DNA of 64,000 nt, taken from positions 268,000 to 331,999 of the forward strand of contig OZ242021.1 in NCBI GenBank assembly GCA_965204925.1, written 5' to 3'. The notes beneath the pieces were generated by a model. The model had not been told where the DNA came from and did no database searches. It saw nothing but the letters and a program-made list of their open reading frames with translations. The position numbers were made by a program, and so were the translations under genes. The stretch comes from Candidatus Poriferihabitaceae bacterium (GTDB lineage: Bacteria; Pseudomonadota; Gammaproteobacteria; Arenicellales; Poriferihabitantaceae). Numbering within the stretch: the first letter of the stretch is position 1; every line of letters starts with the position of its first letter. This document shows positions 1 to 64,000 of this stretch, piece by piece.

Positions 1-732
1 TTCCCCGACCTTGATCGCGCCCCGTTCAATTCGCCCGGTCACCACCGTGCCTCTGCCCGATATCGAAAACACATCTTCCACCGGCATCAGGAAATCACCG
101 TCGACCTTGCGTTCAGGCTCCGGTATATAACTGTCCAGCGCTTCTGCCAACCTGATAATGGAACCCTCTCCAAGGTCCGAGTCCTCTCCTTCCAGCGCTT
201 TCAGGGCGCTGCCAATCACGATCGGCGTGTCATCCCCGGGAAATTCATAAGCATCCAGCAATTCCCGTATTTCCATCTCGACCAGCTCCATCAACTCCTC
301 GTCGTCCACCATGTCGGCCTTGTTCAGATAGACAACGATATAGGGTACGCCAACCTGGCGGGCCAACAGAATATGCTCCCGCGTTTGCGGCATCGGGCCG
401 TCTGCGGCGCTGCATACCAGAATCGCCCCGTCCATCTGCGCGGCGCCTGTGATCATGTTTTTGATATAGTCGGCGTGTCCCGGACAGTCAACATGCGCAT
501 AGTGCCGATTTTCAGTCTGGTATTCAACATGTGCAGTAGCGATTGTGATGCCGCGGGACTTTTCCTCCGGCGCATTGTCTATCTCGTCAAACGCCTTCGA
601 TTCAGTACCACCGTGTCGGGCTGACAATACCTTCGTCATGGCCGCTGTCAGCGTCGTCTTGCCGTGGTCGACATGACCAATCGTACCAACATTTACATGC
701 GGTTTCGTTCTTTCAAATTTCTCTTTCGCCAT
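1..732 (-). CDS. tuf: Elongation factor Tu, first 244 codons (3' part runs off the window)
   Basis: The reverse strand from the ATG at 732-730 reads [35 protein letters not shown]...[25 protein letters not shown], the canonical EF-Tu N-terminus with G1 and G3 motifs. It lies downstream of fusA as in the str operon. It is absent from the ORF track because it is open at the window edge. Confidence 0.95.
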
Positions 733-807
733 GAATCAGTCTCCTCGATAATCTTTAATTTGTTACCTTGATTTATCAGTGATTTTTTTGTGCGCGGCAT
801 GAGCGGA

Positions 808-2901
808 TCAGGCGGCAACCTTCACCGAAGCCACAATATTTTCCGGAACGGGAGCGTATTTCCTGAACTCCATCGTATAATTTGCCCGTCCCTGCGTTGC
901 GGAACGCAGTGCGGTCGCATAACCGAACATCTCCGACAGGGGCACTTCCGCCTTTATGAACTTGCCGCCCGGCGCATCCCCCATTTCGTGGATCAGACCG
1001 CGCCGCGAACTCAAATCCCCGTTCACGTTTCCCATATATTCTTCCGGTGTTACCACTTCCACCGCCATCATCGGCTCCAGTAACTGCGGTCCGGCAATTC
1101 TGGCGCCTTCCCGAAAGGCCATGGAACCGGCCGTCCTGAACGCATGATCGGACGAATCGACATCGTGGCAGGAACCATAGAACAGTGTTGCCCTGACATC
1201 GATCACCGGATAGCCGGCAACGACGCCCGACTGCATCGCGGACTGGATGCCCCTGTCCACTGCGGGGATATATTCCCTGGGTATCACGCCGCCCTTGATT
1301 TCATCGACAAATTCATACCCCGCCCCCTGTTCCAGCGGCTCAAGGCGGACGAAAACATGGCCATATTGACCACGCCCACCGGTCTGTTTGGCGTACTTGT
1401 GCTCCATTTCAACCGGTTCGGTAATCGTTTCCCGGTAGGCAACCCGGGGCTTGCCGATGTTGGCGTCGACACTGAACTCCCTCTTCAGGCGATCGACAAT
1501 GATTTCAAGGTGCAGCTCGCCCATACCGGAGATGATCGTCTGCCCCGATTCTTCATCGGAACGAACCCGCAAAGAAGGATCTTCCTGGGCCAGTTTGCCG
1601 AGGGCAATGCCCAGCTTCTCCTGATCGGCCCTCGTTTTCGGTTCAACCGCCCGGGCGATAACGGGGTTCGGGAATTCCATTTTCTCCAGCATCACGACGG
1701 AACCGGTTGCACACAGGGTATCGCCGGTCGTAACACTTTTCAATCCCACCGCCGCCGCTATATCGCCGGCATATACTTGCCTGACATCCTCCCGGTTATT
1801 GGAGTGCATCTGCAATATGCGTCCAATCCGCTCCTTTTTCCCCTTCCCTGGATTGATCACGGTATCGCCCGTCCTGATCGTTCCCGAATACACACGAAAG
1901 AAAACCAGTTGTCCGAAAAACGAATCCGACATAATCTTGAATGCCAGCGCAGAAAACGGCTCCCTGTCATCGGACTTGCGCACAATCCGCGTCTTCCCGT
2001 CTTCACCCACGCCGCCGATCGCCGGCACATCGAGTGGAGCGGGCATGAAATCAACGATGCCGTCAAGCAGCGTCTGGACGCCCTTGTTCCGGAAGGCAGA
2101 GCCGCAAAATACCGGGACAATCTCACCGTTCAGGGCGCGGATACGGATCCCCCTCCTGATTTCCCGCTCGCAAAGATCGCCATTTTCAAAATAACGCTCC
2201 ATCAACCGTTCATCCGCTTCGGCAGCCGCTTCCACGAGCCGCGTTCTGAGTTGATCGGCTTCCCCGGCCAGCTCTTGCGGGATATCGCTGTATTCGAACT
2301 CGACGCCCATGTTTTCTTCTTTCCACGAGACGGCTTTCATCCTGACCAGATCGACAACTCCCCTGAAATTTTCTTCGGCTCCGATGTTCAGCTGCATCAT
2401 GACCGGACTGGCGCCCAGTCGACTCGCGATTTGCCCGCTCACACGCTTCAAATCGGCCCCTGTGCGGTCCATTTTGTTGATAAATGCCATTCTTGGCACA
2501 TTGTATTTGTCGGCCTGGCGCCACACCGTTTCCGACTGCGGCTCCACTCCTCCTACCGCGCAAAACACGGCGACTGCACCATCCAGCACGCGCAGGGAGC
2601 GCTCCACCTCAATGGTAAAATCAACGTGTCCGGGAGTATCAATGATATTGATTCGATGTTGTTCCAGGCTCTTGTCCATACCGTTCCAGAAACACGTGGT
2701 GGCTGCGGAGGTAATGGTAATCCCCCTCTCCTGCTCCTGTTCCATCCAGTCCATGATTGCGTTGCCGTCATGCACCTCGCCGAGCTTGTGGGAAAGACCG
2801 GTATAAAACAGTATGCGCTCGGTCGTTGTCGTCTTGCCGGCGTCAATGTGAGCCATGATGCCGATGTTACGATAACGTTCGAGTGGAGTTTTGCGTGACA
2901 C
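808..2901 (-). CDS. fusA: Elongation factor G
   Basis: The 703-aa ORF contains [25 protein letters not shown] and DTPGHVDF and sits in str-operon context. The ORF opens with GTG at 2919. I prefer the second GTG at 2901 (reading [13 protein letters not shown]) because a GAGG lies about 8 nt upstream. The start is uncertain by 18 nt. Confidence 0.93.
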
Positions 2902-2939
2902 TGACCAGCCCTCGGGCACTTCTCAAAAATATCCCTGCA

Positions 2940-3410
2940 CTAGAACCTGTAATGAGAAAACGCCTTGTTGGCTTCCGCCATCTTGTGCGTATCCTCCCGT
3001 CTTTTGAAGGCGCTGCCCCGCTCGTTCGAGGCATCAAGCAACTCCCCGGCCAGCCTCGCCGTCATGGATTTTTCGGAGCGCTTGCGCGCGGCCGCCACGA
3101 GCCACCGCATGGCCAGCGCCATTTGACGGTTCGGGCGCACTTCAACGGGCACCTGGTAGGTGGCGCCGCCGACCCGCCGGCTTTTCACTTCGACGCCGGG
3201 GCTGACATTTTCAAGGGCCGTATTAAAAACCCCGACCACATCTTCCTTGCCGCGCTCCTTTATGATATCAAGAGCGCCATACATGATTCTCTCGGCAATC
3301 GACTTCTTGCCGTCCAGCATGATGACATTGATAAATTTTGCAACCGTCTGATCCTTGTACTTGGGATCGGGCAAAATCTTCCTCCTGGGGACTTCTCTTC
3401 GTCTTGACAT
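2940..3410 (-). CDS. rpsG: 30S ribosomal protein S7
   Basis: The 156-aa ORF begins [28 protein letters not shown] and ends ...AFSHYRF. It lies between rpsL and fusA. Confidence 0.95.
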
Positions 3411-3538
3411 CTCTAAAGTTTCGTTCCGGTCGCTCCGGGTTGAGGTTCGGCAACACCGTTCAGCAATATATGTGATTGCTGCAACCTGCCGCCACGGGCT
3501 TGTCCAGGCCTCAGTATTTGTAAACCAATTCCCGCGCT

Positions 3539-3913
3539 TCAGGATTTGGGACGTTTTACGCCGTATTTCGAACGGCCCTGGCGCCTGTCCGACACCCCGG
3601 ACGTATCCAGCGCTCCACGCACGGTATGATAGCGGACGCCCGGCAAATCCTTCACGCGCCCGCCTCTTATCAGCACCACCGAGTGCTCTTGCAAATTATG
3701 ACCTTCACCACCGATATAAGTGGTTACCTCCTGCCCATTGGTAAGCCGCACCCTGGCCACCTTGCGCAGCGCTGAATTCGGCTTCTTCGGCGTCGTCGTA
3801 TACACGCGCGTACAAACACCGCGCTTCTGCGGGCAAGCCTGCAAAGCGGGAACATTGGACTTCCTGACCTGCTTTTTTCGCGGATTCCGGACCAGTTGAT
3901 TCAGTGTCGGCAT
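3539..3913 (-). CDS. rpsL: 30S ribosomal protein S12
   Basis: The 124-aa ORF reads [14 protein letters not shown]...[21 protein letters not shown], the canonical S12 sequence. Confidence 0.96.
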
Positions 3914-4037
3914 GCGCTGGACTCTTTCAAAATCATTCTCAAACTAGTTCTGCCTGCTCCCAAAATACCACCAACCGTTCCCGCAAGAACCGAAATTCTG
4001 CCAGCAGTGAATAGCCCCGTACCCCAAAAGGCGCCGG

Positions 4038-4066
4038 ATTATAGGTCGGGGCAAATTCCCTGTCAA
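4038..4066 (-). promoter_or_regulatory. Consensus sigma70-type promoter for the rpsL-rpsG-fusA-tuf operon
   Basis: The minus strand reads TTGACA-gggaatttgccccgacc (17 nt)-TATAAT, matching both hexamers perfectly. It lies about 120 nt upstream of the rpsL start and downstream of the rpoC stop. Confidence 0.6.
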
Positions 4067-4148
4067 GGGAATAACCCGACAAAACCGCAATATCAGTAAT
4101 TGCCATTTTGCATTTTAATCCGGGGATACGACAGAGACGCCCGTTCCA

Positions 4149-8387
<4,239 letters not shown>

Positions 8388-8438
8388 GAGACTGCCTCTG
8401 TCAGTTAGTAACGAGTTCACCGGTCTGTGGCTTGCCGT

Positions 8439-11400
8439 TCAAAGATGCGGCAGACGAGCATGTGGAACGCCCGCAGGCGGTGAACCCGAGTGTCTGTGAC
8501 TTGCCGGCTGAGGACGATGTTCATGCTTCAACTCCAGGTTGAGTCCCAGCGCACGAATCTCCTTGACCAGAACATTGAACGATTCCGGCATACCGGTATC
8601 CATACCATGCTCGCCGCGAATAATATTCTCGTAAATCCTGGAACGGCCGCCGACGTCATCGGACTTGACTGTAAGCATTTCCTGCAACGTGTAGGCGGCG
8701 CCATAGGCTTCCAGCGCCCACACTTCCATCTCACCGAACCTTTGACCGCCGAATTGCGCCTTGCCCCCCAGCGGCTGCTGGGTGATCAGACTGTACGGCC
8801 CGGTTGATCGGGCGTGCATCTTGTCATCAACGAGGTGGTTCAGCTTGACCATATACATATAGCCGCAGGTAACCGGGCGGTCGAACCGCTCGCCGGTACG
8901 GCCATCGTACAATATCGTCTGTCCACTCTCCGGAATGCCGGCGAGTTTCAGCATCGCCTTGATTTCAAGTTCGTGAGCGCCGTCAAACACCGGCGTTGCC
9001 ATAGGCACTCCCTCACCCAGATTTCTTGCCAGCTCAAGCAACTCACTATCGGACAGACTATCCAATGACTCTTTTTTGCCACTGGAGTTATATACCTTTT
9101 CGAGGTATCTGCGAATCTGGTCGATACGCTTGTTCTTGCGCAGCATTTCATCGATTTTCTCGCCGATTTTTTTCGCCGCCCATCCCAGGTGGGTTTCCAG
9201 AACCTGCCCCACATTCATGCGTGAAGGCACGCCCAGAGGATTGAGACAAATATCGACCGTGGCGCCGTCCTCCATATAAGGCATATCCTCAACCGGAACG
9301 ATTCTGGAAATAACTCCCTTGTTGCCGTGGCGCCCCGCTATCTTGTCGCCGGGCTGCAACCTGCGCTTCACGGCGACAAAAACCTTGACGATTTTCTGGA
9401 CCCCCGGAGCCAGATCGTCGCCCATTTTGATTTTCCCTTGCTTTTCCTCGAAACGGCGGTCAAACTCCTCACGCTGAACCTGAATCTGGTCGCGGATTTT
9501 CTCGATCGCCCGGTTGGCCTGTTCGTCCCGAAGACGAATTTCAAACCATTCCTTGCGAGTCAACGAGGAAAGATAATGATCGGTTACGGCTTCTCCCGCC
9601 GCCAGGTTGCCAGGACCGCCTTCGGCGACCTGGCCGAGCAACAGCCGCCCGATACGGGCAAAGGCATCATCCTCGACAATACGCAACTGGTCATTCAGGT
9701 TTTTGCGGACGGTGTTCAGCTCGTCTTCATCATTGGCGGCAGCGCGGGCATCTTTTTCAAGACCATCGCGGGTAAACACCTGAACGTCGATAACGGTGCC
9801 CTTCATTACGGAAGGCACGCGCAGCGACGTGTCCTTCACATCCGATGCTTTTTCTCCAAAGATAGCGCGCAGGAGCTTTTCTTCAGGCGTCAGCTGGGTC
9901 TCGGCCTTGGGCGTAACCTTGCCGACCAGGATATCGCCGGGATGCACTTCGGCGCCAATATAGACAATGCCGGATTCGTCCAGTTTGGACAGGGCGTTCT
10001 CATTGACATTGGGAATATCGCGGCTGATCTCCTCGGAACCGAGCTTGACATCACGTGCGGTACAGGTCAGTTCCTCGATATGGATCGAGGTATAGACGTC
10101 ATCCTTTACCAACCGCTCGGAAATCAGGATCGAGTCTTCAAAATTGTAGCCGTTCCAAGGCATGAACGCGACCAGCGCGTTCCTGCCGAGAGCCAGTTCG
10201 CCCATGTCCGTGGACGGCCCGTCGGCTACAACATCGCCGCGCTCCACGACGTCTCCCACTTCCACAAGGGGACGCTGGTTGATCGTGGTATTCTGGTTTG
10301 AGCGCCGATATTTGGTCAGGTTGTATATATCGACGCCCGGCTCACCGTCGATCGCCTCATGATCATTGGCGCGCACGACAATTCTGGAAGCGTCCACGAA
10401 ATCGACCATGCCGCCGCGGCGCGCAATGACAGTCACGCCGGAATCGATCGCGACCGTACGCTCCATACCGGTACCAACCAGCGGTTTTTCGCTGCGTACC
10501 ACGGGCACCGCCTGACGCTGCATGTTGGAGCCCATGAGGGCGCGATTGGCATCATCATGCTCAAGGAACGGAACGAGTGAGGCCGCCACCGAAACAATCT
10601 GCTGGGGCGCCACATCAATGTAGTCGATCTGGTCAGGAGACGACAGGGAAGATTCATTTTTGTGACGGCAGGAAACCAGTTCACTGACGAACCGGCCGCT
10701 GGAATCCAGTCTGGAATTGGCCTGGGCGATGATGAACTTGTGCTCCTCGATCGCGGACAGGTAATCCACCCGGGCGGTGACCTTGCCATTTTTCACCTTG
10801 CGGTACGGAGTCTCCAGGAAACCGTATTCATTGGTTTTGGCAAAACAGGCCAGTGAATTGATCAGGCCGATATTGCCCCCCTCGGGAGTCTCGATTGGAC
10901 AGACACGTCCATAGTGGGTCGGATGTACGTCGCGAACTTCAAATCCGGCGCGGTCGCGTGTCAGTCCGCCCGGACCCAGCGCCGAAACCCGCCGTTTGTG
11001 AGTGACTTCCGAAAGGGGATTGGTTTGGTCCATGAATTGGGATAGCTGGCTGGAACCGAAAAATTCCCGCACAACGGCAGCAACCGGTTTGGCGTTAATC
11101 AGGTCCCGGGGAGTCAGGTTTTCACTTTCAGCCTGGTTCAGGCGTTCCTTGACCGCGCGCTCGACCCGCACGAGGCCAATACGAAACTGGTTCTCAACCA
11201 GCTCACCGACTGAACGCACCCGGCGATTTCCGAGGCTGTCGATATCGTCGATTTCCCCCTTGCCATTCTTCAAATGGATGATTTTATGCATCACATCGAC
11301 GATATCCTGCTTGCTCAATGTGCCGGGACCTTCATCGGATTCCCGGCCCAGACGCCGATTCAGCTTCATGCGCCCCACAGCGGAGAGGTCATATCTTTCC

Positions 11401-12590
11401 TGGTTGAAGAACAGATTTACGAACAAGGCCGCCGCGGCCTCCTTGATAGGCGGCTCACCGGGACGCATGACCTGGTAGATTTGCGCTTGCGCCTCTTCCT
11501 CCGTGCGGGCTGTATCAATACGCAAGGTCTCTGAAATAAACGGCCCGCAATCAATATCATTGGTATAAATCGTCTCCAGGTGAGTGATTCCGTTATCCCG
11601 GAAACTGTCCAGCAATTTCGGCGTGATTTCTGTGTTGGCGTCCGCCAGCAACTCTCCCGTTTCCATATTGATTACATCATGCGCCAGAGTGCGTCCTGCA
11701 ACAAATTCATCGGGCACCTCTATTTCCGTGATGCCGGCATCCTCCAGCTGCCGGATATGGCGGGTCGCGATTCTTTTTCCCGCCTCTACCAGTACCTTGC
11801 CGTCAGCGCCCGGCAAGTCGAAATCTAGGCGCTGTCCACGCAGCCGCTCAGGAACGAGTTTCAGCGTCGCCCCGCTGCCGCTCAGCGTAATGACATCATT
11901 TTCAAAGAACATGGCCAGCATTTCTTTCGTGTTGTAGCCGAGCGCCCGCAGCATGACCGTGGCCGGCAACTTGCGGCGCCGGTCAATACGGATATAAAGA
12001 TGATCCTTGGGGTCGAACTCCAGATCCAGCCAGGACCCGCGATACGGAATGATACGGGCAGTAAACAATAACTTCCTGGAAGGATGCGTCTTGCCCCCGT
12101 CATGGTCGAAAACAACGCCCGGCGAACGGTGCAGCTGGGATACCACTACGCGTTCCGTTCCGTTGACAACAAAGGTGCCGTTATCGGTAATAAGCGGCAT
12201 ATCGCCGAGATAAACTTCCTGTTCGATCTTCTCTTTCAGCTTCTTGTTAGCGCCGCTTTTATTGAAAATGACGAGGCTCATGACGGCGTGCAGCGGGCAG
12301 GAATAGAGCAAACTGCGCTGCTGGCATTCGAGCACATCAAATGGGGGCTTCCCCAGGCGGTAGCGGATAAATTGCAATTGAACACTGCCATTATAGCTTT
12401 CTATCGGGAATACCGACTTGAACGCCGCCTGAATACCCTGATCGATGCGCTGTTCCGGCGGCGTGTCCGCCTGCAGGTATTTACGGTATGATTCCTTTTG
12501 TGTCTCCAGCAGGTAAGGAACCTGATAATCATCGGAACGTTTACTGAAGTTCTTGCGAATACGCTTCTTTTCGTTATATGAATAACCCAT
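8439..12590 (-). CDS. rpoB: DNA-directed RNA polymerase subunit beta
   Basis: The ORF spans 8439-12614. [15 protein letters not shown] at the ATG at 12590 matches the usual RpoB start, and conserved blocks follow throughout (for example [24 protein letters not shown]). The C-terminus runs about 30 aa past the usual ...LNLEL end. Confidence 0.95.
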
Positions 12591-12741
12591 ATTTATTCTC
12601 TGATAACCGATCATCCGGCGCTGCGCAAGAACGGACAGCCCTTATGGGCGCTGCCCTGTCCGCCGCAACATAAAAAACATCAATGCGCTGCAAAAAACGC
12701 AAGCACGTCTGCCAATGGTTCCACTCCACCGCAGAGCGGGG

Positions 12742-13125
12742 TCACCTGAGTTCGACCGTTGCGCCTGCCGCCTCAAGCTGCTTTTTGATGTCTTCGGCTT
12801 CTTCCTTGCCAACGCCTTCCCGCACCGCGGCGGGAGCTTTCTCCACAAGGTCCTTTGCCTCCTTGAGGCCAAGGCTGGTAATGGCGCGAACCGCCTTGAT
12901 GACACCTACCTTCTTGTCGCCGAAACTGCTCAGCACGATATCGAATTCGTCCTTCTCTTCCTCCTCGACAACCGCTTCGCCGTCCCCCACCGTGGCCGCC
13001 GCTACGGCGACCGGGGCGGCCGCGGAGACGCCGAATTTTTCTTCCATATCGCGGATCAATTCGGACAGGTCAAGAACCGACATCGCAGAGATTGCATCAA
13101 GAATTTCTTCTTTCGTTAAAGCCAT
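12742..13125 (-). CDS. rplL: 50S ribosomal protein L7/L12
   Basis: The 127-aa ORF has an alanine-rich hinge and the C-terminal domain [24 protein letters not shown]. Confidence 0.95.
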
Positions 13126-13181
13126 GGTAATTACTCCTGGTAACTGGACAATATTAAATATTCAAATGATCGATCAACGAT

Positions 13182-13712
13182 TCAACAATGCGGCCGCGCC
13201 TCTGCCTCCACTACAGCAGCCAGGGTGCGTACCGCCCTGGCGGGAACCTCGTTCAGAGTCGTAACGAACTTCTGCACAGGCGCCTGCAAAGCGCCCATCA
13301 GTTTCGCAATCAACTCATCCCGACCCGGTAATGACGAAAGACGCTCGATCATTTCCGCGTCCATGAGCGCGCCATTCATGACACCCGCGGTAATACGGAA
13401 ATTTTCATGGTCTTTGGCGAACGCAGCCATGACTCTGGCAACGGCGACCGGGTCTTCGGACGCCGAGAAAATGACCGGACCGGTAAAATGCTCTGCCAGA
13501 CATTCAAAATCCGAATCCCGCACCGCGATCCTGGCCAGATTGTTTTTGACAACCTTTATCCAGACTCCGGCATTGCGCGCCTCGTTGCGCAACGAGGTTA
13601 ACTGCTGAACATTGAATCCACGATACTCGGCCAATATCCCCGCGCACGCCGAAGAAATGGCTTCGGCTGTCTCGCTGACTACGGCCTTTTTCTGATCGAG
13701 ACTTAAGCTCAT
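13182..13712 (-). CDS. rplJ: 50S ribosomal protein L10
   Basis: The ORF spans 13182-13727. The internal ATG at 13712 gives MSLSLDQKKAVVSE..., and the gene lies directly upstream of rplL. Confidence 0.9.
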   Translation of the reverse strand: MSLSLDQKKAVVSETAEAISSACAGILAEYRGFNVQQLTSLRNEARNAGVWIKVVKNNLARIAVRDSDFECLAEHFTGPVIFSASEDPVAVARVMAAFAKDHENFRITAGVMNGALMDAEMIERLSSLPGRDELIAKLMGALQAPVQKFVTTLNEVPARAVRTLAAVVEAEARPHC

Positions 13713-13918
13713 AGAATCACACTCCAAAAAATAATGGTGCCCTGCATCAGGAAAATTCCCGATTTCGGCTCACCGTCTGCGCAGGCGCGTTGACCGGGAA
13801 ATACCCGATGAAACGACGCATTCAGGAATGGAATCCCATTCACTCACCTGCGGTCTTTGACAGCTCTGCATCGACTCGCAACCCTCAAGGACAGGAGAAA
13901 TCATGCAACGCCCCAAAA

Positions 13919-14620
13919 CTATCTGATCGCCGCAATACTTGCGCGGTCGACCTTCACGCCCGGCCCCATTGTGCTTGACAATGAAACCCTGCGAATATAC
14001 TGCCCTTTGGTTGATGCTGGCCTGGCTTTGATCAGGGCAGATATCAGGGCGTTCAAATTTTCTTCCAGCCCCTCCCGATCAAAAGATACCTTGCCAATCG
14101 GACAATGAACAATTCCCGCCTTGTCGATACGGAATTGAACGCGCCCGGATTTTGCATCCTCAACAGCCTTGCCCACATCGGTCGTGACCGTGCCCACCCT
14201 GGGGTTCGGCATCAATCCCCTTGGCCCCAGAATCTGTCCGAGCTGTCCGACCACACGCATGGTATCGGGAGTCGCAATACACAGATCAAATTCGATTACA
14301 CCTTTTCTGATCTGATCTGCCAGGTCATCCAGTCCGACCAGATCGGCTCCCGCTGCCCTGGCTGTCCCGGCATTTTCTCCCGTGGCAAAAACAGCCACCC
14401 GCACCGTTTTCCCTGTGCCCTTCGGCAACACCGTAGCCCCTCTTACGTTCTGCTCCGACTTCCTCGAATTGACCCCGAGAACGACGGCCGCATCGACCGT
14501 TTCATCGAATCCGGCCTGTGACAAATCCCTGACCAGCGCAATCGCGTCATTGAGCGGATACACTCTGTCCCGGTCGACACGGCTGTTTGCGGCGCGGCTT
14601 CTCTTACCCTGGTTCGGCAT
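13919..14620 (-). CDS. rplA: 50S ribosomal protein L1
   Basis: The 233-aa ORF carries the L1 signatures [13 protein letters not shown] and GPRGLMPNP. It follows rplK after a 2-nt gap. Confidence 0.95.
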
Positions 14621-14622
14621 AC

Positions 14623-15054
14623 CTATACCCCCTCCGTTTCTATACCCATACTGCGCGCGCTACCGGCAATGATTCTGACCGCTTGTGAAAGGTCCCGGGC
14701 GCTCAGGTCGGATTGCTTGGTTTTTGCGATTTCTTCCAGTTGGGCACGGGTCACCTTACCGACCTTTTCACGATTGGGCACACTGCTGCCCTTGTCGACG
14801 CCTGCGGCCTTCTTCAAAAGAACGGAAGCAGGCGGGGTTTTCCTGACGAACGTAAAACTCTTGTCCGAATAAACACTGATCACAACCGGAACCGGCAAAC
14901 CTTTCTCCATATCCTGGGTTTCTGCATTGAACATCTTGCAGAAATTCATGATATTGACACCATGCTGACCCAACGCCGGACCGACCGGCGGGCTCGGCCT
15001 GGCATCGCCTGCAGGAACCTGAAGTTTGATGTAAGCTTCTATTTTTCTGGCCAT
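14623..15054 (-). CDS. rplK: 50S ribosomal protein L11
   Basis: The 143-aa ORF contains [34 protein letters not shown]. Confidence 0.95.
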
Positions 15055-15101
15055 CCGCTAACTCCAAATAATATACCGAGGGTAAAAGGGCAATCGTTTC
15101 C

Positions 15102-15692
15102 CTAGCCTTTTTCGACTTGGGAAAAATCAAGTTCGACCGGGGTAGAACGTCCAAAAATTGTGACAGAAACCTTCAGTTTCGCTTTCTCGAAGTTCGCGTC
15201 TTCGACCGTGGCGCTGAAATCCTGGAACGGCCCATCGACAATCCTGACGATCTCTCCGGGCGCAAAGGTGAATTTCATTTTTGGCTTGTCCTGGCTGTCG
15301 GAAATCTGCTGGATAATTTCCTCGGCCTCCTCATCCGTGATCGGCGGGACCTTCCATTTTTGATCACTTTGCCGGCTGTCCGTACCGCCGACAAAGGCTG
15401 CCACACGCGGTACGCCTTTCACCAGATACCAGGTTTTTTCGGTCAATTCCATTTGCACCAGTACATAGCCGGGAAAAAACTTCCGTTCACTGGTGCGTTT
15501 CTGGCCGCCCCTCATTTCAACCACCTCTTCGGTGGGCACCAGTATTCTGCCGAAATACGCTCCCATGCCCATACGGGCGATGCGATCATGCAGCGCTTTC
15601 TGCACCTGTTTTTCAGATCCTGAAAATGCCTGAACAACATACCACTTCATATTGGGGTTATGTTCCGGCCCGGCTTTTGTATCATTATTCAT
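15102..15692 (-). CDS. nusG: Transcription termination/antitermination factor NusG
   Basis: The 196-aa ORF contains KWYVVQAFSGSEKQV and a KOW region (GEIVRIVDGPFQDFSATVE). It lies between secE and rplK. Confidence 0.94.
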   Translation of the reverse strand: MNNDTKAGPEHNPNMKWYVVQAFSGSEKQVQKALHDRIARMGMGAYFGRILVPTEEVVEMRGGQKRTSERKFFPGYVLVQMELTEKTWYLVKGVPRVAAFVGGTDSRQSDQKWKVPPITDEEAEEIIQQISDSQDKPKMKFTFAPGEIVRIVDGPFQDFSATVEDANFEKAKLKVSVTIFGRSTPVELDFSQVEKG

Positions 15693-15721
15693 GCCTGTCT
15701 ACCTGATGCCCGATCTGCCGG

Positions 15722-16102
15722 CTATGCGCCTTTAACCCTCAGGATCATGTCGTAGATGCCATAGAACGAAAGCGCATCAAACGCCCACATGATCAACCCC
15801 AGAATAATCACGAGAATAATCACCATCAACGTCACCTGCAGGGCTTCCGGTCGGGTCGGCCATACCACTTTCTGGCACTCGATATTTGCTCCCTTGACAA
15901 AGGCCCAAGCGTCCTGCCCGATCGCTGTGGTCAATACCAGGGCGGCAGCCAATACCATTCCGGCAACGACCATGCCGATACGGCCCAGCTGCATGACATC
16001 GCTGAACTGATACCAGGCAACGACAGCGGCGAGAACGATCAGAATCGCTGCAACAATTTTAATTTTGTCAATCACTGCATTGGGTTTCCGATAATCGGTC
16101 AA
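15722..16102 (-). CDS. secE: Preprotein translocase subunit SecE
   Basis: The 126-aa protein has three hydrophobic helices and sits in the conserved position between tRNA-Trp and nusG. Confidence 0.85.
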   Translation of the reverse strand: MTDYRKPNAVIDKIKIVAAILIVLAAVVAWYQFSDVMQLGRIGMVVAGMVLAAALVLTTAIGQDAWAFVKGANIECQKVVWPTRPEALQVTLMVIILVIILGLIMWAFDALSFYGIYDMILRVKGA

Positions 16103-16121
16103 AAATTACGAGCAAGAACGA

Positions 16122-16197
<76 letters not shown>

Positions 16198-16283
16198 TCG
16201 AGCCGACTTGTTGAATAAACCAACCTCGCTAACAAACTGTTCACTATACAACCCCTCCCGATAACCCGTAACACTCCCGGCAG

Positions 16284-16359
<76 letters not shown>

Positions 16360-16414
16360 AACCCGAACATCGCTTCCGCAAACCCCTGACTGCCACCAGT
16401 TCCACGGCGCCGAC

Positions 16415-16489
16415 TGGAGCGGGTGATGGGAATCGAACCCACATCATCAGCTTGGAAGGCTGAGGTTCTGGCCATTGAACTACACCCGC
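16415..16489 (-). tRNA. tRNA-Gly (anticodon TCC)
   Basis: The reverse complement reads GCGGGTGTAGTTCAATGGCCAGAACCTCAGCCTTCCAAGCTGATGATGTGGGTTCGATTCCCATCACCCGCTCCA. Confidence 0.9.
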
Positions 16490-16551
16490 ACCGGAAATTA
16501 CAATCAAATCAACCACTTCAACCTCTCGGTCACCTCAACATCCGGGCAACA

Positions 16552-16636
16552 TGGTGGAGGGGGGAGGATTCGAACCTCCGAAGGCTGAGCCAACAGATTT
16601 ACAGTCTGCCCCCTTTGACCGCTCGGGAACCCCTCC
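16552..16636 (-). tRNA. tRNA-Tyr (anticodon GTA), long variable arm
   Basis: The reverse complement reads GGAGGGGTTCCCGAGCGGTCAAAGGGGGCAGACTGTAAATCTGTTGGCTCAGCCTTCGGAGGTTCGAATCCTCCCCCTCCACCA. Confidence 0.9.
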
Positions 16637-16741
16637 TGTAAAAATTCTGCACAAACGGTCAATTATCATGGTTTTTTTGATTCGTGTCAACTGAATTTTT
16701 CAGCCAGCCCCTATGGATTCACACCATTCGACGACCCGGAA

Positions 16742-17120
16742 TGGAGCCCGCAGAGGGATTCGAACCCACGACCTGCTGATTCTTACCCGCTACCGTTTTC
16801 AGGGCCGCCAGTTGTGCGCCTTGTCGATATGAGCGACACAACCCGCGTTTGGGGTCTGGACTTTCTCTTCACCTTATTTCCGGGCAACCGGAATACTTAG
16901 GCGGGTGGTGTAAAGTCTCTACACTCCAGTCCCGAAACCCTCTGTTCCGGGATGTAGCACGGGATTGCCATTTGAGCCCTTGCGACAGAATCGGCCATCG
17001 GCCAATCAGTCCGGGACCCAAACCGGGGTTTCCCCGTTTTAGCCACCTCCACTTCACAGGTTTCCCTGTGAAGGTGCAATTTTACAAATCAGCTGCTCTG
17101 GCCAACTGAGCTATGCGGGC
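16742..17120 (-). tRNA. tRNA-Thr (anticodon TGT), split by a 302-nt intron after anticodon position 36
   Basis: The 5' exon (17120-17084) is GCCCGCATAGCTCAGTTGGCCAGAGCAGCTGATTTGT. The 3' exon (16781-16742) is AATCAGCAGGTCGTGGGTTCGAATCCCTCTGCGGGCTCCA. Joined, they give a 77-nt cloverleaf with acceptor GCCCGCA/TGCGGGC, anticodon stem GCTGA/TCAGC and loop TT-TGT-AA, with one U-U mismatch in the T stem. Confidence 0.85.
16782..17083 (-). ncRNA. Group I intron (IC3-like, Azoarcus/Agrobacterium tRNA-intron type), no internal ORF
   Basis: The 5' exon ends in U and the intron ends in G (GGGTAAG|AATCAGC). An internal guide GCA pairs with the anticodon UGU to give a U-G wobble at the splice site. P2 is the hairpin CCTTCACAGG-GAAA-CCTGTGAAG. 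The core segment GGAGTGTAGAGACTTTACACCACCCGCCTAAG closely matches the Azoarcus intron segment GGTGTAGAGACTAGACGGCACCCACCTAAG as I recall it. GGTGG/CCACC can form P3. Confidence 0.8.
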
Positions 17121-17181
17121 ATTTGCCTTTTCCCATACCGGAGCACAATTATGATGCTGTACGACTCGAAAATGGAGCGCG

Positions 17182-17211
17182 ATTCTACGCAAAACCGGGC
17201 AATGAATGCAA
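17182..17211 (-). promoter_or_regulatory. Putative promoter of the tRNA (Thr-Tyr-Gly-Thr-Trp)-secE-nusG transcription unit
   Basis: The minus strand reads TTGCAT-N18-TAGAAT followed by a GC-rich discriminator (CGCGCTCC), as is typical of stable-RNA promoters. It lies about 60 nt upstream of the tRNA-Thr 5' end. Confidence 0.4.
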
Positions 17212-17294
17212 CGACAAAATTGCAGATATTGCAAAAAACCGGACAACCCCCGTAAAAACCGGGGAGGCAGGCGGAAACTGCACACAGGCAACGC

Positions 17295-18029
17295 TCAAGT
17301 CCGGCAATTCACTTTGGTCAGCGCCACCCCGGGTTCATGCCAGTCATGTCCGGACAACTGCTCCTTCTGCATATCGGTCGAGGAGATTTCTATCCAGTTC
17401 AGTGGTCCGAGGCGGCGGTATTCCGGCTGAAACCTGGCTTCATAGCGGTTATTTTTCAGGTAATCAAGATATTTTTGCGCCAGCTCTTCCTGGCTGAACA
17501 CCCCCATCGAGATTCGGGTCAGGCCGTTATCCGTCCGGTACCGAAAATGCTCCAGCCCCCGCGATTCCAGTTCTTTCAGTATCGCATCAACGGACGATTC
17601 CGACGCGAACGGACCCAGGTAGACACGGAAAGCAAGCAACTGCCGACTGCCGCTGGTGACAGCCCTGAACTTGAATCCGCTGCCATCCATCCATCGTTTC
17701 GCGGCCTGCCAACTGTCTTCCTGCCTGAATGGACCCAGCCGATAACAGCCCGCGGCGACAGGCTGCCCGATACGGTCGTTAATCGGATTCGCAACGGCTG
17801 TCGCAGCCTCATCCGGCATCTGCGCAGACGCCGCTCCGCTTGCATCCGGTTGTCGGCTGAATACAGTGGCGGCCGACTGTGAAGCATCAACCTCGGCGAG
17901 TAGCAACATCCCCGTTTTATTCACATCGGACCGGGAATCAGACCTCACCGTATCAAGCGGAGTCTGCCGACTGCCCAACAGGTAAGCCGCCAGATTGATA
18001 ACGATCAGCGCGACCGCCAGCCACTTCAT
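17295..18029 (-). CDS. SPOR domain-containing membrane protein
   Basis: The 244-aa protein has an N-terminal TM helix (MKWLAVALIVINLAAYLL), a low-complexity linker and a C-terminal SPOR-like repeat region. It overlaps the coaX stop by 4 nt, as is typical of birA-coaX-SPOR clusters. Confidence 0.7.
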   Translation of the reverse strand: MKWLAVALIVINLAAYLLGSRQTPLDTVRSDSRSDVNKTGMLLLAEVDASQSAATVFSRQPDASGAASAQMPDEAATAVANPINDRIGQPVAAGCYRLGPFRQEDSWQAAKRWMDGSGFKFRAVTSGSRQLLAFRVYLGPFASESSVDAILKELESRGLEHFRYRTDNGLTRISMGVFSQEELAQKYLDYLKNNRYEARFQPEYRRLGPLNWIEISSTDMQKEQLSGHDWHEPGVALTKVNCRT

Positions 18030-18814
18030 TTCCGACCTTCCTCGACCAGGGCCAGCAACCCGATGAGTACCAGATCGGGGGCAACAAGGGTTTCATGGGG
18101 GGTTGCGGCAGCCAGCTGTTGCGCGTCCCCTCCTGTCAGAATGAGTTTCAAATCCGGCCCTGCCAGGTTTTTGTAATGTCTGATAGCGCCGTCCATGGCT
18201 GAAACGACAGCCAGCATCACTCCATTTTCCACCGCCTCCCGAGTCGTCCGGTTCTGCCAGGACAGACGCTCATTCATAGCGCTTGCGGTCGTTGACCGGA
18301 TCCGTCCGGTGCAGGAATTGAGGGAATATATCATGGACGCTATCCCCGGTAAAATAATCCCGCCGTCGAACACGCCCCGTGCGTCGACATAGTCAATGGT
18401 CACAGCCGTTCCGGCATCAATGACCACGACCGGCCGCTTGTTGTACAGCTCTTTTGCGCCGATCATGGCCAGCCAGCGATCGACTCCCAACTCTTGCGGT
18501 TTGTCATAACGATTGAGCAAGCATCTCCCCCGCCTGCCGGACTCCACAAAAGACGGCGAATGCCCCCAGAACGAATGGCAGGCGGCGCCCAGAATCCGAT
18601 TCACCCGCGCTTCGGCCACACTGCAAATCCAGATACCTTCAGGGGAAGCCATACCGCCGAATGCACTCTTCAGGGCTTTGCCCAAATCTGCCGCTCCACT
18701 TTCGATCGGTTCGTTTTTCAGCTCCTGTCGGGTAAACAGGCGCGGACGTGAACACAACTGCGAGGATGTTGCCCACTTGATTCTTTGATTACCGGCGTCA
18801 ATGAGCAATTTCAT
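18026..18814 (-). CDS. coaX: Type III pantothenate kinase
   Basis: The 262-aa ORF begins MKLLIDAGNQRIKW and contains IDAGTAVTIDYV, the ASKHA-fold motifs of CoaX. Confidence 0.88.
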   Translation of the reverse strand: MKLLIDAGNQRIKWATSSQLCSRPRLFTRQELKNEPIESGAADLGKALKSAFGGMASPEGIWICSVAEARVNRILGAACHSFWGHSPSFVESGRRGRCLLNRYDKPQELGVDRWLAMIGAKELYNKRPVVVIDAGTAVTIDYVDARGVFDGGIILPGIASMIYSLNSCTGRIRSTTASAMNERLSWQNRTTREAVENGVMLAVVSAMDGAIRHYKNLAGPDLKLILTGGDAQQLAAATPHETLVAPDLVLIGLLALVEEGRK

Positions 18815-18823
18815 GAGCGCCGG

Positions 18824-19597
18824 TCACTTGCATTTTTTCCGACCACCGGTGCGCAACGAAACCTCCCCGGAAATGACACGATCGAACACCCCATCACCGG
18901 CAATCAACAATGCCCCGTTCTCATCTACACCGGACGCGATCCCGCAGATCACCTGCGACCCTGAAACGACCTTAACCGGTTGACCGCGCCAGGCGTCTGC
19001 CAGATTCCATTGCTCCCTGAATCCGGCAAACCCCCTTTCGTCAAACCCGGTCAATATCCGGTCATGGTTTTTTATCAGTTCCACCACCAGCCGATCACGG
19101 TCGATGCGAGCCCCCGCGGATACCAGATCGGTCCACGGCTGGTCAATTCCTGCCGCCGCTACATCGGACAACCTGTAGTTCACGCCAATACCTATGACAC
19201 AATTCGGGGCAGAAATTTCAACGAGAATACCGCCCACCTTCTTACCGCCGAGCAGAATATCGTTCGGCCATTTCAAGGCAACCTGCGGGACACCCAATCC
19301 GCGCAAACTCTCCATCACGGCAATACCCGAAACGAGAGACATGCCGCGAATATCGCATCTGCCCGCACGCCAACCCAATGAAAGCAGGATGGACCCGCAA
19401 CGGGAACCTTGCCATGATCTTCCCCGACACCCCCGCCCCGCGCTCTGCTCCTCGGCCAGACAGATACAACCATCCACAACGTCCCGCTCCAGTAACCAGC
19501 TGCTGGTTGACGCGACCTCATCAAAATAATGGATTTTCCCGCCCGAAAAACGGCCAATACCGGAAAGAGCATCGCGTATGCCGTCTATATCATACAT
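18824..19597 (-). CDS. birA: Biotin--[acetyl-CoA-carboxylase] ligase (no N-terminal HTH)
   Basis: The 257-aa ORF contains the motif AEEQSAGRGCRGRSW (GRGRxGR type) and KWPNDIL. It is too short to include a repressor domain. Confidence 0.88.
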   Translation of the reverse strand: MYDIDGIRDALSGIGRFSGGKIHYFDEVASTSSWLLERDVVDGCICLAEEQSAGRGCRGRSWQGSRCGSILLSLGWRAGRCDIRGMSLVSGIAVMESLRGLGVPQVALKWPNDILLGGKKVGGILVEISAPNCVIGIGVNYRLSDVAAAGIDQPWTDLVSAGARIDRDRLVVELIKNHDRILTGFDERGFAGFREQWNLADAWRGQPVKVVSGSQVICGIASGVDENGALLIAGDGVFDRVISGEVSLRTGGRKKCK

Positions 19598-19660
19598 TGC
19601 AATTCTTTTGACCGGACTCGAACAAACGGATAGGATGTATTATTTTAACCGGGGTGTAGC

Positions 19661-20788
19661 ATGATACAACGAAACCCGACCCGCGAAGTACGAATCGGGC
19701 GCATAAAAATCGGAAATGGTAATCCGATCGCGGTACAAAGCATGTGCGCGACCCCAACCACGGACCTTGCAGCCACGGCCCGGCAACTGCACTCACTTGA
19801 AGCGGCCGGCGCCGATGTCATTCGAATCGCGGTTGACAACAAAAAGGACGCCCTCGCGTTGATCGAACTGCGGCAAGGCTGCGACGCGGTACTGAGTGTC
19901 GACCTGCAGGAAAACTATCGTCTGGCAGAAATCCTTGCCCCCCACGTCGACAAGATACGCTACAACCCGGGGCACCTGTATCACCATGAGAGAGGAAAGC
20001 CCTGGCAGGACAAGGTGCAATACCTGGTCGATATTGCGGACAAAAACGACTGCGCCATGCGGGTCGGCGTCAATGCCGGTTCGGTGGACCCGGACAAACG
20101 GGCAAAGTATACCAACGGGGATTCCGTATCACCGATGGTGGACAGCGCTCTGGACCACGCCGAGTGGCTGGATCGTATCGGATTTTCCCGCTATTGCGTA
20201 TCATTGAAGGATTCCGATCCGCAAAAAACCATTGCGGCTTACCGCAAGTTCGCGCAGATACGGCCGGAAATCCCGTTGCACCTGGGCGTGACCGAAGCCG
20301 GAATGCCGCCGCAGGGAATCGAAAAAACCCGCATCGCATTTGAACAGCTGATCGGCAAGGGTATCGGCGACACCATTCGCGTTTCCCTGACTCTGGCGCA
20401 TAAAGACAAACACGAGGAAATTGTCGCAGGACGCCAGATACTGAACGATATCGCCAACGGACGGGTCAGAACCGTTGTCTATTTCGACAAGGACAAGCTC
20501 AATCTGATCAGCTGCCCCGGTTGTTCCAGGGTTGAAAATGAAAAATTTATCGACCTCGCGCGTCAGGTAAAGACCAGAACCCGCCATGCACAGGATCATG
20601 CGATCACGATAGCAGTCATGGGCTGCCGGGTCAACGGCCCCGGGGAAACCGACGATGCCGACCTGGGACTATGGTGCGGCCCTCGTTACGTTAACCTGAA
20701 AAAACGCGGAGAAAAGGTCGGCGCCTTCAAATACAACGAAATACTGGACCGCCTCGACATCGAACTGAAGTCCCTGATCAACGGATAG
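19661..20788 (+). CDS. ispG: 4-hydroxy-3-methylbut-2-en-1-yl diphosphate synthase
   Basis: The 375-aa ORF contains [21 protein letters not shown] and the Fe-S cysteines ([16 protein letters not shown]). Confidence 0.93.
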
Positions 20789-20985
20789 CAACGCCCGCTT
20801 CCATTTGTACCGGCAACCCTCCGTGGTCACCCGAATTTCCCCGTATGCAATCGGCGCCGGCGCCGATGGACGGTGCGAGGCAACGGCATCCGCTTATTCC
20901 TGTTGTTCGATGTCCCAATCATCCCGCACGATACAGGAAATGTTGTAGACTACTCCCCGGTTTTTCAGTACTCCCGTATCCTGCC

Positions 20986-21780
20986 ATGAGATGTCTGCTG
21001 GTTTCCGATTTGCATTATGCGCTGAAGCATTTCGACTGGGTTTTGGGTATATCCGGCCAGTTTGATGTCGTGGTCATGGCCGGCGATCAAATCGACGCCC
21101 GCTCACATGTGTACATGCGCATCCAGATTCCCGTAATTCTCAAGTATCTGCAACGGCTGCAAGCCAATACCCGGCTTCTGGTCAGCTCCGGCAATCACGA
21201 CCTTGATGTTCGCGGAGAGCATGGAGAGCGCATTGCCCGATGGCTGGAACCGGTCCGTGAATCGGGAATTGCCACCGATGGAGATAGCGCAACGATCGAT
21301 GGCGCCCTGTTTACCATATGCCCCTGGTGGGACGGGCCGAAAACGAAAGAAGCCGTCTCGCGGCAGCTGGCCGCGGATGCCGGCAAACCGAAACAAAGCT
21401 GGATCTGGGTTTACCACGGCCCGCCGGACAACTCCCCGACCAGCTGGACCGGCAAACGGCATTACGGCGATTCTGATCTGGTAACATGGATCGAACAGCA
21501 CCAGCCGGATATCGTCCTGACCGGGCATATCCACGAAGCGCCCTTTGTCGATAATGGTTCCTGGGTTGACCGCATCGGCTCCACCTGGATATTCAATTCC
21601 GGCCGGGCAAGAGGCGACTTCCCGCCTCATGTCGTGCTGGATGTCCGGCAAAAAACGGCACACTGGCATTCGCTTGCCGCCGCCGAATGGGTGGCGCTGG
21701 ACCAGCCTTTGCAACGCCCCCCGCACGGTACCGCCATAACTCCCTCCTCATTACAGGGAACCGGTCAGCCCGCCCGCTGA
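20986..21780 (+). CDS. Metallophosphoesterase family protein
   Basis: The ORF spans 20845-21780. The internal ATG at 20986 gives MRCLLVSDLHYAL (DxH motif), followed by GDQID, GNHD and TGHIHE, the calcineurin-like phosphoesterase motifs. Confidence 0.8.
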   Translation: MRCLLVSDLHYALKHFDWVLGISGQFDVVVMAGDQIDARSHVYMRIQIPVILKYLQRLQANTRLLVSSGNHDLDVRGEHGERIARWLEPVRESGIATDGDSATIDGALFTICPWWDGPKTKEAVSRQLAADAGKPKQSWIWVYHGPPDNSPTSWTGKRHYGDSDLVTWIEQHQPDIVLTGHIHEAPFVDNGSWVDRIGSTWIFNSGRARGDFPPHVVLDVRQKTAHWHSLAAAEWVALDQPLQRPPHGTAITPSSLQGTGQPAR

Positions 21781-21826
21781 TCCGCCGGGCGGACGCGGAC
21801 GGACAACCCTCCGCATACGGAGTTTG

Positions 21827-22369
21827 TCAGGCCGGGTCGCGGTCGGAACCGGGTTGCGGGTCTTCACCCTGCTGGTTTACAATCGTCTCGAGTATCTCAT
21901 CCATCATCGAAAGGTGGCTGGACTGATCACTGAACTGTTCCTTGATATCGACCAGATAATTGGTCACGCCGTTGACACGGCGCGCCAGCAACACCGCCAG
22001 AGGATAGCAAATATCGGTATTGTGCTTGAGAAAGTCGGGTTGATTCGCGACCCGGTAAAAGCGGGACGGAACGAGGGTCGTCACCGTTGCCGTATGCGGC
22101 AAATCCAGCAACGCGGACATCTCACCGAGTATCGACCCGGGTTCAGTCAAGCGGATGATTTCCAGTTCGCGTTTGCATACCCGCACCTCGCCCTCTATCA
22201 GAATATAGATAAGGCCGCTGCGTTCACCCTCTGCCAGTATGGTTTCATTCGCTTCGATATCGACCACAGGCAGAGACCGGCAACCACGCAGTATGTCTTG
22301 CATCAAATCACTCATTTCGCGGCTCCTTATGACATCAGGATATTCAAATGGAAGAACCCGATCATACAA
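21827..22369 (-). CDS. Cyclic nucleotide-binding domain protein
   Basis: The 180-aa ORF contains ILAEGERSGLIYILIEGEVRV and GSILGEMSALLDLPHTATV, typical of a cNMP-binding beta-barrel. It overlaps the end of the upstream MttB-family gene by 8 nt. Confidence 0.75.
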   Translation of the reverse strand: MYDRVLPFEYPDVIRSREMSDLMQDILRGCRSLPVVDIEANETILAEGERSGLIYILIEGEVRVCKRELEIIRLTEPGSILGEMSALLDLPHTATVTTLVPSRFYRVANQPDFLKHNTDICYPLAVLLARRVNGVTNYLVDIKEQFSDQSSHLSMMDEILETIVNQQGEDPQPGSDRDPA

Positions 22370-23954
22370 TCAAATCCGTCTGGACGCCGGTCATTTTGTA
22401 TTTTATTGATGCCGGCCGGTCAAGCAGGATATTGAAGCGGCTGCGTATGCGCTTATCCGTCGCCCGGTCAATATATCCGGGATCATGGCCGGCAAGAATG
22501 CGACCGGCCTTGTCATGCGCCTGCTGCCACATATCCCTCGCTCCGCTTTCCTGCCAGGTGCGGGGATCGTCCCGGTTCGCAAGCTGCGGGTAAAAGTGCT
22601 CTTTTTGCATGGCGTCAAGCGTGTGGCTGCCGCCCAGAAAATGTCCCTCGCCGGCAACCGCTTCGCGGATCGCCTCGAACCCCAGCGTTTCTTCATTGAC
22701 CTCCACTCCGCGAATAATCCGGCAGACATGGGAAAGCATTTCGTCATCGACCACAAACGCGGCATGGGAAGCCCCCAGCAAGCTGGCCATCATACCGGAA
22801 GACTCATACACCATATTGGCGCCGGCAAGTCCGGTGGCCAGCGAGGAGATGGCCTTTTCGATTCCCATTTGCGCATCCACCGCCTTGGCGTCCGCCATAC
22901 AGGCAGCCACCCCGGATGGCAGCCCCAGCCAGTTCGACATCTGCGCGGACGCGGCATTGAGTAATGTAATTTCTCCGCCGCCGCCGGCAAATGAACCGGT
23001 GCGCAAATCAATGACAAAAGGCCAGTTGGAGAAAATCATCGGATAACCGGGCTTGAAAATGTTGACCATGACCAACGCGGCCAGCGTCTCCGCCAGCGTG
23101 GACGCCAGCATACCGGCAAGGGTCGCAGGGGAGGTCGCTCCCGATTGCGCGGCAATGATGTTGTTCAACAGCATTCCCTGCTCCATTGCAGCCAGGGCCA
23201 CCTCGAAGGCATCGGCGCCATAACGCAATGGCGAAACAACGGGGCTGATATGGACCTTGCAAAAGGGCCGTTTCCGGAATTTGCCGGGGCCTCCGAGAGC
23301 CTGATCGAACATATCCACAACCGGACCGACATGGGCGGCCGCGAAGAAGCTGGTACCCAACGGTTTCACAGTTCCGCGCAGGAGCGCATAGGCCGTATTG
23401 ATATCCAGATCGAAGGTGTCCGGCACATCGGTTGCCACACAGCAACGGGTAAACCATGCCACATTTTTCAGGCAATCGGCCAGACGCGCGAAGTCGTACA
23501 GGTCACGCAGGGTCGAGGGTCGGTACAGTCCTGATTCCATATCCAGGGTCTGTACCGCCGCGCCGCCGGTGCCAAAGTAGACCCGGTTTCCCCCGACCTC
23601 GAAGTCATGCTTCGGGTCCCTGCCGTAAAAGACGAAAGATTTGGCGGCGCCGTCAATAATATCCGTGACCATCGCCTCCGGGAAACACAGGCGCCCCGAA
23701 CCATTGACAAAAGCGCCGCATCGCAATGCCTGATCGGTCAGGGCGTCCGGAGACTGCCCCATGCCGATTTCCTCAAGGATCTTCAGAGCCGTGCCCAGAA
23801 TGGCCTGCATATCCGTTTCCGACAACGGACGATACTGCCCGCCGGGCTGACCGGGCGGGCAAGGGTCGAACTGCGGCGGCTCGCTGCGCAGCGCACGCAT
23901 CGCTTCGCGGCTGCGCATCCCTCCCCTTTTGGCTCTTGAGCGTCTTTCGGCCAC
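22362..23954 (-). CDS. Trimethylamine methyltransferase (MttB) family protein, non-pyrrolysine type
   Basis: The 530-aa ORF has the arginine-rich N-terminus (RRSRAKRGGMRSREAMRALR) and the length typical of bacterial MttB/MtgB homologues. It has no in-frame amber codon. The call comes from overall sequence pattern, not a search. Confidence 0.7.
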   Translation of the reverse strand: MAERRSRAKRGGMRSREAMRALRSEPPQFDPCPPGQPGGQYRPLSETDMQAILGTALKILEEIGMGQSPDALTDQALRCGAFVNGSGRLCFPEAMVTDIIDGAAKSFVFYGRDPKHDFEVGGNRVYFGTGGAAVQTLDMESGLYRPSTLRDLYDFARLADCLKNVAWFTRCCVATDVPDTFDLDINTAYALLRGTVKPLGTSFFAAAHVGPVVDMFDQALGGPGKFRKRPFCKVHISPVVSPLRYGADAFEVALAAMEQGMLLNNIIAAQSGATSPATLAGMLASTLAETLAALVMVNIFKPGYPMIFSNWPFVIDLRTGSFAGGGGEITLLNAASAQMSNWLGLPSGVAACMADAKAVDAQMGIEKAISSLATGLAGANMVYESSGMMASLLGASHAAFVVDDEMLSHVCRIIRGVEVNEETLGFEAIREAVAGEGHFLGGSHTLDAMQKEHFYPQLANRDDPRTWQESGARDMWQQAHDKAGRILAGHDPGYIDRATDKRIRSRFNILLDRPASIKYKMTGVQTDLIV

Positions 23955-23956
23955 AA

Positions 23957-31947: not shown

Positions 31948-34900
31948 TTATCGTGCCGACACTGACGTACAGGCGGTCACAGACATGACATTAGCCAACG
32001 TGCCGCATTTCTCCTTGAGCAGATGATCCGCCAGAGGAAAGAAGAAAGTGCTGATGGAATTGTAATCTATCACCGCTTGCGCGGCCTGCCCCTGACGCAC
32101 TCCCATCTCTTCCGCGACAATTTTTTCATATTCCTGCATTTCAGTTTTCTGCGCCTTGGTCCACTGGCCGCCCCGCTTCGTATTGTTGGTGAAGGGTGGA
32201 TTCATGATGACCACATCAAAGGCGTGTTGCGGGTTGAAGTCCTGACCGGAACCGGCCACATGCCGGCTGCCCGCCTGCTTCAGGGATCGTATGCCACCCC
32301 CCGTGATCGGAATTTCCTCGCCGAGCAACAACTCCAGCGACCCGGCTCCACGAATATTGCCTTTTGTATCGAATCCATGCGGCATGGAATAAACATTCAT
32401 GCACTCGAAATCCACCGATAGCCCGCCCAGGGTCATGTTGGACGCGGCCAGCTGTATGGCCTGATGATTGATATCCAGCCCGTAAATCGTGTTTTCGACC
32501 AGCTGCTTGTGCAGGTCGACAATATCCACTTGCGGGGCTGCTTCCTCAACCCGTTCCTTGATGGTCTTGAGGCAGGCCATGAGCAGCGTGCCGGTGCCGC
32601 AGGCCGGGTCGATTACGCGCAAATCGGCGGCTCTTGCCGGCGTCCAGTCGGTAAAATCCGGCGACAACGCCAGTCGCGCAAGCAGCAGCGCCGCCATGTT
32701 TTTCGTGTAGAACGCGCCCTCGCTCTCGGCCGTGTCGAGGATACGATGATACAGCGGTCCGGCATGATCGTAACCCAGTTCGCTCAACGAATCCGCAACG
32801 GCATTAGCGCAACTGACCAGACGATGCAATCCCGAAAAACACTCCACCTCATCCGGCAACGCCTCAAGCGCCGCAAGAGCCGGTTCGAATATCGGCGCAT
32901 AATCCCTGCGGAGAATTTTTCCCCACTCGTCCCGCAGTGTCCAGACCGGCTGGACCACCGAGCCGAATCCTTCCAGTCCCGCGAGACCCAGCGATTCAAT
33001 TCCACTCAGGCGCTTGTGCAACAGGCAGGCATTCGCTACCAATAGCGCGGCAATCCGGCATGTGTTTTTAGCCTCCTTGCCATCGCCAGTAAAGGATTTA
33101 CCGACCACGGGAGCCAGAGACTCTGCCGCGCCTGCCATATGGAACTTGTCCCCTGCCCACTGCACTGCATCCATGATATCGTTAGCGTTGAGTTGTCCGA
33201 ATGAACCAAGACCGGACGCATCTACTATACGGGTCATCAGGTTGCTGGCGATGTCATAACCGAAGATGTCTTCATTGACCTGATCGTGACGTTCCGCGCT
33301 TTCGGCATCGGCGGTATAAAACTCGGCCAAGGGATCCGGGACAGCGACTATGACACGTTGGGCAATTTCAGCAGCGAGTCTCCCGTCATGTGACTGAATA
33401 GCCCGCAGAACTTGTCCGATTACCCGATACCCGCTTTCATCCTGTTCGATATTTGCCAATGTAGCGGGCCCTCCGGAGATCACCACCGGCACGACGACAT
33501 AGCCGAGTTTTTTATCAGCGCCGCCGCGCCGCATGACCCGGCCAACGGCCTGCACCACATCCACCTGGCTTTTGCGGGGTTCGAGAAACACCACCGCATC
33601 CAGTGAAGGCACATCAACCCCCTCGGAAAACAGACGCACATTGCATAAAACTTCACTGGCCGCGGCATCACCGGAAACCGCGCGTAGTCTGTCCAGCGCG
33701 CGGAGTCGATCAAACGCCTTGTGACGGGCGTCCAGATGCTCTGCATGAACAGCCCCGGTTGTGGACGGATCACCCATTGTCCGGGTCGTACGTTCCTTGA
33801 CCTTCGAGTCCATCAACGCCTGTGCATACCATTTGGAGGCGGCAATAGTATTGCAATAACAGATCACCCGGCGCAGTCGGTCGGGAAGTTCGTCGGAACG
33901 GCCCTGGATATATCCGTTGAGCGCCAGTGAGGTTCCATATACACGGGTGATATGATTCTCAAGACCGGACTTGCGCACCGACCTGGCGGATGATTCCTCA
34001 ATGCCCTCCAAACGCCGTCTCATTTCAGCGCTCACCGGCGTATCCGGAATAGCCAGCACAACCACCCGGTAGTCGCATAACATGGGACGCCCGTCAATTC
34101 CCGGTGATTCGACGGCCTTTCTGAAGCTCAGGCGATAGAACTCCGGGCCGTAGGTATCCGTGTCATCCATATCGGACACTTCATAGCCCCTGGCGACCAT
34201 GCGCTGTTTGCTGCTCGCGGTATAGACTCTGGGGGTGGCGGTCATATACAGGCGTTTGGCAGCCTTGATATATTCATCGGAATGCACATCCTGGAATGAA
34301 AACTTGCCGGTAGCATCCTGCTTGCCCGCGCCGGTAGTCCAGTGGGCCTCATCGACCACGACAAGGTCAAAGGAACGGCTTCTTTCGTTCTGCCAGGATT
34401 CGGTGATGCGCCTGAGGGAATGGTGGGTGCAAAAAATGACCTTCACCCGGTCACTCGGCTTGAGAAACTTCTGAATCACCGAGGGATTGCGGGTAACCCG
34501 GCAGTTCAGTTCCAGCAGTCCCGCTTCCTCATCGGAGGACTGTCCGGCCGTGCTGTCCGAGCAAACAATCAGCGTGTTCATGTGCCGGCTCGACTGGCGC
34601 AGCCATTCCTTGCGCGCCTGACCGACGAGGGCAATACTGGGGGCGACAAACAGGATATTTTCCGCCTGTATGGCTTCAGCAATCTTCAGCGCTGTAAAAG
34701 TCTTACCGGTCGCGCATGCCATGACCAGCCTGCCGCGGTCGTGATGGGCGAAGCCATTGACACAGGCATCAATCGCTTCCTGTTGACGGGGTAGAGGATT
34801 ATGCGGTTTGCGTGTGGCCGTGTAATTGAGGGGGTCTTCGCGGTGCTTGTAGTAAAACGGGATGTATTTCCCCTCGTGCGAACGAAGATGGCTCTGGGCA

Positions 34901-35328
34901 TTGTTATTGATGCCACAGGTCGCGACAAGCATGGGATATTCGAAGACTCGTTGCCCTTCACTCTGCCCTGCGGAGGCAGAGAGAAATCCCTGTATATCCC
35001 TGAGCGACAACTTGCGCTCCTCCCGCCACAGCTTGCACTGAATCGCCACAAGCCCACCGGATTGCAGTTCACCGACGAGATCAATGCCCAGATCCTTTCT
35101 TTCACCCGATCGGGATTGCGACCAGTCGGCAAAGCGCAGCACGGAGCGCATCTCGTATTCAGGCAGCGTTGGCAGAACGGTTCGCACAAGGGTTTCAAAC
35201 TGCTCACCCTTGTCGCGCTCGGTCAGCGATGACTGGCGGATGGCATCAATTGCATCGCCAATGGACTGCGTATCATCGTCATAAACCGGCCGGGCCGAAA
35301 AGAGCGTCGATTGTCCCTGTGTAGCCAA
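31948..35328 (-). CDS. Type ISP-like restriction-modification fusion (Mrr-type nuclease, SF2 helicase-like ATPase, gamma-class N6-adenine methyltransferase); apparently lacks a TRD
   Basis: The 1126-aa ORF has an N-terminal D...QCK nuclease core (DLGIDLVGE...VAIQCKLW), helicase motif I (MACATGKTFT) and motif II (VVVDEAHW). Methyltransferase motif I is VIDPACGTGTLL and motif IV is VIMNPPF. The ORF ends about 85 aa after NPPF. Only a TTG start is available. Confidence 0.75.
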   Translation of the reverse strand: MATQGQSTLFSARPVYDDDTQSIGDAIDAIRQSSLTERDKGEQFETLVRTVLPTLPEYEMRSVLRFADWSQSRSGERKDLGIDLVGELQSGGLVAIQCKLWREERKLSLRDIQGFLSASAGQSEGQRVFEYPMLVATCGINNNAQSHLRSHEGKYIPFYYKHREDPLNYTATRKPHNPLPRQQEAIDACVNGFAHHDRGRLVMACATGKTFTALKIAEAIQAENILFVAPSIALVGQARKEWLRQSSRHMNTLIVCSDSTAGQSSDEEAGLLELNCRVTRNPSVIQKFLKPSDRVKVIFCTHHSLRRITESWQNERSRSFDLVVVDEAHWTTGAGKQDATGKFSFQDVHSDEYIKAAKRLYMTATPRVYTASSKQRMVARGYEVSDMDDTDTYGPEFYRLSFRKAVESPGIDGRPMLCDYRVVVLAIPDTPVSAEMRRRLEGIEESSARSVRKSGLENHITRVYGTSLALNGYIQGRSDELPDRLRRVICYCNTIAASKWYAQALMDSKVKERTTRTMGDPSTTGAVHAEHLDARHKAFDRLRALDRLRAVSGDAAASEVLCNVRLFSEGVDVPSLDAVVFLEPRKSQVDVVQAVGRVMRRGGADKKLGYVVVPVVISGGPATLANIEQDESGYRVIGQVLRAIQSHDGRLAAEIAQRVIVAVPDPLAEFYTADAESAERHDQVNEDIFGYDIASNLMTRIVDASGLGSFGQLNANDIMDAVQWAGDKFHMAGAAESLAPVVGKSFTGDGKEAKNTCRIAALLVANACLLHKRLSGIESLGLAGLEGFGSVVQPVWTLRDEWGKILRRDYAPIFEPALAALEALPDEVECFSGLHRLVSCANAVADSLSELGYDHAGPLYHRILDTAESEGAFYTKNMAALLLARLALSPDFTDWTPARAADLRVIDPACGTGTLLMACLKTIKERVEEAAPQVDIVDLHKQLVENTIYGLDINHQAIQLAASNMTLGGLSVDFECMNVYSMPHGFDTKGNIRGAGSLELLLGEEIPITGGGIRSLKQAGSRHVAGSGQDFNPQHAFDVVIMNPPFTNNTKRGGQWTKAQKTEMQEYEKIVAEEMGVRQGQAAQAVIDYNSISTFFFPLADHLLKEKCGTLANVMSVTACTSVSAR

Positions 35329-35430
35329 TATATCTCCAGCGCGCTGTAATGATAGTTGGTATCCAAATCAATATCGGGTTTTCCGGCAGGCGCTATATTA
35401 CACTCAACCCGGACACATTGCGAACCTGAT
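35278..35430 (-). repeat. Right arm of the inverted duplication (relic of an ATPase-ankyrin 3' end directly upstream of the Type ISP-like gene)
   Basis: See 28586-28736. On the minus strand the order is ankyrin-gene 3' end, spacer, Type ISP start, the same order seen on the plus strand at 28.6 kb. Confidence 0.8.
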
Positions 35431-35453
35431 TCTCGCTGGAGTAAACTTGCGTG

Positions 35454-37019
35454 ATGGGGAAAGATGGCGGACAGCTGAACGAGGAACAACGCACAGCGCT
35501 GGATGTGTTCACCAGAGATGGCGACCGGGGGTATACCCATATTTTCGTTGGGCGGGAAGCCGAATTGCAGTTGATCGGATCGCGAATCAGCAAACTTGTT
35601 GACAAACGGCACAGCCACCGCCCCGGCGCAGATTTGACAGTAGTTGTTCAGGGGGCGCCGGGCGCCGGTAAATCAGCGCTCCTCGAGAAAATTGAAGAAG
35701 ATTGGCCATTGGGAGAAAAGGGAAAGCCGGTAGCCATCCGAATTGCCGCAAGCGCGCTGAAATTGCCCATGGGGGAGTTGCTCGCAATCATTTCGCGCCA
35801 AGTGAACAGCGATTCGGCTATCCGGCGAACTCTGGCGAGTTTCCGTTCGATATCGGTTAATCCGGCCGGCATCGCCAATTTTACGGCGGATATGGATTCC
35901 TCGCAGCCAGGGGGGAAATCACTCACCCCGATTATTTTGCTGTTCGATGAGATACAGAGTGTACTTGCGGATGGTGTCCTGGAGCAGTCACGGGAGTGTT
36001 TGAGGGATAATCTGGAGTTACTGCACACGGGCGAACACGGAGTACCGATATTCCCGGTCTATGGAGGGCTTGCCAACAGCGCCGACCTGTTGCGCATGGC
36101 AGGTCTGACGCGGCTTGCCATGGGGTCGGAGTTGACGCTGCCGGGATTCCGTGATGACGAGATGAATGAACTGATGATGCGCTTCGTGGATAAGCATCTG
36201 TCCTCGGCAAAGCCGTCACAAGCTGTTATCGGCTGTTGGAGCGAGGCCTTTCGCCGCGACAGTCAGGGCTGGCCGATGCACTGCCGCAACTTCCTCATTG
36301 CATTATGCAAGGAAATTCGCGAGAAGGACTGGCAACCGCATGAGGCCAATCTCGACACAGTGCGCATGTACGCGCAACAGTTACGCTTTATGTATTATGC
36401 ACAGCGTATGCAAGGGGCGCTGGACGAAAGGTTCGCTCTGGTATCCAGGGCGCTGGAGGCGATGCGCCGGGGCGCCCCGAAGAAACGCGGGCAGATTGTC
36501 CAGTTGGTCGCAAAAGCGCACCAGGACAGTTTGGGCGAGGATTCTGGCTGGAGTCCCCTCCCTCATGGCATGACCGCAGAACAGGCTTTTGATGCGATGC
36601 TGCATTCCGGGATCGTACAGAAAACCGGCAAGGGAAAATTCTCCTGTCCGATTCCATCACTGGCCAGTTATATAGCGGCCAGGGCAACACTGCCGCCGAG
36701 TCCGTTGCATGAGGCGGTACTGGATGACGAGGCTGCGGATATGGATCATGCGCTTGATTTATGCCGGGATGACGAAGAGCGGGCGAAACTGCTTCATGCC
36801 GCGGACATACGCGGTCGTACGCCGTTGATGCTGGCGGTTGAGCTTGGCATGGCGGCAATGGTTGAACATCTGGTAAAAGCAGAGAGCCGCCTGCCTGCCG
36901 CGCTGCGGTCGGTGAAATCCGGGGACAGCGCCGGACGAACCGCGCGGGATTACGCCACCGCTTCGGGGGATGATCGGATGGTGGCTCTGCTGAACAGAAT
37001 CCAGCCTCATATCGACTAA
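35454..37019 (+). CDS. P-loop NTPase with C-terminal ankyrin repeats (paralogue 2)
   Basis: The protein is about 521 aa and collinear with 27036-28622, with VVQGAPGAGKSALL, IILLFDEIQ and GRTPLMLAVELGMAAMVEHLV. The C-terminal half is much more similar to paralogue 1 than the N-terminal half. A GTG at 35451 is an alternative start. Confidence 0.8.
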   Translation: MGKDGGQLNEEQRTALDVFTRDGDRGYTHIFVGREAELQLIGSRISKLVDKRHSHRPGADLTVVVQGAPGAGKSALLEKIEEDWPLGEKGKPVAIRIAASALKLPMGELLAIISRQVNSDSAIRRTLASFRSISVNPAGIANFTADMDSSQPGGKSLTPIILLFDEIQSVLADGVLEQSRECLRDNLELLHTGEHGVPIFPVYGGLANSADLLRMAGLTRLAMGSELTLPGFRDDEMNELMMRFVDKHLSSAKPSQAVIGCWSEAFRRDSQGWPMHCRNFLIALCKEIREKDWQPHEANLDTVRMYAQQLRFMYYAQRMQGALDERFALVSRALEAMRRGAPKKRGQIVQLVAKAHQDSLGEDSGWSPLPHGMTAEQAFDAMLHSGIVQKTGKGKFSCPIPSLASYIAARATLPPSPLHEAVLDDEAADMDHALDLCRDDEERAKLLHAADIRGRTPLMLAVELGMAAMVEHLVKAESRLPAALRSVKSGDSAGRTARDYATASGDDRMVALLNRIQPHID

Positions 37020-37171
37020 TATCCGGCAATGATCACTGCGCGGACGTTAGTCCTCATCACTCGCCTTACCGTCCGGAATGCGTGAACCGCCTCAACCAGC
37101 AACCGTTGTTCTTCAGTCAGCGAATAATCCGTAGTTACAACCGCCCGGTCTTGATATTCGTCTGATTATCA

Positions 37172-37347
37172 TTCATATGAACAGGGCGCCAGTTCCGCCC
37201 CGGCAACAGATGCAAATCACCCGGTTTCCATTTATACCGGATTTTCACTATGATAGGAATACAGCCGTGTCCGTGTCTGCTTTTGACGGCCAATACCCGC
37301 ATACCAATAGATCAGGAGAACAAGCGATTGCAGCCATGCCATACCTC
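37172..37347 (+). repeat. Leader repeat R, copy 3
   Basis: attcatatgaac...ggtttccatttataccggattttcactatgataggaatacagccgtgtcc...cccgcataccaatagatcaggagaacaagcgattgcagccATGccatacctc. This copy leads into the five-gene operon. Confidence 0.85.
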
Positions 37348-38097
37348 AAGGAAATCAGGAAGGGATATAAACAGGTCCAGCAAAATAGCGTCAACTCACA
37401 AAAAGTCGTGAAAATGGCGTTGCAATATGAGAATTGGAAAAACCTCCCGGGAAGTATTACCAATAAAATTTGCGATCACAACGATTATCCCGACCTGGAC
37501 GCTGACTCGGACAAACCTGTACCAGCTACTTCACAACTGGGCCGGGAATGTCAAATGCAGAGAAATACCCAAAGAATCGACCTGGCTTACACCTTGCACA
37601 GATATAGACCAACTGCCTCTTCTCTACCATTTGACCCGCTAGACGCCGGAGACTTCCCCAGAATCTGGGAGTTGCTTGCAAAGGACAAAAACAGGAGCAA
37701 ACAGGAAAGCAAGAGATGGGTTACTACAGTCCCTTTAACCCTCCGATCAGAACAGGATTTTCGCGACCTGATATGTCGTTTGGGTATGTACCACTGGCAA
37801 GGGACACCGCAGGACACCCCTGTCTTTTGCCTGAAATTGAGTGGAATCAACTGTGTAAAACCCAACGCGCTGGACGCGGATTTGGCATTCTACTTCCATC
37901 AAACACCAGAAAAAGCTCCCGGTCGAACGAGAAATCTGAAAACAGGCCGACCGGATATGGAGGAATGGCTATGCCCGGAGAAAAATCAAGCTTCCATCAA
38001 ATGTGTAGGCGTCTGCTTTATCAGAAAAGACATCAAAATTAATATGGGTGCTTATTTCGGCAATTGCGTGAAAAGGATACAAGGCAACAAGGGGTAG
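37336..38097 (+). CDS. Hypothetical protein A (no recognisable domain), first gene of the five-gene operon
   Basis: The ORF spans 37177-38097. I prefer the ATG at 37336 because it is the conserved MPYL start of leader R. The protein is about 253 aa and I recognise no motif in it. The start is uncertain. Confidence 0.55.
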   Translation: MPYLKEIRKGYKQVQQNSVNSQKVVKMALQYENWKNLPGSITNKICDHNDYPDLDADSDKPVPATSQLGRECQMQRNTQRIDLAYTLHRYRPTASSLPFDPLDAGDFPRIWELLAKDKNRSKQESKRWVTTVPLTLRSEQDFRDLICRLGMYHWQGTPQDTPVFCLKLSGINCVKPNALDADLAFYFHQTPEKAPGRTRNLKTGRPDMEEWLCPEKNQASIKCVGVCFIRKDIKINMGAYFGNCVKRIQGNKG

Positions 38098-38105
38098 AAA
38101 ACTGT

Positions 38106-39113
38106 ATGGACAAGGAGCAAATAATCAGGCAATTCTTTCAAAACGAGGAGGGTGCGATTTCGTATGTTCGAAACCGTCTGCTGGGTAATTTCGACAAAGC
38201 CCCGCCGCCAACCAGTGACCGTTTTATTGAAGAATTTCCGACCGATATTTTGCAACACCTGGTACTGTCCGATACCCTTGTGGACAAAACTGTTTTCTGG
38301 AATGCCTGTTTCCGTTTATTCAAGGAATGGCGCGCCCCCCGGGAAGCCGATGCAAACAGTGCGGCTGGCTTGAGTGAGTTGGTCTATATGATTCGCCAAT
38401 TCCACCGCCGCCATGAAGATATTTTCCGGGAAGAAAAAAGACGCTGGGAAGAAGAGTTGAAGAATCCCGAACTTCTGCCAGCGAGCACGGATGGCAAGCC
38501 GGAGAGAAATATGGTGTATGCCCAGAATTTGAGTCTGGTGCATATCTGGAACCTGTGGCCAAAGAATAGATGGTCAAAACTGTATGAACTTATTTTGGAA
38601 AAAGAAAGTGTAAATAACGACACCCGATTTGAGATCATGCTGATTACCGCCCAACATTTGGATTGGGATGCAACCAAGACCAGGCGATTGTTTCAGTGGG
38701 CCTTGGAGCGCCGGAATCATCTGCCGAAAACTTTCTACAACGAGTATTTTTTCAACCGCTTATACCTGTGTGGTCCTCAAGCAAATAATACAGATGTAAA
38801 TGAACGTAAAGACTGCCAGAACAAACTGGTTAATGATACCCTGAAGGCCTGTGTATATCTGTCCGACGCTCTGTCCAGGGAACAAAAAAAGACTCTCGGC
38901 AAGGCTTTGCTTGAAGCCAGCGAACTGTTCGATTTGAAAAGTTTCCAATGTCTTGCCAGGCGAACAAGGTCGTTACTGAAGCAGGAACTGGACAAACTCG
39001 CCCAACCGCCTTCTGAAAAGGAAATCAGTATATGCAAGCCTGTTACTGCCCCCTTGAGCGGAAGTGGATACATGAGTAATCAGTACGCTGGCGCACTGCC
39101 AGCGGCCGCCTGA
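38106..39113 (+). CDS. Hypothetical protein B (predicted mostly helical, no recognisable domain)
   Basis: The ORF spans 38064-39113 but opens with TTG. The first ATG, at 38106 (MDKEQIIRQFF), lies 8 nt after the stop of A. Codon usage looks coherent and the gene is tightly spaced within the operon. Confidence 0.6.
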   Translation: MDKEQIIRQFFQNEEGAISYVRNRLLGNFDKAPPPTSDRFIEEFPTDILQHLVLSDTLVDKTVFWNACFRLFKEWRAPREADANSAAGLSELVYMIRQFHRRHEDIFREEKRRWEEELKNPELLPASTDGKPERNMVYAQNLSLVHIWNLWPKNRWSKLYELILEKESVNNDTRFEIMLITAQHLDWDATKTRRLFQWALERRNHLPKTFYNEYFFNRLYLCGPQANNTDVNERKDCQNKLVNDTLKACVYLSDALSREQKKTLGKALLEASELFDLKSFQCLARRTRSLLKQELDKLAQPPSEKEISICKPVTAPLSGSGYMSNQYAGALPAAA

Positions 39114-39117
39114 AACA

Positions 39118-41931
39118 ATGTCTGATCAACCCGCTCAATTCGTGTCTTTCTATTCCTACAAAGGCGGGGTGGGACGTAGCACGGTGCTGGCTAATCTTGC
39201 CTGCCGGCAAGCTGTACAAGGTAGCAAAGTTCTGATTATCGACCTTGATCTGGAAGTTCCGGGACAGCACAGCAGTAGGTTATTCTCGAATAATCCGATC
39301 GCCGATTCGGTAATAAAAGGAGGATTTGTTGACCTCTGTGCCGCTTGGCAACAACACCATGAGAAAGCTGGTGATCAGGTCTATGAATGGGATTTGCGGG
39401 ATTACATGCTGCGCAGTACTTTTCCGGATCAGTTGTTCGGAGCTGACAAGGGAGAAATATTCCTGATGCCTGCCGCCAGAAGGCCGGATACAGGCTATGC
39501 CGAAAAACTGGGCAGGCTCGATTGGCACAAATTTTTTTCACCGTCAATCAAGGGCTACCAGTTACTTGCCGCCTTGCAGCTGTTTTGCAAGATTGAAGAG
39601 TTCGACTGGGTGTTTCTGGACTCCAGGACGGGACTCAGTGATCCCTATTACATGACCACTTCCTGGCTGAGTAATACCGTTGTTTGTTTCAGTACGCTGA
39701 GTCGGCAAAGTATTGAGGGATGCCGCTATGCCATGGAGCGTATCATGACTGAAGACTCCATACACAAATATGGCGAAAAGCGCGTACTGCCCGTAGCCAC
39801 CCTGATTCCTCCGACCAGAAATTTTGAGGCCAACAACAGAATAAAAGCCATCCTTGCTAATGAGTGGCCGGAAATTGACAACCGTTTCGTCACTGAATTC
39901 CGGTATGACGATGCGCTGGCTCTGGAAGAAAAGATACTGGTAGCAGAAGATGGGTGGGAAAGCTCGGATTTCGGCAAATCATTACAGGAATTGGCGGCTG
40001 CTTTGGAGACCCGCGATTCTTACCTGATCAGTCAAGAGCGGATGCGTCAACGCTTTGGAGAGAGAACCCTGAAAAATCCTTTCCCCAACCTTCGTATCGA
40101 GTACTGGAGTCCACCGGAGGTTGCCAGCCATTATTCTGTTATTTACCCGGAGATTGAAGAACAACTGACAGCCTTTCAACCGGTTATTGTTTATGGTTCC
40201 CGGGGAACGGGCAAGACGACCATGGCCCGCTATTTTGACTATCAAGCCCAACTAATCGTTTTCAGGGAAAAATACCAACGTACACCAACCCCTCGGGAAC
40301 TCCGTTATCTTGGTTTGTGGATTCGTCAGGACAGTGATTTTCTCAAGGCATTCAATGTATCTGACGAAGATAAACAGAAGAATTACAGCGCCTTGTTTGG
40401 CTTGTTCTTTGATATGGTTGTGTTGCGCAAGGCATTACAGGCCATGGAAGAGACCGGAGGACTGGCTGGCTGGGTCAAATCAACTACGAGATTATTCCGC
40501 ATTTTGCGCCGCGAAATCGGCGTGGAAGTTAATGAAAACTGTGGTATGGAGGGATTCCTGGAACATCTGGAAACCCGCTTGTATGAGATTCGAGCCTATA
40601 TCAACAACCCTAATTGCATCAAAATCCCTTACCTGTTCCAGAGTAATACCTTGATGAAGTTATTGGCAGAGCAACTAAAGGAAAGGGAGAATTTCCATTT
40701 CGTGGTGTTTGTCGATGAGGTCGAAAACTATGCAAGCCATCAGCAGCAAATGCTGAATACCCGGGTCAAAAATGTCAAGGAAAGCGATTCCGTCACCTAT
40801 AAACTGCTTACCCGTAATGACGGAACGAAAACCACGTTCACAGATGCAGACGATCAGGAACTGGAGGTGACCCACGACTATCGCGCCTGTTATCTGGATG
40901 AAGGGATCGGATTTGATGAATTCAGAAAACGCGCGGAAACCCTGGTGAATCGTTATGTTTCCCATTCAGTCCAGTTTCGGCATCTCGGCAAGGCGCAAGA
41001 CTTTCTGGGACATCTGACACCGCAGGAAGAGGCGCGAATAATCTGTGGGAGCCGTGGAAACAAACCGTTGGTCAAACACTTGGGCGAGCAACATTCCCTG
41101 GAGGCGGACCATGCCTTGATACAATGGATGCAAAAGGAACCCAGCCTGTTGCGCCAGACGGTCGCTGTGGTAATAGTCAATCAAGGTAAAGGCGCCGATA
41201 CCGTCGCAAGGAACATGCACGCCAACACTTCTACCGCGCAGGACTGGTACCACAATTATTCGAGAGGAGCCTTGTACTGGTTGTGCACCTTATACAGAAA
41301 AGGAAAAACATATTCCGGCTTTAATGATATTGCCGGTATAGCAGGCGGGAATATCCGTGTAGTCGTGGATATATTTTATTCGATTTTTGCGGAGTGGATT
41401 AAAGAGACTGAAGAGAAAGGGAAGCAGCAGCCATTCAGCTATCAACTGCAAAACCGCTGCATCCATGAACTGTCGGAAACCTGGTTCAGGAAGCTCGACC
41501 GCTTCCGGCCCACGGAACACCGGTTAAACCGGCTGATAGAGCGCCTCGGCAATCTTTTTTCCGCGATACATAAAAGCCCGAGTCAGGGAGAACCGGAAAT
41601 CAATCATTTCTCGACAAATGGGGAACTGGACGCCGGTACACTGAAATATCTGAAAATTTGCCTGCGGGAGAATTTGTTGAGATGGCTGCCCAGCAACAAA
41701 CAAAAGTCATCCAGCGATTACCTGCCAGACGCCTTTCAGCTTAACCCGTGTTTTGCCCCACATTTCGGTATTTCATGGCGGAGGAAAAAGAAGCTCACAC
41801 TTGCGCCCGACGATGTCCGCATGCTCTGTTCGGGCACAGATGAGGGTTGGAAAAGGACCCACTCACGGGTCGAACGGCAATACCATAATGAAAGACACAG
41901 CGACCACTCCCAAATGACCCTGACAGTTTAA
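39118..41931 (+). CDS. Double P-loop protein C: N-terminal ParA/MinD-like domain with a KGGVGR variant Walker A, plus a central AAA/ORC-Cdc6-like ATPase and a large C-terminal region
   Basis: In this 937-aa protein, aa 11-22 read FYSYKGGVGRST (a deviant Walker A with Arg in place of the second Lys). KVLIIDLDLEVPG and WVFLDSRTGLSD are ParA-like. A second Walker A, VIVYGSRGTGKTTMA, lies at aa ~356-370 and a Walker B, FHFVVFVDEVE, at aa ~526-536. Confidence 0.75.
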   Translation: MSDQPAQFVSFYSYKGGVGRSTVLANLACRQAVQGSKVLIIDLDLEVPGQHSSRLFSNNPIADSVIKGGFVDLCAAWQQHHEKAGDQVYEWDLRDYMLRSTFPDQLFGADKGEIFLMPAARRPDTGYAEKLGRLDWHKFFSPSIKGYQLLAALQLFCKIEEFDWVFLDSRTGLSDPYYMTTSWLSNTVVCFSTLSRQSIEGCRYAMERIMTEDSIHKYGEKRVLPVATLIPPTRNFEANNRIKAILANEWPEIDNRFVTEFRYDDALALEEKILVAEDGWESSDFGKSLQELAAALETRDSYLISQERMRQRFGERTLKNPFPNLRIEYWSPPEVASHYSVIYPEIEEQLTAFQPVIVYGSRGTGKTTMARYFDYQAQLIVFREKYQRTPTPRELRYLGLWIRQDSDFLKAFNVSDEDKQKNYSALFGLFFDMVVLRKALQAMEETGGLAGWVKSTTRLFRILRREIGVEVNENCGMEGFLEHLETRLYEIRAYINNPNCIKIPYLFQSNTLMKLLAEQLKERENFHFVVFVDEVENYASHQQQMLNTRVKNVKESDSVTYKLLTRNDGTKTTFTDADDQELEVTHDYRACYLDEGIGFDEFRKRAETLVNRYVSHSVQFRHLGKAQDFLGHLTPQEEARIICGSRGNKPLVKHLGEQHSLEADHALIQWMQKEPSLLRQTVAVVIVNQGKGADTVARNMHANTSTAQDWYHNYSRGALYWLCTLYRKGKTYSGFNDIAGIAGGNIRVVVDIFYSIFAEWIKETEEKGKQQPFSYQLQNRCIHELSETWFRKLDRFRPTEHRLNRLIERLGNLFSAIHKSPSQGEPEINHFSTNGELDAGTLKYLKICLRENLLRWLPSNKQKSSSDYLPDAFQLNPCFAPHFGISWRRKKKLTLAPDDVRMLCSGTDEGWKRTHSRVERQYHNERHSDHSQMTLTV

Positions 41932-42890
41932 TGCTCGAAGAGTACGAACCTGTGGAGCAATCCTACCCGAAAATAGCCGGCTTGCATCCCTGGAGCCTGT
42001 TACTGACCGGAGGTGAGGAAACGCAGATTGAACCCCGATGTGGAGAAACTGTCACGAAAATCTCCGGTCACTTGCCTGCAAATTGCCAGCATATCTGCAT
42101 TACCCGCCAACCGGACAGGGGAATGGAGGGCAAATTTCTTTTTGGCAAAAAGGGAAAAACAGAGGAGGCGTCTGCCCAGGATTTCCGCGAAGGTTTTGAA
42201 AAAATCACGGAGCGGGCTCTTTCCGGGGAGGACGCAATTAACATATTAATGGACATCACCAGTCTGGAACTGGATGTAATCCTTCATCTTCAGAATTTAT
42301 TCAACCAACCGCGCAGTAGTGTACAAAACCTGTCTGCGCTGTACTCATCCCCGATGCAGTATACAGGCCGTGACCAGTACAAATTACGGATCAATGAAAT
42401 TGCACAACCTCCCGGTTACATCTCTTTGCGTATGGATGACTCCTCCTCTTATCCCCATGTTTTTATATTGGGATTTGACAAAGGCAGGGCCTTGCGATTC
42501 CTGGAGTTATTTGATGAGTGGAGAGATCATGAGAAATATGCCATTATTATTGACCCCTCGTACATGCCGGACGGAGCCGAAATAGCCAGAAAAGCAAATT
42601 CATGGATTAAGGAACTGAAGCCTGAGCAAATTTTTTCAATCGACCGGCTCGAACCGCACAAGCTCCGTGAAAAGCTGAAAGAGCTTTATCAATCCAGCAA
42701 CCGGTTGGACATAATACCGCTGGGACCGAAGCTGATGCTTCTGGGAATGACCCAATTCTATTTTTCTTTGGCTGAAGCAGAGCGGAATAATATCCGCATC
42801 CTGTATGATTTTCCACAGCCGACTGCTGACGCCAGCACAGGTATCAGTGGGCATTATCTGTTCAATTGCCATGGTCACAAGACACTATGA
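41931..42890 (+). CDS. Hypothetical protein D (alpha/beta pattern, no recognisable catalytic motif)
   Basis: This 319-aa ORF starts on the last base of gene C's stop (TAATG), and its stop overlaps gene E's start (ATGA). Repeated hydrophobic beta-strand-like segments occur (INILMDITSL, HVFILGFD, YAIIIDPS, LDIIPLGP). Confidence 0.6.
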   Translation: MLEEYEPVEQSYPKIAGLHPWSLLLTGGEETQIEPRCGETVTKISGHLPANCQHICITRQPDRGMEGKFLFGKKGKTEEASAQDFREGFEKITERALSGEDAINILMDITSLELDVILHLQNLFNQPRSSVQNLSALYSSPMQYTGRDQYKLRINEIAQPPGYISLRMDDSSSYPHVFILGFDKGRALRFLELFDEWRDHEKYAIIIDPSYMPDGAEIARKANSWIKELKPEQIFSIDRLEPHKLREKLKELYQSSNRLDIIPLGPKLMLLGMTQFYFSLAEAERNNIRILYDFPQPTADASTGISGHYLFNCHGHKTL

Positions 42891-44077
42891 ATCTGGCACA
42901 GCATTTTACAATGAACTGTCATGCAGATTTAATGGTCCGTGCCATGTTCCCGTTCACCGGCAACGGAAAATATATAAAGGGAGTTGACCTCGGCGCGGGA
43001 AGGGGAGCGCTCCTCCACTCAGCCACCCGAACATGGAAAGGAGCCAGCTTTTTGGGGGTGGATATTTCCCGGCCTTTATTGGACACCATAAAACAACACT
43101 TCCCTGCAGTTCGGTTCTGTTATCTGGACTTGCTGAGTAAAAAGTCGCTGAAATCAGGGATACTGGCAGATTTATCCGAGTCCCATGACGTTGCGGTGTG
43201 CAATCCACCTTTCCTGAACCATAGGAACGACAAACTGTTTCGTGACCTTTGTCACATGACCAATTTGAAGGACTGTCGCAAGATGTCTATCGTTACGTCC
43301 GACGTCATATTCTTGCTGCACAATTTACGCCTGCTGAAAAAGGGCGGCGCTCTCGGCATTATATTGCCTGACGGCCTGATTACCGGTGAGAAATTCCGGA
43401 TACTGCGTCAAAGTCTGCTGTCCAACCATCGGATTGAAGCCGTTATTCAATTGCCCGACAATTCGTTCGCCGGCATTGAGGCCAGGACGCATATTTTAAT
43501 TTTGCGGAAAGATATGACATCAACGGAAAAGGTGAAGATCATGCGTTCGGGCGCCAGCAGTATAACGGAGGAGTTGGAGGTTGACGTTTCCGGTCTGGAG
43601 CAGCGAATGGATTACTCATACTGGCGCTGGAGATTGGCCGCCTCAAAGGCGAAAGCCTTGACATTGGCAGAAATTGGCGCAGATATTAATCGCGGTACAA
43701 GGCCCCGAGCATTTTTTGAAAGTTCAGGGATTGAATATTTCCATACCATTGGGCTGCCTGTAGCCGCCAGACCTGTCAATTTCCCGAGATCCAGGCCCCG
43801 GGAAGTCAGGATGGCGGAATCACAGGATATATTAACGGCCAGAGTCGGGAAACGGTGTATCGGTAGAACAGTACTCGTAAACAGAGGGAGTCTGCCAATA
43901 ACGGATTGTATTTATCGTATCCGCATACCCGAATGCTGGGTCAATAAAGTATGGCAATCATTCAATTCTGACAGTGCGCGGGACTGGTTTTCAGCGCATT
44001 CCCACGGTGTTTGCGCCCAGGTTATCAGCAAGTCGGATTTATTGAATTTTCCTGTCGATTACTGCCGGGAAGAATAG
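42887..44077 (+). CDS. N6-adenine DNA methyltransferase, gamma class, with C-terminal TRD-like domain (TaqI/Eco57I-like architecture)
   Basis: Motif I is GVDLGAGRGALL and motif IV is DVAVCNPPF. The C-terminal ~170 aa resembles a single HsdS-type target-recognition domain (ADINRGT...DILTARVGKRCIGR...CIYRIRI). I prefer the ATG at 42887 (ATGA overlap with D); the ORF track starts it at 42866. Confidence 0.8.
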   Translation: MNLAQHFTMNCHADLMVRAMFPFTGNGKYIKGVDLGAGRGALLHSATRTWKGASFLGVDISRPLLDTIKQHFPAVRFCYLDLLSKKSLKSGILADLSESHDVAVCNPPFLNHRNDKLFRDLCHMTNLKDCRKMSIVTSDVIFLLHNLRLLKKGGALGIILPDGLITGEKFRILRQSLLSNHRIEAVIQLPDNSFAGIEARTHILILRKDMTSTEKVKIMRSGASSITEELEVDVSGLEQRMDYSYWRWRLAASKAKALTLAEIGADINRGTRPRAFFESSGIEYFHTIGLPVAARPVNFPRSRPREVRMAESQDILTARVGKRCIGRTVLVNRGSLPITDCIYRIRIPECWVNKVWQSFNSDSARDWFSAHSHGVCAQVISKSDLLNFPVDYCREE

Positions 44078-44139
44078 CAAAAGGGATCTTCCCCATCCTG
44101 TAGTCCGATTTTGAGATTGACGCCGCTTCTCCCGGGATC

Positions 44140-44262
44140 TCCGACAAGCCCGTTGTTCCTGTTGGTCGCAAAAGTGCACCAGGGCAGTCCGGGCGACGAT
44201 TTTGGCTGGGGTTCCCTCTCTTAAGGGCGTGACCGCAGAACAGGCCTCTGATTAGACACTGA
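44140..44262 (+). pseudogene. Relic of a third ATPase-ankyrin gene at the right island boundary
   Basis: gcaaaagtgcaccagggcagtccgggcgacgattttggctggggttccctctcttaagggcgtgaccgcagaacaggcc aligns with 28110-28190 and 36510-36590 of the two full copies, but it contains stop codons. The boundaries are approximate. Confidence 0.6.
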
Positions 44263-44372
44263 TCTGGAAAATGAACCGGCGGCGGTGGAAATTGCCGGGA
44301 TAAAACTTGAACCCCCAACCTGCCAAGTGATGTTACAATCCGGCAAATCGAATTCTTCCGACACAAAATACC

Positions 44373-46217
44373 ATGCCCGACTATAGATCCTGGACTACAA
44401 CCCGTGGCAGAACGATGGCCGGGGCGCGGGCGCTCTGGCGCGCTACGGGAATGCAAGACGATGACTTCGACAAGCCGATCATTGCGGTTGCCAATTCGTT
44501 TACCCAGTTCGTTCCCGGACATGTTCACCTGAAGGATCTGGGACAATTGGTCGCCCGCGAGATTGAAGCCGCGGGCGGGGTCGCAAAAGAATTCAACACT
44601 ATCGCGGTGGATGACGGCATCGCGATGGGACACGGCGGTATGTTGTATTCACTGCCGTCCCGCGAGATCATTGCCGATTCGGTCGAATACATGGTAAACG
44701 CGCATTGCGCCGATGCCATGGTCTGTATCTCGAATTGCGACAAGATTACCCCCGGTATGTTGATGGCGGCGATGCGCCTGAACATTCCGGCAATTTTTGT
44801 GTCGGGCGGGCCGATGGAAGCGGGCAAGGTAACCTGGCGCGACCATGAAAAAGCGGTTGATCTGGTGGACGCAATGGCAGTGGCAGCCGACGATGATGTC
44901 ACCGCTGACGAAGCGGACTTGATGGAACGCTCGGCCTGCCCGACCTGCGGCTCCTGCTCGGGCATGTTCACGGCGAATTCGATGAATTGCCTGACGGAAG
45001 CTCTCGGACTTTCCTTGCCGGGAAATGGAACGATCGTGGCAACCCACAGCCAACGCAAACGGTTGTTCCTGGAAGCGGGTCGTCTCATTGTGGCCACAGC
45101 CAGACGGTATTATGAGCAGGGTGACCATGATGTTCTGCCGAGAAGCATCGCGAATTTCGAGGCGTTTGAAAATGCGATGTCGCTGGATATCGCGATGGGC
45201 GGTTCAACCAATACGGTCCTGCATCTGCTCGCCGCGGCCCGGGAAGGCGGAGTGAATTTCACGATGAGGGATATTGATCGCCTGAGCAGGAAAGTACCCA
45301 ATCTTTGCAAGGTGGCTCCGGCCAAACCCGATGTCCATGTCGAGGATGTACATCGCGCGGGCGGCGTCTTCGCGATACTGGGCGAACTGGACCGCGCCGG
45401 CCTGATCAATCGAAGCGCCAAAACCATCCACGCTGCCAGCATGGAAGAAGCCATCGCGCTATGGGATGTGCGCCTGACCGAAGACCGGAAACGCAAGGAT
45501 TTTTTCCGCGCCGCTCCGGGAGGGGTTCCCACCCAGGTCGCTTTCAGTCAGGACAAACGTTATAAATCCCTTGACCTCGACCGGGAGAAGGGCTGTATCC
45601 GTGAAGTGAAACACGCTTTCAGTCAGGATGGCGGCCTGGCGGTGCTGTACGGCAATCTCGCTGTGGACGGCTGCATCGTAAAAACAGCCGGAGTCGATGA
45701 AAGCATCCTGAAATTTTCCGGCAAAGCCAGGATTTTCGAAAGCCAGGAATCCGCAGTCGACAGCATTCTTGGTAATCACATCCATGCGGGCGATATTGTG
45801 GTCATACGCTACGAAGGCCCCCGGGGCGGACCCGGGATGCAGGAAATGCTCTACCCGACCACCTGGCTGAAATCCAAAAACCTGGGCAAGGAGTGCGCGC
45901 TGGTAACCGATGGGCGATTTTCCGGGGCGACATCCGGCCTGTCGATCGGCCATGTATCGCCCGAAGCGGCAGAAGGCGGACTCATCGGACTGGTCGAAGA
46001 AAACGACCGCATCGAGATCAATATCCCTGAACGGTCGATTCACCTGGCAGTGGATGACGCCGTTCTTGAACAAAGACGGAAGGCGATGGAAGCCAGAGGC
46101 GCCGATGCCTGGAAACCGCGCCGCGAGCGTGTGGTCAGCAGCGCCCTGAAGGCTTATGCCGCCCTGACTACCAGCGCTGCAAAAGGAGCGGTGCGCGATG
46201 TCAACCAGCTGGCATGA
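44373..46217 (+). CDS. ilvD: Dihydroxy-acid dehydratase
   Basis: The 614-aa ORF contains [30 protein letters not shown] and [17 protein letters not shown]. Confidence 0.95.
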
Positions 46218-46244
46218 AGCGCCTCGACCCGTCTGACGCGCGGG

Positions 46245-46967
46245 CTACCGGACTGCCAGATAGCCCTGCCAGCACAATTCGTTGAAAACAATGGATACAT
46301 GGCCGAATCCGGCGTGGTTGAGCATCGTCAGATTTTCATTTTCGGTATACGGCGCCAGCACCCCTTTGAGCGCCTGCGCCTTGCTACGGATTTCCTCACT
46401 GGAAAATCCACGGGATTTCTTGAACTGATGATATTTCTCCGTCATTTCCCAATCCAGTCGGGGATCGGAAAAGCGGATTTTCTCAAACAACAAAAACAGG
46501 CCGCCGGGCTGCAATGCCCTGAATATTCGCCGGACAGTGTCCATACGTGTCGAAACCGGCGTAAAGTGCAGAGTGTAGTAGCTCACGATCACCGACGAGG
46601 GCAGCAGATCGTGTTTGACGATGTCGGCAATCTCGAATGAAACATTGGCAAACGCGCTGCACCGGATTTCAGCCCGCGCAATCATCCCGGCAACCCGGTC
46701 AATACCGACAATAACCATGCGCCTGGCATCGGAGCAAGCGGCCATTTTCGCCGTCAGCGTACCGGTCGAACAACCGAGTTCATAACATCGTCCGCTGTTT
46801 TGCATTTTTGTGCGGATCAGGCTTACGATCAGCTCATGCCCCTCGGCATATCCGGGAATTGATTTCGATATATGGGTATCGAACACCGCGGGGACCGCGT
46901 TATCAAACTGCCACGCCCCCGGGGAAACAACCAGACCATCCCCTGCTGATGATTTTGTCCGACTCAT
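46245..46967 (-). CDS. Class I SAM-dependent methyltransferase, CmoA-like
   Basis: The 240-aa ORF contains WQFDNAVPAVFDTHISKSIPGY, the motif I segment YELGCSTG, and PGGLFLLFEK, collinear with carboxy-SAM synthase CmoA as I remember it. The assignment is not certain. Confidence 0.6.
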   Translation of the reverse strand: MSRTKSSAGDGLVVSPGAWQFDNAVPAVFDTHISKSIPGYAEGHELIVSLIRTKMQNSGRCYELGCSTGTLTAKMAACSDARRMVIVGIDRVAGMIARAEIRCSAFANVSFEIADIVKHDLLPSSVIVSYYTLHFTPVSTRMDTVRRIFRALQPGGLFLLFEKIRFSDPRLDWEMTEKYHQFKKSRGFSSEEIRSKAQALKGVLAPYTENENLTMLNHAGFGHVSIVFNELCWQGYLAVR

Positions 46968-46977
46968 CCCTTAAGGC

Positions 46978-47712
46978 TCATGTGGGGGCAGCAAGCAAAC
47001 CGTATGCGCTGATCACGACCAGGGCAACCCCCATGGCGCGTTTGTAATGACTGCCGCCGCCTTGTACCAGACGGGTGTGCGCCTTAAGTCCGAACCAGTG
47101 TCCGATCGCTACCAGCGGCAGGAAATACAGGGCGTAACGAACTTGCAGATCTACGTCAAAATAGACAAGCGTAGACATCTTGATCATCACCAGAATAGTC
47201 CACAGGACAAATAATGTGACGCGCAATTCGCGCAGCGCCACATTTCTGGCGTAGACTGCCGATATCAACGGCGCCCCCATCAGCGATACCCCGCTTGCAT
47301 AGCCGCCCATCACCAGCAACAGATTGTCGAAGAATGTGCTCCTGCTGCTGAAAACATAGTTGCACAGATAAGCCAGGCCATATAAAAAAGTGACGCTGTA
47401 GATGATCGCAACCAGTATTTCGTTCGGCAAATTGATCAACCCGAACACGCCGATCAGCTTGGGTATGATCAGGACCACCAGCGATTTCTTCAGGTAAGGC
47501 CAGTCTACATCCCCGAGTCGATCATAGACGGTCAATAGCGAAAAGATCAACAGATGGATGGCCACCATCGGCAGCCAGAAAAGCGGAGCATTCACAACCA
47601 GAAGCATCAGCGGCAACGCAAGCGCCGCGCCGCCAAAACCGAGACCACTGCGGACAAACCCGGACCAGATAAAAATCAGCCCGGCAAACAGCCACTCGAT
47701 CTCACTCATCAC
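46978..47712 (-). CDS. TauE/SafE family sulfite/anion exporter-like membrane protein
   Basis: The 244-aa protein has about 7-8 hydrophobic helices and an N-terminal GFVRSGLGFGGAALALPLML, typical of TSUP/TauE proteins. Confidence 0.65.
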   Translation of the reverse strand: MMSEIEWLFAGLIFIWSGFVRSGLGFGGAALALPLMLLVVNAPLFWLPMVAIHLLIFSLLTVYDRLGDVDWPYLKKSLVVLIIPKLIGVFGLINLPNEILVAIIYSVTFLYGLAYLCNYVFSSRSTFFDNLLLVMGGYASGVSLMGAPLISAVYARNVALRELRVTLFVLWTILVMIKMSTLVYFDVDLQVRYALYFLPLVAIGHWFGLKAHTRLVQGGGSHYKRAMGVALVVISAYGLLAAPT

Positions 47713-47742
47713 TCAATCCCGGCATTGAAAAGGCCAAGGGAA

Positions 47743-49509
47743 TCAATCCTGCAAGTACACCCGCCAGCAGCCGCGTAGTGAATTGACCAGCCAAAGTGAA
47801 TCCGCATCGGCGATCTGTTCACGCAGAATCACCTTCTCCGTCACTTTTTGCGCGGCCAACAACAGGGAGCGCCCGACACCGCTCAATAACCCGCATGAAA
47901 TGGGCGGTGTCAGAAACTCCCCATCCAGTTCAATAATGACATTGGCGCGGCAGGACTCGGTAATCTCCCCCCGTTCATTGTATAACAGCGCATCATGACA
48001 ATTCCGGTTCACCGCCAGCGCCCGGTCGTAGGCCTCGCGATACGTGGTCTTGTGGTAGAGGAAGCGATTTTTTGAATGTACCGGTATTGCCGACAACCTG
48101 ATCCGGTAGGGGTCGGGCAACGGCTGGTAATCGGTATGCTGGATACGCACCCGACCGTCTCCGGAGACACACAGTCGCACCCGCTGATCCGCTGGCGGAA
48201 AATCAAGCGCCGCCGACCGCAACCGTTCTGCAACCTCATCAAGGTCCAGTTCTCGGGAAAAATAGGAAGCCGAGGCGCCCAGTCTCGAAAGGTGGGCATC
48301 AAGATTCAAAAAGCCGCCGCGCCGAGCCCACTTCAGGGTTTCCAGCAGATCGAATGCGGGTTGTGCGCAGGTCAGCACCGCAGCCTTGGTATGGCACTCC
48401 TGAAATTCATCGCCGGCATCCGAATCCTGGACGATGCCGCCACCGGCGCCAAACTCCGCACTGCCCTTGCCCTTGTCAATCAGCGCCGTGCGTATTGCCA
48501 CATTGAACTGCACGCGCCTGCCCGGAAAAACAAGCCCTGCAGCCCCGGTATAGATGTTTCTGGGAACATTCTCCAGTTCATTGATGATTTCCATCGCACG
48601 CAGCTTCGGAGCGCCGGTGATCGAGGCTGCGGGGAACAGGGCCTGAAATATTTCAGCCAGGCCGGCATCGGTCAGACATTTGACCGTGGTCGACATGGCC
48701 CAGAATGTGGGGTATTTCTCCAGCGAGAAAATGTCGCTCGTTTCGACCGTGCCGGTATCGGCAATCTTGCCCATGTCGTTTCTGACCATGTCCGTAATCA
48801 TGATATTTTCAGCGCAATTCTTGCCGGACTGGCGCAACTGCCGGCCGATTTCAACATCATCTTCATAACCATAACCCCGCGCCGCGGTGCCCTTCATCGG
48901 TCTTGATTCAAGAACCCGCTGATCAAGGCTTATGAACAATTCCGGAGAAGCGGAGCAAACCGCCCAGTCATCAGTATTTACATAAACACAGTATCCCGGC
49001 TGCCTGGCGAGATTGTGGGAATGCACCATGCGCACGAACAGCGCCCAGCTGTCAACGGCGCAATTTGCCCGAAAGCGGAAGGAATAATTGACCTGATAGG
49101 TATCTCCTTCGCGGATATAGTCTTTTATTCGGGTCAGTGATCTTCGATAGTCCTCTTCCGTGAGCGAGAGCTGCCAGTCCAGCGCACGGCCGTTATCTCC
49201 GCAAGCCGCATTTTCAGGAAAGTCGATCACTTCATAGCGGTCATATATCCCAAACCAGATTTTCGGGAACCGACAGGTGGCGCGGCGCGGGAAATGCCGG
49301 TCAAAAGCGGGAGCAGCCTCATAGCTGACAAAGCCGGCCGCGAATTGCCGGTATCGTTCCACCTGATGTCCGGTTCGCTCCAGGATACCGTTGACCCGTC
49401 CAGCATCCGAAGAACAGAACACGTGCACCGGGTCGCGGAACAGGAGCCATCTGTTCGCGCCGGGCTGTTGTGCAACGACACAGTTGTTTTCGTTAAATGG
49501 AGCGGACAT
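47743..49509 (-). CDS. pabB: Aminodeoxychorismate synthase component I fused to aminodeoxychorismate lyase
   Basis: The N-terminal ~440 aa is a chorismate-binding enzyme (SPELF, PMKGT, GAGGGIV). The C-terminal ~170 aa is PabC/class IV aminotransferase-like (HKTTYREAY...LLYNERGEITESCRANV). The ORF opens at 49584; the ATG at 49509 (MSAPFNE) is preferred. Confidence 0.8.
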   Translation of the reverse strand: MSAPFNENNCVVAQQPGANRWLLFRDPVHVFCSSDAGRVNGILERTGHQVERYRQFAAGFVSYEAAPAFDRHFPRRATCRFPKIWFGIYDRYEVIDFPENAACGDNGRALDWQLSLTEEDYRRSLTRIKDYIREGDTYQVNYSFRFRANCAVDSWALFVRMVHSHNLARQPGYCVYVNTDDWAVCSASPELFISLDQRVLESRPMKGTAARGYGYEDDVEIGRQLRQSGKNCAENIMITDMVRNDMGKIADTGTVETSDIFSLEKYPTFWAMSTTVKCLTDAGLAEIFQALFPAASITGAPKLRAMEIINELENVPRNIYTGAAGLVFPGRRVQFNVAIRTALIDKGKGSAEFGAGGGIVQDSDAGDEFQECHTKAAVLTCAQPAFDLLETLKWARRGGFLNLDAHLSRLGASASYFSRELDLDEVAERLRSAALDFPPADQRVRLCVSGDGRVRIQHTDYQPLPDPYRIRLSAIPVHSKNRFLYHKTTYREAYDRALAVNRNCHDALLYNERGEITESCRANVIIELDGEFLTPPISCGLLSGVGRSLLLAAQKVTEKVILREQIADADSLWLVNSLRGCWRVYLQD

Positions 49510-52500
49510 TCGCGCTTTGCCCGGTGTCCGTATCCGTATTGCCCGTGTTGCCGGCAAGGAACCGATCCTGCAAATGCGGGTCATAGTGGCAGAGGATATT
49601 GTCCGTTCCCAGCTGATTCTCCAGTTCCATGAATAGTTGCCGACGCGGATTCACTTTCCAGTCATTACCGAGGTTGAGACACCCGGTCTCACCGGAGCGC
49701 CGGGTATAGCGGATCTGCACGGCAACGGGGTCGCTGCCATCAGTGTCGCGATACCGGCCCAGAATGGATTGCAGCCTGTCGATCCTTTCCGTTGTCAACG
49801 CCTCCTGGGACAGATTCAAATCAAGCCTGGCCAGACATTGTCTGCGGAACTGATCGAGGTCGCAAATTTTATCGACACGCATCTGACACCCTCCGGTGAC
49901 CTCATCGGCGCTGAACTGGCCAACGGCGATCAACAAACTCTCCTTTTGCAAGATGGCGGAGCATTCGCTGAATTTTTCCGGGAACAGGATGACTTCGACC
50001 CGGCGCATCTCATTGTCGAGGACTACAAACGCCATTTTCCCCCGCCTTGTCCTTGATACTCGCATGGATACCATGATTCCTGCAAACACCCCGTTTCCCG
50101 GTGACCTGAAGTCCCGGGACGGCGCATCCCGGTCACTGATCAGGGCGAGCTCTCCGGCATATCGCTGATACGGGTGTCCGGTCAGATACAGGCCAAGCGT
50201 TTCTTTCTCCGCAGCGAGACGCTGCTCATCTGTCCAGTCCGGGATTTGCATCAATGCCGTGTTTTTCGATGGTGATTCCTGGATGCCGAACATGTCGAAC
50301 TGCCCTGCCTGACGGTCTTGCTGATGCTGGTCCGCAGCCTTGACGGCATTATCCATTGCACCGATCAATGCCGCCCGGTTACCGCCCAGAGTATCCATTG
50401 CCCCGCTCTTGATCAGAATTTCCAGGACACGCTTGTTCACCTTACGCACATCGACCCGACGACAAAATTCTTGCAAGGACCGGTATCCGGCATCCCTGTC
50501 CCGCTGCGCTACGATATTTTCAACGACCCCTTTCCCGATTCCCTTCAAGGCGCCCAGACCATAACTGATCCTGTTGTCGCCGACCGCCCGGAACGTGTAG
50601 GAGCTGGAGTTGATATCGGGCGGCAATATGGTCAGGCCCAAAGATTTGGCGTCCGCCAGTAACGTAACCACCCGGTCGGTCTTGTCCATCTCGGCAGACA
50701 GGGCCGCTGCCATGAACGCGGCCGGGTAATGGACCTTCATCCACGCTGAATGATAGGAGATCAAAGCATAGGCAACCGAATGCGAGCGGTTGAACCCGTA
50801 TCCGGCGAACTTGTCCATCAACGTGAAGATACGGTCGGCGAGTCCCTTGCCTATGCCCCTTTCCACCGCTCCGCTGACAAAGGTCGCGCGCTGCCTCGCC
50901 ATCTCTTCCGGCAGCTTTTTACCCATTGCCTTGCGTAACAGGTCGGCTTCGCCGAGAGTATAGCCGGCCAGAGAGCGCGCAATCTCCATAACCTGTTCCT
51001 GATAGATGATCACGCCGTAGGTTGGCTTGAGTATCGGTTCCAGCGCCGGATGGGAGTACACGATCTCCTCACGCCCCATCTTGCGGTTGATAAAGTCATC
51101 GACCATGCCCGATTGCAAGGGGCCCGGACGGTACAGGGCAACGAGCGCCACGAGGTCCTCGAAAACCTCCGGACGGGCCCGAACGAGCAGTTCTCTGGCT
51201 CCTCTCGATTCGATCTGGAATACCGCGATAGTCCGTCCGCCTCTCAAGAATTCGAATGTCGTGGCATCGTCCAGCGGCACCTGACCCAGGTCAAGCGGAA
51301 TTTCACGATCGGCAGACTCCCGCTGATTCACCATTTTTATCGCGGCATTGAGAATAGTGAGTGTCCGCACTCCGAGAAAATCGAATTTGATCAGGCCGAT
51401 CGACTCCAGATCGTCCTTGTCCAGCTGCGTGATGGCCTGGTTCAAATGGGAATCCGCGTACAGCGGGGTATATTCGGTCAAGGGTTTTGGCGCAATCACC
51501 ACTCCCCCTGCATGCTTGCCCACATTCCTTGCGATTCCTTCCAGTTGCAGGGCCATGTCGATCAGCTCCCGGACGTCTTCCTGGTCGTTATACCTCTCTT
51601 TCAGTGACTGTTCCTGGCTAAGCGCTTTCTGCAGGGTCATGCCGACCTCAAAAGGGATCAGCTTCGCAATCTGGTCAACAAAGCCATAAGGCAAACCCAT
51701 GACCCGGCCGACATCCCGCACCACCGCTTTCGCCGCCATCGTGCCAAAGGTGATAATCTGGGCAACCTGATCATGGCCGTAGCGCCCGGCCACATATTCA
51801 ATGACACGGTCCCGGCCATCCACACAAAAATCAATATCAAAATCCGGCAGTGAAACCCGCTCAGGATTAAGGAACCGCTCGAACAACAAGCCATAGGACA
51901 ACGGGTCGAGGTCGGTGATGCCGGTGGACCAGGCAACCAGTGAGCCGGCGCCGGAGCCGCGTCCCGGACCGACCGGTATTCCATTGTTGCGGGCCCACTC
52001 GACAAAATCGGCAACGATCAGGAAATATCCCGAATAATTCATATTCTCGATCACCCCGAGTTCCATGTTCATGCGATCGATATACTCTTGCCCGACCGTA
52101 CAGGAGCCGTCCGGCGCATACAACGCTGGCAGATTGAACCGCTTTGCCAGCCCGTCTTGCGCACGCTCCCGCAATAACGAGGCTTCCGACCGGTTTCCCG
52201 CATCCGGATATTGCGGCAGGTGATCCCGATCAAAATCGAGAAACACGTTGCAGCGCCTTGCGATCTCGATCGAATTGGAAATAGCGGCCGGCATATCCGA
52301 AAACAGTTCGATCATCTCCCGCGTCGATTTCAGATACTGCTGATCGGTATATTCCCTGGGACGGCGGCTGTCGTCCAGCGTCCTGCCATTATTGATACAT
52401 ACCCGGATTTCGTGCGCTTCAAACTCTTCGGGCTTGATGAATACCACTCTGTTTGTCGCGACCACTCCAATGTCGTAGCGGGTCGCCAGCCGCACCACCC

Positions 52501-53047
52501 GACTGATATAGTTCCGCTCACCCGGCGCCCCGATGCGGCTGACCGAAAAATAGACCCGGTCACCAAAAACATGGCGATAGCGGGTTATGCAATCGGGCAA
52601 CTCCGACTCCCGCCCCTGTGAAATCAGGTTCACGGCAAAACCCTGACGCTCATCAATGAGACACAACAGTCCCTGATTTTGCCTGGCCAGTTCCGTCCAG
52701 ACAATTACAACCTTGTTGTTTACACTGTCGCGCAACCAGGCGCCGGTCAGCAGCCGGCTCAGGTTGCGGTAGCCGGTATTGTCTCCACACAACAAAGTGG
52801 CGCGCTCTGCCGATTTACCCGGGCCGGCGTCTCCAACCCACACATCACACCCTATAACCGGTTTGACTCCCTGCTCCAGACAAGCCCGATAAAATTTGAC
52901 CATTCCGTAAAGATTGGAGAGATCGGTAAGCGCTACGGCGGGTTGTCCAAATCCGGAGCAACCGGCGGCGAGCGCCTTCAGCCTGACGATGCCATCCGCC
53001 AGCGAGAACTCCGAGTGCAGGTGCAAATGAACGAACGCGTCAGTCAT
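49493..53047 (-). CDS. dnaE: DNA polymerase III subunit alpha
   Basis: The ORF spans 49493-53266. The ATG at 53047 gives [19 protein letters not shown] (PHP domain start), followed by a full-length DnaE with [14 protein letters not shown] and PDFDIDF. Confidence 0.95.
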
Positions 53048-53618
53048 TGTCGAGTATTTTGCGGACCGGAGCGAAACTGGCCCGATGCTCGCCGGTTGGT
53101 CCATAAAGCCGCAGCTCCTCCAGGTGCATTCTTGTCGGATAACCCTTGTGCTTTTCAAAACCGTAGCGGGGATAAACCAGTGACAACCTGACCATCTCCC
53201 GGTCACACGCTTCTTTCGCCAGTATTGACGCAGCCGAAATGGATGGGTGGACCGCGTCTCCCCCAATCACGGCGATGCACGCGCAGTCCAGAGCGGGAGT
53301 TCTGTTACCATCGACCAGCGCTGTATGAGGCTGAATATGCAATTTTCCCACTGCGCGTTTCATGGCGAGCAGTGTTGCCTGCAGTATATTGATACGGTCT
53401 ATCTCGCGCACGCCAGCGCGGGCTACGGACCAGGATAATGCGGTTTCCCGGATGTGTCTCTCAAGCTCCGCCCGACGCCGCGCGCCGAGTTTTTTCGAAT
53501 CATCCAGTCCGGCTATCGGCTTGTCGTCATCCAGTATGACCGCAGCGGCGAATACCGCCCCGGCCAGCGGGCCCCGCCCCGCCTCATCGACTCCGGCAAT
53601 GATTCTGTTCGACTTCAA
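53040..53618 (-). CDS. rnhB: Ribonuclease HII
   Basis: The 192-aa ORF contains [16 protein letters not shown] and DSKKL. Confidence 0.93.
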
Positions 53619-53622
53619 CGGC

Positions 53623-54777
53623 TCAGGTCAATCGTTCCAGCAGTCCCGTTACCGCCCTGCTGGCCCGCAGATTGGCATCAAGTTTCAACTGGCGGTGCAT
53701 TTCGGCAAACATGCCGGAAAGCCTGTTCACTTCCCGCTCATCTTCAAGATATCGCCTTAACACACGGGCAATGCTGGCCGGTCTGGCCTCGTCCTGAATG
53801 AACTCCGGCACCACAGGATCCCTGAGCAGCTGATTGGGCATCGAATAATGATTCACGGACTTCAGTCTCTGCACAAGCTGCCAGGTCAGAGGACCCACCT
53901 TGTAGACGACCACATGAGGACGTCGCAACAACGCCGCTTCCAGCGCTGCCGTCCCCGACGCAAGCACAACTGCATCGGCGGCCTCCATGGCAAGCCGTGA
54001 CTGCTCCTGTAACCGCATAATCGGTAAATCTCCGATCAGGCCGGTCAGTCTGTTGAATGCGCAGGAGACCGTTTTGTTGGCAAGCGGCAGCACAAATTGT
54101 ACATTGGGGTCGGACTGATGGATAATCCTGGCCGCCTCCAGAAAAATCGGCGCCAGCCTCGAAATCTCCGAACGGCGGCTACCCGGAAGCAGGGCGACCA
54201 GTTTCCCGCCATGCGGGATCTCAAGTCCGAGTTTCTGTCTGGCGGCAATCCGGTTCGGCGGCTTGATTTCATCGGCCATCGGATGCCCGACACAGGTGAC
54301 CGGAATACCGTTCTTGCGGTAAAACTCGGCCTCAAAGGGAAACAATGTCAGAATATGGTCGACGGCTCGTCGAATCTTGTGGATACGATATCCGCGCCAC
54401 GCCCATACCGTAGGGCTTACGTAATGGACTATAGCGATGTTCTTCTTCCTGAGCCGGGATTCGAGCGCCAGATTGAAATCGGGCACATCAATACCGATAA
54501 ACAAATCGGGGGGGTCCGACACCATGATCCGATACAGATTCGAGCGGATCCCGAGAATGTCGAACAGCTTGCCGGGAAGCCCATCCAGCCCCATTACTCC
54601 GATCCGCTCCATATCATAAATTGTATCGCACCCGGCAGCGGCCATTTTGGGCCCACCAATACCGAAGAACCCGACATCGCCGATACTGCATTTCAGGCTT
54701 TCAATCAATCCGGCGCCGAGAGCATCACCGGAAGGCTCGCCCGCCACGATCCCGATACGGATTTGACGGCTGCCCAC
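53623..54777 (-). CDS. lpxB: Lipid-A-disaccharide synthase
   Basis: The 384-aa ORF contains [11 protein letters not shown] and PGSR, in lpxA-lpxB-rnhB context. Confidence 0.93.
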
Positions 54778-55554
54778 CTATCGGATAATACCGCGCTCGG
54801 ATTGGCAAATAAACTTCCTGAATGTCGCCACGTCCGCATTATCACTATCCAATGCACAGAGTTCATCAATGGCCGACTGAAGATTGAGATTGCGGCGGTA
54901 AACGGCCCGGTAAGCGGTAGCCAGCAATTCGATCGTCTCTTCTGTAAAATGCCGTCTTCGCAACCCTTTTTTATTGATGCCGAACGGAGTCGCCGGATTA
55001 CCCGCCGCCACGATATATGGGGGAACATCCTGGAGACAGACACACCCGATTCCTGTAATACAATGCTGACCGATCCGGCAAAATTGATGCACGAGGCTGA
55101 AGCCGCCGAGAATGGCATGGTCGCCAATATGGACATGGCCGGCCAGACTGGCGCCATTGGCAAAGATAATGCAGTTGCCCAAAACGCAGTCATGGGCAAT
55201 GTGCGCGTAAGCCATGATGAAGTTATCATCGCCTATCCTCGTCACCCCCAGACCACCCGCAGTGCCCCGATTGATTGTGCAATATTCCCTTATGGTATTA
55301 CGGTCGCCGATTTCCAGACGGGTAGGCTCGCCGCGGTAACCCTGATGCTGCGGGTCCTCCCCTATCGAGGAAAATTGAAATATGTGGTTGTGCTTGCCGA
55401 TTGTTGTGAAATTGCGGATGACGACATGGGGACCGACCCGGGTACCGTCCCCGATCGTCACATTCTCCCCGATAATCGAAAACGCGCCGATCGTCACATT
55501 CCTGCCGATATTCGCGCGTTCAGCGACAATCGCCGTCGGATGAATGTCTGCCAT
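54778..55554 (-). CDS. lpxA: Acyl-ACP--UDP-N-acetylglucosamine O-acyltransferase
   Basis: The 258-aa ORF is a hexapeptide-repeat left-handed beta-helix beginning MADIHPTAIV. Confidence 0.93.
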   Translation of the reverse strand: MADIHPTAIVAERANIGRNVTIGAFSIIGENVTIGDGTRVGPHVVIRNFTTIGKHNHIFQFSSIGEDPQHQGYRGEPTRLEIGDRNTIREYCTINRGTAGGLGVTRIGDDNFIMAYAHIAHDCVLGNCIIFANGASLAGHVHIGDHAILGGFSLVHQFCRIGQHCITGIGCVCLQDVPPYIVAAGNPATPFGINKKGLRRRHFTEETIELLATAYRAVYRRNLNLQSAIDELCALDSDNADVATFRKFICQSERGIIR

Positions 55555-55559
55555 CGAGT

Positions 55560-56015
55560 CTACAGTACCCGGTAAGTAAACATGACATCGGCCGATGCCA
55601 CCAGACGTTCTTCAACGGTGGCTTCGGTAGAATATTTCCAGATTTTCCTTCGGTAATTGGTCTGCCTGACGTTTAGTATCAGTTGATCTCCCGGTTCGAC
55701 AGGGCGCTTGAATCTGGCGCTGTCTATTCCTGCGAAAAGCAGGATGATCCGCTCCTCGGTCTCCGCCTCCTCACTGTGACTGGCCAGAAGCGCAGAGGCC
55801 TGCGCCAATGCTTCCAGGATCAGAACGCCGGGGAAAACCGGCCTTTCCGGGAAATGCCCCTGAAAAAACGGCTCATTGAACGTGACGTTCTTGATCGCGG
55901 TCAGACTCCCCCCAAGCGTGTAATCAAGTACCCGGTCAACCAGCAGGAACGGGTACCTGTGAGGAAGGATTTCCCGGATTCGGTGTATATCGATCTGCTT
56001 TTTTTCTGTCATCAC
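55560..56015 (-). CDS. fabZ: 3-hydroxyacyl-ACP dehydratase
   Basis: The 151-aa ORF contains LPHRYPFLLVDRV and FFQGHFPERPVFPGVL. Confidence 0.95.
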   Translation of the reverse strand: MMTEKKQIDIHRIREILPHRYPFLLVDRVLDYTLGGSLTAIKNVTFNEPFFQGHFPERPVFPGVLILEALAQASALLASHSEEAETEERIILLFAGIDSARFKRPVEPGDQLILNVRQTNYRRKIWKYSTEATVEERLVASADVMFTYRVL

Positions 56016-56080
56016 GGCAACATGCCCCGATCGGATCGTATGTGCGGGAAGCGCACCCGTGTTCGGCCAGCGCTCATCGT

Positions 56081-57151
56081 CTATTGGTCACAGCCCGGCT
56101 TTTCACCCTGTTTCCTCCTGCGCATCAGTTTATCAAGTTGCCGGATCATTGCCAGATTCTTTCTCCATTGCCTGACCGGCTGTACCGTGATCATCGACGC
56201 GTACTCTCCAGAGTCACCGATACTTTTCGCAACCGTGCTGTTCGCCATTATCGTCACGTCATCAACAATCTCAAGGTGGCCGAGGATGGATACGCGCCCT
56301 CCGATTTTACAACGCTTGCCGATGCGAGCGCTTCCGGCGACGGCAGAACAACCTGCCATTATGGTGTTTTCCCCGATATATACATTATGGGCAATCTGTA
56401 TCTGGTTATCCAGTTTTACGCCATTTTCAATGACGGTATGGTCGAGCGCCCCACGGTCGATCGTTGTATTTGCGCCGACATCGACATCATCGCCGATACG
56501 GACAGCTCCAAGCTGTTCGATTTTTTGCCAGCTTCCCGCCGACGGGGCATAGCCGAACCCGCTGGCGCCGATCACCGCCCCCGGAGAGATATGACATCTC
56601 TTCCCGATGAGACAGCCGGCATGAATGACAACCTGGTCCTCAATCTGTGAATCCTGCCCTATAACAACCCCGGCTCCGATATGGACGGAGTTTCCGATTA
56701 CCACACCCTTTGCCAGTTTCACCCCATCATCAATCGTACTGAACGGGCCGATTGTCACGCTGCCATCGAAAGAAACCGTATCGGCAACTCGCGAGGACGG
56801 ATCCACCCTTTGTCTGTTGCGACTGCAAGCCGGTCTGAACAACCCGGAAATCCGCGCATAGGCCAGATAAGGGTCAGCCACCACCACGCGGTTGCCGGGA
56901 AACAGGTGCACATCTTGTGGAGAGATCAACACGGCCCCCGCTGCGCAAGCGGACAAATGGCGCTTCAGTTTCGGGTCGGAAAAAAAGGTGATTGATGTGG
57001 CTGTCGCCTGTTCCGGACTCCTGATCGAATCAACCCTGTATTGTGGATCTCCGAGCACGACCCCGTCCGCAGCCTGCGCAATTCTGCCCAATTCGATCAC
57101 GTTCCCGGGGTCCTCAAGGCAGGTGCAATCGACGCCAGCGCTCGGAGTCAC
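56081..57151 (-). CDS. lpxD: UDP-3-O-acylglucosamine N-acyltransferase
   Basis: The 356-aa ORF has hexapeptide repeats and GASGFGYAP...WQKIEQLGAVRIGDDVDVGANTTIDRGALD. Confidence 0.92.
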   Translation of the reverse strand: MTPSAGVDCTCLEDPGNVIELGRIAQAADGVVLGDPQYRVDSIRSPEQATATSITFFSDPKLKRHLSACAAGAVLISPQDVHLFPGNRVVVADPYLAYARISGLFRPACSRNRQRVDPSSRVADTVSFDGSVTIGPFSTIDDGVKLAKGVVIGNSVHIGAGVVIGQDSQIEDQVVIHAGCLIGKRCHISPGAVIGASGFGYAPSAGSWQKIEQLGAVRIGDDVDVGANTTIDRGALDHTVIENGVKLDNQIQIAHNVYIGENTIMAGCSAVAGSARIGKRCKIGGRVSILGHLEIVDDVTIMANSTVAKSIGDSGEYASMITVQPVRQWRKNLAMIRQLDKLMRRRKQGEKPGCDQ

Positions 57152-57180
57152 TTGATATGGCCACTATAGCGCGAGTACCT

Positions 57181-57696
57181 TTACTCTGCGAAGTCCTTGT
57201 TGAGTTGCTCCAGGATTTTCCCGGTAAGATCGATCTCCCGGCTCGCATAAACAGCCTGCTGGACAACGAGGTCGATCTCTTCCCGCCGGGCTATTTCCAC
57301 GATAACCTCCGAAATCAGTTTCTCCAGCCGGGCCAGCCCCCGGTTGCGGCTGCGGGCATAGTCTTCGTTGTAGATTTTCTGATCTCTTTGCAGGGTTATT
57401 TGCAGGTCGCGCAACTCGACCGTTCGTTCCTCGAGCTCCTCGCTGGAAAGCAAAACCGCATTCTTTTGCAACTCGGCTTCCTTCGCATTGAACAGCTCGA
57501 TCCTGGCTTTCAAATCCCGGTTGCGCTCACCGAATTCCTGTTCCAGTATACGTATTTCATACTTCCCCTGGGGAGCTTCATCAATCAATACCCGCGCATC
57601 GACATAGGCTATCCTGAGCGCAGACGCCTTGACCGGCATACATGCAACCCCAATCAGGCATAAAACACCCAACAAATACCTGCTGTTCATTTTCAT
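57181..57696 (-). CDS. skp: Periplasmic chaperone Skp (OmpH)
   Basis: The ORF spans 57181-57861. The ATG at 57696 gives MKMNSRYLLGVLCLIGVACMPVKASA (a signal peptide) followed by a coiled-coil-rich sequence. It lies between bamA and lpxD. Confidence 0.85.
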   Translation of the reverse strand: MKMNSRYLLGVLCLIGVACMPVKASALRIAYVDARVLIDEAPQGKYEIRILEQEFGERNRDLKARIELFNAKEAELQKNAVLLSSEELEERTVELRDLQITLQRDQKIYNEDYARSRNRGLARLEKLISEVIVEIARREEIDLVVQQAVYASREIDLTGKILEQLNKDFAE

Positions 57697-57796
57697 AACC
57701 CTAATACAATAAAGACACAAAGACACAAATCCGTACAGAAATTCCGAGAGCTGAAGTTCCTCACCAGACACTTGCCTGGCACGGGCAACCCAAACC

Positions 57797-60106
57797 TTAC
57801 CTGAACACGGTGCCAATGGAAATCTGCAACGCTTCCTTTTCATCACCCGCCTCCTCATCAAGCGGCACTCCGTAGCTGAAAGTAAATGGCCCTATCGCCG
57901 AAAACCAGCTAAAGAACAGTCCCGCAGAATATCGGAGATCCCCGAAATCGACCGAATCCGCGTCGGCAAATACCATCCCGCCATCGACAAAAAGCCCGAA
58001 CCGCTTGTCCTTCCCGTCCGATCCAAAAGCCGGAAACAGGGTCTCAAGGTTCAACAGTATACGTGTATCGCCGCCCACCGGCTCCGGAGTCGGACCACTG
58101 TCCCGGGGACCCAGGGAGCGTCTCTGGAAACCGCGTACGGATCGCGCTCCTCCGGCGTAATAATGTTTGAAAAACGGCAGCCCCGACTCTTTTGAATCAC
58201 CGAAACCATCGCCATAGCCAATTCCGGCAAATCCCTTCAGGGTCAAGGCCGGGGAAACGGGAAAGTACCAGGCCCCTTCGAGATTGAGGTTGTAATACTC
58301 GAAATCGCTGCCCGGGAACGTCGACTCCAGGGAAATTGAACCGACGGCGCCGCGGGTCGGGAAGAAAAACTGATCCCGTGTATCCCTGGAAAACCCGATC
58401 GTAAACAAGCCGTTTCCGGCTTTCGGGGTCTTTGCTATGACAGCTGCGAACTCGGGAGGGGTTTCCGCGGTCTTTTCAAGTTCGAGGCGTTCCAGCGAAA
58501 CCCCGTAATTGATCGAGTTGGTCTCCGTGACAGGAACACGATAACTCACCCCCGCTGTAGCGCTGTCCATAACATATTCCGCAGTATCGACTTCACTGGA
58601 GTCGAATTCCCCGACAGACAGATTGATACTCCGGCTGACTCCATCAATGGTATGGTAGGGATTGGTATAGGAAATGCTCGCAATATTGGCCGTGTCGGAA
58701 TTATTGAACTTGAACTCCAGCTCCTTACCCGTTCCCAGCAAATTCTTTTGTTTGAATTCGACGCCAAACAGAGCCCCCTCTTCGTCCGAATAACCGGCAG
58801 AAAACAAAATTGAGCCCGTATCCCGCTCCGCTACGATTATCTGCAAGTCGACCTGATCGGTAGTTCCGGCCACTTTCGGGGTCTCGATATGGACGCTTTC
58901 AAAAATACCCAGACGCTGTAATCTGTCCTTCGAGCGCTGCACCGCCGATTTTGAATACAGGGAACCCTCGTACTGCCTCAGCTCTCTGCGAACAACTTCA
59001 TCACGGGTATAGCGGTTTCCGGAAATATCGATCCTGCGGACATAAACCCGCTGATTCGTGATGACCGGGAATGTGACGTTGACCGTTTTCGTGGATTTAT
59101 CCTCATCGAATACCGGAGTCAACTCAACGAATGCAAAACCCTGATCGGCGAAATAGTCGATCATTTCAGCCCGCACCCGGTTCACCTCTCCTCGTGAAAA
59201 GCGGTCTTTTGGTTTGATATCCATCAACTTTTGCAAGTCCCCGATGCGGCTCTCCGGCGCCCCTTCAATGGTTAACGCGCCAAACGTATACAGATCGCCC
59301 TCGCTTAATGTGATGCCGATAAAGATATTCTGTTTATTGGGCGAAATATCCACATTTGACGAAACGATCTCGAACTCATGGTATCCACGATTCTGGTAAT
59401 AGCTTCTGATTCTCTCGAGGTCCGCCTCCAGCGCCTGTTTCGAATACTGGTCCTGGCGTGAAAACAGGCGGTATCCACGCTTGTCCTTGAGCTTCATTTC
59501 CTTCTTGATCGCCTTGACCGACTCCTGCCCGGCGCCAATTATGTTTATTTTTCGGATACGGGCAACACGCCCTTCGCTGATCGTGATTTTAATGGCAACC
59601 CGGTTCTGATCGAGTTCCTCACTGACGACGTCAATGATCGTCGAATAACGACCCATCGACAGATACGCATCGCTGATTTCATTTTCAACGTTTGCCAAAA
59701 CCGCGCTATTCAGGATTCTGCCCTCGACAACCCCCATCTGATCCAGCCCGGCCGTGATATCTTCGGTTTTCAGTTTGCTGTTTCCGGTAATGGTAACGCT
59801 GGCGATTGACGGCCTTTCCACTACCTTGACAACGAGGGTGGTCTCCTCCCGCTCAAGTTCGATCTGCCTGAAAAATCCCGTTGCGAACAGCTCCCGGATA
59901 CTTAATCGTATCTCTTCGTCGTCGGCATCATCACCGACCTTCAGGGGCAGATAGTTGAATACCGTCCCTTCCTCCAGCTTTTCCAGCCCTTCAACCCGGA
60001 TATCGGTGATCGTGAACGGCTCAATCGCAAATACAGTGCGCAGCGACGCCAAAAGAAACAGCGCGAGGCAGAGAAACGACAATGAGGATTTTTTCGTCAT
60101 AACCAT
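57797..60106 (-). CDS. bamA: Outer membrane protein assembly factor BamA
   Basis: The ORF spans 57797-60148. It has a signal peptide after MVMTKKSS, POTRA repeats and a C-terminal beta-barrel ending ...ISIGTVFR. Confidence 0.93.
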   Translation of the reverse strand: MVMTKKSSLSFLCLALFLLASLRTVFAIEPFTITDIRVEGLEKLEEGTVFNYLPLKVGDDADDEEIRLSIRELFATGFFRQIELEREETTLVVKVVERPSIASVTITGNSKLKTEDITAGLDQMGVVEGRILNSAVLANVENEISDAYLSMGRYSTIIDVVSEELDQNRVAIKITISEGRVARIRKINIIGAGQESVKAIKKEMKLKDKRGYRLFSRQDQYSKQALEADLERIRSYYQNRGYHEFEIVSSNVDISPNKQNIFIGITLSEGDLYTFGALTIEGAPESRIGDLQKLMDIKPKDRFSRGEVNRVRAEMIDYFADQGFAFVELTPVFDEDKSTKTVNVTFPVITNQRVYVRRIDISGNRYTRDEVVRRELRQYEGSLYSKSAVQRSKDRLQRLGIFESVHIETPKVAGTTDQVDLQIIVAERDTGSILFSAGYSDEEGALFGVEFKQKNLLGTGKELEFKFNNSDTANIASISYTNPYHTIDGVSRSINLSVGEFDSSEVDTAEYVMDSATAGVSYRVPVTETNSINYGVSLERLELEKTAETPPEFAAVIAKTPKAGNGLFTIGFSRDTRDQFFFPTRGAVGSISLESTFPGSDFEYYNLNLEGAWYFPVSPALTLKGFAGIGYGDGFGDSKESGLPFFKHYYAGGARSVRGFQRRSLGPRDSGPTPEPVGGDTRILLNLETLFPAFGSDGKDKRFGLFVDGGMVFADADSVDFGDLRYSAGLFFSWFSAIGPFTFSYGVPLDEEAGDEKEALQISIGTVFR

Positions 60107-60125
60107 GCGTGAACAATGCACTTGC

Positions 60126-61466
60126 TCATAGCAAGCGCGCAATATCATTATAAAAGGCGAAACCCATCAGCATTATGATCAGCGCCAGGCCAACGACCTG
60201 CCCGCGGATCATTGCCTTCTCCGAAGGAACCCTGCCCGCAACGGCCTCAAACAAAAAATACATCAGGTGCCCCCCATCCAGTACGGGAATCGGTAACAGG
60301 TTGATCAGTCCGAGGCTGATACTGACAATGGCCAGAAATTTCAGGAAATCATCATAACCCGACTTGATGGTATAACCGGCCATTCTGGCGATGCTAACGG
60401 GACCGGACAGATTTTCCGGAGACATCCGCACCGTGAGCATGCGTCCCAGAGAACGCAGGGTGATAACGGTCATGCGCCAGTTGTAGTCGACCGCCTGCCA
60501 GACGGCGTCCAGCGGCCCGTGCCGCAAAATCGTGTTTTCCAGCGCTGGCTGATACAACCCGATACGGCCATAGCTGCGGCCTTCAATGAAGACCGCATCC
60601 GGTATTACTGTCAATTCCAGTGTTTCTCCCTCGCGCAAAACCGACAGGCGCAGCGGCTGTCCGGGGTTCTCCGATATCCGTGTTGCCATCTCCAGCCAGT
60701 TGGCGACCCCGACTCCGTCAATGGCGAGTATCCGGTCGCCCCGAACCAAGCCCGACCGCTCGGCGGGGGAATCCGCCACAACCTCATTGACGACGGCCGC
60801 GGGCAGGATAGGCCAGATACCCATTTGTGAGGTGATCGGGCGGCTGGCGACACGGCTCTGGTCAAGAGCGCTGAAATCGACAGCGAGATCACGCTCTCCG
60901 AGAACCGGATTCGTAACCCGTATGGAAACACGATTCCCCTTCATCGCCTGATCGAGCAGATAAAACTGATGTTGCCCCCAGGTCTTCACCTCCTTGCCAT
61001 CGACTCCGACCAGGGTATCGCCTGCCTCGAATCCGGCGATATCAGCCAGGGACCCTTCGGCCACCCGTCCTATGCGCGGGTCCATATCATCTGAACCGGC
61101 GACAAAAACCAGCCATATCGCAACAATCGCAAAAAGAAAATTGAATGCCGGGCCGGCTGCTACTATGGCGCTGCGCGCCGCCAGGGACTTCCTGTTGAAA
61201 GCCTGGTCGACTTCATCGGAGCGTACCTTTCCCTCCCTTTCGTCGAGCATTTTGACGAACCCGCCCAGGGGGATCATGCCGATCGTGTATTGCGTAGGGT
61301 CATCTTTCCAACGCCACCTGAAAAGGGGTCTGCCGAATCCGATCGAGAACTGAAGTACCTTGACCCCGAGTTTTCGCGCAACCCAGAAATGCCCGTACTC
61401 ATGGATTGCAACCAGTATCGCAACGGCAACGAGAAAACCGAACACACTGTAAGCAAACGCACCCAT
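60126..61466 (-). CDS. rseP: RIP zinc metalloprotease RseP
   Basis: The 446-aa ORF contains HEYGHFWVARKLGVKV (HExxH), PDZ regions and a C-terminal NLLPIPVLDGGH. Confidence 0.93.
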   Translation of the reverse strand: MGAFAYSVFGFLVAVAILVAIHEYGHFWVARKLGVKVLQFSIGFGRPLFRWRWKDDPTQYTIGMIPLGGFVKMLDEREGKVRSDEVDQAFNRKSLAARSAIVAAGPAFNFLFAIVAIWLVFVAGSDDMDPRIGRVAEGSLADIAGFEAGDTLVGVDGKEVKTWGQHQFYLLDQAMKGNRVSIRVTNPVLGERDLAVDFSALDQSRVASRPITSQMGIWPILPAAVVNEVVADSPAERSGLVRGDRILAIDGVGVANWLEMATRISENPGQPLRLSVLREGETLELTVIPDAVFIEGRSYGRIGLYQPALENTILRHGPLDAVWQAVDYNWRMTVITLRSLGRMLTVRMSPENLSGPVSIARMAGYTIKSGYDDFLKFLAIVSISLGLINLLPIPVLDGGHLMYFLFEAVAGRVPSEKAMIRGQVVGLALIIMLMGFAFYNDIARLL

Positions 61467-61557
61467 ATCCTGTATCTTTATGTGACCGCCCGGGCCTGCG
61501 CCCGGTCTGTACCCTCAAACCCGTACATATTAACACGCGATGTCCTCATCCATGCCC

Positions 61558-62751
61558 TCAATTTGCAATCAGTTTACGACTGACGCTGCGCGCCTGCAAA
61601 TCCGCTTCGAACACGGACCCGGGATGCGTGTCCATGCTGACCGTAGCCTGGTGCATGACGCTTTCAACAATTTGCGTGATTTTATCAAAGGAAATCTGTC
61701 CTGACAGGAATCCATCGACCGCAACCTCATTGGCTGCACTCATGATTGCAGGCATCGTCCCCCCGGTCACAACAGCTGAGCGGGCCAACCGAAGAGCGGG
61801 GAAACGTTCACAGTCCGGTGGTTCGAAGTCAAGTCGCGCGATGTCGGTGAAGTCCAGGAATTTCGCCCCGGATGAAATCCGATCGGGCCACGCCAGGGCG
61901 CTGGCGATCGCTATCCGTATATCCGGACTGCCCATCTGTGCAATAACAGAACCATCAATGTATTGCACCATGGAATGGACGATGCTCTGTGGATGAATGA
62001 CGATCCGTACCCTGCTATGCGGGACGCGGAACAACACGCAAGCCTCGACAAGTTCCAACCCCTTGTTCATCATGGTGGCAGAATCGACCGAGATTTTCGG
62101 CCCCATGTTCCAGTTGGGGTGAGCGCAGGCCTGGCGCGGGGTCACAGCCGGCAGCCTGTTGCGGGGAAGCGTCCTGAACGGCCCGCCGGATCCGGTCAAC
62201 CACATCTTTTCGAGGCCGTGGCATCCGTTATCGCAGGAGCGACCGTTCTGGCTGACCAGCCTGTGCTGGGGCAAGCACTGGAAAATAGCATTGTGCTCAC
62301 TGTCGAGCGGTAACAAACAGGCATTATGCTGTTGCGCCAGTTGCACGATATAGCTGCCCAACATGACCAGAGGCTCCTTGTTGGCAATCAGAACCTTTTT
62401 CCCGGCCTTGACGGCGGCGATGACAGACTCGAGTCCGGCAGCGCCGACAATACCGCAAACGACAAAATCACCGGATTCTCCAGCCAGGGCGCAAATATCT
62501 GCCGGCTCACTGCCGACCTCGGTACCGATCCCGGCCTGTCTCAGCCGGACGCTCAGTTCCCGGGCCGCATCCGCATCCGCCATCACGGCCCGCTGCGGGC
62601 GGAACTTGCGGCACTGTGCAAACATTTTCTCCACGCTGCGATGAGCGGACAACCCGCAGACCCGAAAGTCAAGCGGGTGCCGTGATATTACATCAAGCGT
62701 ACTGATGCCGATTGAACCGGTCGAACCCAGTACAGTGACCGTAGTCGTCAT
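61558..62751 (-). CDS. dxr: 1-deoxy-D-xylulose 5-phosphate reductoisomerase
   Basis: It contains MTTTVTVLGSTGSIG, LANKE, DSEHNAIFQC and NKGLE. The ATG at 62751 overlaps the cdsA stop (ATGA). Confidence 0.94.
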   Translation of the reverse strand: MTTTVTVLGSTGSIGISTLDVISRHPLDFRVCGLSAHRSVEKMFAQCRKFRPQRAVMADADAARELSVRLRQAGIGTEVGSEPADICALAGESGDFVVCGIVGAAGLESVIAAVKAGKKVLIANKEPLVMLGSYIVQLAQQHNACLLPLDSEHNAIFQCLPQHRLVSQNGRSCDNGCHGLEKMWLTGSGGPFRTLPRNRLPAVTPRQACAHPNWNMGPKISVDSATMMNKGLELVEACVLFRVPHSRVRIVIHPQSIVHSMVQYIDGSVIAQMGSPDIRIAIASALAWPDRISSGAKFLDFTDIARLDFEPPDCERFPALRLARSAVVTGGTMPAIMSAANEVAVDGFLSGQISFDKITQIVESVMHQATVSMDTHPGSVFEADLQARSVSRKLIAN

Positions 62752-63554
62752 AGCGCAAACCACCATATACCGGCAAACACGGGGGCAGCGGCCACAAGTC
62801 CATCAAACCGATCGAGCACGCCGCCATGACCGGGGAGCAGCGAGCCGCTATCCTTGACTCCCGCCATTCTCTTCAGCCGGCTCTGGTGCAGGTCTCCAAC
62901 CACGCTAATCAGACAAGCGCACAACGCGGCCAGCATCCACAGCCATAAATTCCGGTCGGACCAGGACAGATCAAGCATGAAGGCGGCATAGGCCAGAGCG
63001 GCCAGAGAGGAGCCCAGCACGCCCGCAAGCAATCCCTCCACAGTTTTGTTCGGACTGATAGCGGGAGCCAGTTTTCGCTGGCCGAGCATTCTCCCGAAGA
63101 AATAGGCAAAGCTGTCCGCAACCCACACAATGACCAGGATGCCGAGTGTCACCCGCGCCCCGCTTTCGGGTTGCTGGTGGGTGAAAACGAGGGCGCTCCA
63201 GCCGCCAAACAGGATAAGGGCGCCGCCGCAGATACTCGCTGCCCCCAACGCCGGCTGCGATCGATCACCATACCTGAGACGATGGATCCGGCAAACCCAG
63301 AAAATGCACAGCCCGGCGCATACAACGATCAGAACGCCGGGTGAAAACAGGGATTGCCAACCAGCGGCAACCATGCCGACAGCGGCGCCGGCAAACCAGG
63401 GTCGGGAGCGGGCGACGAGATGGCTCCACTCATGCAGCGCCAGTAACATGACCAGCATGAGCGCGGCTGCAAACCAGGGGGTGGAGAGATACAGCGTAAC
63501 CGGTACAGCAACCAGCGCGAGTAACAAACCGGTGACGATACGGATGATCATCAC
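62748..63554 (-). CDS. cdsA: Phosphatidate cytidylyltransferase
   Basis: The 268-aa multi-TM protein contains SPNKTVEG and KRMAGVKDSGSLLPGHGGVLDRFD. Confidence 0.93.
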   Translation of the reverse strand: MMIIRIVTGLLLALVAVPVTLYLSTPWFAAALMLVMLLALHEWSHLVARSRPWFAGAAVGMVAAGWQSLFSPGVLIVVCAGLCIFWVCRIHRLRYGDRSQPALGAASICGGALILFGGWSALVFTHQQPESGARVTLGILVIVWVADSFAYFFGRMLGQRKLAPAISPNKTVEGLLAGVLGSSLAALAYAAFMLDLSWSDRNLWLWMLAALCACLISVVGDLHQSRLKRMAGVKDSGSLLPGHGGVLDRFDGLVAAAPVFAGIWWFAL

Positions 63555-63559
63555 CTCAT

Positions 63560-64000
63560 TTATGCCTCACCGACCAACCCGGCTTCGATTTGCGTTCCGA
63601 TGCGGCCGAACCTGCGCTGTCTCGAAGCGAACCATTGCAGCGCCCGGTCGAAGCATTGCTCATCAAAATCCGGCCAGAAAGTGTCCGTAAAGTAAAGCTC
63701 GGTATAAGCCAACTGCCACAACAGAAAATTGCTGACCCGCCTCTCTCCGCCGGTTCGGATAAACAGATCGGGTTGCGGCAGGCCATCCGTACACAGGCAG
63801 GATTCAATCAATTCCGGAGTAATCGACGCCGCAGACAATTCCCCTCTCTCAACCAGTCCGGCAATGGATTGACAAGCCTGTTGCAGATCCCATTGCCCAC
63901 CGTAGTTGATGGCGACAGTCAGGTTCAGGGCCTTGTTATTACGGGTCAGTTCGTCCGCGGCGGCGGCGGCTCTTTGTAACCGGACGGGGAAGCGGCTGAT
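63560..64000 (-). CDS. uppS: Undecaprenyl diphosphate synthase, C-terminal part (5' end beyond the window)
   Basis: The minus strand reads ...LTVAINYGGQWDL...PDLFIRTGGERRVSNFLLWQLAYTELYFTDTFWPDF. The frame stays open to the window edge. Confidence 0.92.
   Translation of the reverse strand: MSRFPVRLQRAAAAADELTRNNKALNLTVAINYGGQWDLQQACQSIAGLVERGELSAASITPELIESCLCTDGLPQPDLFIRTGGERRVSNFLLWQLAYTELYFTDTFWPDFDEQCFDRALQWFASRQRRFGRIGTQIEAGLVGEA

Follow-up and report, generated by a model that had tools for sequence, protein, structure and literature searches.

A predicted subgroup IC3 group I intron in a tRNA-Thr(UGU) gene of Candidatus Poriferihabitaceae

What interrupts the tRNA-Thr(UGU) gene of a Candidatus Poriferihabitaceae bacterium, and can a functional tRNA still be made from it? 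We addressed this question in a 64,000-nt stretch of contig OZ242021.1, hereafter the window; unless stated otherwise, the features described below lie on the minus strand. ARAGORN in intron mode called tRNA-Thr(tgt) at c[16742,17120] (17120..16742) with a 302-nt intron, 'tttgt-Intron-aatca', matching exactly the first-pass annotation of a tRNA-Thr(UGU) split by 302 nt at 36/37. The 5' exon (nt 1-36; 17084..17120), from the same call, comprises the acceptor, the D arm, the 5' half of the anticodon stem and the loop up to the anticodon UGU, with U(-1) as its last base. The 3' exon (16742..16781), delimited by ARAGORN intron mode and by the intron-less allele, starts at A37 and runs through the 3' strand of the anticodon stem, the variable loop and the T arm, whose stem has a conserved U•U, to the acceptor, the discriminator U and an encoded CCA. 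The insert (16782..17083) lies between nucleotides 36 and 37, begins with AAAAUUGCACC and ends with GGGUAAG. In every intron-bearing allele, the exons are undecayed.

The tRNA gene and its surroundings

The tRNA-Thr(UGU) is the sole reader of ACA codons, which account for 16 of the 152 Thr codons in rpoB, rplA, nusG and other genes. Because these codons are in use, a tRNA with the UGU anticodon is needed. The gene was missed by default ARAGORN and by the Rfam tRNA model, both of which reported only the Tyr, Gly, Thr(GGU) and Trp tRNAs. These four, tRNA-Tyr(GUA) (16636..16552), tRNA-Gly(UCC) (16489..16415), tRNA-Thr(GGU) (16359..16284) and tRNA-Trp(CCA) (16197..16122), form the downstream block (16122..16636).

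A putative promoter of tRNA-Thr(UGU) (17182..17211), whose function is suggested by its conservation, consists of a -35 element TTGCAT (17211..17206), an 18-nt spacer, a -10 element TAGAAT (17187..17182) and a GC-rich discriminator CGCGC. It fell under the threshold of the consensus scan, and the block is kept in 10/10 aligned relatives, intron-bearing or not. In the gap between tRNA-Thr(UGU) and tRNA-Tyr lies a second promoter-like site, TTGACA-17-GATAAT (16662..16690; 11/12 in the consensus scan), which is also present in 10/10 relatives. Since a conserved promoter separates the two genes, what had been described as one tRNA operon headed by tRNA-Thr(UGU) is probably two transcription units; the cluster itself is present, and no tuf gene follows it.

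Group I anatomy and its conservation

The Rfam scan that the first-pass annotation had proposed returned a full-length match to RF00028 (Intron_gpI; 29.4 bits, E = 1.6e-5, model 1-253, local search of 651 nt), which is not reported at the curated gathering score of 50. According to Williams 2020 (bioRxiv 10.1101/2020.01.27.920355), none of the Rfam group I seeds is bacterial, and that study used its own cut-offs of 18-20 bits. The insert site, UUUGU/...G/AA, fits the definition of Williams class Thr.5Ug, namely tRNA-Thr, insertion after the fifth anticodon-loop nucleotide, U(-1) and omega-G. A custom covariance model (R1), trained on 25 introns from tRNA-Ile, tRNA-Leu and tRNA-Lys and on no Thr intron, matched the insert over its full length (16774..17091) with 89.5 bits and E = 2.2e-23, and found no second match elsewhere in the 64-kb window. 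The hallmarks of the class are present: the 5' splice site has its U•G pair, the intron ends in G, and both P1–P9 and the P3/P7 pseudoknot are in place. These sequence features and the same-site homologues put the 302-nt insert in subgroup IC3 of the group I introns.

Protein-spliced bulge-helix-bulge tRNA introns occur in archaea and eukaryotes, are short, lie at 37/38 and are cut by a splicing endonuclease. This type was ruled out by the site at 36/37, the length of 302 nt, the group I core and the bacterial host. That the feature arose in assembly or resembles a group I intron by chance is vanishingly improbable: apart from the fact that the genomes are mostly metagenome-assembled, nothing speaks for such a reading, and it is refuted by the R1 E-value (2e-23) and by the same structure at the same site in >20 independent assemblies. 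A pseudogene reading of the interrupted gene was considered and dropped.

Six-frame translation of the intron gave no ORF of endonuclease size, its open frames being no longer than ~100 codons, which is the intron's own length; the absence of a homing-endonuclease ORF, noted earlier, is borne out by this and by the 302-nt length. Judged by frame size, none of the ORFs that mark mobile introns (LAGLIDADG, GIY-YIG, HNH, His-Cys box, PD-(D/E)xK) is present. Structural helices take up most of the 302 nt, and there is no room for an endonuclease ORF in 23/23 Thr(UGU) introns (214-313 nt). An 86-aa ORF (16849..17109) runs antisense to the intron.

A 27-nt core pattern recovered 113 DNA stretches from species-representative genomes, and where the host could be assigned it was nearly always a tRNA anticodon loop. 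A homologous intron occupies the same site in tRNA-Thr(UGU) of 20 further genomes, mostly Arenicellales and sponge-associated Gammaproteobacteria; more distant carriers with the same operon include Ca. Spongiihabitans, Ca. Poriferihabitaceae and marine bacterium B5-7. The 21 Thr(UGU) introns align over their full length at 87-141 bits. In this alignment, which had been fitted to the structure of the model before pairs were counted, pairing holds in 92.6% of cells, vs ~40% with slid partners, and changes on both sides occur at 14 pairs, a number matched by 0/500 shuffles.

Host assignment required care. Several of the hosts called by ARAGORN intron mode were wrong ('Ser cga', 'Tyr gta', 'Arg acg', 'Gln ctg', with 'Thr tgt' for L107), brute-force splice-and-rescan assignment was too permissive, and a boundary regex for Ile(CAU) was dropped since it caught adjacent CAU tRNAs. 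Hosts were re-assigned by guide/exon pairing and alignment, giving Thr(UGU) for L011 and L092, Lys(UUU) for L107, Lys(CUU) for L028 and Ile(CAU) for L078, and L066 and L113 were left without a host. The metagenome pattern GCTGATTTGTN{2,10}TTGCACC hit a genuine intron at 2 (L151, L190) of at least 120 loci and is too loose for estimating abundance or finding ORF-bearing variants. An exact look-up of the window's CoaX gave no match.

The internal guide U6-G7-C8-A9 (17075..17078), read from the sequence, forms P1 through the G7•U(-1) wobble, C8-G(-2), A9-U(-3) and U6-A1, all invariant in the Thr set, which upholds the proposed U•G pairing of the exon-final U with a guide GCA. Across six host classes the guide covaries with the exon (CAU/GUG, CUU/GAG, ACU/GGU, CUUU/GAAG, CUCU/GGAG, UGU/GCA). 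A P10 is possible between U5, U6, A4 and AAU of the 3' exon. P2 (intron 11-32; 17052..17073) is a 9-bp hairpin, CUUCACAGG-GAAA-CCUGUGAAG, with both-side changes at 8/8 counted pairs in the 21 Thr introns; the GAAA-capped hairpin proposed earlier is real and covarying.

The 5' strand of P3, GGUGG (intron 37-41; 17043..17047; RNAalifold on A2, pair counts on A3), pairs with CCACC (176-180; 16904..16908; pair counts), and its G41-C176 stands where Ile/Leu-type introns have U•G. The 5' strand of P7, G165-(A166 bulge)-G167-A168-C169-U170 (16914..16919), holds the guanosine-binding G-C pair, and by pair counts P7 (165,167-170/222-226; partner 16858..16862) is 100% paired in 21 sequences with A166 bulged; in L115 an A->G change keeps the pairing as G•U. 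J8/7 (UGAAGAGAA) and the P7 3' strand AGUCC (222-226; together 16858..16871, from the alignment) are invariant in 21/21 Thr introns and common to Leu, Lys and Met introns. The last intron nucleotide is omega-G (16782), an invariant G in all aligned introns (A2, A3), as expected from the earlier observation that the intron ends in G. A pairing of exon GACU with the P7 3' strand, suggested by RNAalifold on A2, was removed as spurious.

The peripheral P5 and P9 helices keep their pairing through sequence changes. P4 (47-52/120-125), J4/5 AAA and P5 (56-57/115-116) with its extension span 16959..17037, and pair counts show P4/P5 100% paired. The extension (58-114, ~57 nt) folds as a single long hairpin, in which comparison of 8 close relatives shows both compensatory and one-sided changes. 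P6 (126-128/159-161) and the P6a hairpin (133-140/146-153) occupy 16923..16958 (pair counts, fold and 8-relative comparison). For the eight closest introns, RNAalifold mispaired P3 and was used for the peripheral helices only.

The P8 hairpin (183-212; 16872..16901; sequence and fold) carries CCUAAG / UAAGG, one base away from the 11-nt GAAA-tetraloop receptor (CCUAAG/UAUGG) and found also in Ile/Leu/Lys introns; by analogy with the Azoarcus structure, the P2 GAAA loop probably docks here. The P9 domain (16785..16855; alignment and fold) has an outer helix, ACCC(229-232)/GGGU(296-299), that encloses P9a, a variable hairpin (237-278, GUUGUGUCGC..GCGCACAAC), and P9b, a GAAA-capped hairpin (279-292) with double changes at 2 pairs. 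Covariation between hosts supports the outer helix (ACCA/UGGU, CGCC/GGCG, ACCC/GGGU). The third P9b pair is a mismatch in the window's subclade (C•C, U•U or U•C). For the contact between L9 GNRA and a P5 receptor, P9b offers a GAAA loop, and the P5 sequence is CCCCGG...AAAUGG in the window and CCUUAG... in relatives, where the canonical receptor would be CCUAAG/UAUGG. Since P5 has no canonical tetraloop receptor, one tertiary contact may be weakened, or replaced by the P5 extension.

Splicing and inheritance

The first-pass annotation had also suggested looking for an intron-less allele in relatives, and four sister species proved to carry an uninterrupted tRNA-Thr(UGU) at the same locus, in the syntenic order gcpE/birA-coaX-SPOR-tRNAs-secE. 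The window's ligated exons differ from these alleles by 1 nt, in the T loop, and in L114/L116 the uninterrupted allele begins with exactly the sequence of the window's 5' exon. This match indicates that the splice sites are placed correctly and that species differ in whether they carry the intron.

We consider it highly probable that group I splicing yields a functional tRNA-Thr(UGU) from this gene, and that the endonuclease-less intron has been inherited mainly vertically and lost precisely in some sisters. Transcription would start from the gene's own conserved promoter. In the transcript, exon UGU would pair with guide GCA as P1, P3-P8 and P4-P6 would form their domains with the P3/P7 pseudoknot, and the P2 GAAA loop would dock on P8. 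A free guanosine bound in P7 would attack after U36. G302 would then enter the P7 site and the 3'-OH of U36 would attack after G302, joining U36 to A37 in a normal 77-nt tRNA-Thr(UGU). From this anatomy, we infer that the reaction could proceed autonomously from proteins.

It is distinctly unlikely, in our judgement, that this is a true group I intron which has lost the ability to splice unaided and whose folding or splicing in vivo depends on a host protein, for instance a co-opted RNA-binding protein or an RNA chaperone. The P9b mismatch fixed in the window's subclade and the P5 that lacks a canonical receptor for the P9 GAAA loop would fit such dependence, and the large P5 and P9a additions could be protein-binding platforms. 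However, all core elements are intact, as are J8/7, both GAAA loops and the G-binding pair, compensatory changes keep the peripheral helices as expected for RNA-RNA stabilisers, and the close class relative Azoarcus Ile2 self-splices robustly in vitro (PMC13168695). Very improbable is a dead, splicing-incompetent relic, with tRNA-Thr(UGU) supplied by another genomic copy. Our view takes in this locus rather than the whole genome, the Rfam score is sub-threshold, and the downstream tRNAs have a separate promoter, so that tRNA-Thr(UGU) could be lost without polar effects. Against these points, the exons match functional intron-less alleles (bar the T-loop nucleotide) even though the CoaX proteins are 63-76% identical, the intron helices covary around an invariant core in 21 genomes, the promoter block has been kept, and intron-less relatives retain tRNA-Thr(UGU) at this very locus.

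Precise loss, rather than gain, is the most likely explanation for the absence of the intron in the sister species, as judged from a neighbour-joining tree of one 262-aa protein. Patchiness among sister species could also reflect recent horizontal gains, through reverse splicing or recombination with an intron-bearing allele from relatives or phages, instead of an ancestral intron with losses. The same intron family occurs in at least 6 tRNA hosts with retargeted guides and also in phage-like tRNA arrays (IMG/VR contigs), and the Thr(UGU) intron of an alphaproteobacterium (L077) is built on another type of core, which implies at least 2 acquisitions of the Thr(UGU) site. Yet within the window's family more similar introns go with more similar host coaX (intron divergence vs coaX divergence, r = 0.73 over 15 non-independent pairs), the earliest-branching members (L119, the window and L120) all bear the intron, same-operon homologues occur in more distant gammaproteobacteria, and 0 phage copies lie in tRNA-Thr, which makes recent gain rather unlikely. 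Mainly vertical inheritance with precise losses would account for the intron in the window's lineage.

More speculatively, the endonuclease-less IC3 family may move among tRNA anticodon loops by reverse splicing with a retargeted 3-4-nt guide, with phage tRNA arrays as vehicles between bacteria, and the window's intron would be one descendant that became fixed. The Thr(UGU) introns of gammaproteobacteria, with their enlarged P5/P9, might then be an undescribed subclass that sponge-associated Arenicellales have long kept, perhaps since the ribozyme step helps set the tRNA-Thr(UGU) supply. We offer this only as a tentative idea.

Implications and relation to known introns

The first-pass annotation had suggested that group I introns were not known in tRNA-Thr; this did not hold, since the accessible part of Williams 2020 lists tRNA-Thr introns of three classes (Thr.5Ug, Thr.3Ug, Thr.2Ug; representatives Rba53.Thr.5Ug, Mti5.Thr.3Ug, Pgr210.Thr.2Ug) among 21 host classes, and novelty is weaker than first thought. 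Apart from Williams 2020, our searches of the literature on tRNA-Thr introns and of tRNADB-CE gave nothing pertinent. In that part of the source, Thr.5Ug shares with the window position 36/37, U(-1) and omega-G, whereas its printed representative has the exon GGU/A, that is tRNA-Thr(GGU) rather than UGU, is 67% identical to the window and differs in its P3 and P7 sequences; by its printed sequence, it is a different intron lineage. The UGU representative there, Thr.3Ug, is inserted at 34/35. Identity of the window's intron to the published Williams seeds is 67-74%. Set beside the classes given there, the Thr(UGU) lineage with enlarged P5/P9 looks like a further example of a long-known sort of bacterial tRNA intron.

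Under standard annotation, intron and tRNA alike go unnoticed, so tRNA-Thr(UGU) would seem to be missing from genomes of this group, which affects assessments of tRNA complement and completeness of marine and sponge-associated MAGs; tRNAscan-SE, according to its authors, was not designed for group I introns. The 21 orthologous introns and 4 precise intron-less alleles form a natural series at one syntenic locus, suited to the study of gain, loss and structural drift in an endonuclease-less ribozyme. The known working of such introns is unchanged by the window's intron, which is a natural variant of the Azoarcus ribozyme with additional P5 and P9 domains.

The IC3 introns of Leu(UAA), Leu(CAA) and Lys(UUU/CUU) (Leu.3Ug, Leu.2Ug, Lys.4Ug; loci L009, L045, L059, L007, L063, L107, L028) have the same 3' architecture as the window, with ACCxCAAA..., a variable hairpin, a GNRA hairpin and GUAG.GGUA.G, and share its J8/7 GAAGAGAAAGUCC. 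They are inserted at 33/34, 34/35 or 35/36, vs 36/37 here, and their P3/J3/4 reads GGUGUC-AAAUU, in contrast to GGUGGC-UAAAA in the gammaproteobacterial Thr type. The classical bacterial tRNA IC3 self-splicing introns resemble the window's in occupying anticodon loops sporadically, with intron-less alleles in relatives, but lie in other host tRNAs and phyla, and some fMet introns have a homing endonuclease ORF.

The nearest structural parallel drawn here is the pre-tRNA-Ile(CAU) intron of Azoarcus olearius BH72 (IC3; Williams class Ile2.5Ug; sequence from the Williams 2020 supplement), which is likewise inserted after anticodon base 36 and shares the helix order, the GAAA-capped P2, the P8 CCUAAG receptor, a GAAA-capped P9 hairpin and the absence of an ORF. 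The core segment GUGUAGAGACU..CACCCGCCUAAG (CACCC.CCUAAG) is identical at 24/29 positions, in line with the Azoarcus-like core noted earlier, and overall identity is 69% across 199 aligned nt. The host tRNA differs, as does the guide (GCA in the window vs GUG in Azoarcus). P3 has G-C in the window where Azoarcus has U•G, and lacks a sixth pair; P5 lacks the canonical 11-nt receptor of Azoarcus-type introns. The window's intron is 302 nt long vs 205 nt in Azoarcus. The ~100 nt of extra length had been ascribed to 3' hairpins, which explain it only in part: about half is the long P5 extension, with longer P6a and P8, and P9 is a three-way junction (outer helix, P9a and P9b) where Azoarcus has a single hairpin.

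An interrupted tRNA-Thr(UGU) gene and its cluster

With intron detection on, ARAGORN reported a tRNA-Thr(tgt) at c[16742,17120] in which an intron of 302 nt separates 'tttgt' from 'aatca', in exact agreement with the coordinates, length, and 36/37 insertion point of the first-pass annotation. Neither default ARAGORN nor the Rfam tRNA model reported a tRNA at 16742..17120. On the minus strand, the gene consists of a 5' exon (17120..17084; GCCCGCAUAGCUCAGUUGGCCAGAGCAGCUGAUUUGU), the intron (17083..16782, 302 nt), and a 3' exon (16781..16742; AAUCAGCAGGUCGUGGGUUCGAAUCCCUCUGCGGGCUCCA). ACA codons occur in rpoB (6), rplA (3), nusG (2), and other genes, and a tRNA-Thr with a UGU anticodon is therefore needed.

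Default ARAGORN and the Rfam tRNA model placed tRNA-Tyr (16636..16552), tRNA-Gly (16489..16415), tRNA-Thr(GGU) (16359..16284), and tRNA-Trp (16197..16122) downstream on the same minus strand. A putative promoter block precedes tRNA-Thr(UGU) (17211..17182, minus strand; -35 TTGCAT, 18-nt spacer, -10 TAGAAT, GC-rich discriminator), and a second, near-consensus promoter-like site lies between tRNA-Thr(UGU) and tRNA-Tyr (16690..16662, minus strand; TTGACA-17-GATAAT, 11/12). Each was kept in 10 of 10 relatives. The gene order, Thr-Tyr-Gly-Thr, is of the proposed thrU-tyrU-glyT-thrT type, but because of the conserved internal site the cluster probably comprises two transcription units here rather than a single operon. 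The E. coli cluster is thrU-tyrU-glyT-thrT-tufB, whereas here (window positions 15722-16359) no tuf gene was found after tRNA-Thr(GGU), where tRNA-Trp, secE, nusG, rplKAJL, and rpoB follow directly.

Identity and anatomy of the group I intron

The insert is a group I intron, as the first-pass annotation had interpreted it. Rfam Intron_gpI gave no match to the intron at the gathering score; a local search returned a full-model alignment (1-253) with 29.4 bits (E = 1.6e-5). The core pattern GTAGAGACTNNNNNNCACCCNCCTAAG was sought in GTDB species representatives, a single genome for each species; it occurred at 113 loci, nearly all inside tRNA genes. R1, a covariance model trained on 25 introns outside tRNA-Thr (16 Ile(CAU), 7 Leu, and 2 Lys), matched the window once, at 16774..17091, over its full length (89.5 bits, E = 2.2e-23). 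Splicing would follow the mechanism standard for IC3 tRNA introns. The intron, 302 nt long and mostly taken up by helices, has no room for an endonuclease-sized reading frame, in line with the earlier claim that it lacks one.

Intron position i (1-302) corresponds to window coordinate 17084 − i, and all elements lie on the minus strand. P1 pairs exon U-G-U and A1 with U6-G7-C8-A9, with U(-1)•G7 as the wobble, and the 3' exon AAU can pair with A4-U5-U6 as P10. P2 (11-19/24-32) has a GAAA loop, followed by P3 (37-41/176-180), P4 (47-52/120-125) with J4/5 AAA, P5 (56-57/115-116), which bears an extension hairpin of ~57 nt, P6 (126-128/159-161), and P6a (133-140/146-153). P7 pairs G165 and G167-U170 with 222-226, leaving A166 bulged. 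P8 (183-212) contains CCUAAG/UAAGG, one base different from the 11-nt GAAA receptor, and J8/7 is UGAAGAGAA. The outer helix of the P9 domain (229-232/296-299) encloses P9a (237-278) and the GAAA-capped P9b (279-292), and position 302 is the omega-G.

Related introns, intron-less alleles, and probable gains and losses

R1-positive introns (87-141 bits) occupy the identical tRNA-Thr(UGU) site in 20 other genomes. The carriers are Arenicellales MAGs, Ca. Spongiihabitans, Ca. Poriferihabitaceae, 'marine bacterium B5-7', unclassified Gammaproteobacteria, and one alphaproteobacterial MAG (locus L077); metagenome contigs yielded two more copies (L151, L190). Tyr-Gly-Thr(GGU) follows the intron-bearing gene in the 19 gammaproteobacterial loci. 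In a MAG labelled Parasphingorhabdus (L047, 1504-1761), the Thr-Tyr-Gly-Thr cluster is present together with the intron, and the tRNA-Thr(UGU) exons are of the gammaproteobacterial kind; this contig is probably mis-binned.

Pairing was counted in a model-guided alignment of 21 Thr(UGU) introns that included P1, the P7 pseudoknot, and the outer P9 helix. Standard pairs made up 92.6% of cells, compared with 37-42% for slid partners, and two-sided changes occurred at 14 pairs (41 cells), a level reached by 0 of 500 shuffles, although fitting the alignment to the model biases these counts toward the structure. P2, P9b, and P8 pair 297/358 varied freely with pairing kept, and G-C/A-U and wobble changes left the P5 extension paired in the eight closest introns. 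The third pair of P9b (window 16794-16802; intron 282/289; columns 450/457 of the alignment A3) is Watson-Crick in 13 of the 21 Thr introns, whereas the remaining eight, the window's and those of its seven closest relatives, have a mismatch there (C•C, U•U, or U•C). In L115 (5283-5599), an A-to-G change in the P7 5' strand (GAGGCU) turns the A-U beside the G-binding site into G•U, placing this intron out of reach of the exact-pattern genome scan.

Eleven homologues of the window's CoaX (18026..18814) show 63-76% identity, the next tier being at most 43%. Loci of eight of the 11 were examined, and all eight share the order gcpE/birA-coaX-SPOR-tRNAs-secE-nusG. Four (L115, L119, L120, L121), together with L040, contain the intron (286-313 nt), and in the other four (L114, L116, L117, L118) the tRNA-Thr(UGU) gene at the corresponding place is uninterrupted, so that the intron-less allele to be looked for in relatives does exist. 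The uninterrupted gene and the window's joined exons differ only at one T-loop base (GAGU vs GAAU), which fixes the splice sites without recourse to any intron model. Both alleles keep a U50•U64 mismatch in the T stem (GUGGG/CCCUC; 16750-16765). In the intron-less sister species L114 (5217-6335), a 372-aa HTH_23/28/29 (transposase-like) gene separates the SPOR gene from the tRNA cluster.

In a neighbour-joining tree of CoaX, the deepest branches (L119, the window, L120) are intron-bearing and intron-less species fall in two places; intron identity correlates with CoaX identity (r = 0.73). On this one short protein, the favoured reading is an ancestral intron with at least two precise losses. 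The L077 intron has a core of a different type, so introns probably entered the Thr(UGU) 36/37 site on two or more occasions.

Comparison with other tRNA introns

In reviews, the hosts named are tRNA-Leu(UAA), fMet, Arg(CCU), and Ile(CAU), from cyanobacteria and alpha- and beta-proteobacteria. The tRNAscan-SE 2.0 paper mentions fMet and Ile2 introns, whose detection is outside the program's design. A 2014 review knew of no phage tRNA gene with an intron. Two viral contigs, L123 (IMGVR_UViG_3300020047_009414, 4525-6125; an array of 19 tRNA genes) and L128 (IMGVR_UViG_3300045988_114742, 7102-8013; at least eight tRNA genes), have two IC3 introns apiece, hosted by CAU-anticodon, Leu(UAA)-like, and Lys-like tRNAs. 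The ARAGORN call of Thr(tgt) at L107 (5749-5984, Sphingomonas sp. ID1715) was rejected, the guide/exon pairing (CUUU|, GAAG) indicating tRNA-Lys(UUU) with an intron at 35/36; as this is a cultured strain, a non-classical tRNA intron is open to experiment there. In betaproteobacterial loci (L002, L008, L018, L021, L026, L030, L048, L100, and others), the intron-bearing tRNA-Ile(CAU) gene is often preceded, at a distance of ~190 nt, by another CAU-anticodon tRNA gene that is uninterrupted (GGACTCATAATC...). The 427- and 416-nt 'introns' called by ARAGORN in CAU tRNAs of L071 and L072 may be artefacts of such tandem genes or truly longer introns.

Across six hosts, the guide covaries with the exon end: CAU with GUG (Ile), CUU with GAG (Leu UAA), ACU with GGU (Leu CAA), CUUU with GAAG (Lys UUU), CUCU with GGAG (Lys CUU), and UGU with GCA (Thr). 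The Azoarcus-like core noted in the first-pass annotation was confirmed, with 24 of 29 bases of that segment identical in the Azoarcus olearius Ile2 intron (supplement of Williams 2020) and 69% identity over 199 aligned bases. The surplus of ~100 nt over Azoarcus, attributed earlier to 3' hairpins, is only partly so explained (P9a), since the P5 extension, P6a, and P8 also contribute. The three-way P9 domain is common to Leu and Lys introns and missing from the Ile(CAU) type.

Williams (bioRxiv 2020, 10.1101/2020.01.27.920355) mapped 5292 such introns, raising the host classes from 4 to 21. The entries of its seed alignment include Thr.5Ug, Thr.3Ug, and Thr.2Ug; group I introns of tRNA-Thr, the 36/37 position included, are therefore already known, contrary to what the first-pass annotation suggested. 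The printed Thr.5Ug example, however, resides in tRNA-Thr(GGU) and shares 67% identity with the window intron, and the printed UGU example is inserted at 34/35 rather than 36/37. Against these printed entries, the Arenicellales UGU lineage, located in the thrU-type cluster and enlarged in P5 and P9, appears to be a new member.

Follow-up and report, generated by a model that had tools for sequence, protein, structure and literature searches.

The window, i.e., the whole 64,000-nucleotide stretch of DNA analysed here, carries a five-gene operon (A-E, Table 1) which we consider, with somewhat better than even confidence, to be a mobile, methylation-linked, NTP-driven defence cassette, a ParA-fused variant of a widespread and already catalogued family. 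The invariant core of this family comprises an ORC/Cdc6-like AAA+ ATPase (PF24389, P-loop GxRGxGKT), a translationally coupled CARF6 protein and a dedicated gamma-class N6-adenine methyltransferase. Judged from its domains, its most likely function is methylation-linked, NTP-driven defence or abortive infection with a new output module. PADLOC v2, NCBIfam r20 (June 2026), Pfam and PHROGs assign no named defence system to the operon and match no nuclease, TIR, SIR2, PLD or helicase profile in any of the five proteins. Both results agree with the initial annotation, made from the sequence alone, which had seen no such motifs and had set the operon apart from BREX, DISARM, Dnd/Ssp and R-M types I-IV; MADS, likewise, is not assigned.

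The five genes of the ORF listing run in one direction, and their junctions, read directly, are tight: the TAG stop of A at 38097 and the ATG of B at 38106 are separated by an 8-nt spacer, the TGA stop of B at 39113 and the ATG of C at 39118 by a 4-nt spacer, C and D share 1 nt in TAATG (41931), and D and E share 4 nt in ATGA (42887-42890), exactly as first described for a coupled, co-directional operon. Gene A has longer in-frame starts (37267 and 37177), and the 253-aa start at 37336 suits it because its homologues are 244-258 aa long. The promoter in Table 1 is a candidate only, since sites of this kind are as numerous in the region as shuffling predicts. The AT-richness of the block, previously judged by eye, is borne out by a GC content of 0.482 vs. 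0.561 for the upstream 17 kb and 0.558 for the downstream 20 kb, and the cassette has lower GC than its flanks in 6/7 genomes. A BglII-type R-M pair, a Type ISP/IIG-like enzyme and two AAA-ankyrin paralogues lie upstream, confirming the defence-island location originally proposed. A related genome, whose housekeeping proteins are 86-88% identical, has the cassette immediately next to the same left-flank gene; in the window, R-M and STAND-like genes amounting to a further 10.6 kb are inserted at this point. These observations support a single operon, horizontally acquired and sited in a defence hot spot.

Table 1. Features of the operon and its upstream neighbourhood (positions counted from the first letter of the window).
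Feature	Position	Strand	Basis or remark
BglII-type R-M pair	28873-30410		upstream of operon
Type ISP/IIG-like enzyme	31948-35328	-	upstream of operon
Candidate sigma-70-like promoter, TTTCCA-18 nt-TATGAT	37225-37254	+	5' of gene A; weak, 9/12 matches
Gene A, 253 aa	37336-38097	+	present in all window-type cassettes; fast-evolving
Gene B, 335 aa	38106-39113	+	hypervariable position: gene constant, proteins unalignable between distant cassettes
B C-terminal tail YAGALPAAA, candidate ssrA-like degron	39084-39110	+	end-residue counts in homologues
Gene C, 937 aa, double P-loop protein	39118-41931	+	Pfam, NCBIfam matches
C aa 7-209, KGGVGR-variant ParA/MinD-like (SIMIBI) domain	39136-39744	+	NF047398, PDC-M28B, PDB profile search
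C P-loop KGGVGRS	39160-39180	+	motif in KGGVGR domain
C switch I DLDLE	39241-39255	+	motif in KGGVGR domain
C Walker B DSRTG	39619-39633	+	motif in KGGVGR domain
C aa 320-895, ORC-CDC6-like AAA+ module	40075-41802	+	PF24389, 2.7e-84, 284 bits (Pfam)
C AAA+ Walker A GSRGTGKT, invariant R362	40195-40218	+	invariant columns
C AAA+ Walker B VDEVE	40711-40725	+	conserved motif
C AAA+ GGNIRVVVD, sensor-2-like	41344-41370	+	conserved motif
C C-terminal motif EPEINHF	41590-41610	+	conserved motif
C C-terminal motif SWRRKKKL	41773-41796	+	conserved motif
Gene D, 319 aa, stand-alone tandem CARF-like (SAVED-like), CARF6 family	41931-42890	+	PADLOC and predicted structure
D loop MDITS	42249-42263	+	conservation
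D loop LGFDKGR	42468-42488	+	conservation
D loop PLGPK	42717-42731	+	conservation
Gene E, 396 aa, gamma-class N6-adenine DNA methyltransferase, single HsdS-like TRD	42887-44077	+	Pfam, PADLOC, PDB
E motif I VDLGAGRG, aa 33-40	42983-43006	+	precedes NPPF
E NPPF, aa 106-109	43202-43213	+	C-terminal HsdS-like TRD downstream

Protein C combines two different P-loop NTPase domains, as had been recognised at the outset. Its N-terminal domain matches NF047398 with 127.6 bits (NCBIfam cut-off 90) and PADLOC PDC-M28B at 1.3e-25, and a PDB profile search with it retrieves Soj and MinD; an arginine replaces the catalytic lysine of its P-loop, so that the domain may bind NTP without hydrolysing it. The same domain is found in other proteins fused to TIR, NB-ARC, CHAT and TPR modules. 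The remainder of C had been taken for an anonymous AAA domain with an uncharacterised tail, a division that does not stand: the C-terminal ~600 aa form the single Pfam family PF24389, with a further conserved C-terminal motif, WYHNY, and a weak match of the AAA+ to the PADLOC model CARF6--CARF_STK_AAA. GGNIRVVVD may serve as sensor 2, and the basic C-terminal motif may bind DNA.

Protein D matches the PADLOC CARF6 model PDLC01920 (2.4e-13), and its predicted structure (pLDDT 92, pTM 0.91) is best matched by Foldseek to the CARF domains of Card1, Csa3, Can2 and Csm6 (probability about 1), as well as to SAVED-CHAT over about 290 columns. Its most conserved residues lie in the loops that follow strands 1 and 4 in each half, i.e., where CARF domains bind ligands (PMC4012209). 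No nucleotide cyclase that could supply a CARF ligand is present in the operon or the scanned flanks. Among 1.84 billion representatives, the D family comprises only 50 clusters. Thus, of the claim that A, B and D could not be named, the parts on A and B stand and the part on D falls: D is a recognisable sensor-type protein, and A-D are therefore not four anonymous proteins. Protein E, correctly read from the start as a self-contained gamma-class methyltransferase with its own TRD, matches Pfam N6_Mtase (2e-15) and Eco57I (2.7e-9) and, over its full length, PADLOC MTase_II PDLC03285 (1e-60); in the PDB it is related to Type I/IIG methyltransferases. The TRD and the catalytic half are equally conserved, and we see no sign of TRD swapping between cassettes, unlike in many R-M and BREX methyltransferases.

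Protein A has no match in Pfam, PADLOC, NCBIfam or PHROGs, and its confidently predicted alpha/beta model (pLDDT 83.6, pTM 0.79) has no structural analogue in PDB or BFVD by Foldseek (TM <0.3, E >0.09). N33, G150, Y186, P191, R199 and E210 do not vary between distant cassettes; the polar ones among them (N33, Y186, R199, E210) are few and form no obvious catalytic set. Distant B proteins compared by hhalign reach a probability of <4%. Among close B homologues, 20/37 end in AA (15 of them in LAA), as do 9/17 independent lineages, vs. 3.75% of ORFs in the background, and no A, C or D family member has an AA or LAA ending; we therefore regard the B tail as a candidate degron. Evolution is faster in A and B (65-67% identity) than in the adjacent genes, C, D and E being 77-80% and the flanking genes 86-88% identical; we describe this divergence as of arms-race speed.

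More than 30 independent loci contain the five-gene set, with identities of C from 33% to 80%, an arrangement far beyond chance, in the order A-B-C-D-E or permuted to E-A-B-C-D (e.g., in Methylomonas sp. HW2-6 and a Gallionellaceae MAG). The ATPase, CARF6 and a methyltransferase of the PDLC03285 subfamily constitute an invariant core in 82 metagenomic loci, which fall into two types: 22 loci of the window type, with A, B and the KGGVGR domain, and 60 of a commoner sister type, in which a retron-III-A-like PRTase is added to the core. Counting loci with room on the contig, D follows C in 20/20 window-type loci, A is present in 9/9 and E in 6/6; the sister loci have PRTase-CE in 44/44, CARF6 in 58/58 and the methyltransferase in 29/29 cases. 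The identities of C, D and E drop together (e.g., 50/43/48, 40/35/41 and 33/28/28). These data support the five genes as a co-inherited, conserved functional unit and, with the methyltransferase in 35/35 loci (6/6 and 29/29), support the latter as an obligate partner. In two divergent core relatives (L093 and L101), no methyltransferase was found in the available DNA, and methylation is thus not needed by every family member.

The cassette moves between genomic settings. Its other copies neighbour DarTG-like, NACHT, MmeI-like and Lamassu-like genes, and some reside on conjugative plasmids; several are flanked by plain housekeeping genes. Most window-type copies are chromosomal, isolated five-gene blocks outside recognisable mobile elements, and only 2 loci were found among 2.9 million viral contigs. 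Conjugative Klebsiella plasmids carry the sister type beside repA, and further plasmids carry it as well; on pKPHS2 of K. pneumoniae HS11286 it corresponds to KPHS_p200550-p200520, about 1 kb from repA, annotated as 'hypothetical' except for the methylase. Its PRTase matches the PADLOC retron PRTase_III-A models at about 1e-20 and is not homologous to A or B. The existence of this sister system alters the mechanistic picture, in that the combination of A, B and the KGGVGR domain looks like an output module that has been swapped in.

What the data show directly is the gene order, the domain identities, the conservation, co-inheritance and mobility of the cassette, and the rapid divergence of A and B; the defence role, with E providing the self mark, and each functional step below are inferred. 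E would mark host DNA at a fixed motif, and the AAA+ of C would act as an ATP-dependent switch, bound to DNA via its conserved basic C-terminal region and gated by the adjacent D through a nucleotide-type ligand in a pseudo-dimeric CARF pocket. The trigger of the switch would be incoming DNA that lacks methylation, a ligand derived from infection, or both. The output would be the retron-III-A-like PRTase toxin in the sister type and, in the window type, the KGGVGR ParA-like domain of C together with A (a new fold), while the hypervariable B, with its ssrA-degron-like end, may be a short-lived brake or a phage-facing specificity subunit. Several findings speak against this reading: no recognisable effector chemistry in the five proteins, no cyclase in the operon or scanned flanks, the arginine in the KGGVGR P-loop, the copies among housekeeping genes, the two relatives in which no methyltransferase was found, a TRD with no sign of swapping, and the scarcity of loci on viral contigs.

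Rather unlikely, in our estimate, is an abortive-infection or addiction module that does not depend on methylation-based self/non-self discrimination, in which C and D sense infection or stress and release a toxic output (A and the KGGVGR domain, or the PRTase), E is the antidote of an addictive R-M-like pair or shields DNA from the system's own activity, and the mobile element is the chief beneficiary via plasmid stabilisation or competition. The plasmid location of the sister type near repA, the similarity of its PRTase to retron type III-A toxins, the antitoxin-like character of B (hypervariable, with a degron-like tail), the abortive-infection outputs typically driven by CARF and SAVED proteins of the kind matched by D, and the two members lacking a methyltransferase all fit such a module. 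However, the methyltransferase is found in all 35 loci with room on the contig and diverges in step with C and D, a pure signal-to-toxin system would have little use for a dedicated DNA mark, and the chromosomal location of most window-type copies also speaks against it. The two readings are not exclusive.

We give little credence to a mobile element's maintenance or epigenetic module, with ParA-like and ORC/Cdc6-like ATPases for partition or replication control, an orphan-like regulatory methyltransferase and no immune role. Both ATPases do belong to segregation and replication families (ParA/MinD, ORC/Cdc6), and the sister operon does lie close to repA on pKPHS2, but the cassette contains no ParB, centromere-like repeats, replication origin, integrase or relaxase; its chromosomal copies are isolated blocks; the sister type dispenses with the ParA domain while keeping CARF6, methyltransferase and a toxin-type PRTase; the KGGVGR domain is fused elsewhere to TIR, CHAT and NB-ARC; and A and B diverge at arms-race speed. 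A divergent minimal BREX (A and B as BrxA and BrxB, C as BrxC, E as PglX, blocking phage DNA replication without cleavage) is barely credible, for despite a similar layout of two small proteins, a large ORC/Cdc6-class AAA+ and an N6-adenine methyltransferase, and a BrxC described in PMC12839542 as a STAND/ORC-Cdc6 AAA+ followed by winged-helix domains, the BrxA, BrxB, BrxC, PglZ and BrxL models of PADLOC and NCBIfam do not match A-E at E<=0.1, PglX models reach only the generic catalytic core of E (3e-7, about 120 aa), PglZ is absent, E has 396 aa with an HsdS-like TRD vs. about 1200 aa for PglX, a CARF protein and a ParA domain are foreign to BREX, and the parts searched of the 2026 BREX census (PMC12839542) contain nothing similar.

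Overall, we favour the methylation-linked defence cassette, of which the literature searched holds no description, nor a published phenotype or experiment for any family member, sister operon included. The initial designation as undescribed is apt insofar as no library assigns the operon, but too strong for the core, because PF24389 is in Pfam, CARF6 models are in PADLOC, and this unusual AAA+ with a P-loop arginine, fused to a CARF domain, was reported by Makarova et al. (2014; PMC4012209).

Among known systems, BREX type 1 shares the logic of small accessory proteins combined with a large ORC/Cdc6-class AAA+ and an N6-adenine methyltransferase, with no evident nuclease, whereas the operon lacks PglZ, BrxL and BrxA/BrxB homology, its E is small and TaqI-like rather than PglX, and BREX type 1 has neither CARF6 nor the ParA-like domain. 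MADS (mad1-8) is likewise a multi-gene system with a methyltransferase and ATPases, and shows weak profile similarity (mad8 to the AAA+ core of C, 1.6e-4; mad2 to the catalytic core of E, 2.8e-12), but these scores fall well short of family level (NCBIfam MADS2, 36 bits vs. a cut-off of 720) and the remaining mad genes have no counterpart in the operon. The CARF/SAVED sensors of type III CRISPR and CBASS (Card1, Can2, Csm6, Csa3, SAVED-CHAT) have in common with the predicted D a Rossmann-like fold, and the model suggests a SAVED-like tandem pseudo-dimer with conserved loops at the canonical ligand site; in contrast, D has no fused effector domain, Cas10 and CD-NTase are absent nearby, and its partners are an AAA+ ATPase and a methyltransferase. 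The Zn-ribbon, Ser/Thr kinase, AAA+, CARF and wHTH fusions (PMC4012209; CARF6--CARF_STK_AAA) pair the same P-loop-arginine AAA+ with CARF in one protein with a kinase, whereas the window has separate, translationally coupled genes, a methyltransferase and no kinase. The sister operon (methyltransferase, PRTase-CE PF24390, PF24389 ATPase and CARF6) shares the AAA+ family including the GxRGxGKT P-loop, the C-terminal EPE(I/V)NHF and RRKKK motifs, a CARF6 partner directly downstream of the ATPase, the methyltransferase subfamily PDLC03285 and an equally tight linkage of these three genes. It differs in having the PRTase in place of A and B, an ATPase without the KGGVGR domain, a methyltransferase that is often convergent or upstream, and a common occurrence on plasmids, including Klebsiella resistance plasmids, as compared with the window type, which is seen in environmental Proteobacteria only.

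A metagenome scan seeded with the C-terminal motifs of C, in which loci were classified by purpose-built HMMs, recovered 82 loci of two types. In the window type (the ABCDE cassette, n=22), wherever the contig left room, D follows C in 20 of 20 loci and E and A are present in 6/6 and 9/9, respectively, bearing out the co-occurrence of A, D and a methyltransferase with homologues of C for which the initial annotation had proposed a test. In the sister type (n=60), the ATPase is without the KGGVGR domain and has a PF24390 ‘PRTase-CE’ gene in front (44/44), accompanied by CARF6 (58/58) and a methyltransferase (29/29) placed downstream on the same strand, convergently or upstream. Pooled over both types, where contig room is present, CARF6 follows the ATPase in all 78 loci and the methyltransferase is found in all 35. 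The models matched by D and E also pick up the CARF6 and methyltransferase of the sister type, and the sister-type PRTase matches the PADLOC retron type III-A PRTase effector models (about 1e-20). These data show that the family has an invariant sensing and switching core, in which a dedicated DNA methyltransferase accompanies the ORC/Cdc6-like AAA+ ATPase and the tandem-CARF protein, and one exchangeable module. Full-length homologues of C number about 91 at 90% clustering, nearly all of them metagenomic; a scan of genome contigs with the ubiquitous KGGVGR motif gave only one full-length locus. The A-B-C-D-E order recurs in Methylomonas sp. HW2-6 (C at 40% identity), a Gallionellaceae MAG and others, a permuted order, E-A-B-C-D, is found in relatives with C at 33–34% identity, and every locus whose context was read holds the same genes.

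In the window itself, the ORF table and junction sequences confirm the earlier description of A–E as five co-directional, coupled genes, with the start of D overlapping C by 1 nt; the start of A that gives 253 aa agrees with homologue lengths of 244–258 aa. The AT-richness that had been noticed by eye is real (GC 0.482 for the operon vs. 0.56 on both sides), and cassette GC is below flank GC in 6 of 7 genomes. In one related locus (L085), the cassette is intact apart from an insertion sequence with a DDE_Tnp_1 transposase that separates C from D and disrupts the coupling of these two genes present in all other cases.

Coordinates of features in the window and in related loci
Feature	Record	Position	Strand	Remark
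Four clustered tRNA genes	window	16125-16636	minus	
Insert relative to L088	window	about 26634-37222		10.6 kb
AAA/NACHT-like ankyrin proteins, two paralogues	window	27036-28622 and 35451-37019		66% identical to each other
M.BglII-like methyltransferase and BglII-like endonuclease	window	28873-30410		island neighbour
407-aa ORF	window	30742-31965	plus	within region 30595-35328
Type ISP/IIG-like Mrr-helicase-methyltransferase	window	31948-35328	minus	island neighbour
A	window	37336-38097	plus	
B	window	38106-39113	plus	
C	window	39118-41931	plus	
D	window	41931-42890	plus	
E	window	42887-44077	plus	
Operon junctions (junction reading)	window		plus	A/B 8-nt spacer; B/C 4-nt spacer; C/D TAATG overlap (1 nt); D/E ATGA overlap
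E-A-B-C-D cassette and malate synthase genes	L082	4235-14315		
Insertion sequence between C and D	L085	10942-11919		
Second ORC-CDC6-like ATPase with zinc ribbon	L090	10179-12734		
Divergent core variant	L093	290-6477		
Extra upstream gene, Moraxella	L098	4335-5000		
Extra upstream gene, Acinetobacter	L099	4356-4994		
Sister operon, K. pneumoniae pKPHS2 (NC_016846.1)	L100	31850-36926		KPHS_p200550-200520

Protein C combines two distinct ATPase modules. Its N-terminal domain (aa 7–209) matches the NCBIfam ‘KGGVGR-motif variant AAA ATPase’ (NF047398) with 127.6 bits (cut-off 90) and, by PDB profile matches, is of the ParA/MinD/Soj SIMIBI type; it keeps the signature Lys, switch I (DLDLE) and Walker B (DSRTG), while the P-loop Lys is replaced by Arg (KGGVGRS), a change through which this domain may be inactive. 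Elsewhere, the KGGVGR domain is the N-terminal partner of TIR, NB-ARC, CHAT and TPR modules, and these fusions are consistent with the domain taking part in the signalling or the output of conflict systems. The rest of C, which had been read as an anonymous AAA domain with an unnamed tail, is matched end to end by PF24389 ‘ORC-CDC6-like’ (aa 320–895 against profile positions 1–571 of 571; 284 bits, cut-off 27; 2.7e-84). This AAA+ module has the Walker A motif GSRGTGKT and an arginine (R362) that is invariant in 28 diverse homologues, and Makarova et al. (2014, PMC4012209) described an AAA+ of this kind in fusion with a kinase and a CARF domain. The C-terminal third of C holds motifs common to the whole wider family (SGxNIRxxLxLC, EPExNHF, KQKS, ISxRRKKKL); we read the first as a putative sensor-2 motif of the Cdc6/Orc1 type, and the basic stretch as a candidate DNA-binding element. 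The last 380 aa have no sequence relative in PDB.

The initial annotation had found nothing nameable in D, a view that no longer holds. Although Pfam, NCBIfam and PDB sequence searches gave no match, D matches the PADLOC ‘CARF6--CARF_CARF_CARF’ models (2.4e-13), and its predicted structure (pLDDT 92, pTM 0.91, from a 41-sequence alignment) has as best PDB matches in Foldseek the CARF domains of Card1, Csa3, Can2 and Csm6 and a ring nuclease, with probabilities of 0.98–1.0 over 130–150 residues and modest E-values of 1e-3 to 1e-2. Over about 290 columns, D can also be aligned with the two-lobed SAVED domain of SAVED-CHAT. From the model and these matches, we conclude that D, with its Rossmann-like fold, is a stand-alone tandem-CARF, SAVED-like protein. 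Its few near-invariant residues (R36, D108, G181, R186, G265) fall, in either half, into the loops that follow strands 1 and 4, including the conserved GFD..R and PLGPK loops, and ligand binding by CARF domains involves the loops after strand 1 and strand 4 (PMC4012209). Members of the D family are few: a search of 1.84 billion representatives gave 50 clusters at E<=1e-3, each of about 300 aa. No cyclic-oligonucleotide synthase (Cas10 or CD-NTase) was found in the operon, in the window between 17 and 53 kb or in the related loci inspected.

The assignment of E as a gamma-class N6-adenine methyltransferase with its own TRD stands, as VDLGAGRG (aa 33–40) precedes NPPF (aa 106–109) and an HsdS-like C-terminal TRD follows. 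The full length of E is covered by a match to PDLC03285, an MTase_II model of PADLOC (1e-60), and the same model also matches the sister-type methyltransferases.

Proteins A and B are without a match in any library (Pfam, PADLOC, NCBIfam and PHROGs for A). A is detectably homologous across all window-type cassettes and diverges faster than C, D and E; its model (pLDDT 83.6, pTM 0.79) has no structural analogue in PDB or BFVD by Foldseek, where every TM-score was <0.3. A nuclease or cyclase identity for A was thus rejected, the weak cyclase-domain rows (TM 0.12–0.15, E>2) being noise. The position of B is always occupied by a protein of 260–370 aa, which in distant cassettes is not alignable with B; phmmer, hmmsearch and hhalign all fail beyond relatives of about 33% identity, so that B is not a family conserved across cassettes. 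An Rx5H stretch that could have made B a HEPN protein is not conserved, and neither A nor B is a PRTase homologue (no PF24390 match; hhalign probability against PRTase-CE <1%). What does recur in B is the C-terminus: among close homologues 20 of 37 end in AA, 15 of these in LAA after YMxxxYA[GR], and the window B ends in ...YAGALPAAA; independent B lineages end in AA in 9 of 17 cases and in APA, AVA or SPA in 3 more. By comparison, AA ends 3.75% of 1147 ORFs (a crude background) and no A, C or D family member. The ssrA tag (...YALAA) is recognised by ClpXP and ClpAP, and the ssrA-like tail provides a lead that B may be deliberately short-lived.

A joint account of these parts would have E mark self DNA, with the AAA+ module of C as a DNA-bound ATP switch that D would gate by binding a ligand; activation would come from unmethylated DNA, from an infection signal or from the two together and would engage A and the ParA-like domain, while B would be either a labile brake or a specificity subunit that varies. 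A, B and the KGGVGR domain are placed on the output side because of their position and their substitution for the sister-type PRTase. We favour this account with moderate confidence, counting as its weak points that the operon holds no visible effector chemistry, that no source of a CARF ligand was found and that the Arg-bearing P-loop of the ParA-like domain may be inactive. We also put forward, tentatively, a cyclase-free CARF immunity in which the tandem-CARF-gated ORC/Cdc6-like, DNA-sensing ATPase would read m6A as a self mark, the usual PRTase toxin would have been swapped for an output module of the new-fold protein A plus the KGGVGR domain, and the hypervariable B would restrain that module, its ssrA-like tail setting the time of its own destruction. 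An abortive-infection or addiction module, with a methyltransferase that is protective rather than discriminating, appears unlikely.

The sister type is found on plasmids. In Klebsiella pneumoniae HS11286, the conjugative IncFII/IncR plasmid pKPHS2 carries, about 1 kb from repA, an operon of methyltransferase, PRTase-CE, ORC-CDC6-like ATPase and CARF6 genes, all annotated as ‘hypothetical’ except for a ‘DNA methylase family protein’; the same tblastn match occurs in PLSDB in 129 Klebsiella, 7 Serratia, 3 Enterobacter and 2 Escherichia plasmid records, with the context read in pKPHS2. Other sister loci are on Moraxella osloensis plasmid p4, with an added dUTPase gene, and on a B. gladioli plasmid, where the locus adjoins DUF4433 and macro-domain genes. 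The reading of the cassette as a mobile-element maintenance or epigenetic module is quite improbable. The PRTase-type system has an extra upstream gene in Moraxella (a dimeric dUTPase_2-family protein) and Acinetobacter (a 212-aa uncharacterised protein), and a record labelled ‘Acinetobacter phage MD-2021a’ looks bacterial-chromosomal (cstA, efp, tRNA-Val). Adjoining another PRTase-type system (L090), on a conjugative element with ArdC and a coupling protein close by, the divergent zinc-ribbon ATPase is followed by a 284-aa protein with an RHCIVH (Rx4H, HEPN-like) motif. Two more divergent loci (L093 and L101) keep the ATPase and CARF6 and show no methyltransferase in the DNA at hand. In L093, these two genes stand with radical-SAM-like, metallophosphatase and ThyX-like (Thy1) genes, directly adjoining a Lamassu-like block (CTD7, MC3, LmuB_C), and there are hints of a branch using nucleotide or base modification instead of methylation.

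The defence-island setting recognised at the outset is confirmed by R-M, Type ISP/IIG-like and ankyrin-ATPase genes at neighbouring positions, with ilvD and other housekeeping genes downstream of the operon. A related genome (L088) has a syntenic left flank, with MTTB and DAO/GcvT proteins 87–88% identical to those of the window (86–88% for housekeeping proteins). Its cassette directly abuts the DAO/GcvT gene, whereas the window has between them the insert listed in the table, in which both ankyrin-ATPase paralogues bracket the Type ISP-like gene and the BglII-type R-M pair; the two loci cease to be homologous exactly at the stop codon of E. The comparison gives direct evidence of a hot spot in which defence genes accumulate. 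The L088 homologue is 80% identical. C, D and E diverge in step; between the window and L088 they are 77–80% identical, vs. only 65–67% for A and B. The ankyrin-ATPase gene next to the operon was rejected as a system component, being missing from every other cassette and having its paralogue at the far end of the insert; these ATPases have no PADLOC match and could, in their own right, be a STAND-like defence gene that is so far uncharacterised. Of a PADLOC model with 1646 positions, the Type ISP/IIG-like ORF (1126 aa) spans only 4–649, together with the beginning of a methyltransferase domain, and the enzyme may be frameshifted or truncated; the neighbouring 407-aa ORF, which overlaps a minus-strand ORF of 307 aa, is matched by no library. 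The BglII-type endonuclease gene has a cassette-like GC of 0.49 (0.55–0.57 in surrounding genes), which suggests separate acquisitions inside the island. Around the cassette, only short chance-level matches were seen in searches for direct or inverted repeats and att-like sites, and promoter and terminator scans gave counts equal to shuffle expectation; E. coli genomes gave no DNA match, and 2.9 million IMG/VR contigs contained only 2 related loci. In L082, the cassette stands between a 305-aa C-terminal fragment of malate synthase and a full-length malate synthase G gene, an arrangement that looks as if insertion had duplicated part of the target; immediately upstream are genes for an MmeI-like enzyme and an AAA_15/DUF4276 pair.

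Should the proposed function be true, this would be a methylation-linked defence family with a CARF/SAVED-type sensor and no known cyclic-nucleotide synthase, raising the question of what CARF/SAVED domains bind outside CRISPR and CBASS. On the same condition, the natural ‘module swap’ of the PRTase vs. A, B and the ParA-like domain would offer a way of studying sensing and output apart from each other, and A offers a well-predicted fold without an analogue in PDB or BFVD. With the unannotated sister operon on pKPHS2-like conjugative plasmids, the family may then also have a bearing on plasmid traffic and phage therapy in a host of clinical importance.

A side-by-side comparison with known systems upholds the original view that the operon is not an already named one: PADLOC, NCBIfam and Pfam give only generic methyltransferase or P-loop matches, by which BREX, MADS, DISARM, Dnd/Ssp and R-M types I–IV were rejected as its identity. 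Neither type has a name in NCBIfam r20 or PADLOC v2, and searchable full-text literature yielded no description of, or experiment on, this system. In its way of working, the window is most like the methylation-plus-ATPase systems (BREX, MADS and BREX-related; PMC12839542) but falls outside each by family content. A minimal BREX is very improbable despite the similar layout, as already argued initially, since PglZ profiles match nothing in A–E or the neighbours scanned, Brx models of PADLOC and NCBIfam do not match A, B or C at E<=0.1, and PglX models align with no more of the 396-aa E than about 120 aa in its catalytic core (3.4e-7; NCBIfam 28.9 bits, cut-off 500). For MADS, too, the matches are generic only (mad2 2.8e-12; mad8 1.6e-4; NF047738 36 bits, cut-off 720). 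With Type II R-M enzymes (TaqI-like), E shares the gamma-class motif order and a C-terminal TRD; no cognate endonuclease was found, in that A–D have no nuclease profile match and the predicted fold of A (structures were predicted for A and D) is like no known nuclease. Closest is the PF24389/CARF6/methyltransferase neighbourhood, parts of which, as Pfam and PADLOC model names show, have already been catalogued computationally. The window has three of its four defining features and lacks a PRTase-CE gene upstream of the ATPase; given the absence of PRTase relatives at A and B, it represents a variant of this neighbourhood rather than a standard member.

Follow-up and report, generated by a model that had tools for sequence, protein, structure and literature searches.

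Organization of the operon

The window, a 64,000-nucleotide stretch of contig OZ242021.1 from a Candidatus Poriferihabitaceae bacterium, carries five tightly coupled genes, A to E, that are separated by at most 8 nt or overlap one another (Table 1). The ATG of B lies 8 nt past the stop codon of A, the start of D overlaps the stop of C (TAATG), and the probable start of E, ATG 42887, overlaps the stop of D as ATGA. Homologues of A begin at the position corresponding to 37336; in the public gene call the start is GTG 37267 and the product 276 aa.

Table 1 Coordinates in the window of genes A to E and of the domains and motifs of protein C.
Feature	Coordinates	Strand	Details
Gene A	37336..38097	+	253 aa from ATG 37336; orphan alpha/beta protein
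Gene B	38106..39113	+	335 aa from ATG 38106; ORF opens at TTG 38064
Gene C	39118..41931	+	937 aa, ATG to TAA, intact
ParA/MinD-fold domain, KGGVGR class, C residues 7-300	39136..40017	+	NF047398, PDC-M28B, Foldseek
Deviant Walker A, FYSYKGGVGRST, residues 11-22 (F11-T22)	39148..39183	+	Translation of the ORF; R20 at the place of the P-loop Lys; signature Lys K15 retained
Switch I / Walker A', IIDLDLEVPG, I40-G49	39235..39264	+	D42 and D44 invariant
Walker B / switch II, VFLDSRTGLSD, V165-D175	39610..39642	+	Second class-specific Arg is R170
PF24389 ORC-CDC6-like module, C residues 320-895	40075..41802	+	Pfam, full model length
Second Walker A, GSRGTGKTT, G360-T368	40195..40221	+	Arg (R362) within the P-loop
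Second Walker B, VVFVDEVE, V529-E536	40702..40725	+	D533 and E536 invariant
Conserved basic alpha/beta region, C residues ~820-895	41575..41802	+	SEPEINHF, NKQKS, ISWRRKKKL; conservation and modelled strand/helix pattern
Gene D, CARF6-clade Rossmann-like sensor protein	41931..42890	+	319 aa; PADLOC CARF6 models
Gene E, N6-adenine DNA methyltransferase	42887..44077	+	NPPF motif; ORF opens at TTG 42866; start probable

With a GC content of 0.48 against ~0.55 in its flanks, the cassette sits in a defence island that also holds a BglII-type R-M pair, an Mrr-helicase-methylase fusion and two P-loop/ankyrin paralogues. The A-B-C-D(+E) arrangement recurs in five further loci, one on a Methylomonas chromosome and four in other unrelated surroundings with housekeeping-gene flanks, and we compared these five loci with the window (n = 6 complete fused cassettes). 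A methylase gene accompanies five of the six, either upstream or downstream, and the remaining cassette, L004, is complete without an adjacent one. Since one locus of the wider family described below (L009) likewise has no adjacent methylase, methylation may be optional in these cassettes. The initial annotation had proposed C as a plausible central component of a defence complex, and the evidence for a defence context is strong: a methylase/CARF6 operon, neighbouring R-M systems, low GC content and recurrence in unrelated contexts. A-B-C-D-E appears to be an uncharacterised, DNA-methylase-linked candidate anti-phage operon with C as its core. No nuclease or other toxic domain is recognisable in A to E, a search for transcript evidence for the cassette returned none, and we found no experimental characterisation of a C-type protein or its operon in the literature.

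Both nucleotide-binding sites of C are conserved

All motifs initially annotated in C lie where they had been placed, within an intact reading frame. The most unusual of them, an arginine in place of the Walker A lysine, proved invariant: arginine occupies the R20 position in 34 of 34 aligned homologues and in all 111 retrieved motif-bearing sequences, with lysine in none. The R20 codon, CGT, is at least two substitutions away from any lysine codon and is thus not a single-base error. In the 34-sequence alignment, the ParA part is invariant at Y12, S13, G16, G17, G19, R20, D42, D44, D168 and G172, with R170 and T171 retained in at least 90% of sequences, and the ORC part at G360, R362, G363, G365, K366, T367, D533 and E536. 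E534 is nearly invariant among these fused proteins, and D533, E534 and E536 are all invariant once standalone members are added; GxRGxGKT is likewise invariant over the aligned PF24389 proteins, both fused and standalone. The full-length architecture is common to ~91 cluster representatives at 33-100% identity, and C gave an AF2 model with a pLDDT of 86.7 and a pTM of 0.66. C is confirmed as a real gene encoding a conserved protein in which both nucleotide-binding sites are invariant, and its architecture is far beyond chance.

A ParA/MinD-like domain of the KGGVGR class

The assignment of the N-terminal domain to the ParA/MinD fold held up in structural and profile comparisons. Foldseek against the PDB returned Soj (8jmj) first, with a TMt of 0.79, followed by MinD, FlhG, FleN and NifH, and the Pfam models AAA_31 and CbiA both scored over their cut-offs. 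In profile alignments with MinD (4V03) and Soj (1WCV), R20 sits on the Walker A lysine, IIDLDLEVPG aligns to MinD LLIDADI and Soj LLVDLD, and VFLDSRTGLSD aligns to MinD ILVDSPAGIE. Against the models of true MinD/ParA equivalogs, C scores 24-25 bits where the cut-offs are 180-213.

The view that KGGVGR marks a recognised class with no established function was also sustained. NCBIfam NF047398 (KGGVGR-motif variant AAA ATPase) matches C residues 7-209 at 127.6 bits (cut-off 90), and PADLOC PDC-M28B, from the unpublished candidate PDC-M28, matches residues 5-246; among papers that contain the motif, we found none describing this domain. Switch I takes the form DxDLE[AS]PG across the class, and D[SA]RTG was found in 26 of 29 KGGVGR proteins of other architectures that we checked. 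That FYSYKGG[VT]GR[ST], DxDLE[AS]PG and D[SA]RTG are kept class-wide although overall identity is ~30% argues for a working site rather than a decayed one. In other proteins the domain occupies the place usual for effectors, N-terminal to NB-ARC/STAND, TPR, TIR and CHAT modules, and it is also fused to FGE-sulfatase. MinD/ParA-like domains have been placed among the "cell-division-related effector domains" of NTP-dependent conflict systems and, as effector domains, "predicted to be inactive" (Kaur, Burroughs, Iyer & Aravind 2020, PMC7159879). This published view differs from the dimerisation or DNA-surface switch suggested in the initial annotation.

The ORC-CDC6-like module

The second P-loop had been described as ORC/Cdc6-like or BrxC-like. 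Its intact P-loop falls within a full-length match to Pfam PF24389 (model positions 1-571 of 571, E 2.7e-84), in line with the first half of this description. C is not BrxC-like: PADLOC gave no BrxC match, and the operon is without PglZ, BrxL or a helicase. The ~400 residues past the second Walker B, previously left unassigned, belong to the same PF24389 module, which comprises a P-loop NTPase core, a helical region and a C-terminal alpha/beta basic region (secondary structure from the AF2 model). The module can be aligned with standalone family members at an identity of only 19-22%, and residues 702-911, including the basic region, are the part of C that still matches Klebsiella plasmid homologues. 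Foldseek results for C were filled by ParA matches, and the PDB sequence profile search gave generic P-loop matches only. The basic region is a candidate for a winged helix that closes the ORC-like module and would bind DNA.

Partner genes

Protein A belongs to a family of 60 cluster representatives, all ~245-280 aa, that is found only with KGGVGR-fused C. It has no Pfam, NCBIfam or PADLOC match and no recognisable catalytic motif, and its AF2 model (pLDDT 82.4, pTM 0.79) has no significant Foldseek match in the PDB (best E 0.45) or BFVD (best E 0.06). As a conserved orphan fold that is confidently modelled, A is a candidate for the effector. The B position is filled by a gene of 266-367 aa in six of six complete loci; these homologues share only 18-28% identity and six invariant columns, and family searches gave no match and hence no family assignment. 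Our impression is that the B product is helical. Comparison with PRTase-CE revealed no relationship for B, and none for A (hhalign probability 0.1%).

D matches the PADLOC CARF6 models at E 2.4e-13, and the same models match 28 of 28 aligned members (D and 27 distant relatives), down to E 6e-119. Its motifs DITS and GPK fit the CARF strand-1 and strand-4 signature, and no cyclase or other ligand-generating enzyme that would serve D is evident. E matches Pfam N6_Mtase and Eco57I and, over its full length, the PADLOC model MTase_II PDLC03285 (E 9.8e-62).

A probable effector-swapped cassette

The wider family to which the operon is related combines the phosphoribosyltransferase PRTase-CE (PF24390), a standalone ORC-CDC6-like protein (PF24389) and CARF6, usually with a DNA methylase. 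We verified this canonical cassette in five independent loci, namely a Moraxella plasmid (L010), a Burkholderia plasmid (L009), L013, L015/L016 and Klebsiella pKPHS2 (L017); examples are KPHS_p200520-550 on pKPHS2 of K. pneumoniae HS11286 and plasmid p4 of Moraxella osloensis. The pKPHS2 type, verified on that one plasmid, has matches in 129 Klebsiella plasmid records. PRTase-CE matches retron type III-A PRTase effector models, and the literature yielded no experimental study of the canonical cassette itself.

Both arrangements share a full-length PF24389 ATPase with its GxRGxGKT P-loop, DExE motif and conserved C-terminal region, a CARF6 gene immediately downstream of it, an adjacent N6 (or C5) methylase, and a tight operon on mobile or island DNA. 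They differ in that the window's lineage has no PRTase gene and instead has A, B and an N-terminal KGGVGR domain of ~300 aa fused to the ATPase. None of the KGGVGR-fused loci examined contains a PF24390 gene: A, B and the KGGVGR domain take the place that the PRTase gene has there, immediately 5' of the ORC-like module. A-B-C-D-E appears to be an effector-swapped variant of this widespread, uncharacterised PRTase-CE/ORC-CDC6-like/CARF6 cassette, and the exchange points to a role of the KGGVGR domain in output rather than sensing. Scored with a profile made from the window's lineage, 36 of the 774 D-family representatives reach E <= 1e-30; counting these as its members, the lineage is a minority.

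Proposed mechanism and alternatives

We propose that the KGGVGR domain provides the output of a methylation-linked defence switch, or couples that switch to its effector. C would then stand, as the subunit with two NTPases, at the centre of a horizontally acquired, effector-swapped, R-M-like anti-phage operon, and we give this reading, with the operon working as modelled here, a probability of about one half. In this model, methyltransferase E would mark host DNA, and the ORC-like ATPase, which carries the basic C-terminal region, would engage DNA. Its CARF6 partner D would sense a ligand, and the two would act as an ATP-dependent switch, assembling where DNA is foreign or unmodified or in the course of infection and drawing the N-terminal ParA-like domains together. 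Replacement of a P-loop lysine by arginine may preserve binding and slow hydrolysis, as in the textbook mutants RecA K72R and SopA K120R. The retained signature Lys, Mg/catalytic Asp and Ser/Thr, together with arginines at the P-loop Lys position and in switch II, suggest that the ParA-like domains probably still bind nucleotide and would form a persistent sandwich dimer that turns over slowly or not at all. This dimer would be the output, recruiting or activating A as the candidate effector and the variable B as an adaptor or regulator, in the way that MinD acts with MinC and MinE, and would stand in for the canonical PRTase effector.

The domain could instead be a catalytically dead MinD/ParA mimic. 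Once the ORC-like switch is activated, it would act as a poison or decoy, binding the nucleoid, the membrane or the partners of host MinD/ParA and bringing division or segregation to a halt in an abortive infection, with A and B as accessory or immunity factors. The classification in PMC7159879, the lack of the canonical P-loop lysine in every member, the effector position of the domain in STAND proteins and its standing in for the PRTase effector here all agree with such a role. We nevertheless consider it unlikely, because K15, S/T21, D42, D44, D168 and the two class-specific arginines are kept across architectures at ~30% identity, which is atypical of an inert mimic, and the low equivalog scores do not make mimicry of partner-binding surfaces evident; nor does a mimic account for the constant presence of the conserved A and B beside the domain.

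Another account gives the ParA-like domain the task of anchoring and scanning the nucleoid or DNA, in the manner of a ParA-ATP dimer, and so of positioning the ORC-like/CARF6 sensor; A would be the true effector, a new nuclease or other toxin fold, and B an inhibitor or adaptor. ParA/Soj ATP dimers do bind DNA non-specifically, the Soj-DNA complex 8jmj is the top structural match, A is well conserved and confidently folded while matching nothing known, and the DNA-surface switch suggested in the initial annotation is of this kind. It remains doubtful in our judgement: in the canonical cassette the ORC-like proteins stand alone and do without such an anchor, A has no recognisable catalytic motif, and fusions of the KGGVGR domain to TPR, CHAT and FGE-sulfatase lack any DNA-related partner. 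ParA and ORC/Cdc6 homologues classically serve segregation and replication initiation. The operon might be no immune system at all, the ParA-ORC fusion serving an integrated mobile element in partition and replication initiation or in epigenetic regulation and the methylase acting as an orphan regulatory enzyme. Canonical relatives are indeed common on conjugative plasmids, and the one on pKPHS2 adjoins repA. Around the fused cassette, however, flanks vary by locus with no conserved integrase, relaxase, rep or other element genes, neither flanking repeats nor an adjacent tRNA were found, and the links to CARF6, DNA methylases, the retron-type PRTase effector of relatives and neighbouring R-M systems make this explanation very improbable.

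Comparison with known systems

C and its operon can be set against several described systems. The MinD/ParA-like domains of conflict systems (PMC7159879), NF047398 and PDC-M28B belong to the same class and share the motif, and those of PMC7159879 also lie N-terminal to second NTPase or repeat modules. The descriptions cover VMAP-type systems, in which the fusions are to AP-ATPase/STAND, kinase and TPR modules, whereas C has an ORC-CDC6-like fusion in a methylase/CARF6 operon; neither ORC nor Cdc6 occurs in PMC7159879. With MinD-MinC-MinE and ParA-ParB, C has in common the fold, the signature Lys, the switch I Asp pair, the Walker B Asp and the company of two small partner genes. It differs in its P-loop (Lys to Arg) and switch II (Pro to Arg) and has no C-terminal membrane helix, the domain running on into the ORC-like module; neither A nor B is related to MinC, MinE or ParB, and the equivalog scores are far under their cut-offs.

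BREX and BREX-related (DUF499-centred) R-M-like systems resemble the operon in pairing a large ORC/Cdc6-STAND-type ATPase with an N6-adenine methyltransferase in defence islands, and their large ATPases carry wHTH-like DNA-binding parts (PMC12839542). They have no CARF6 partner or ParA-like domain, and the operon has no BrxA/B or nuclease partner in addition to the BREX components already named as absent; BrxC/PglY models do not match C, and PglX reaches 26-29 bits against a cut-off of 500. The STK-AAA+(Arg in P-loop)-CARF-wHTH fusion proteins (Makarova et al. 2014, PMC4012209), like C and D, combine a P-loop-Arg ATPase with a CARF6-type domain, and PADLOC CARF6--CARF_STK_AAA matches C and D-family proteins weakly (E ~1e-4). 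There the parts form a single polypeptide with a protein kinase, whereas in the operon they are separate genes without a kinase and with a ParA-like domain and a methylase added. As a Rosetta-stone link, these fusions support direct cooperation of C and D.

Gene C joins a KGGVGR domain to an ORC-CDC6-like ATPase

The open reading frame of gene C is intact and encodes 937 residues, and each motif quoted in the initial annotation lies where it had been placed: the Arg-bearing Walker A FYSYKGGVGRST at residues 11–22 (KGGVGRS, 15–21), IIDLDLEVPG at 40–49, VFLDSRTGLSD at 165–175, GSRGTGKTT at 360–368 and VVFVDEVE at 529–536, with ~400 residues beyond. Arginine does replace the canonical P-loop lysine, and the residue, R20, is invariant in a 34-sequence alignment; its codon is CGT and thus more than one substitution away from lysine. 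Both nucleotide sites are invariant in this alignment (including R20, D42, D44, D168, R362, K366, D533 and E536), the signature lysine K15 is nearly so, and the register of these residues matches that of MinD and Soj. The full-length architecture is found in ~91 cluster representatives at 33–100% identity. All 111 retrieved sequences that bear the motif carry arginine, and none carries lysine. Nine C-family members lack the motif (P0014, P0023, P0029–P0031, P0040, P0061, P0064 and the fragment P0033), and their N-termini are 15–45 residues shorter in public gene calls, most likely reflecting wrong start codons rather than a motif-less subfamily.

The N-terminal domain matches the NCBIfam family NF047398, a KGGVGR-motif variant AAA ATPase, at 127.6 bits (cut-off 90; residues 7–209, profile positions 3–189 of 190). 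An AlphaFold2 model of C built from the family alignment (mean pLDDT 86.7) bore out the proposed ParA/MinD alpha/beta fold, with Foldseek matches to Soj (8jmj, TM-score normalised to target 0.79) and MinD (1g3q, 0.77) at E ~2e-7 and probability 1.0; the ~300 N-terminal residues also match FlhG, FleN, BcsQ and NifH structures (TM normalised to target). Profile alignment with MinD and Soj places KGGVGR-S on KGGVGK-T, IIDLDL on the switch I Asp pair and DSRTG on DSPAG, all in register. C falls far below the ParA/MinD equivalog cut-offs (NF041546, 24.8 versus 180; TIGR01968, 23.9 versus 212.9) and just under that of Pfam PF10609 (26.1 versus 27.1), while AAA_31 (32.5 versus 27) and CbiA (28 versus 25.4) pass only over residues 7–48. 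With NF047398 passed and the equivalogs far from reached, the domain is a ParA/MinD-fold member of a named class rather than a ParA or MinD orthologue.

The suggestion that KGGVGR marks a recognisable class without an established function agrees with the databases, where NF047398 is named and functionally unannotated, and with the literature searched, which contains no paper on KGGVGR. The signature proved wider than first described and includes FYSYKGG[VT]GR[ST], DxDLE[AS]PG and D[SA]RTG, all of them in C; these three accompanying motifs were defined from matches in this analysis, not by NCBIfam curators. Among 29 KGGVGR proteins of other architectures, FYS[YFW] occurs in all, D[SA]RTG in 26 and the switch I pattern in 25. 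D[SA]RTG contributes another arginine specific to the class, located in switch II. Elsewhere the domain occupies an N-terminal, effector-type position in STAND/NB-ARC-TPR, TIR and CHAT proteins, several of which have a second P-loop ~500 residues after the KGGVGR motif; in C the distance is 345 residues.

MinD/ParA-like domains have been listed among the effector domains of NTPase conflict systems and predicted to be inactive (PMC7159879). Contrary to that prediction, a working, remodelled nucleotide site appears to fit the KGGVGR sequences better than a relic, since the signature lysine, the Ser/Thr, the switch I Asp pair, the Walker B Asp and two class-specific arginines are kept at ~30% overall identity. 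The PADLOC model PDC-M28B aligns with C over residues 5–246 only (profile positions 127–352 of 438, E 1.3e-25), and no further PDC-M28 component model in PADLOC matches any neighbour of C. PDC-M28 is an unpublished PADLOC candidate.

The second half of C matches Pfam PF24389 over the whole model (284.4 bits versus 27, E 2.7e-84; residues 320–895, model positions 1–571 of 571), so that the ~400 residues left unassigned after the Walker B in the initial annotation are part of this family. The second P-loop, proposed to be ORC/Cdc6-like or BrxC-like, is intact and lies in PF24389, a family labelled ‘ORC-CDC6-like’; no BrxC model matched. GxRGxGKT and DExE are invariant both in a 10-sequence alignment of fused and standalone PF24389 proteins and in the 34-sequence alignment. 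The arginine inside this P-loop is also invariant and is common to standalone members. In the model of C, this half has a core of five strands, followed by a region of helices and by an alpha/beta unit at the C-terminus, whose conserved basic end carries SEPEINHF, NKQKS and ISWRRKKKL. Foldseek matches listed for the whole C model (50) all fall on the ParA domain, and a PDB profile search with the ORC-like half gave generic P-loop-level matches only, none of them significant.

Operon partners and genomic setting

Genes A to E form one compact operon with C in third place; their coordinates are collected with those of the neighbours and of the comparison loci in the table.

Features of the window and of the loci with a standalone ORC-CDC6-like ATPase (own-record coordinates for L015/L016 and L017)
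Feature	Coordinates	Strand	Remark
A	37336 (or 37267)–38097	+	8-nt gap to B
B	38106–39113	+	4-nt gap to C
C	39118–41931	+	TAATG overlap with D
D	41931–42890	+	ATGA overlap with E
E	42887–44077	+	last operon gene
P-loop/ankyrin paralogue	27036–28622	+	~525 aa; paralogues 66% identical
N6_N4 DNA methylase of BglII-type type II R-M pair	28873–29799	+	island neighbour; abuts endonuclease
BglII-family endonuclease of same pair	29799–30410	+	island neighbour
307-aa ORF with strong RTX nonapeptide-repeat matches (E 1e-33)	within 30595–31965	−	overlaps a 407-aa ORF (+) without family match
Mrr-type nuclease + ResIII/SF2 helicase + N6-methylase (MmeI/Eco57I-like) fusion	31948–35328	−	1126 aa
P-loop/ankyrin paralogue	35451–37019	+	~525 aa
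Four-tRNA cluster (Tyr, Gly, Thr, Trp)	16122–16636	−	far outside the island, unrelated to the fusion gene
L009, Burkholderia gladioli plasmid			no methylase annotated
L010, Moraxella osloensis plasmid p4			methylase N6
L013, metagenomic contig			methylase N6
L015/L016, metagenomic contigs, triad	1804–7466		methylase C5 + Vsr
L017, K. pneumoniae HS11286 plasmid pKPHS2	31850–36926		methylase N6

E is an N6-adenine methyltransferase (N6_Mtase; PADLOC MTase_II, E 1e-61). D falls in the CARF6 clade, a label that derives from PADLOC model names, with a best E of 2.4e-13; all 28 aligned members (D and 27 distant ones) match, down to 6e-119. The D family comprises 774 representatives at 50% identity and conserves LLDITS and PLGPKPM/GTKP. 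In the published CARF signature, strand 1 is followed by a polar S/T and strand 4 by a basic residue (PMC4012209); the DITS and GPK motifs are consistent with it.

A has 60 relatives of uniform size, none of them annotated, and its model (pLDDT 82, pTM 0.79) found no Foldseek match in PDB or BFVD; PDB sequence and profile searches with A and with D returned nothing significant. B is conserved in position only. Divergent B proteins, from the window (39070–39113) and from three further cassette loci (L001, L002 and L004), mostly end in a short tail of small hydrophobic residues (...ALPAAA, ...LKMAA, ...AVAVA, ...LLEVA) just ahead of the start of C, and this tail could be a partner-binding peptide. 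Pfam, NCBIfam, PADLOC and PDB profile searches revealed no nuclease family in A, B, C or D.

Besides the window, the A-B-C-D cassette is present at five loci, one on a Methylomonas chromosome and four in further unrelated contexts, each time flanked by housekeeping genes that are specific to the locus. A methylase accompanies it in four of these five loci (downstream in three, upstream in one) and hence, with the window included, in five of the six complete fused cassettes. GC content is 0.48 over the cassette (38001–44000) versus 0.54–0.57 on either side, consistent with recent horizontal acquisition. Searches for marks of insertion found neither flanking direct repeats nor an adjacent tRNA, and promoter and terminator scans stayed at chance level. 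The one RNA-type sequencing run had no coverage, a result that carries no information.

The cassette forms the end of a defence island, directly followed by ilvD. The island includes the BglII-type pair and the 1126-aa fusion, which resembles single-polypeptide type ISP/IIG restriction enzymes. Both R-M systems are bracketed by the two P-loop/ankyrin paralogues, which carry GAPGAGKS, weak AAA_16/NACHT matches and C-terminal ankyrin repeats, and which may form a pair of defence genes of STAND-like type. We considered the nearer paralogue as a possible member of the system and rejected it, as the other cassette loci have no annotated homologue.

A PRTase-CE gene occupies the probable effector slot in the canonical cassette

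The ORC-like half and D have distant homologues that co-occur without the KGGVGR domain. Five independent loci encode a PRTase-CE protein (PF24390), a standalone ORC-CDC6-like ATPase (PF24389, ~620–670 aa) and a CARF6 protein, with a methylase in four of the five. The CARF6 gene lies directly downstream of the ATPase gene in the window as in L009, L010, L013, L015 and L017. Both the DD and the GSG motif are retained in the PRTase-CE proteins, which match the PADLOC models for the PRTase effector of type III-A retrons. In L015/L016 the triad lies next to a type I R-M gene, flanked by a C5-cytosine methylase in divergent orientation and by a Vsr mismatch endonuclease; the triad thus pairs with different methylase chemistries. 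On pKPHS2, a conjugative plasmid of type IncFII/IncR, the four-gene cassette (L017) is a neighbour of repA and is annotated as hypothetical proteins only; matches of the pKPHS2 type extend to 129 Klebsiella plasmid records, the majority conjugative, of which pKPHS2 alone was inspected.

No PF24390 gene is present in any KGGVGR-fused locus (the window and five others). In the window's lineage, the gene directly 5′ of the ATPase, probably the effector, has been replaced by the contiguous genes A and B and the in-frame KGGVGR domain. The lineage is a minority branch: we take it to comprise the 36 of 774 D-family representatives whose E-value with the lineage's own profile is ≤ 1e-30. We also asked whether A or B might be a diverged PRTase and set this aside, as neither has a PF24390 match or profile similarity.

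The fused architecture was found on no plasmid in the plasmid collection searched, and a scan of viral contigs returned nothing. In the phage collection only a standalone ORC-CDC6-like homologue turned up, on two contigs of ~90 kb that bear a phage label (Acinetobacter phage MD-2021a); it lies at ~64983–66725 and shows 21% identity to C residues 330–920. Apart from one distant relative, two scans of genome contigs with the family alignments yielded only random pattern matches.

A working model and its alternatives

The most far-reaching reading, to which we give a probability of roughly 0.3, is that KGGVGR domains are no dead ParA proteins and would instead be a distinct P-loop class with a remodelled two-arginine active site (one arginine at the Walker A lysine position, one in switch II), serving as the proximity-activated output of STAND/ORC-like switches, and that together with A and B the domain of C would make up a three-part effector functionally interchangeable with a retron-type PRTase. 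In the working model that we consider the most likely, at about even odds, methyltransferase E would mark self DNA, while the ORC-like ATPase, through its basic C-terminal region, and its CARF6 partner D would act as an ATP- and ligand-dependent switch. Cooperation of ATPase and CARF6 protein is supported by a published fusion in which a CARF domain is combined with a kinase and an ‘AAA+ with an arginine within the P-loop’ (PMC4012209); the corresponding PADLOC model weakly matches both C and D-family proteins. The KGGVGR domain would be the output of this switch, as suggested by its replacement of the effector gene, by its N-terminal effector position elsewhere and by the listing of MinD/ParA-like domains as effectors (PMC7159879). 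The switch would join two N-terminal domains into an ATP-dependent dimer, which would then engage A, the conserved effector candidate, and B, a variable adaptor or regulator, as MinD engages MinC and MinE. When the P-loop lysine of RecA or SopA is changed to arginine, the protein still binds ATP and hydrolyses it poorly, and by analogy the dimer would be expected to be long-lived.

The inert MinD/ParA mimic, which would poison division or segregation, corresponds to the published view of such domains; we consider it less likely, as the conservation of the nucleotide site and the obligatory partners A and B count against it. Another reading that we hold to be improbable, to a similar degree, makes the KGGVGR domain a DNA anchor and A alone the effector. 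That the cassette is instead a partition/replication or epigenetic module outside defence is unlikely to a far greater extent, given that its housekeeping flanks vary, that element genes are absent and that it is tied to CARF6, methylases, a PRTase effector and R-M neighbours.

Bacterial conflict proteins of the STAND, TPR, TIR and CHAT kinds commonly begin with a KGGVGR-type ParA-like domain, for which there exist so far a database label and a predicted lack of activity. The operon described here offers a compact, genetically tractable case, in which the domain and two dedicated partners stand in the slot that related cassettes give to a retron-type PRTase effector, so that a role of the domain as effector can be tested directly. 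Once understood, either form of the cassette would represent a new CARF-dependent, cyclase-less, methylation-linked system of immunity or plasmid competition, and the operon would also reveal the role of an Arg-for-Lys P-loop in a SIMIBI ATPase. Should the two-arginine output reading be true, methylation-linked immunity would gain an effector mechanism of a new type, and there would be a handle on the many functionally unassigned KGGVGR-STAND/TPR/TIR proteins.

Comparison with known defence systems

The cassette differs from BREX in that no BrxC/PglY model matches C at E ≤ 0.01, no PglZ or BrxL lies among the neighbours, and the PglX model reaches only 26–29 bits versus a cut-off of 500. A BREX-related DUF499 system was also considered and rejected, since the DUF499/helicase systems covered by the BREX-diversity paper are unlike the window cassette; the CoCoNuT paper proved to have no bearing on it. 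MADS was discarded on similar grounds: the mad8 match is confined to the P-loop region (19 bits, E 1.6e-4), MAD2 reaches 36 bits versus 720, and the other mad genes are absent. A type II R-M system was dismissed as well, as the profile searches revealed no cognate restriction endonuclease beside methylase E.

Database models exist for each domain family (NF047398, PF24389, the PADLOC CARF6 models and PF24390), and the domain assignments of the initial annotation are supported; its suggested mechanism, a ParA-like dimerisation or DNA-surface switch coupled to an AAA-type sensor or motor, is partly at odds with the literature. The literature searched contains no paper on the KGGVGR motif, PDC-M28, PRTase-CE or either form of the cassette, and none relevant on CARF6. 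The comparison further exposes a widespread plasmid-borne cassette of PRTase-CE, ORC-CDC6-like ATPase, CARF6 protein and methylase, itself apparently uncharacterised.
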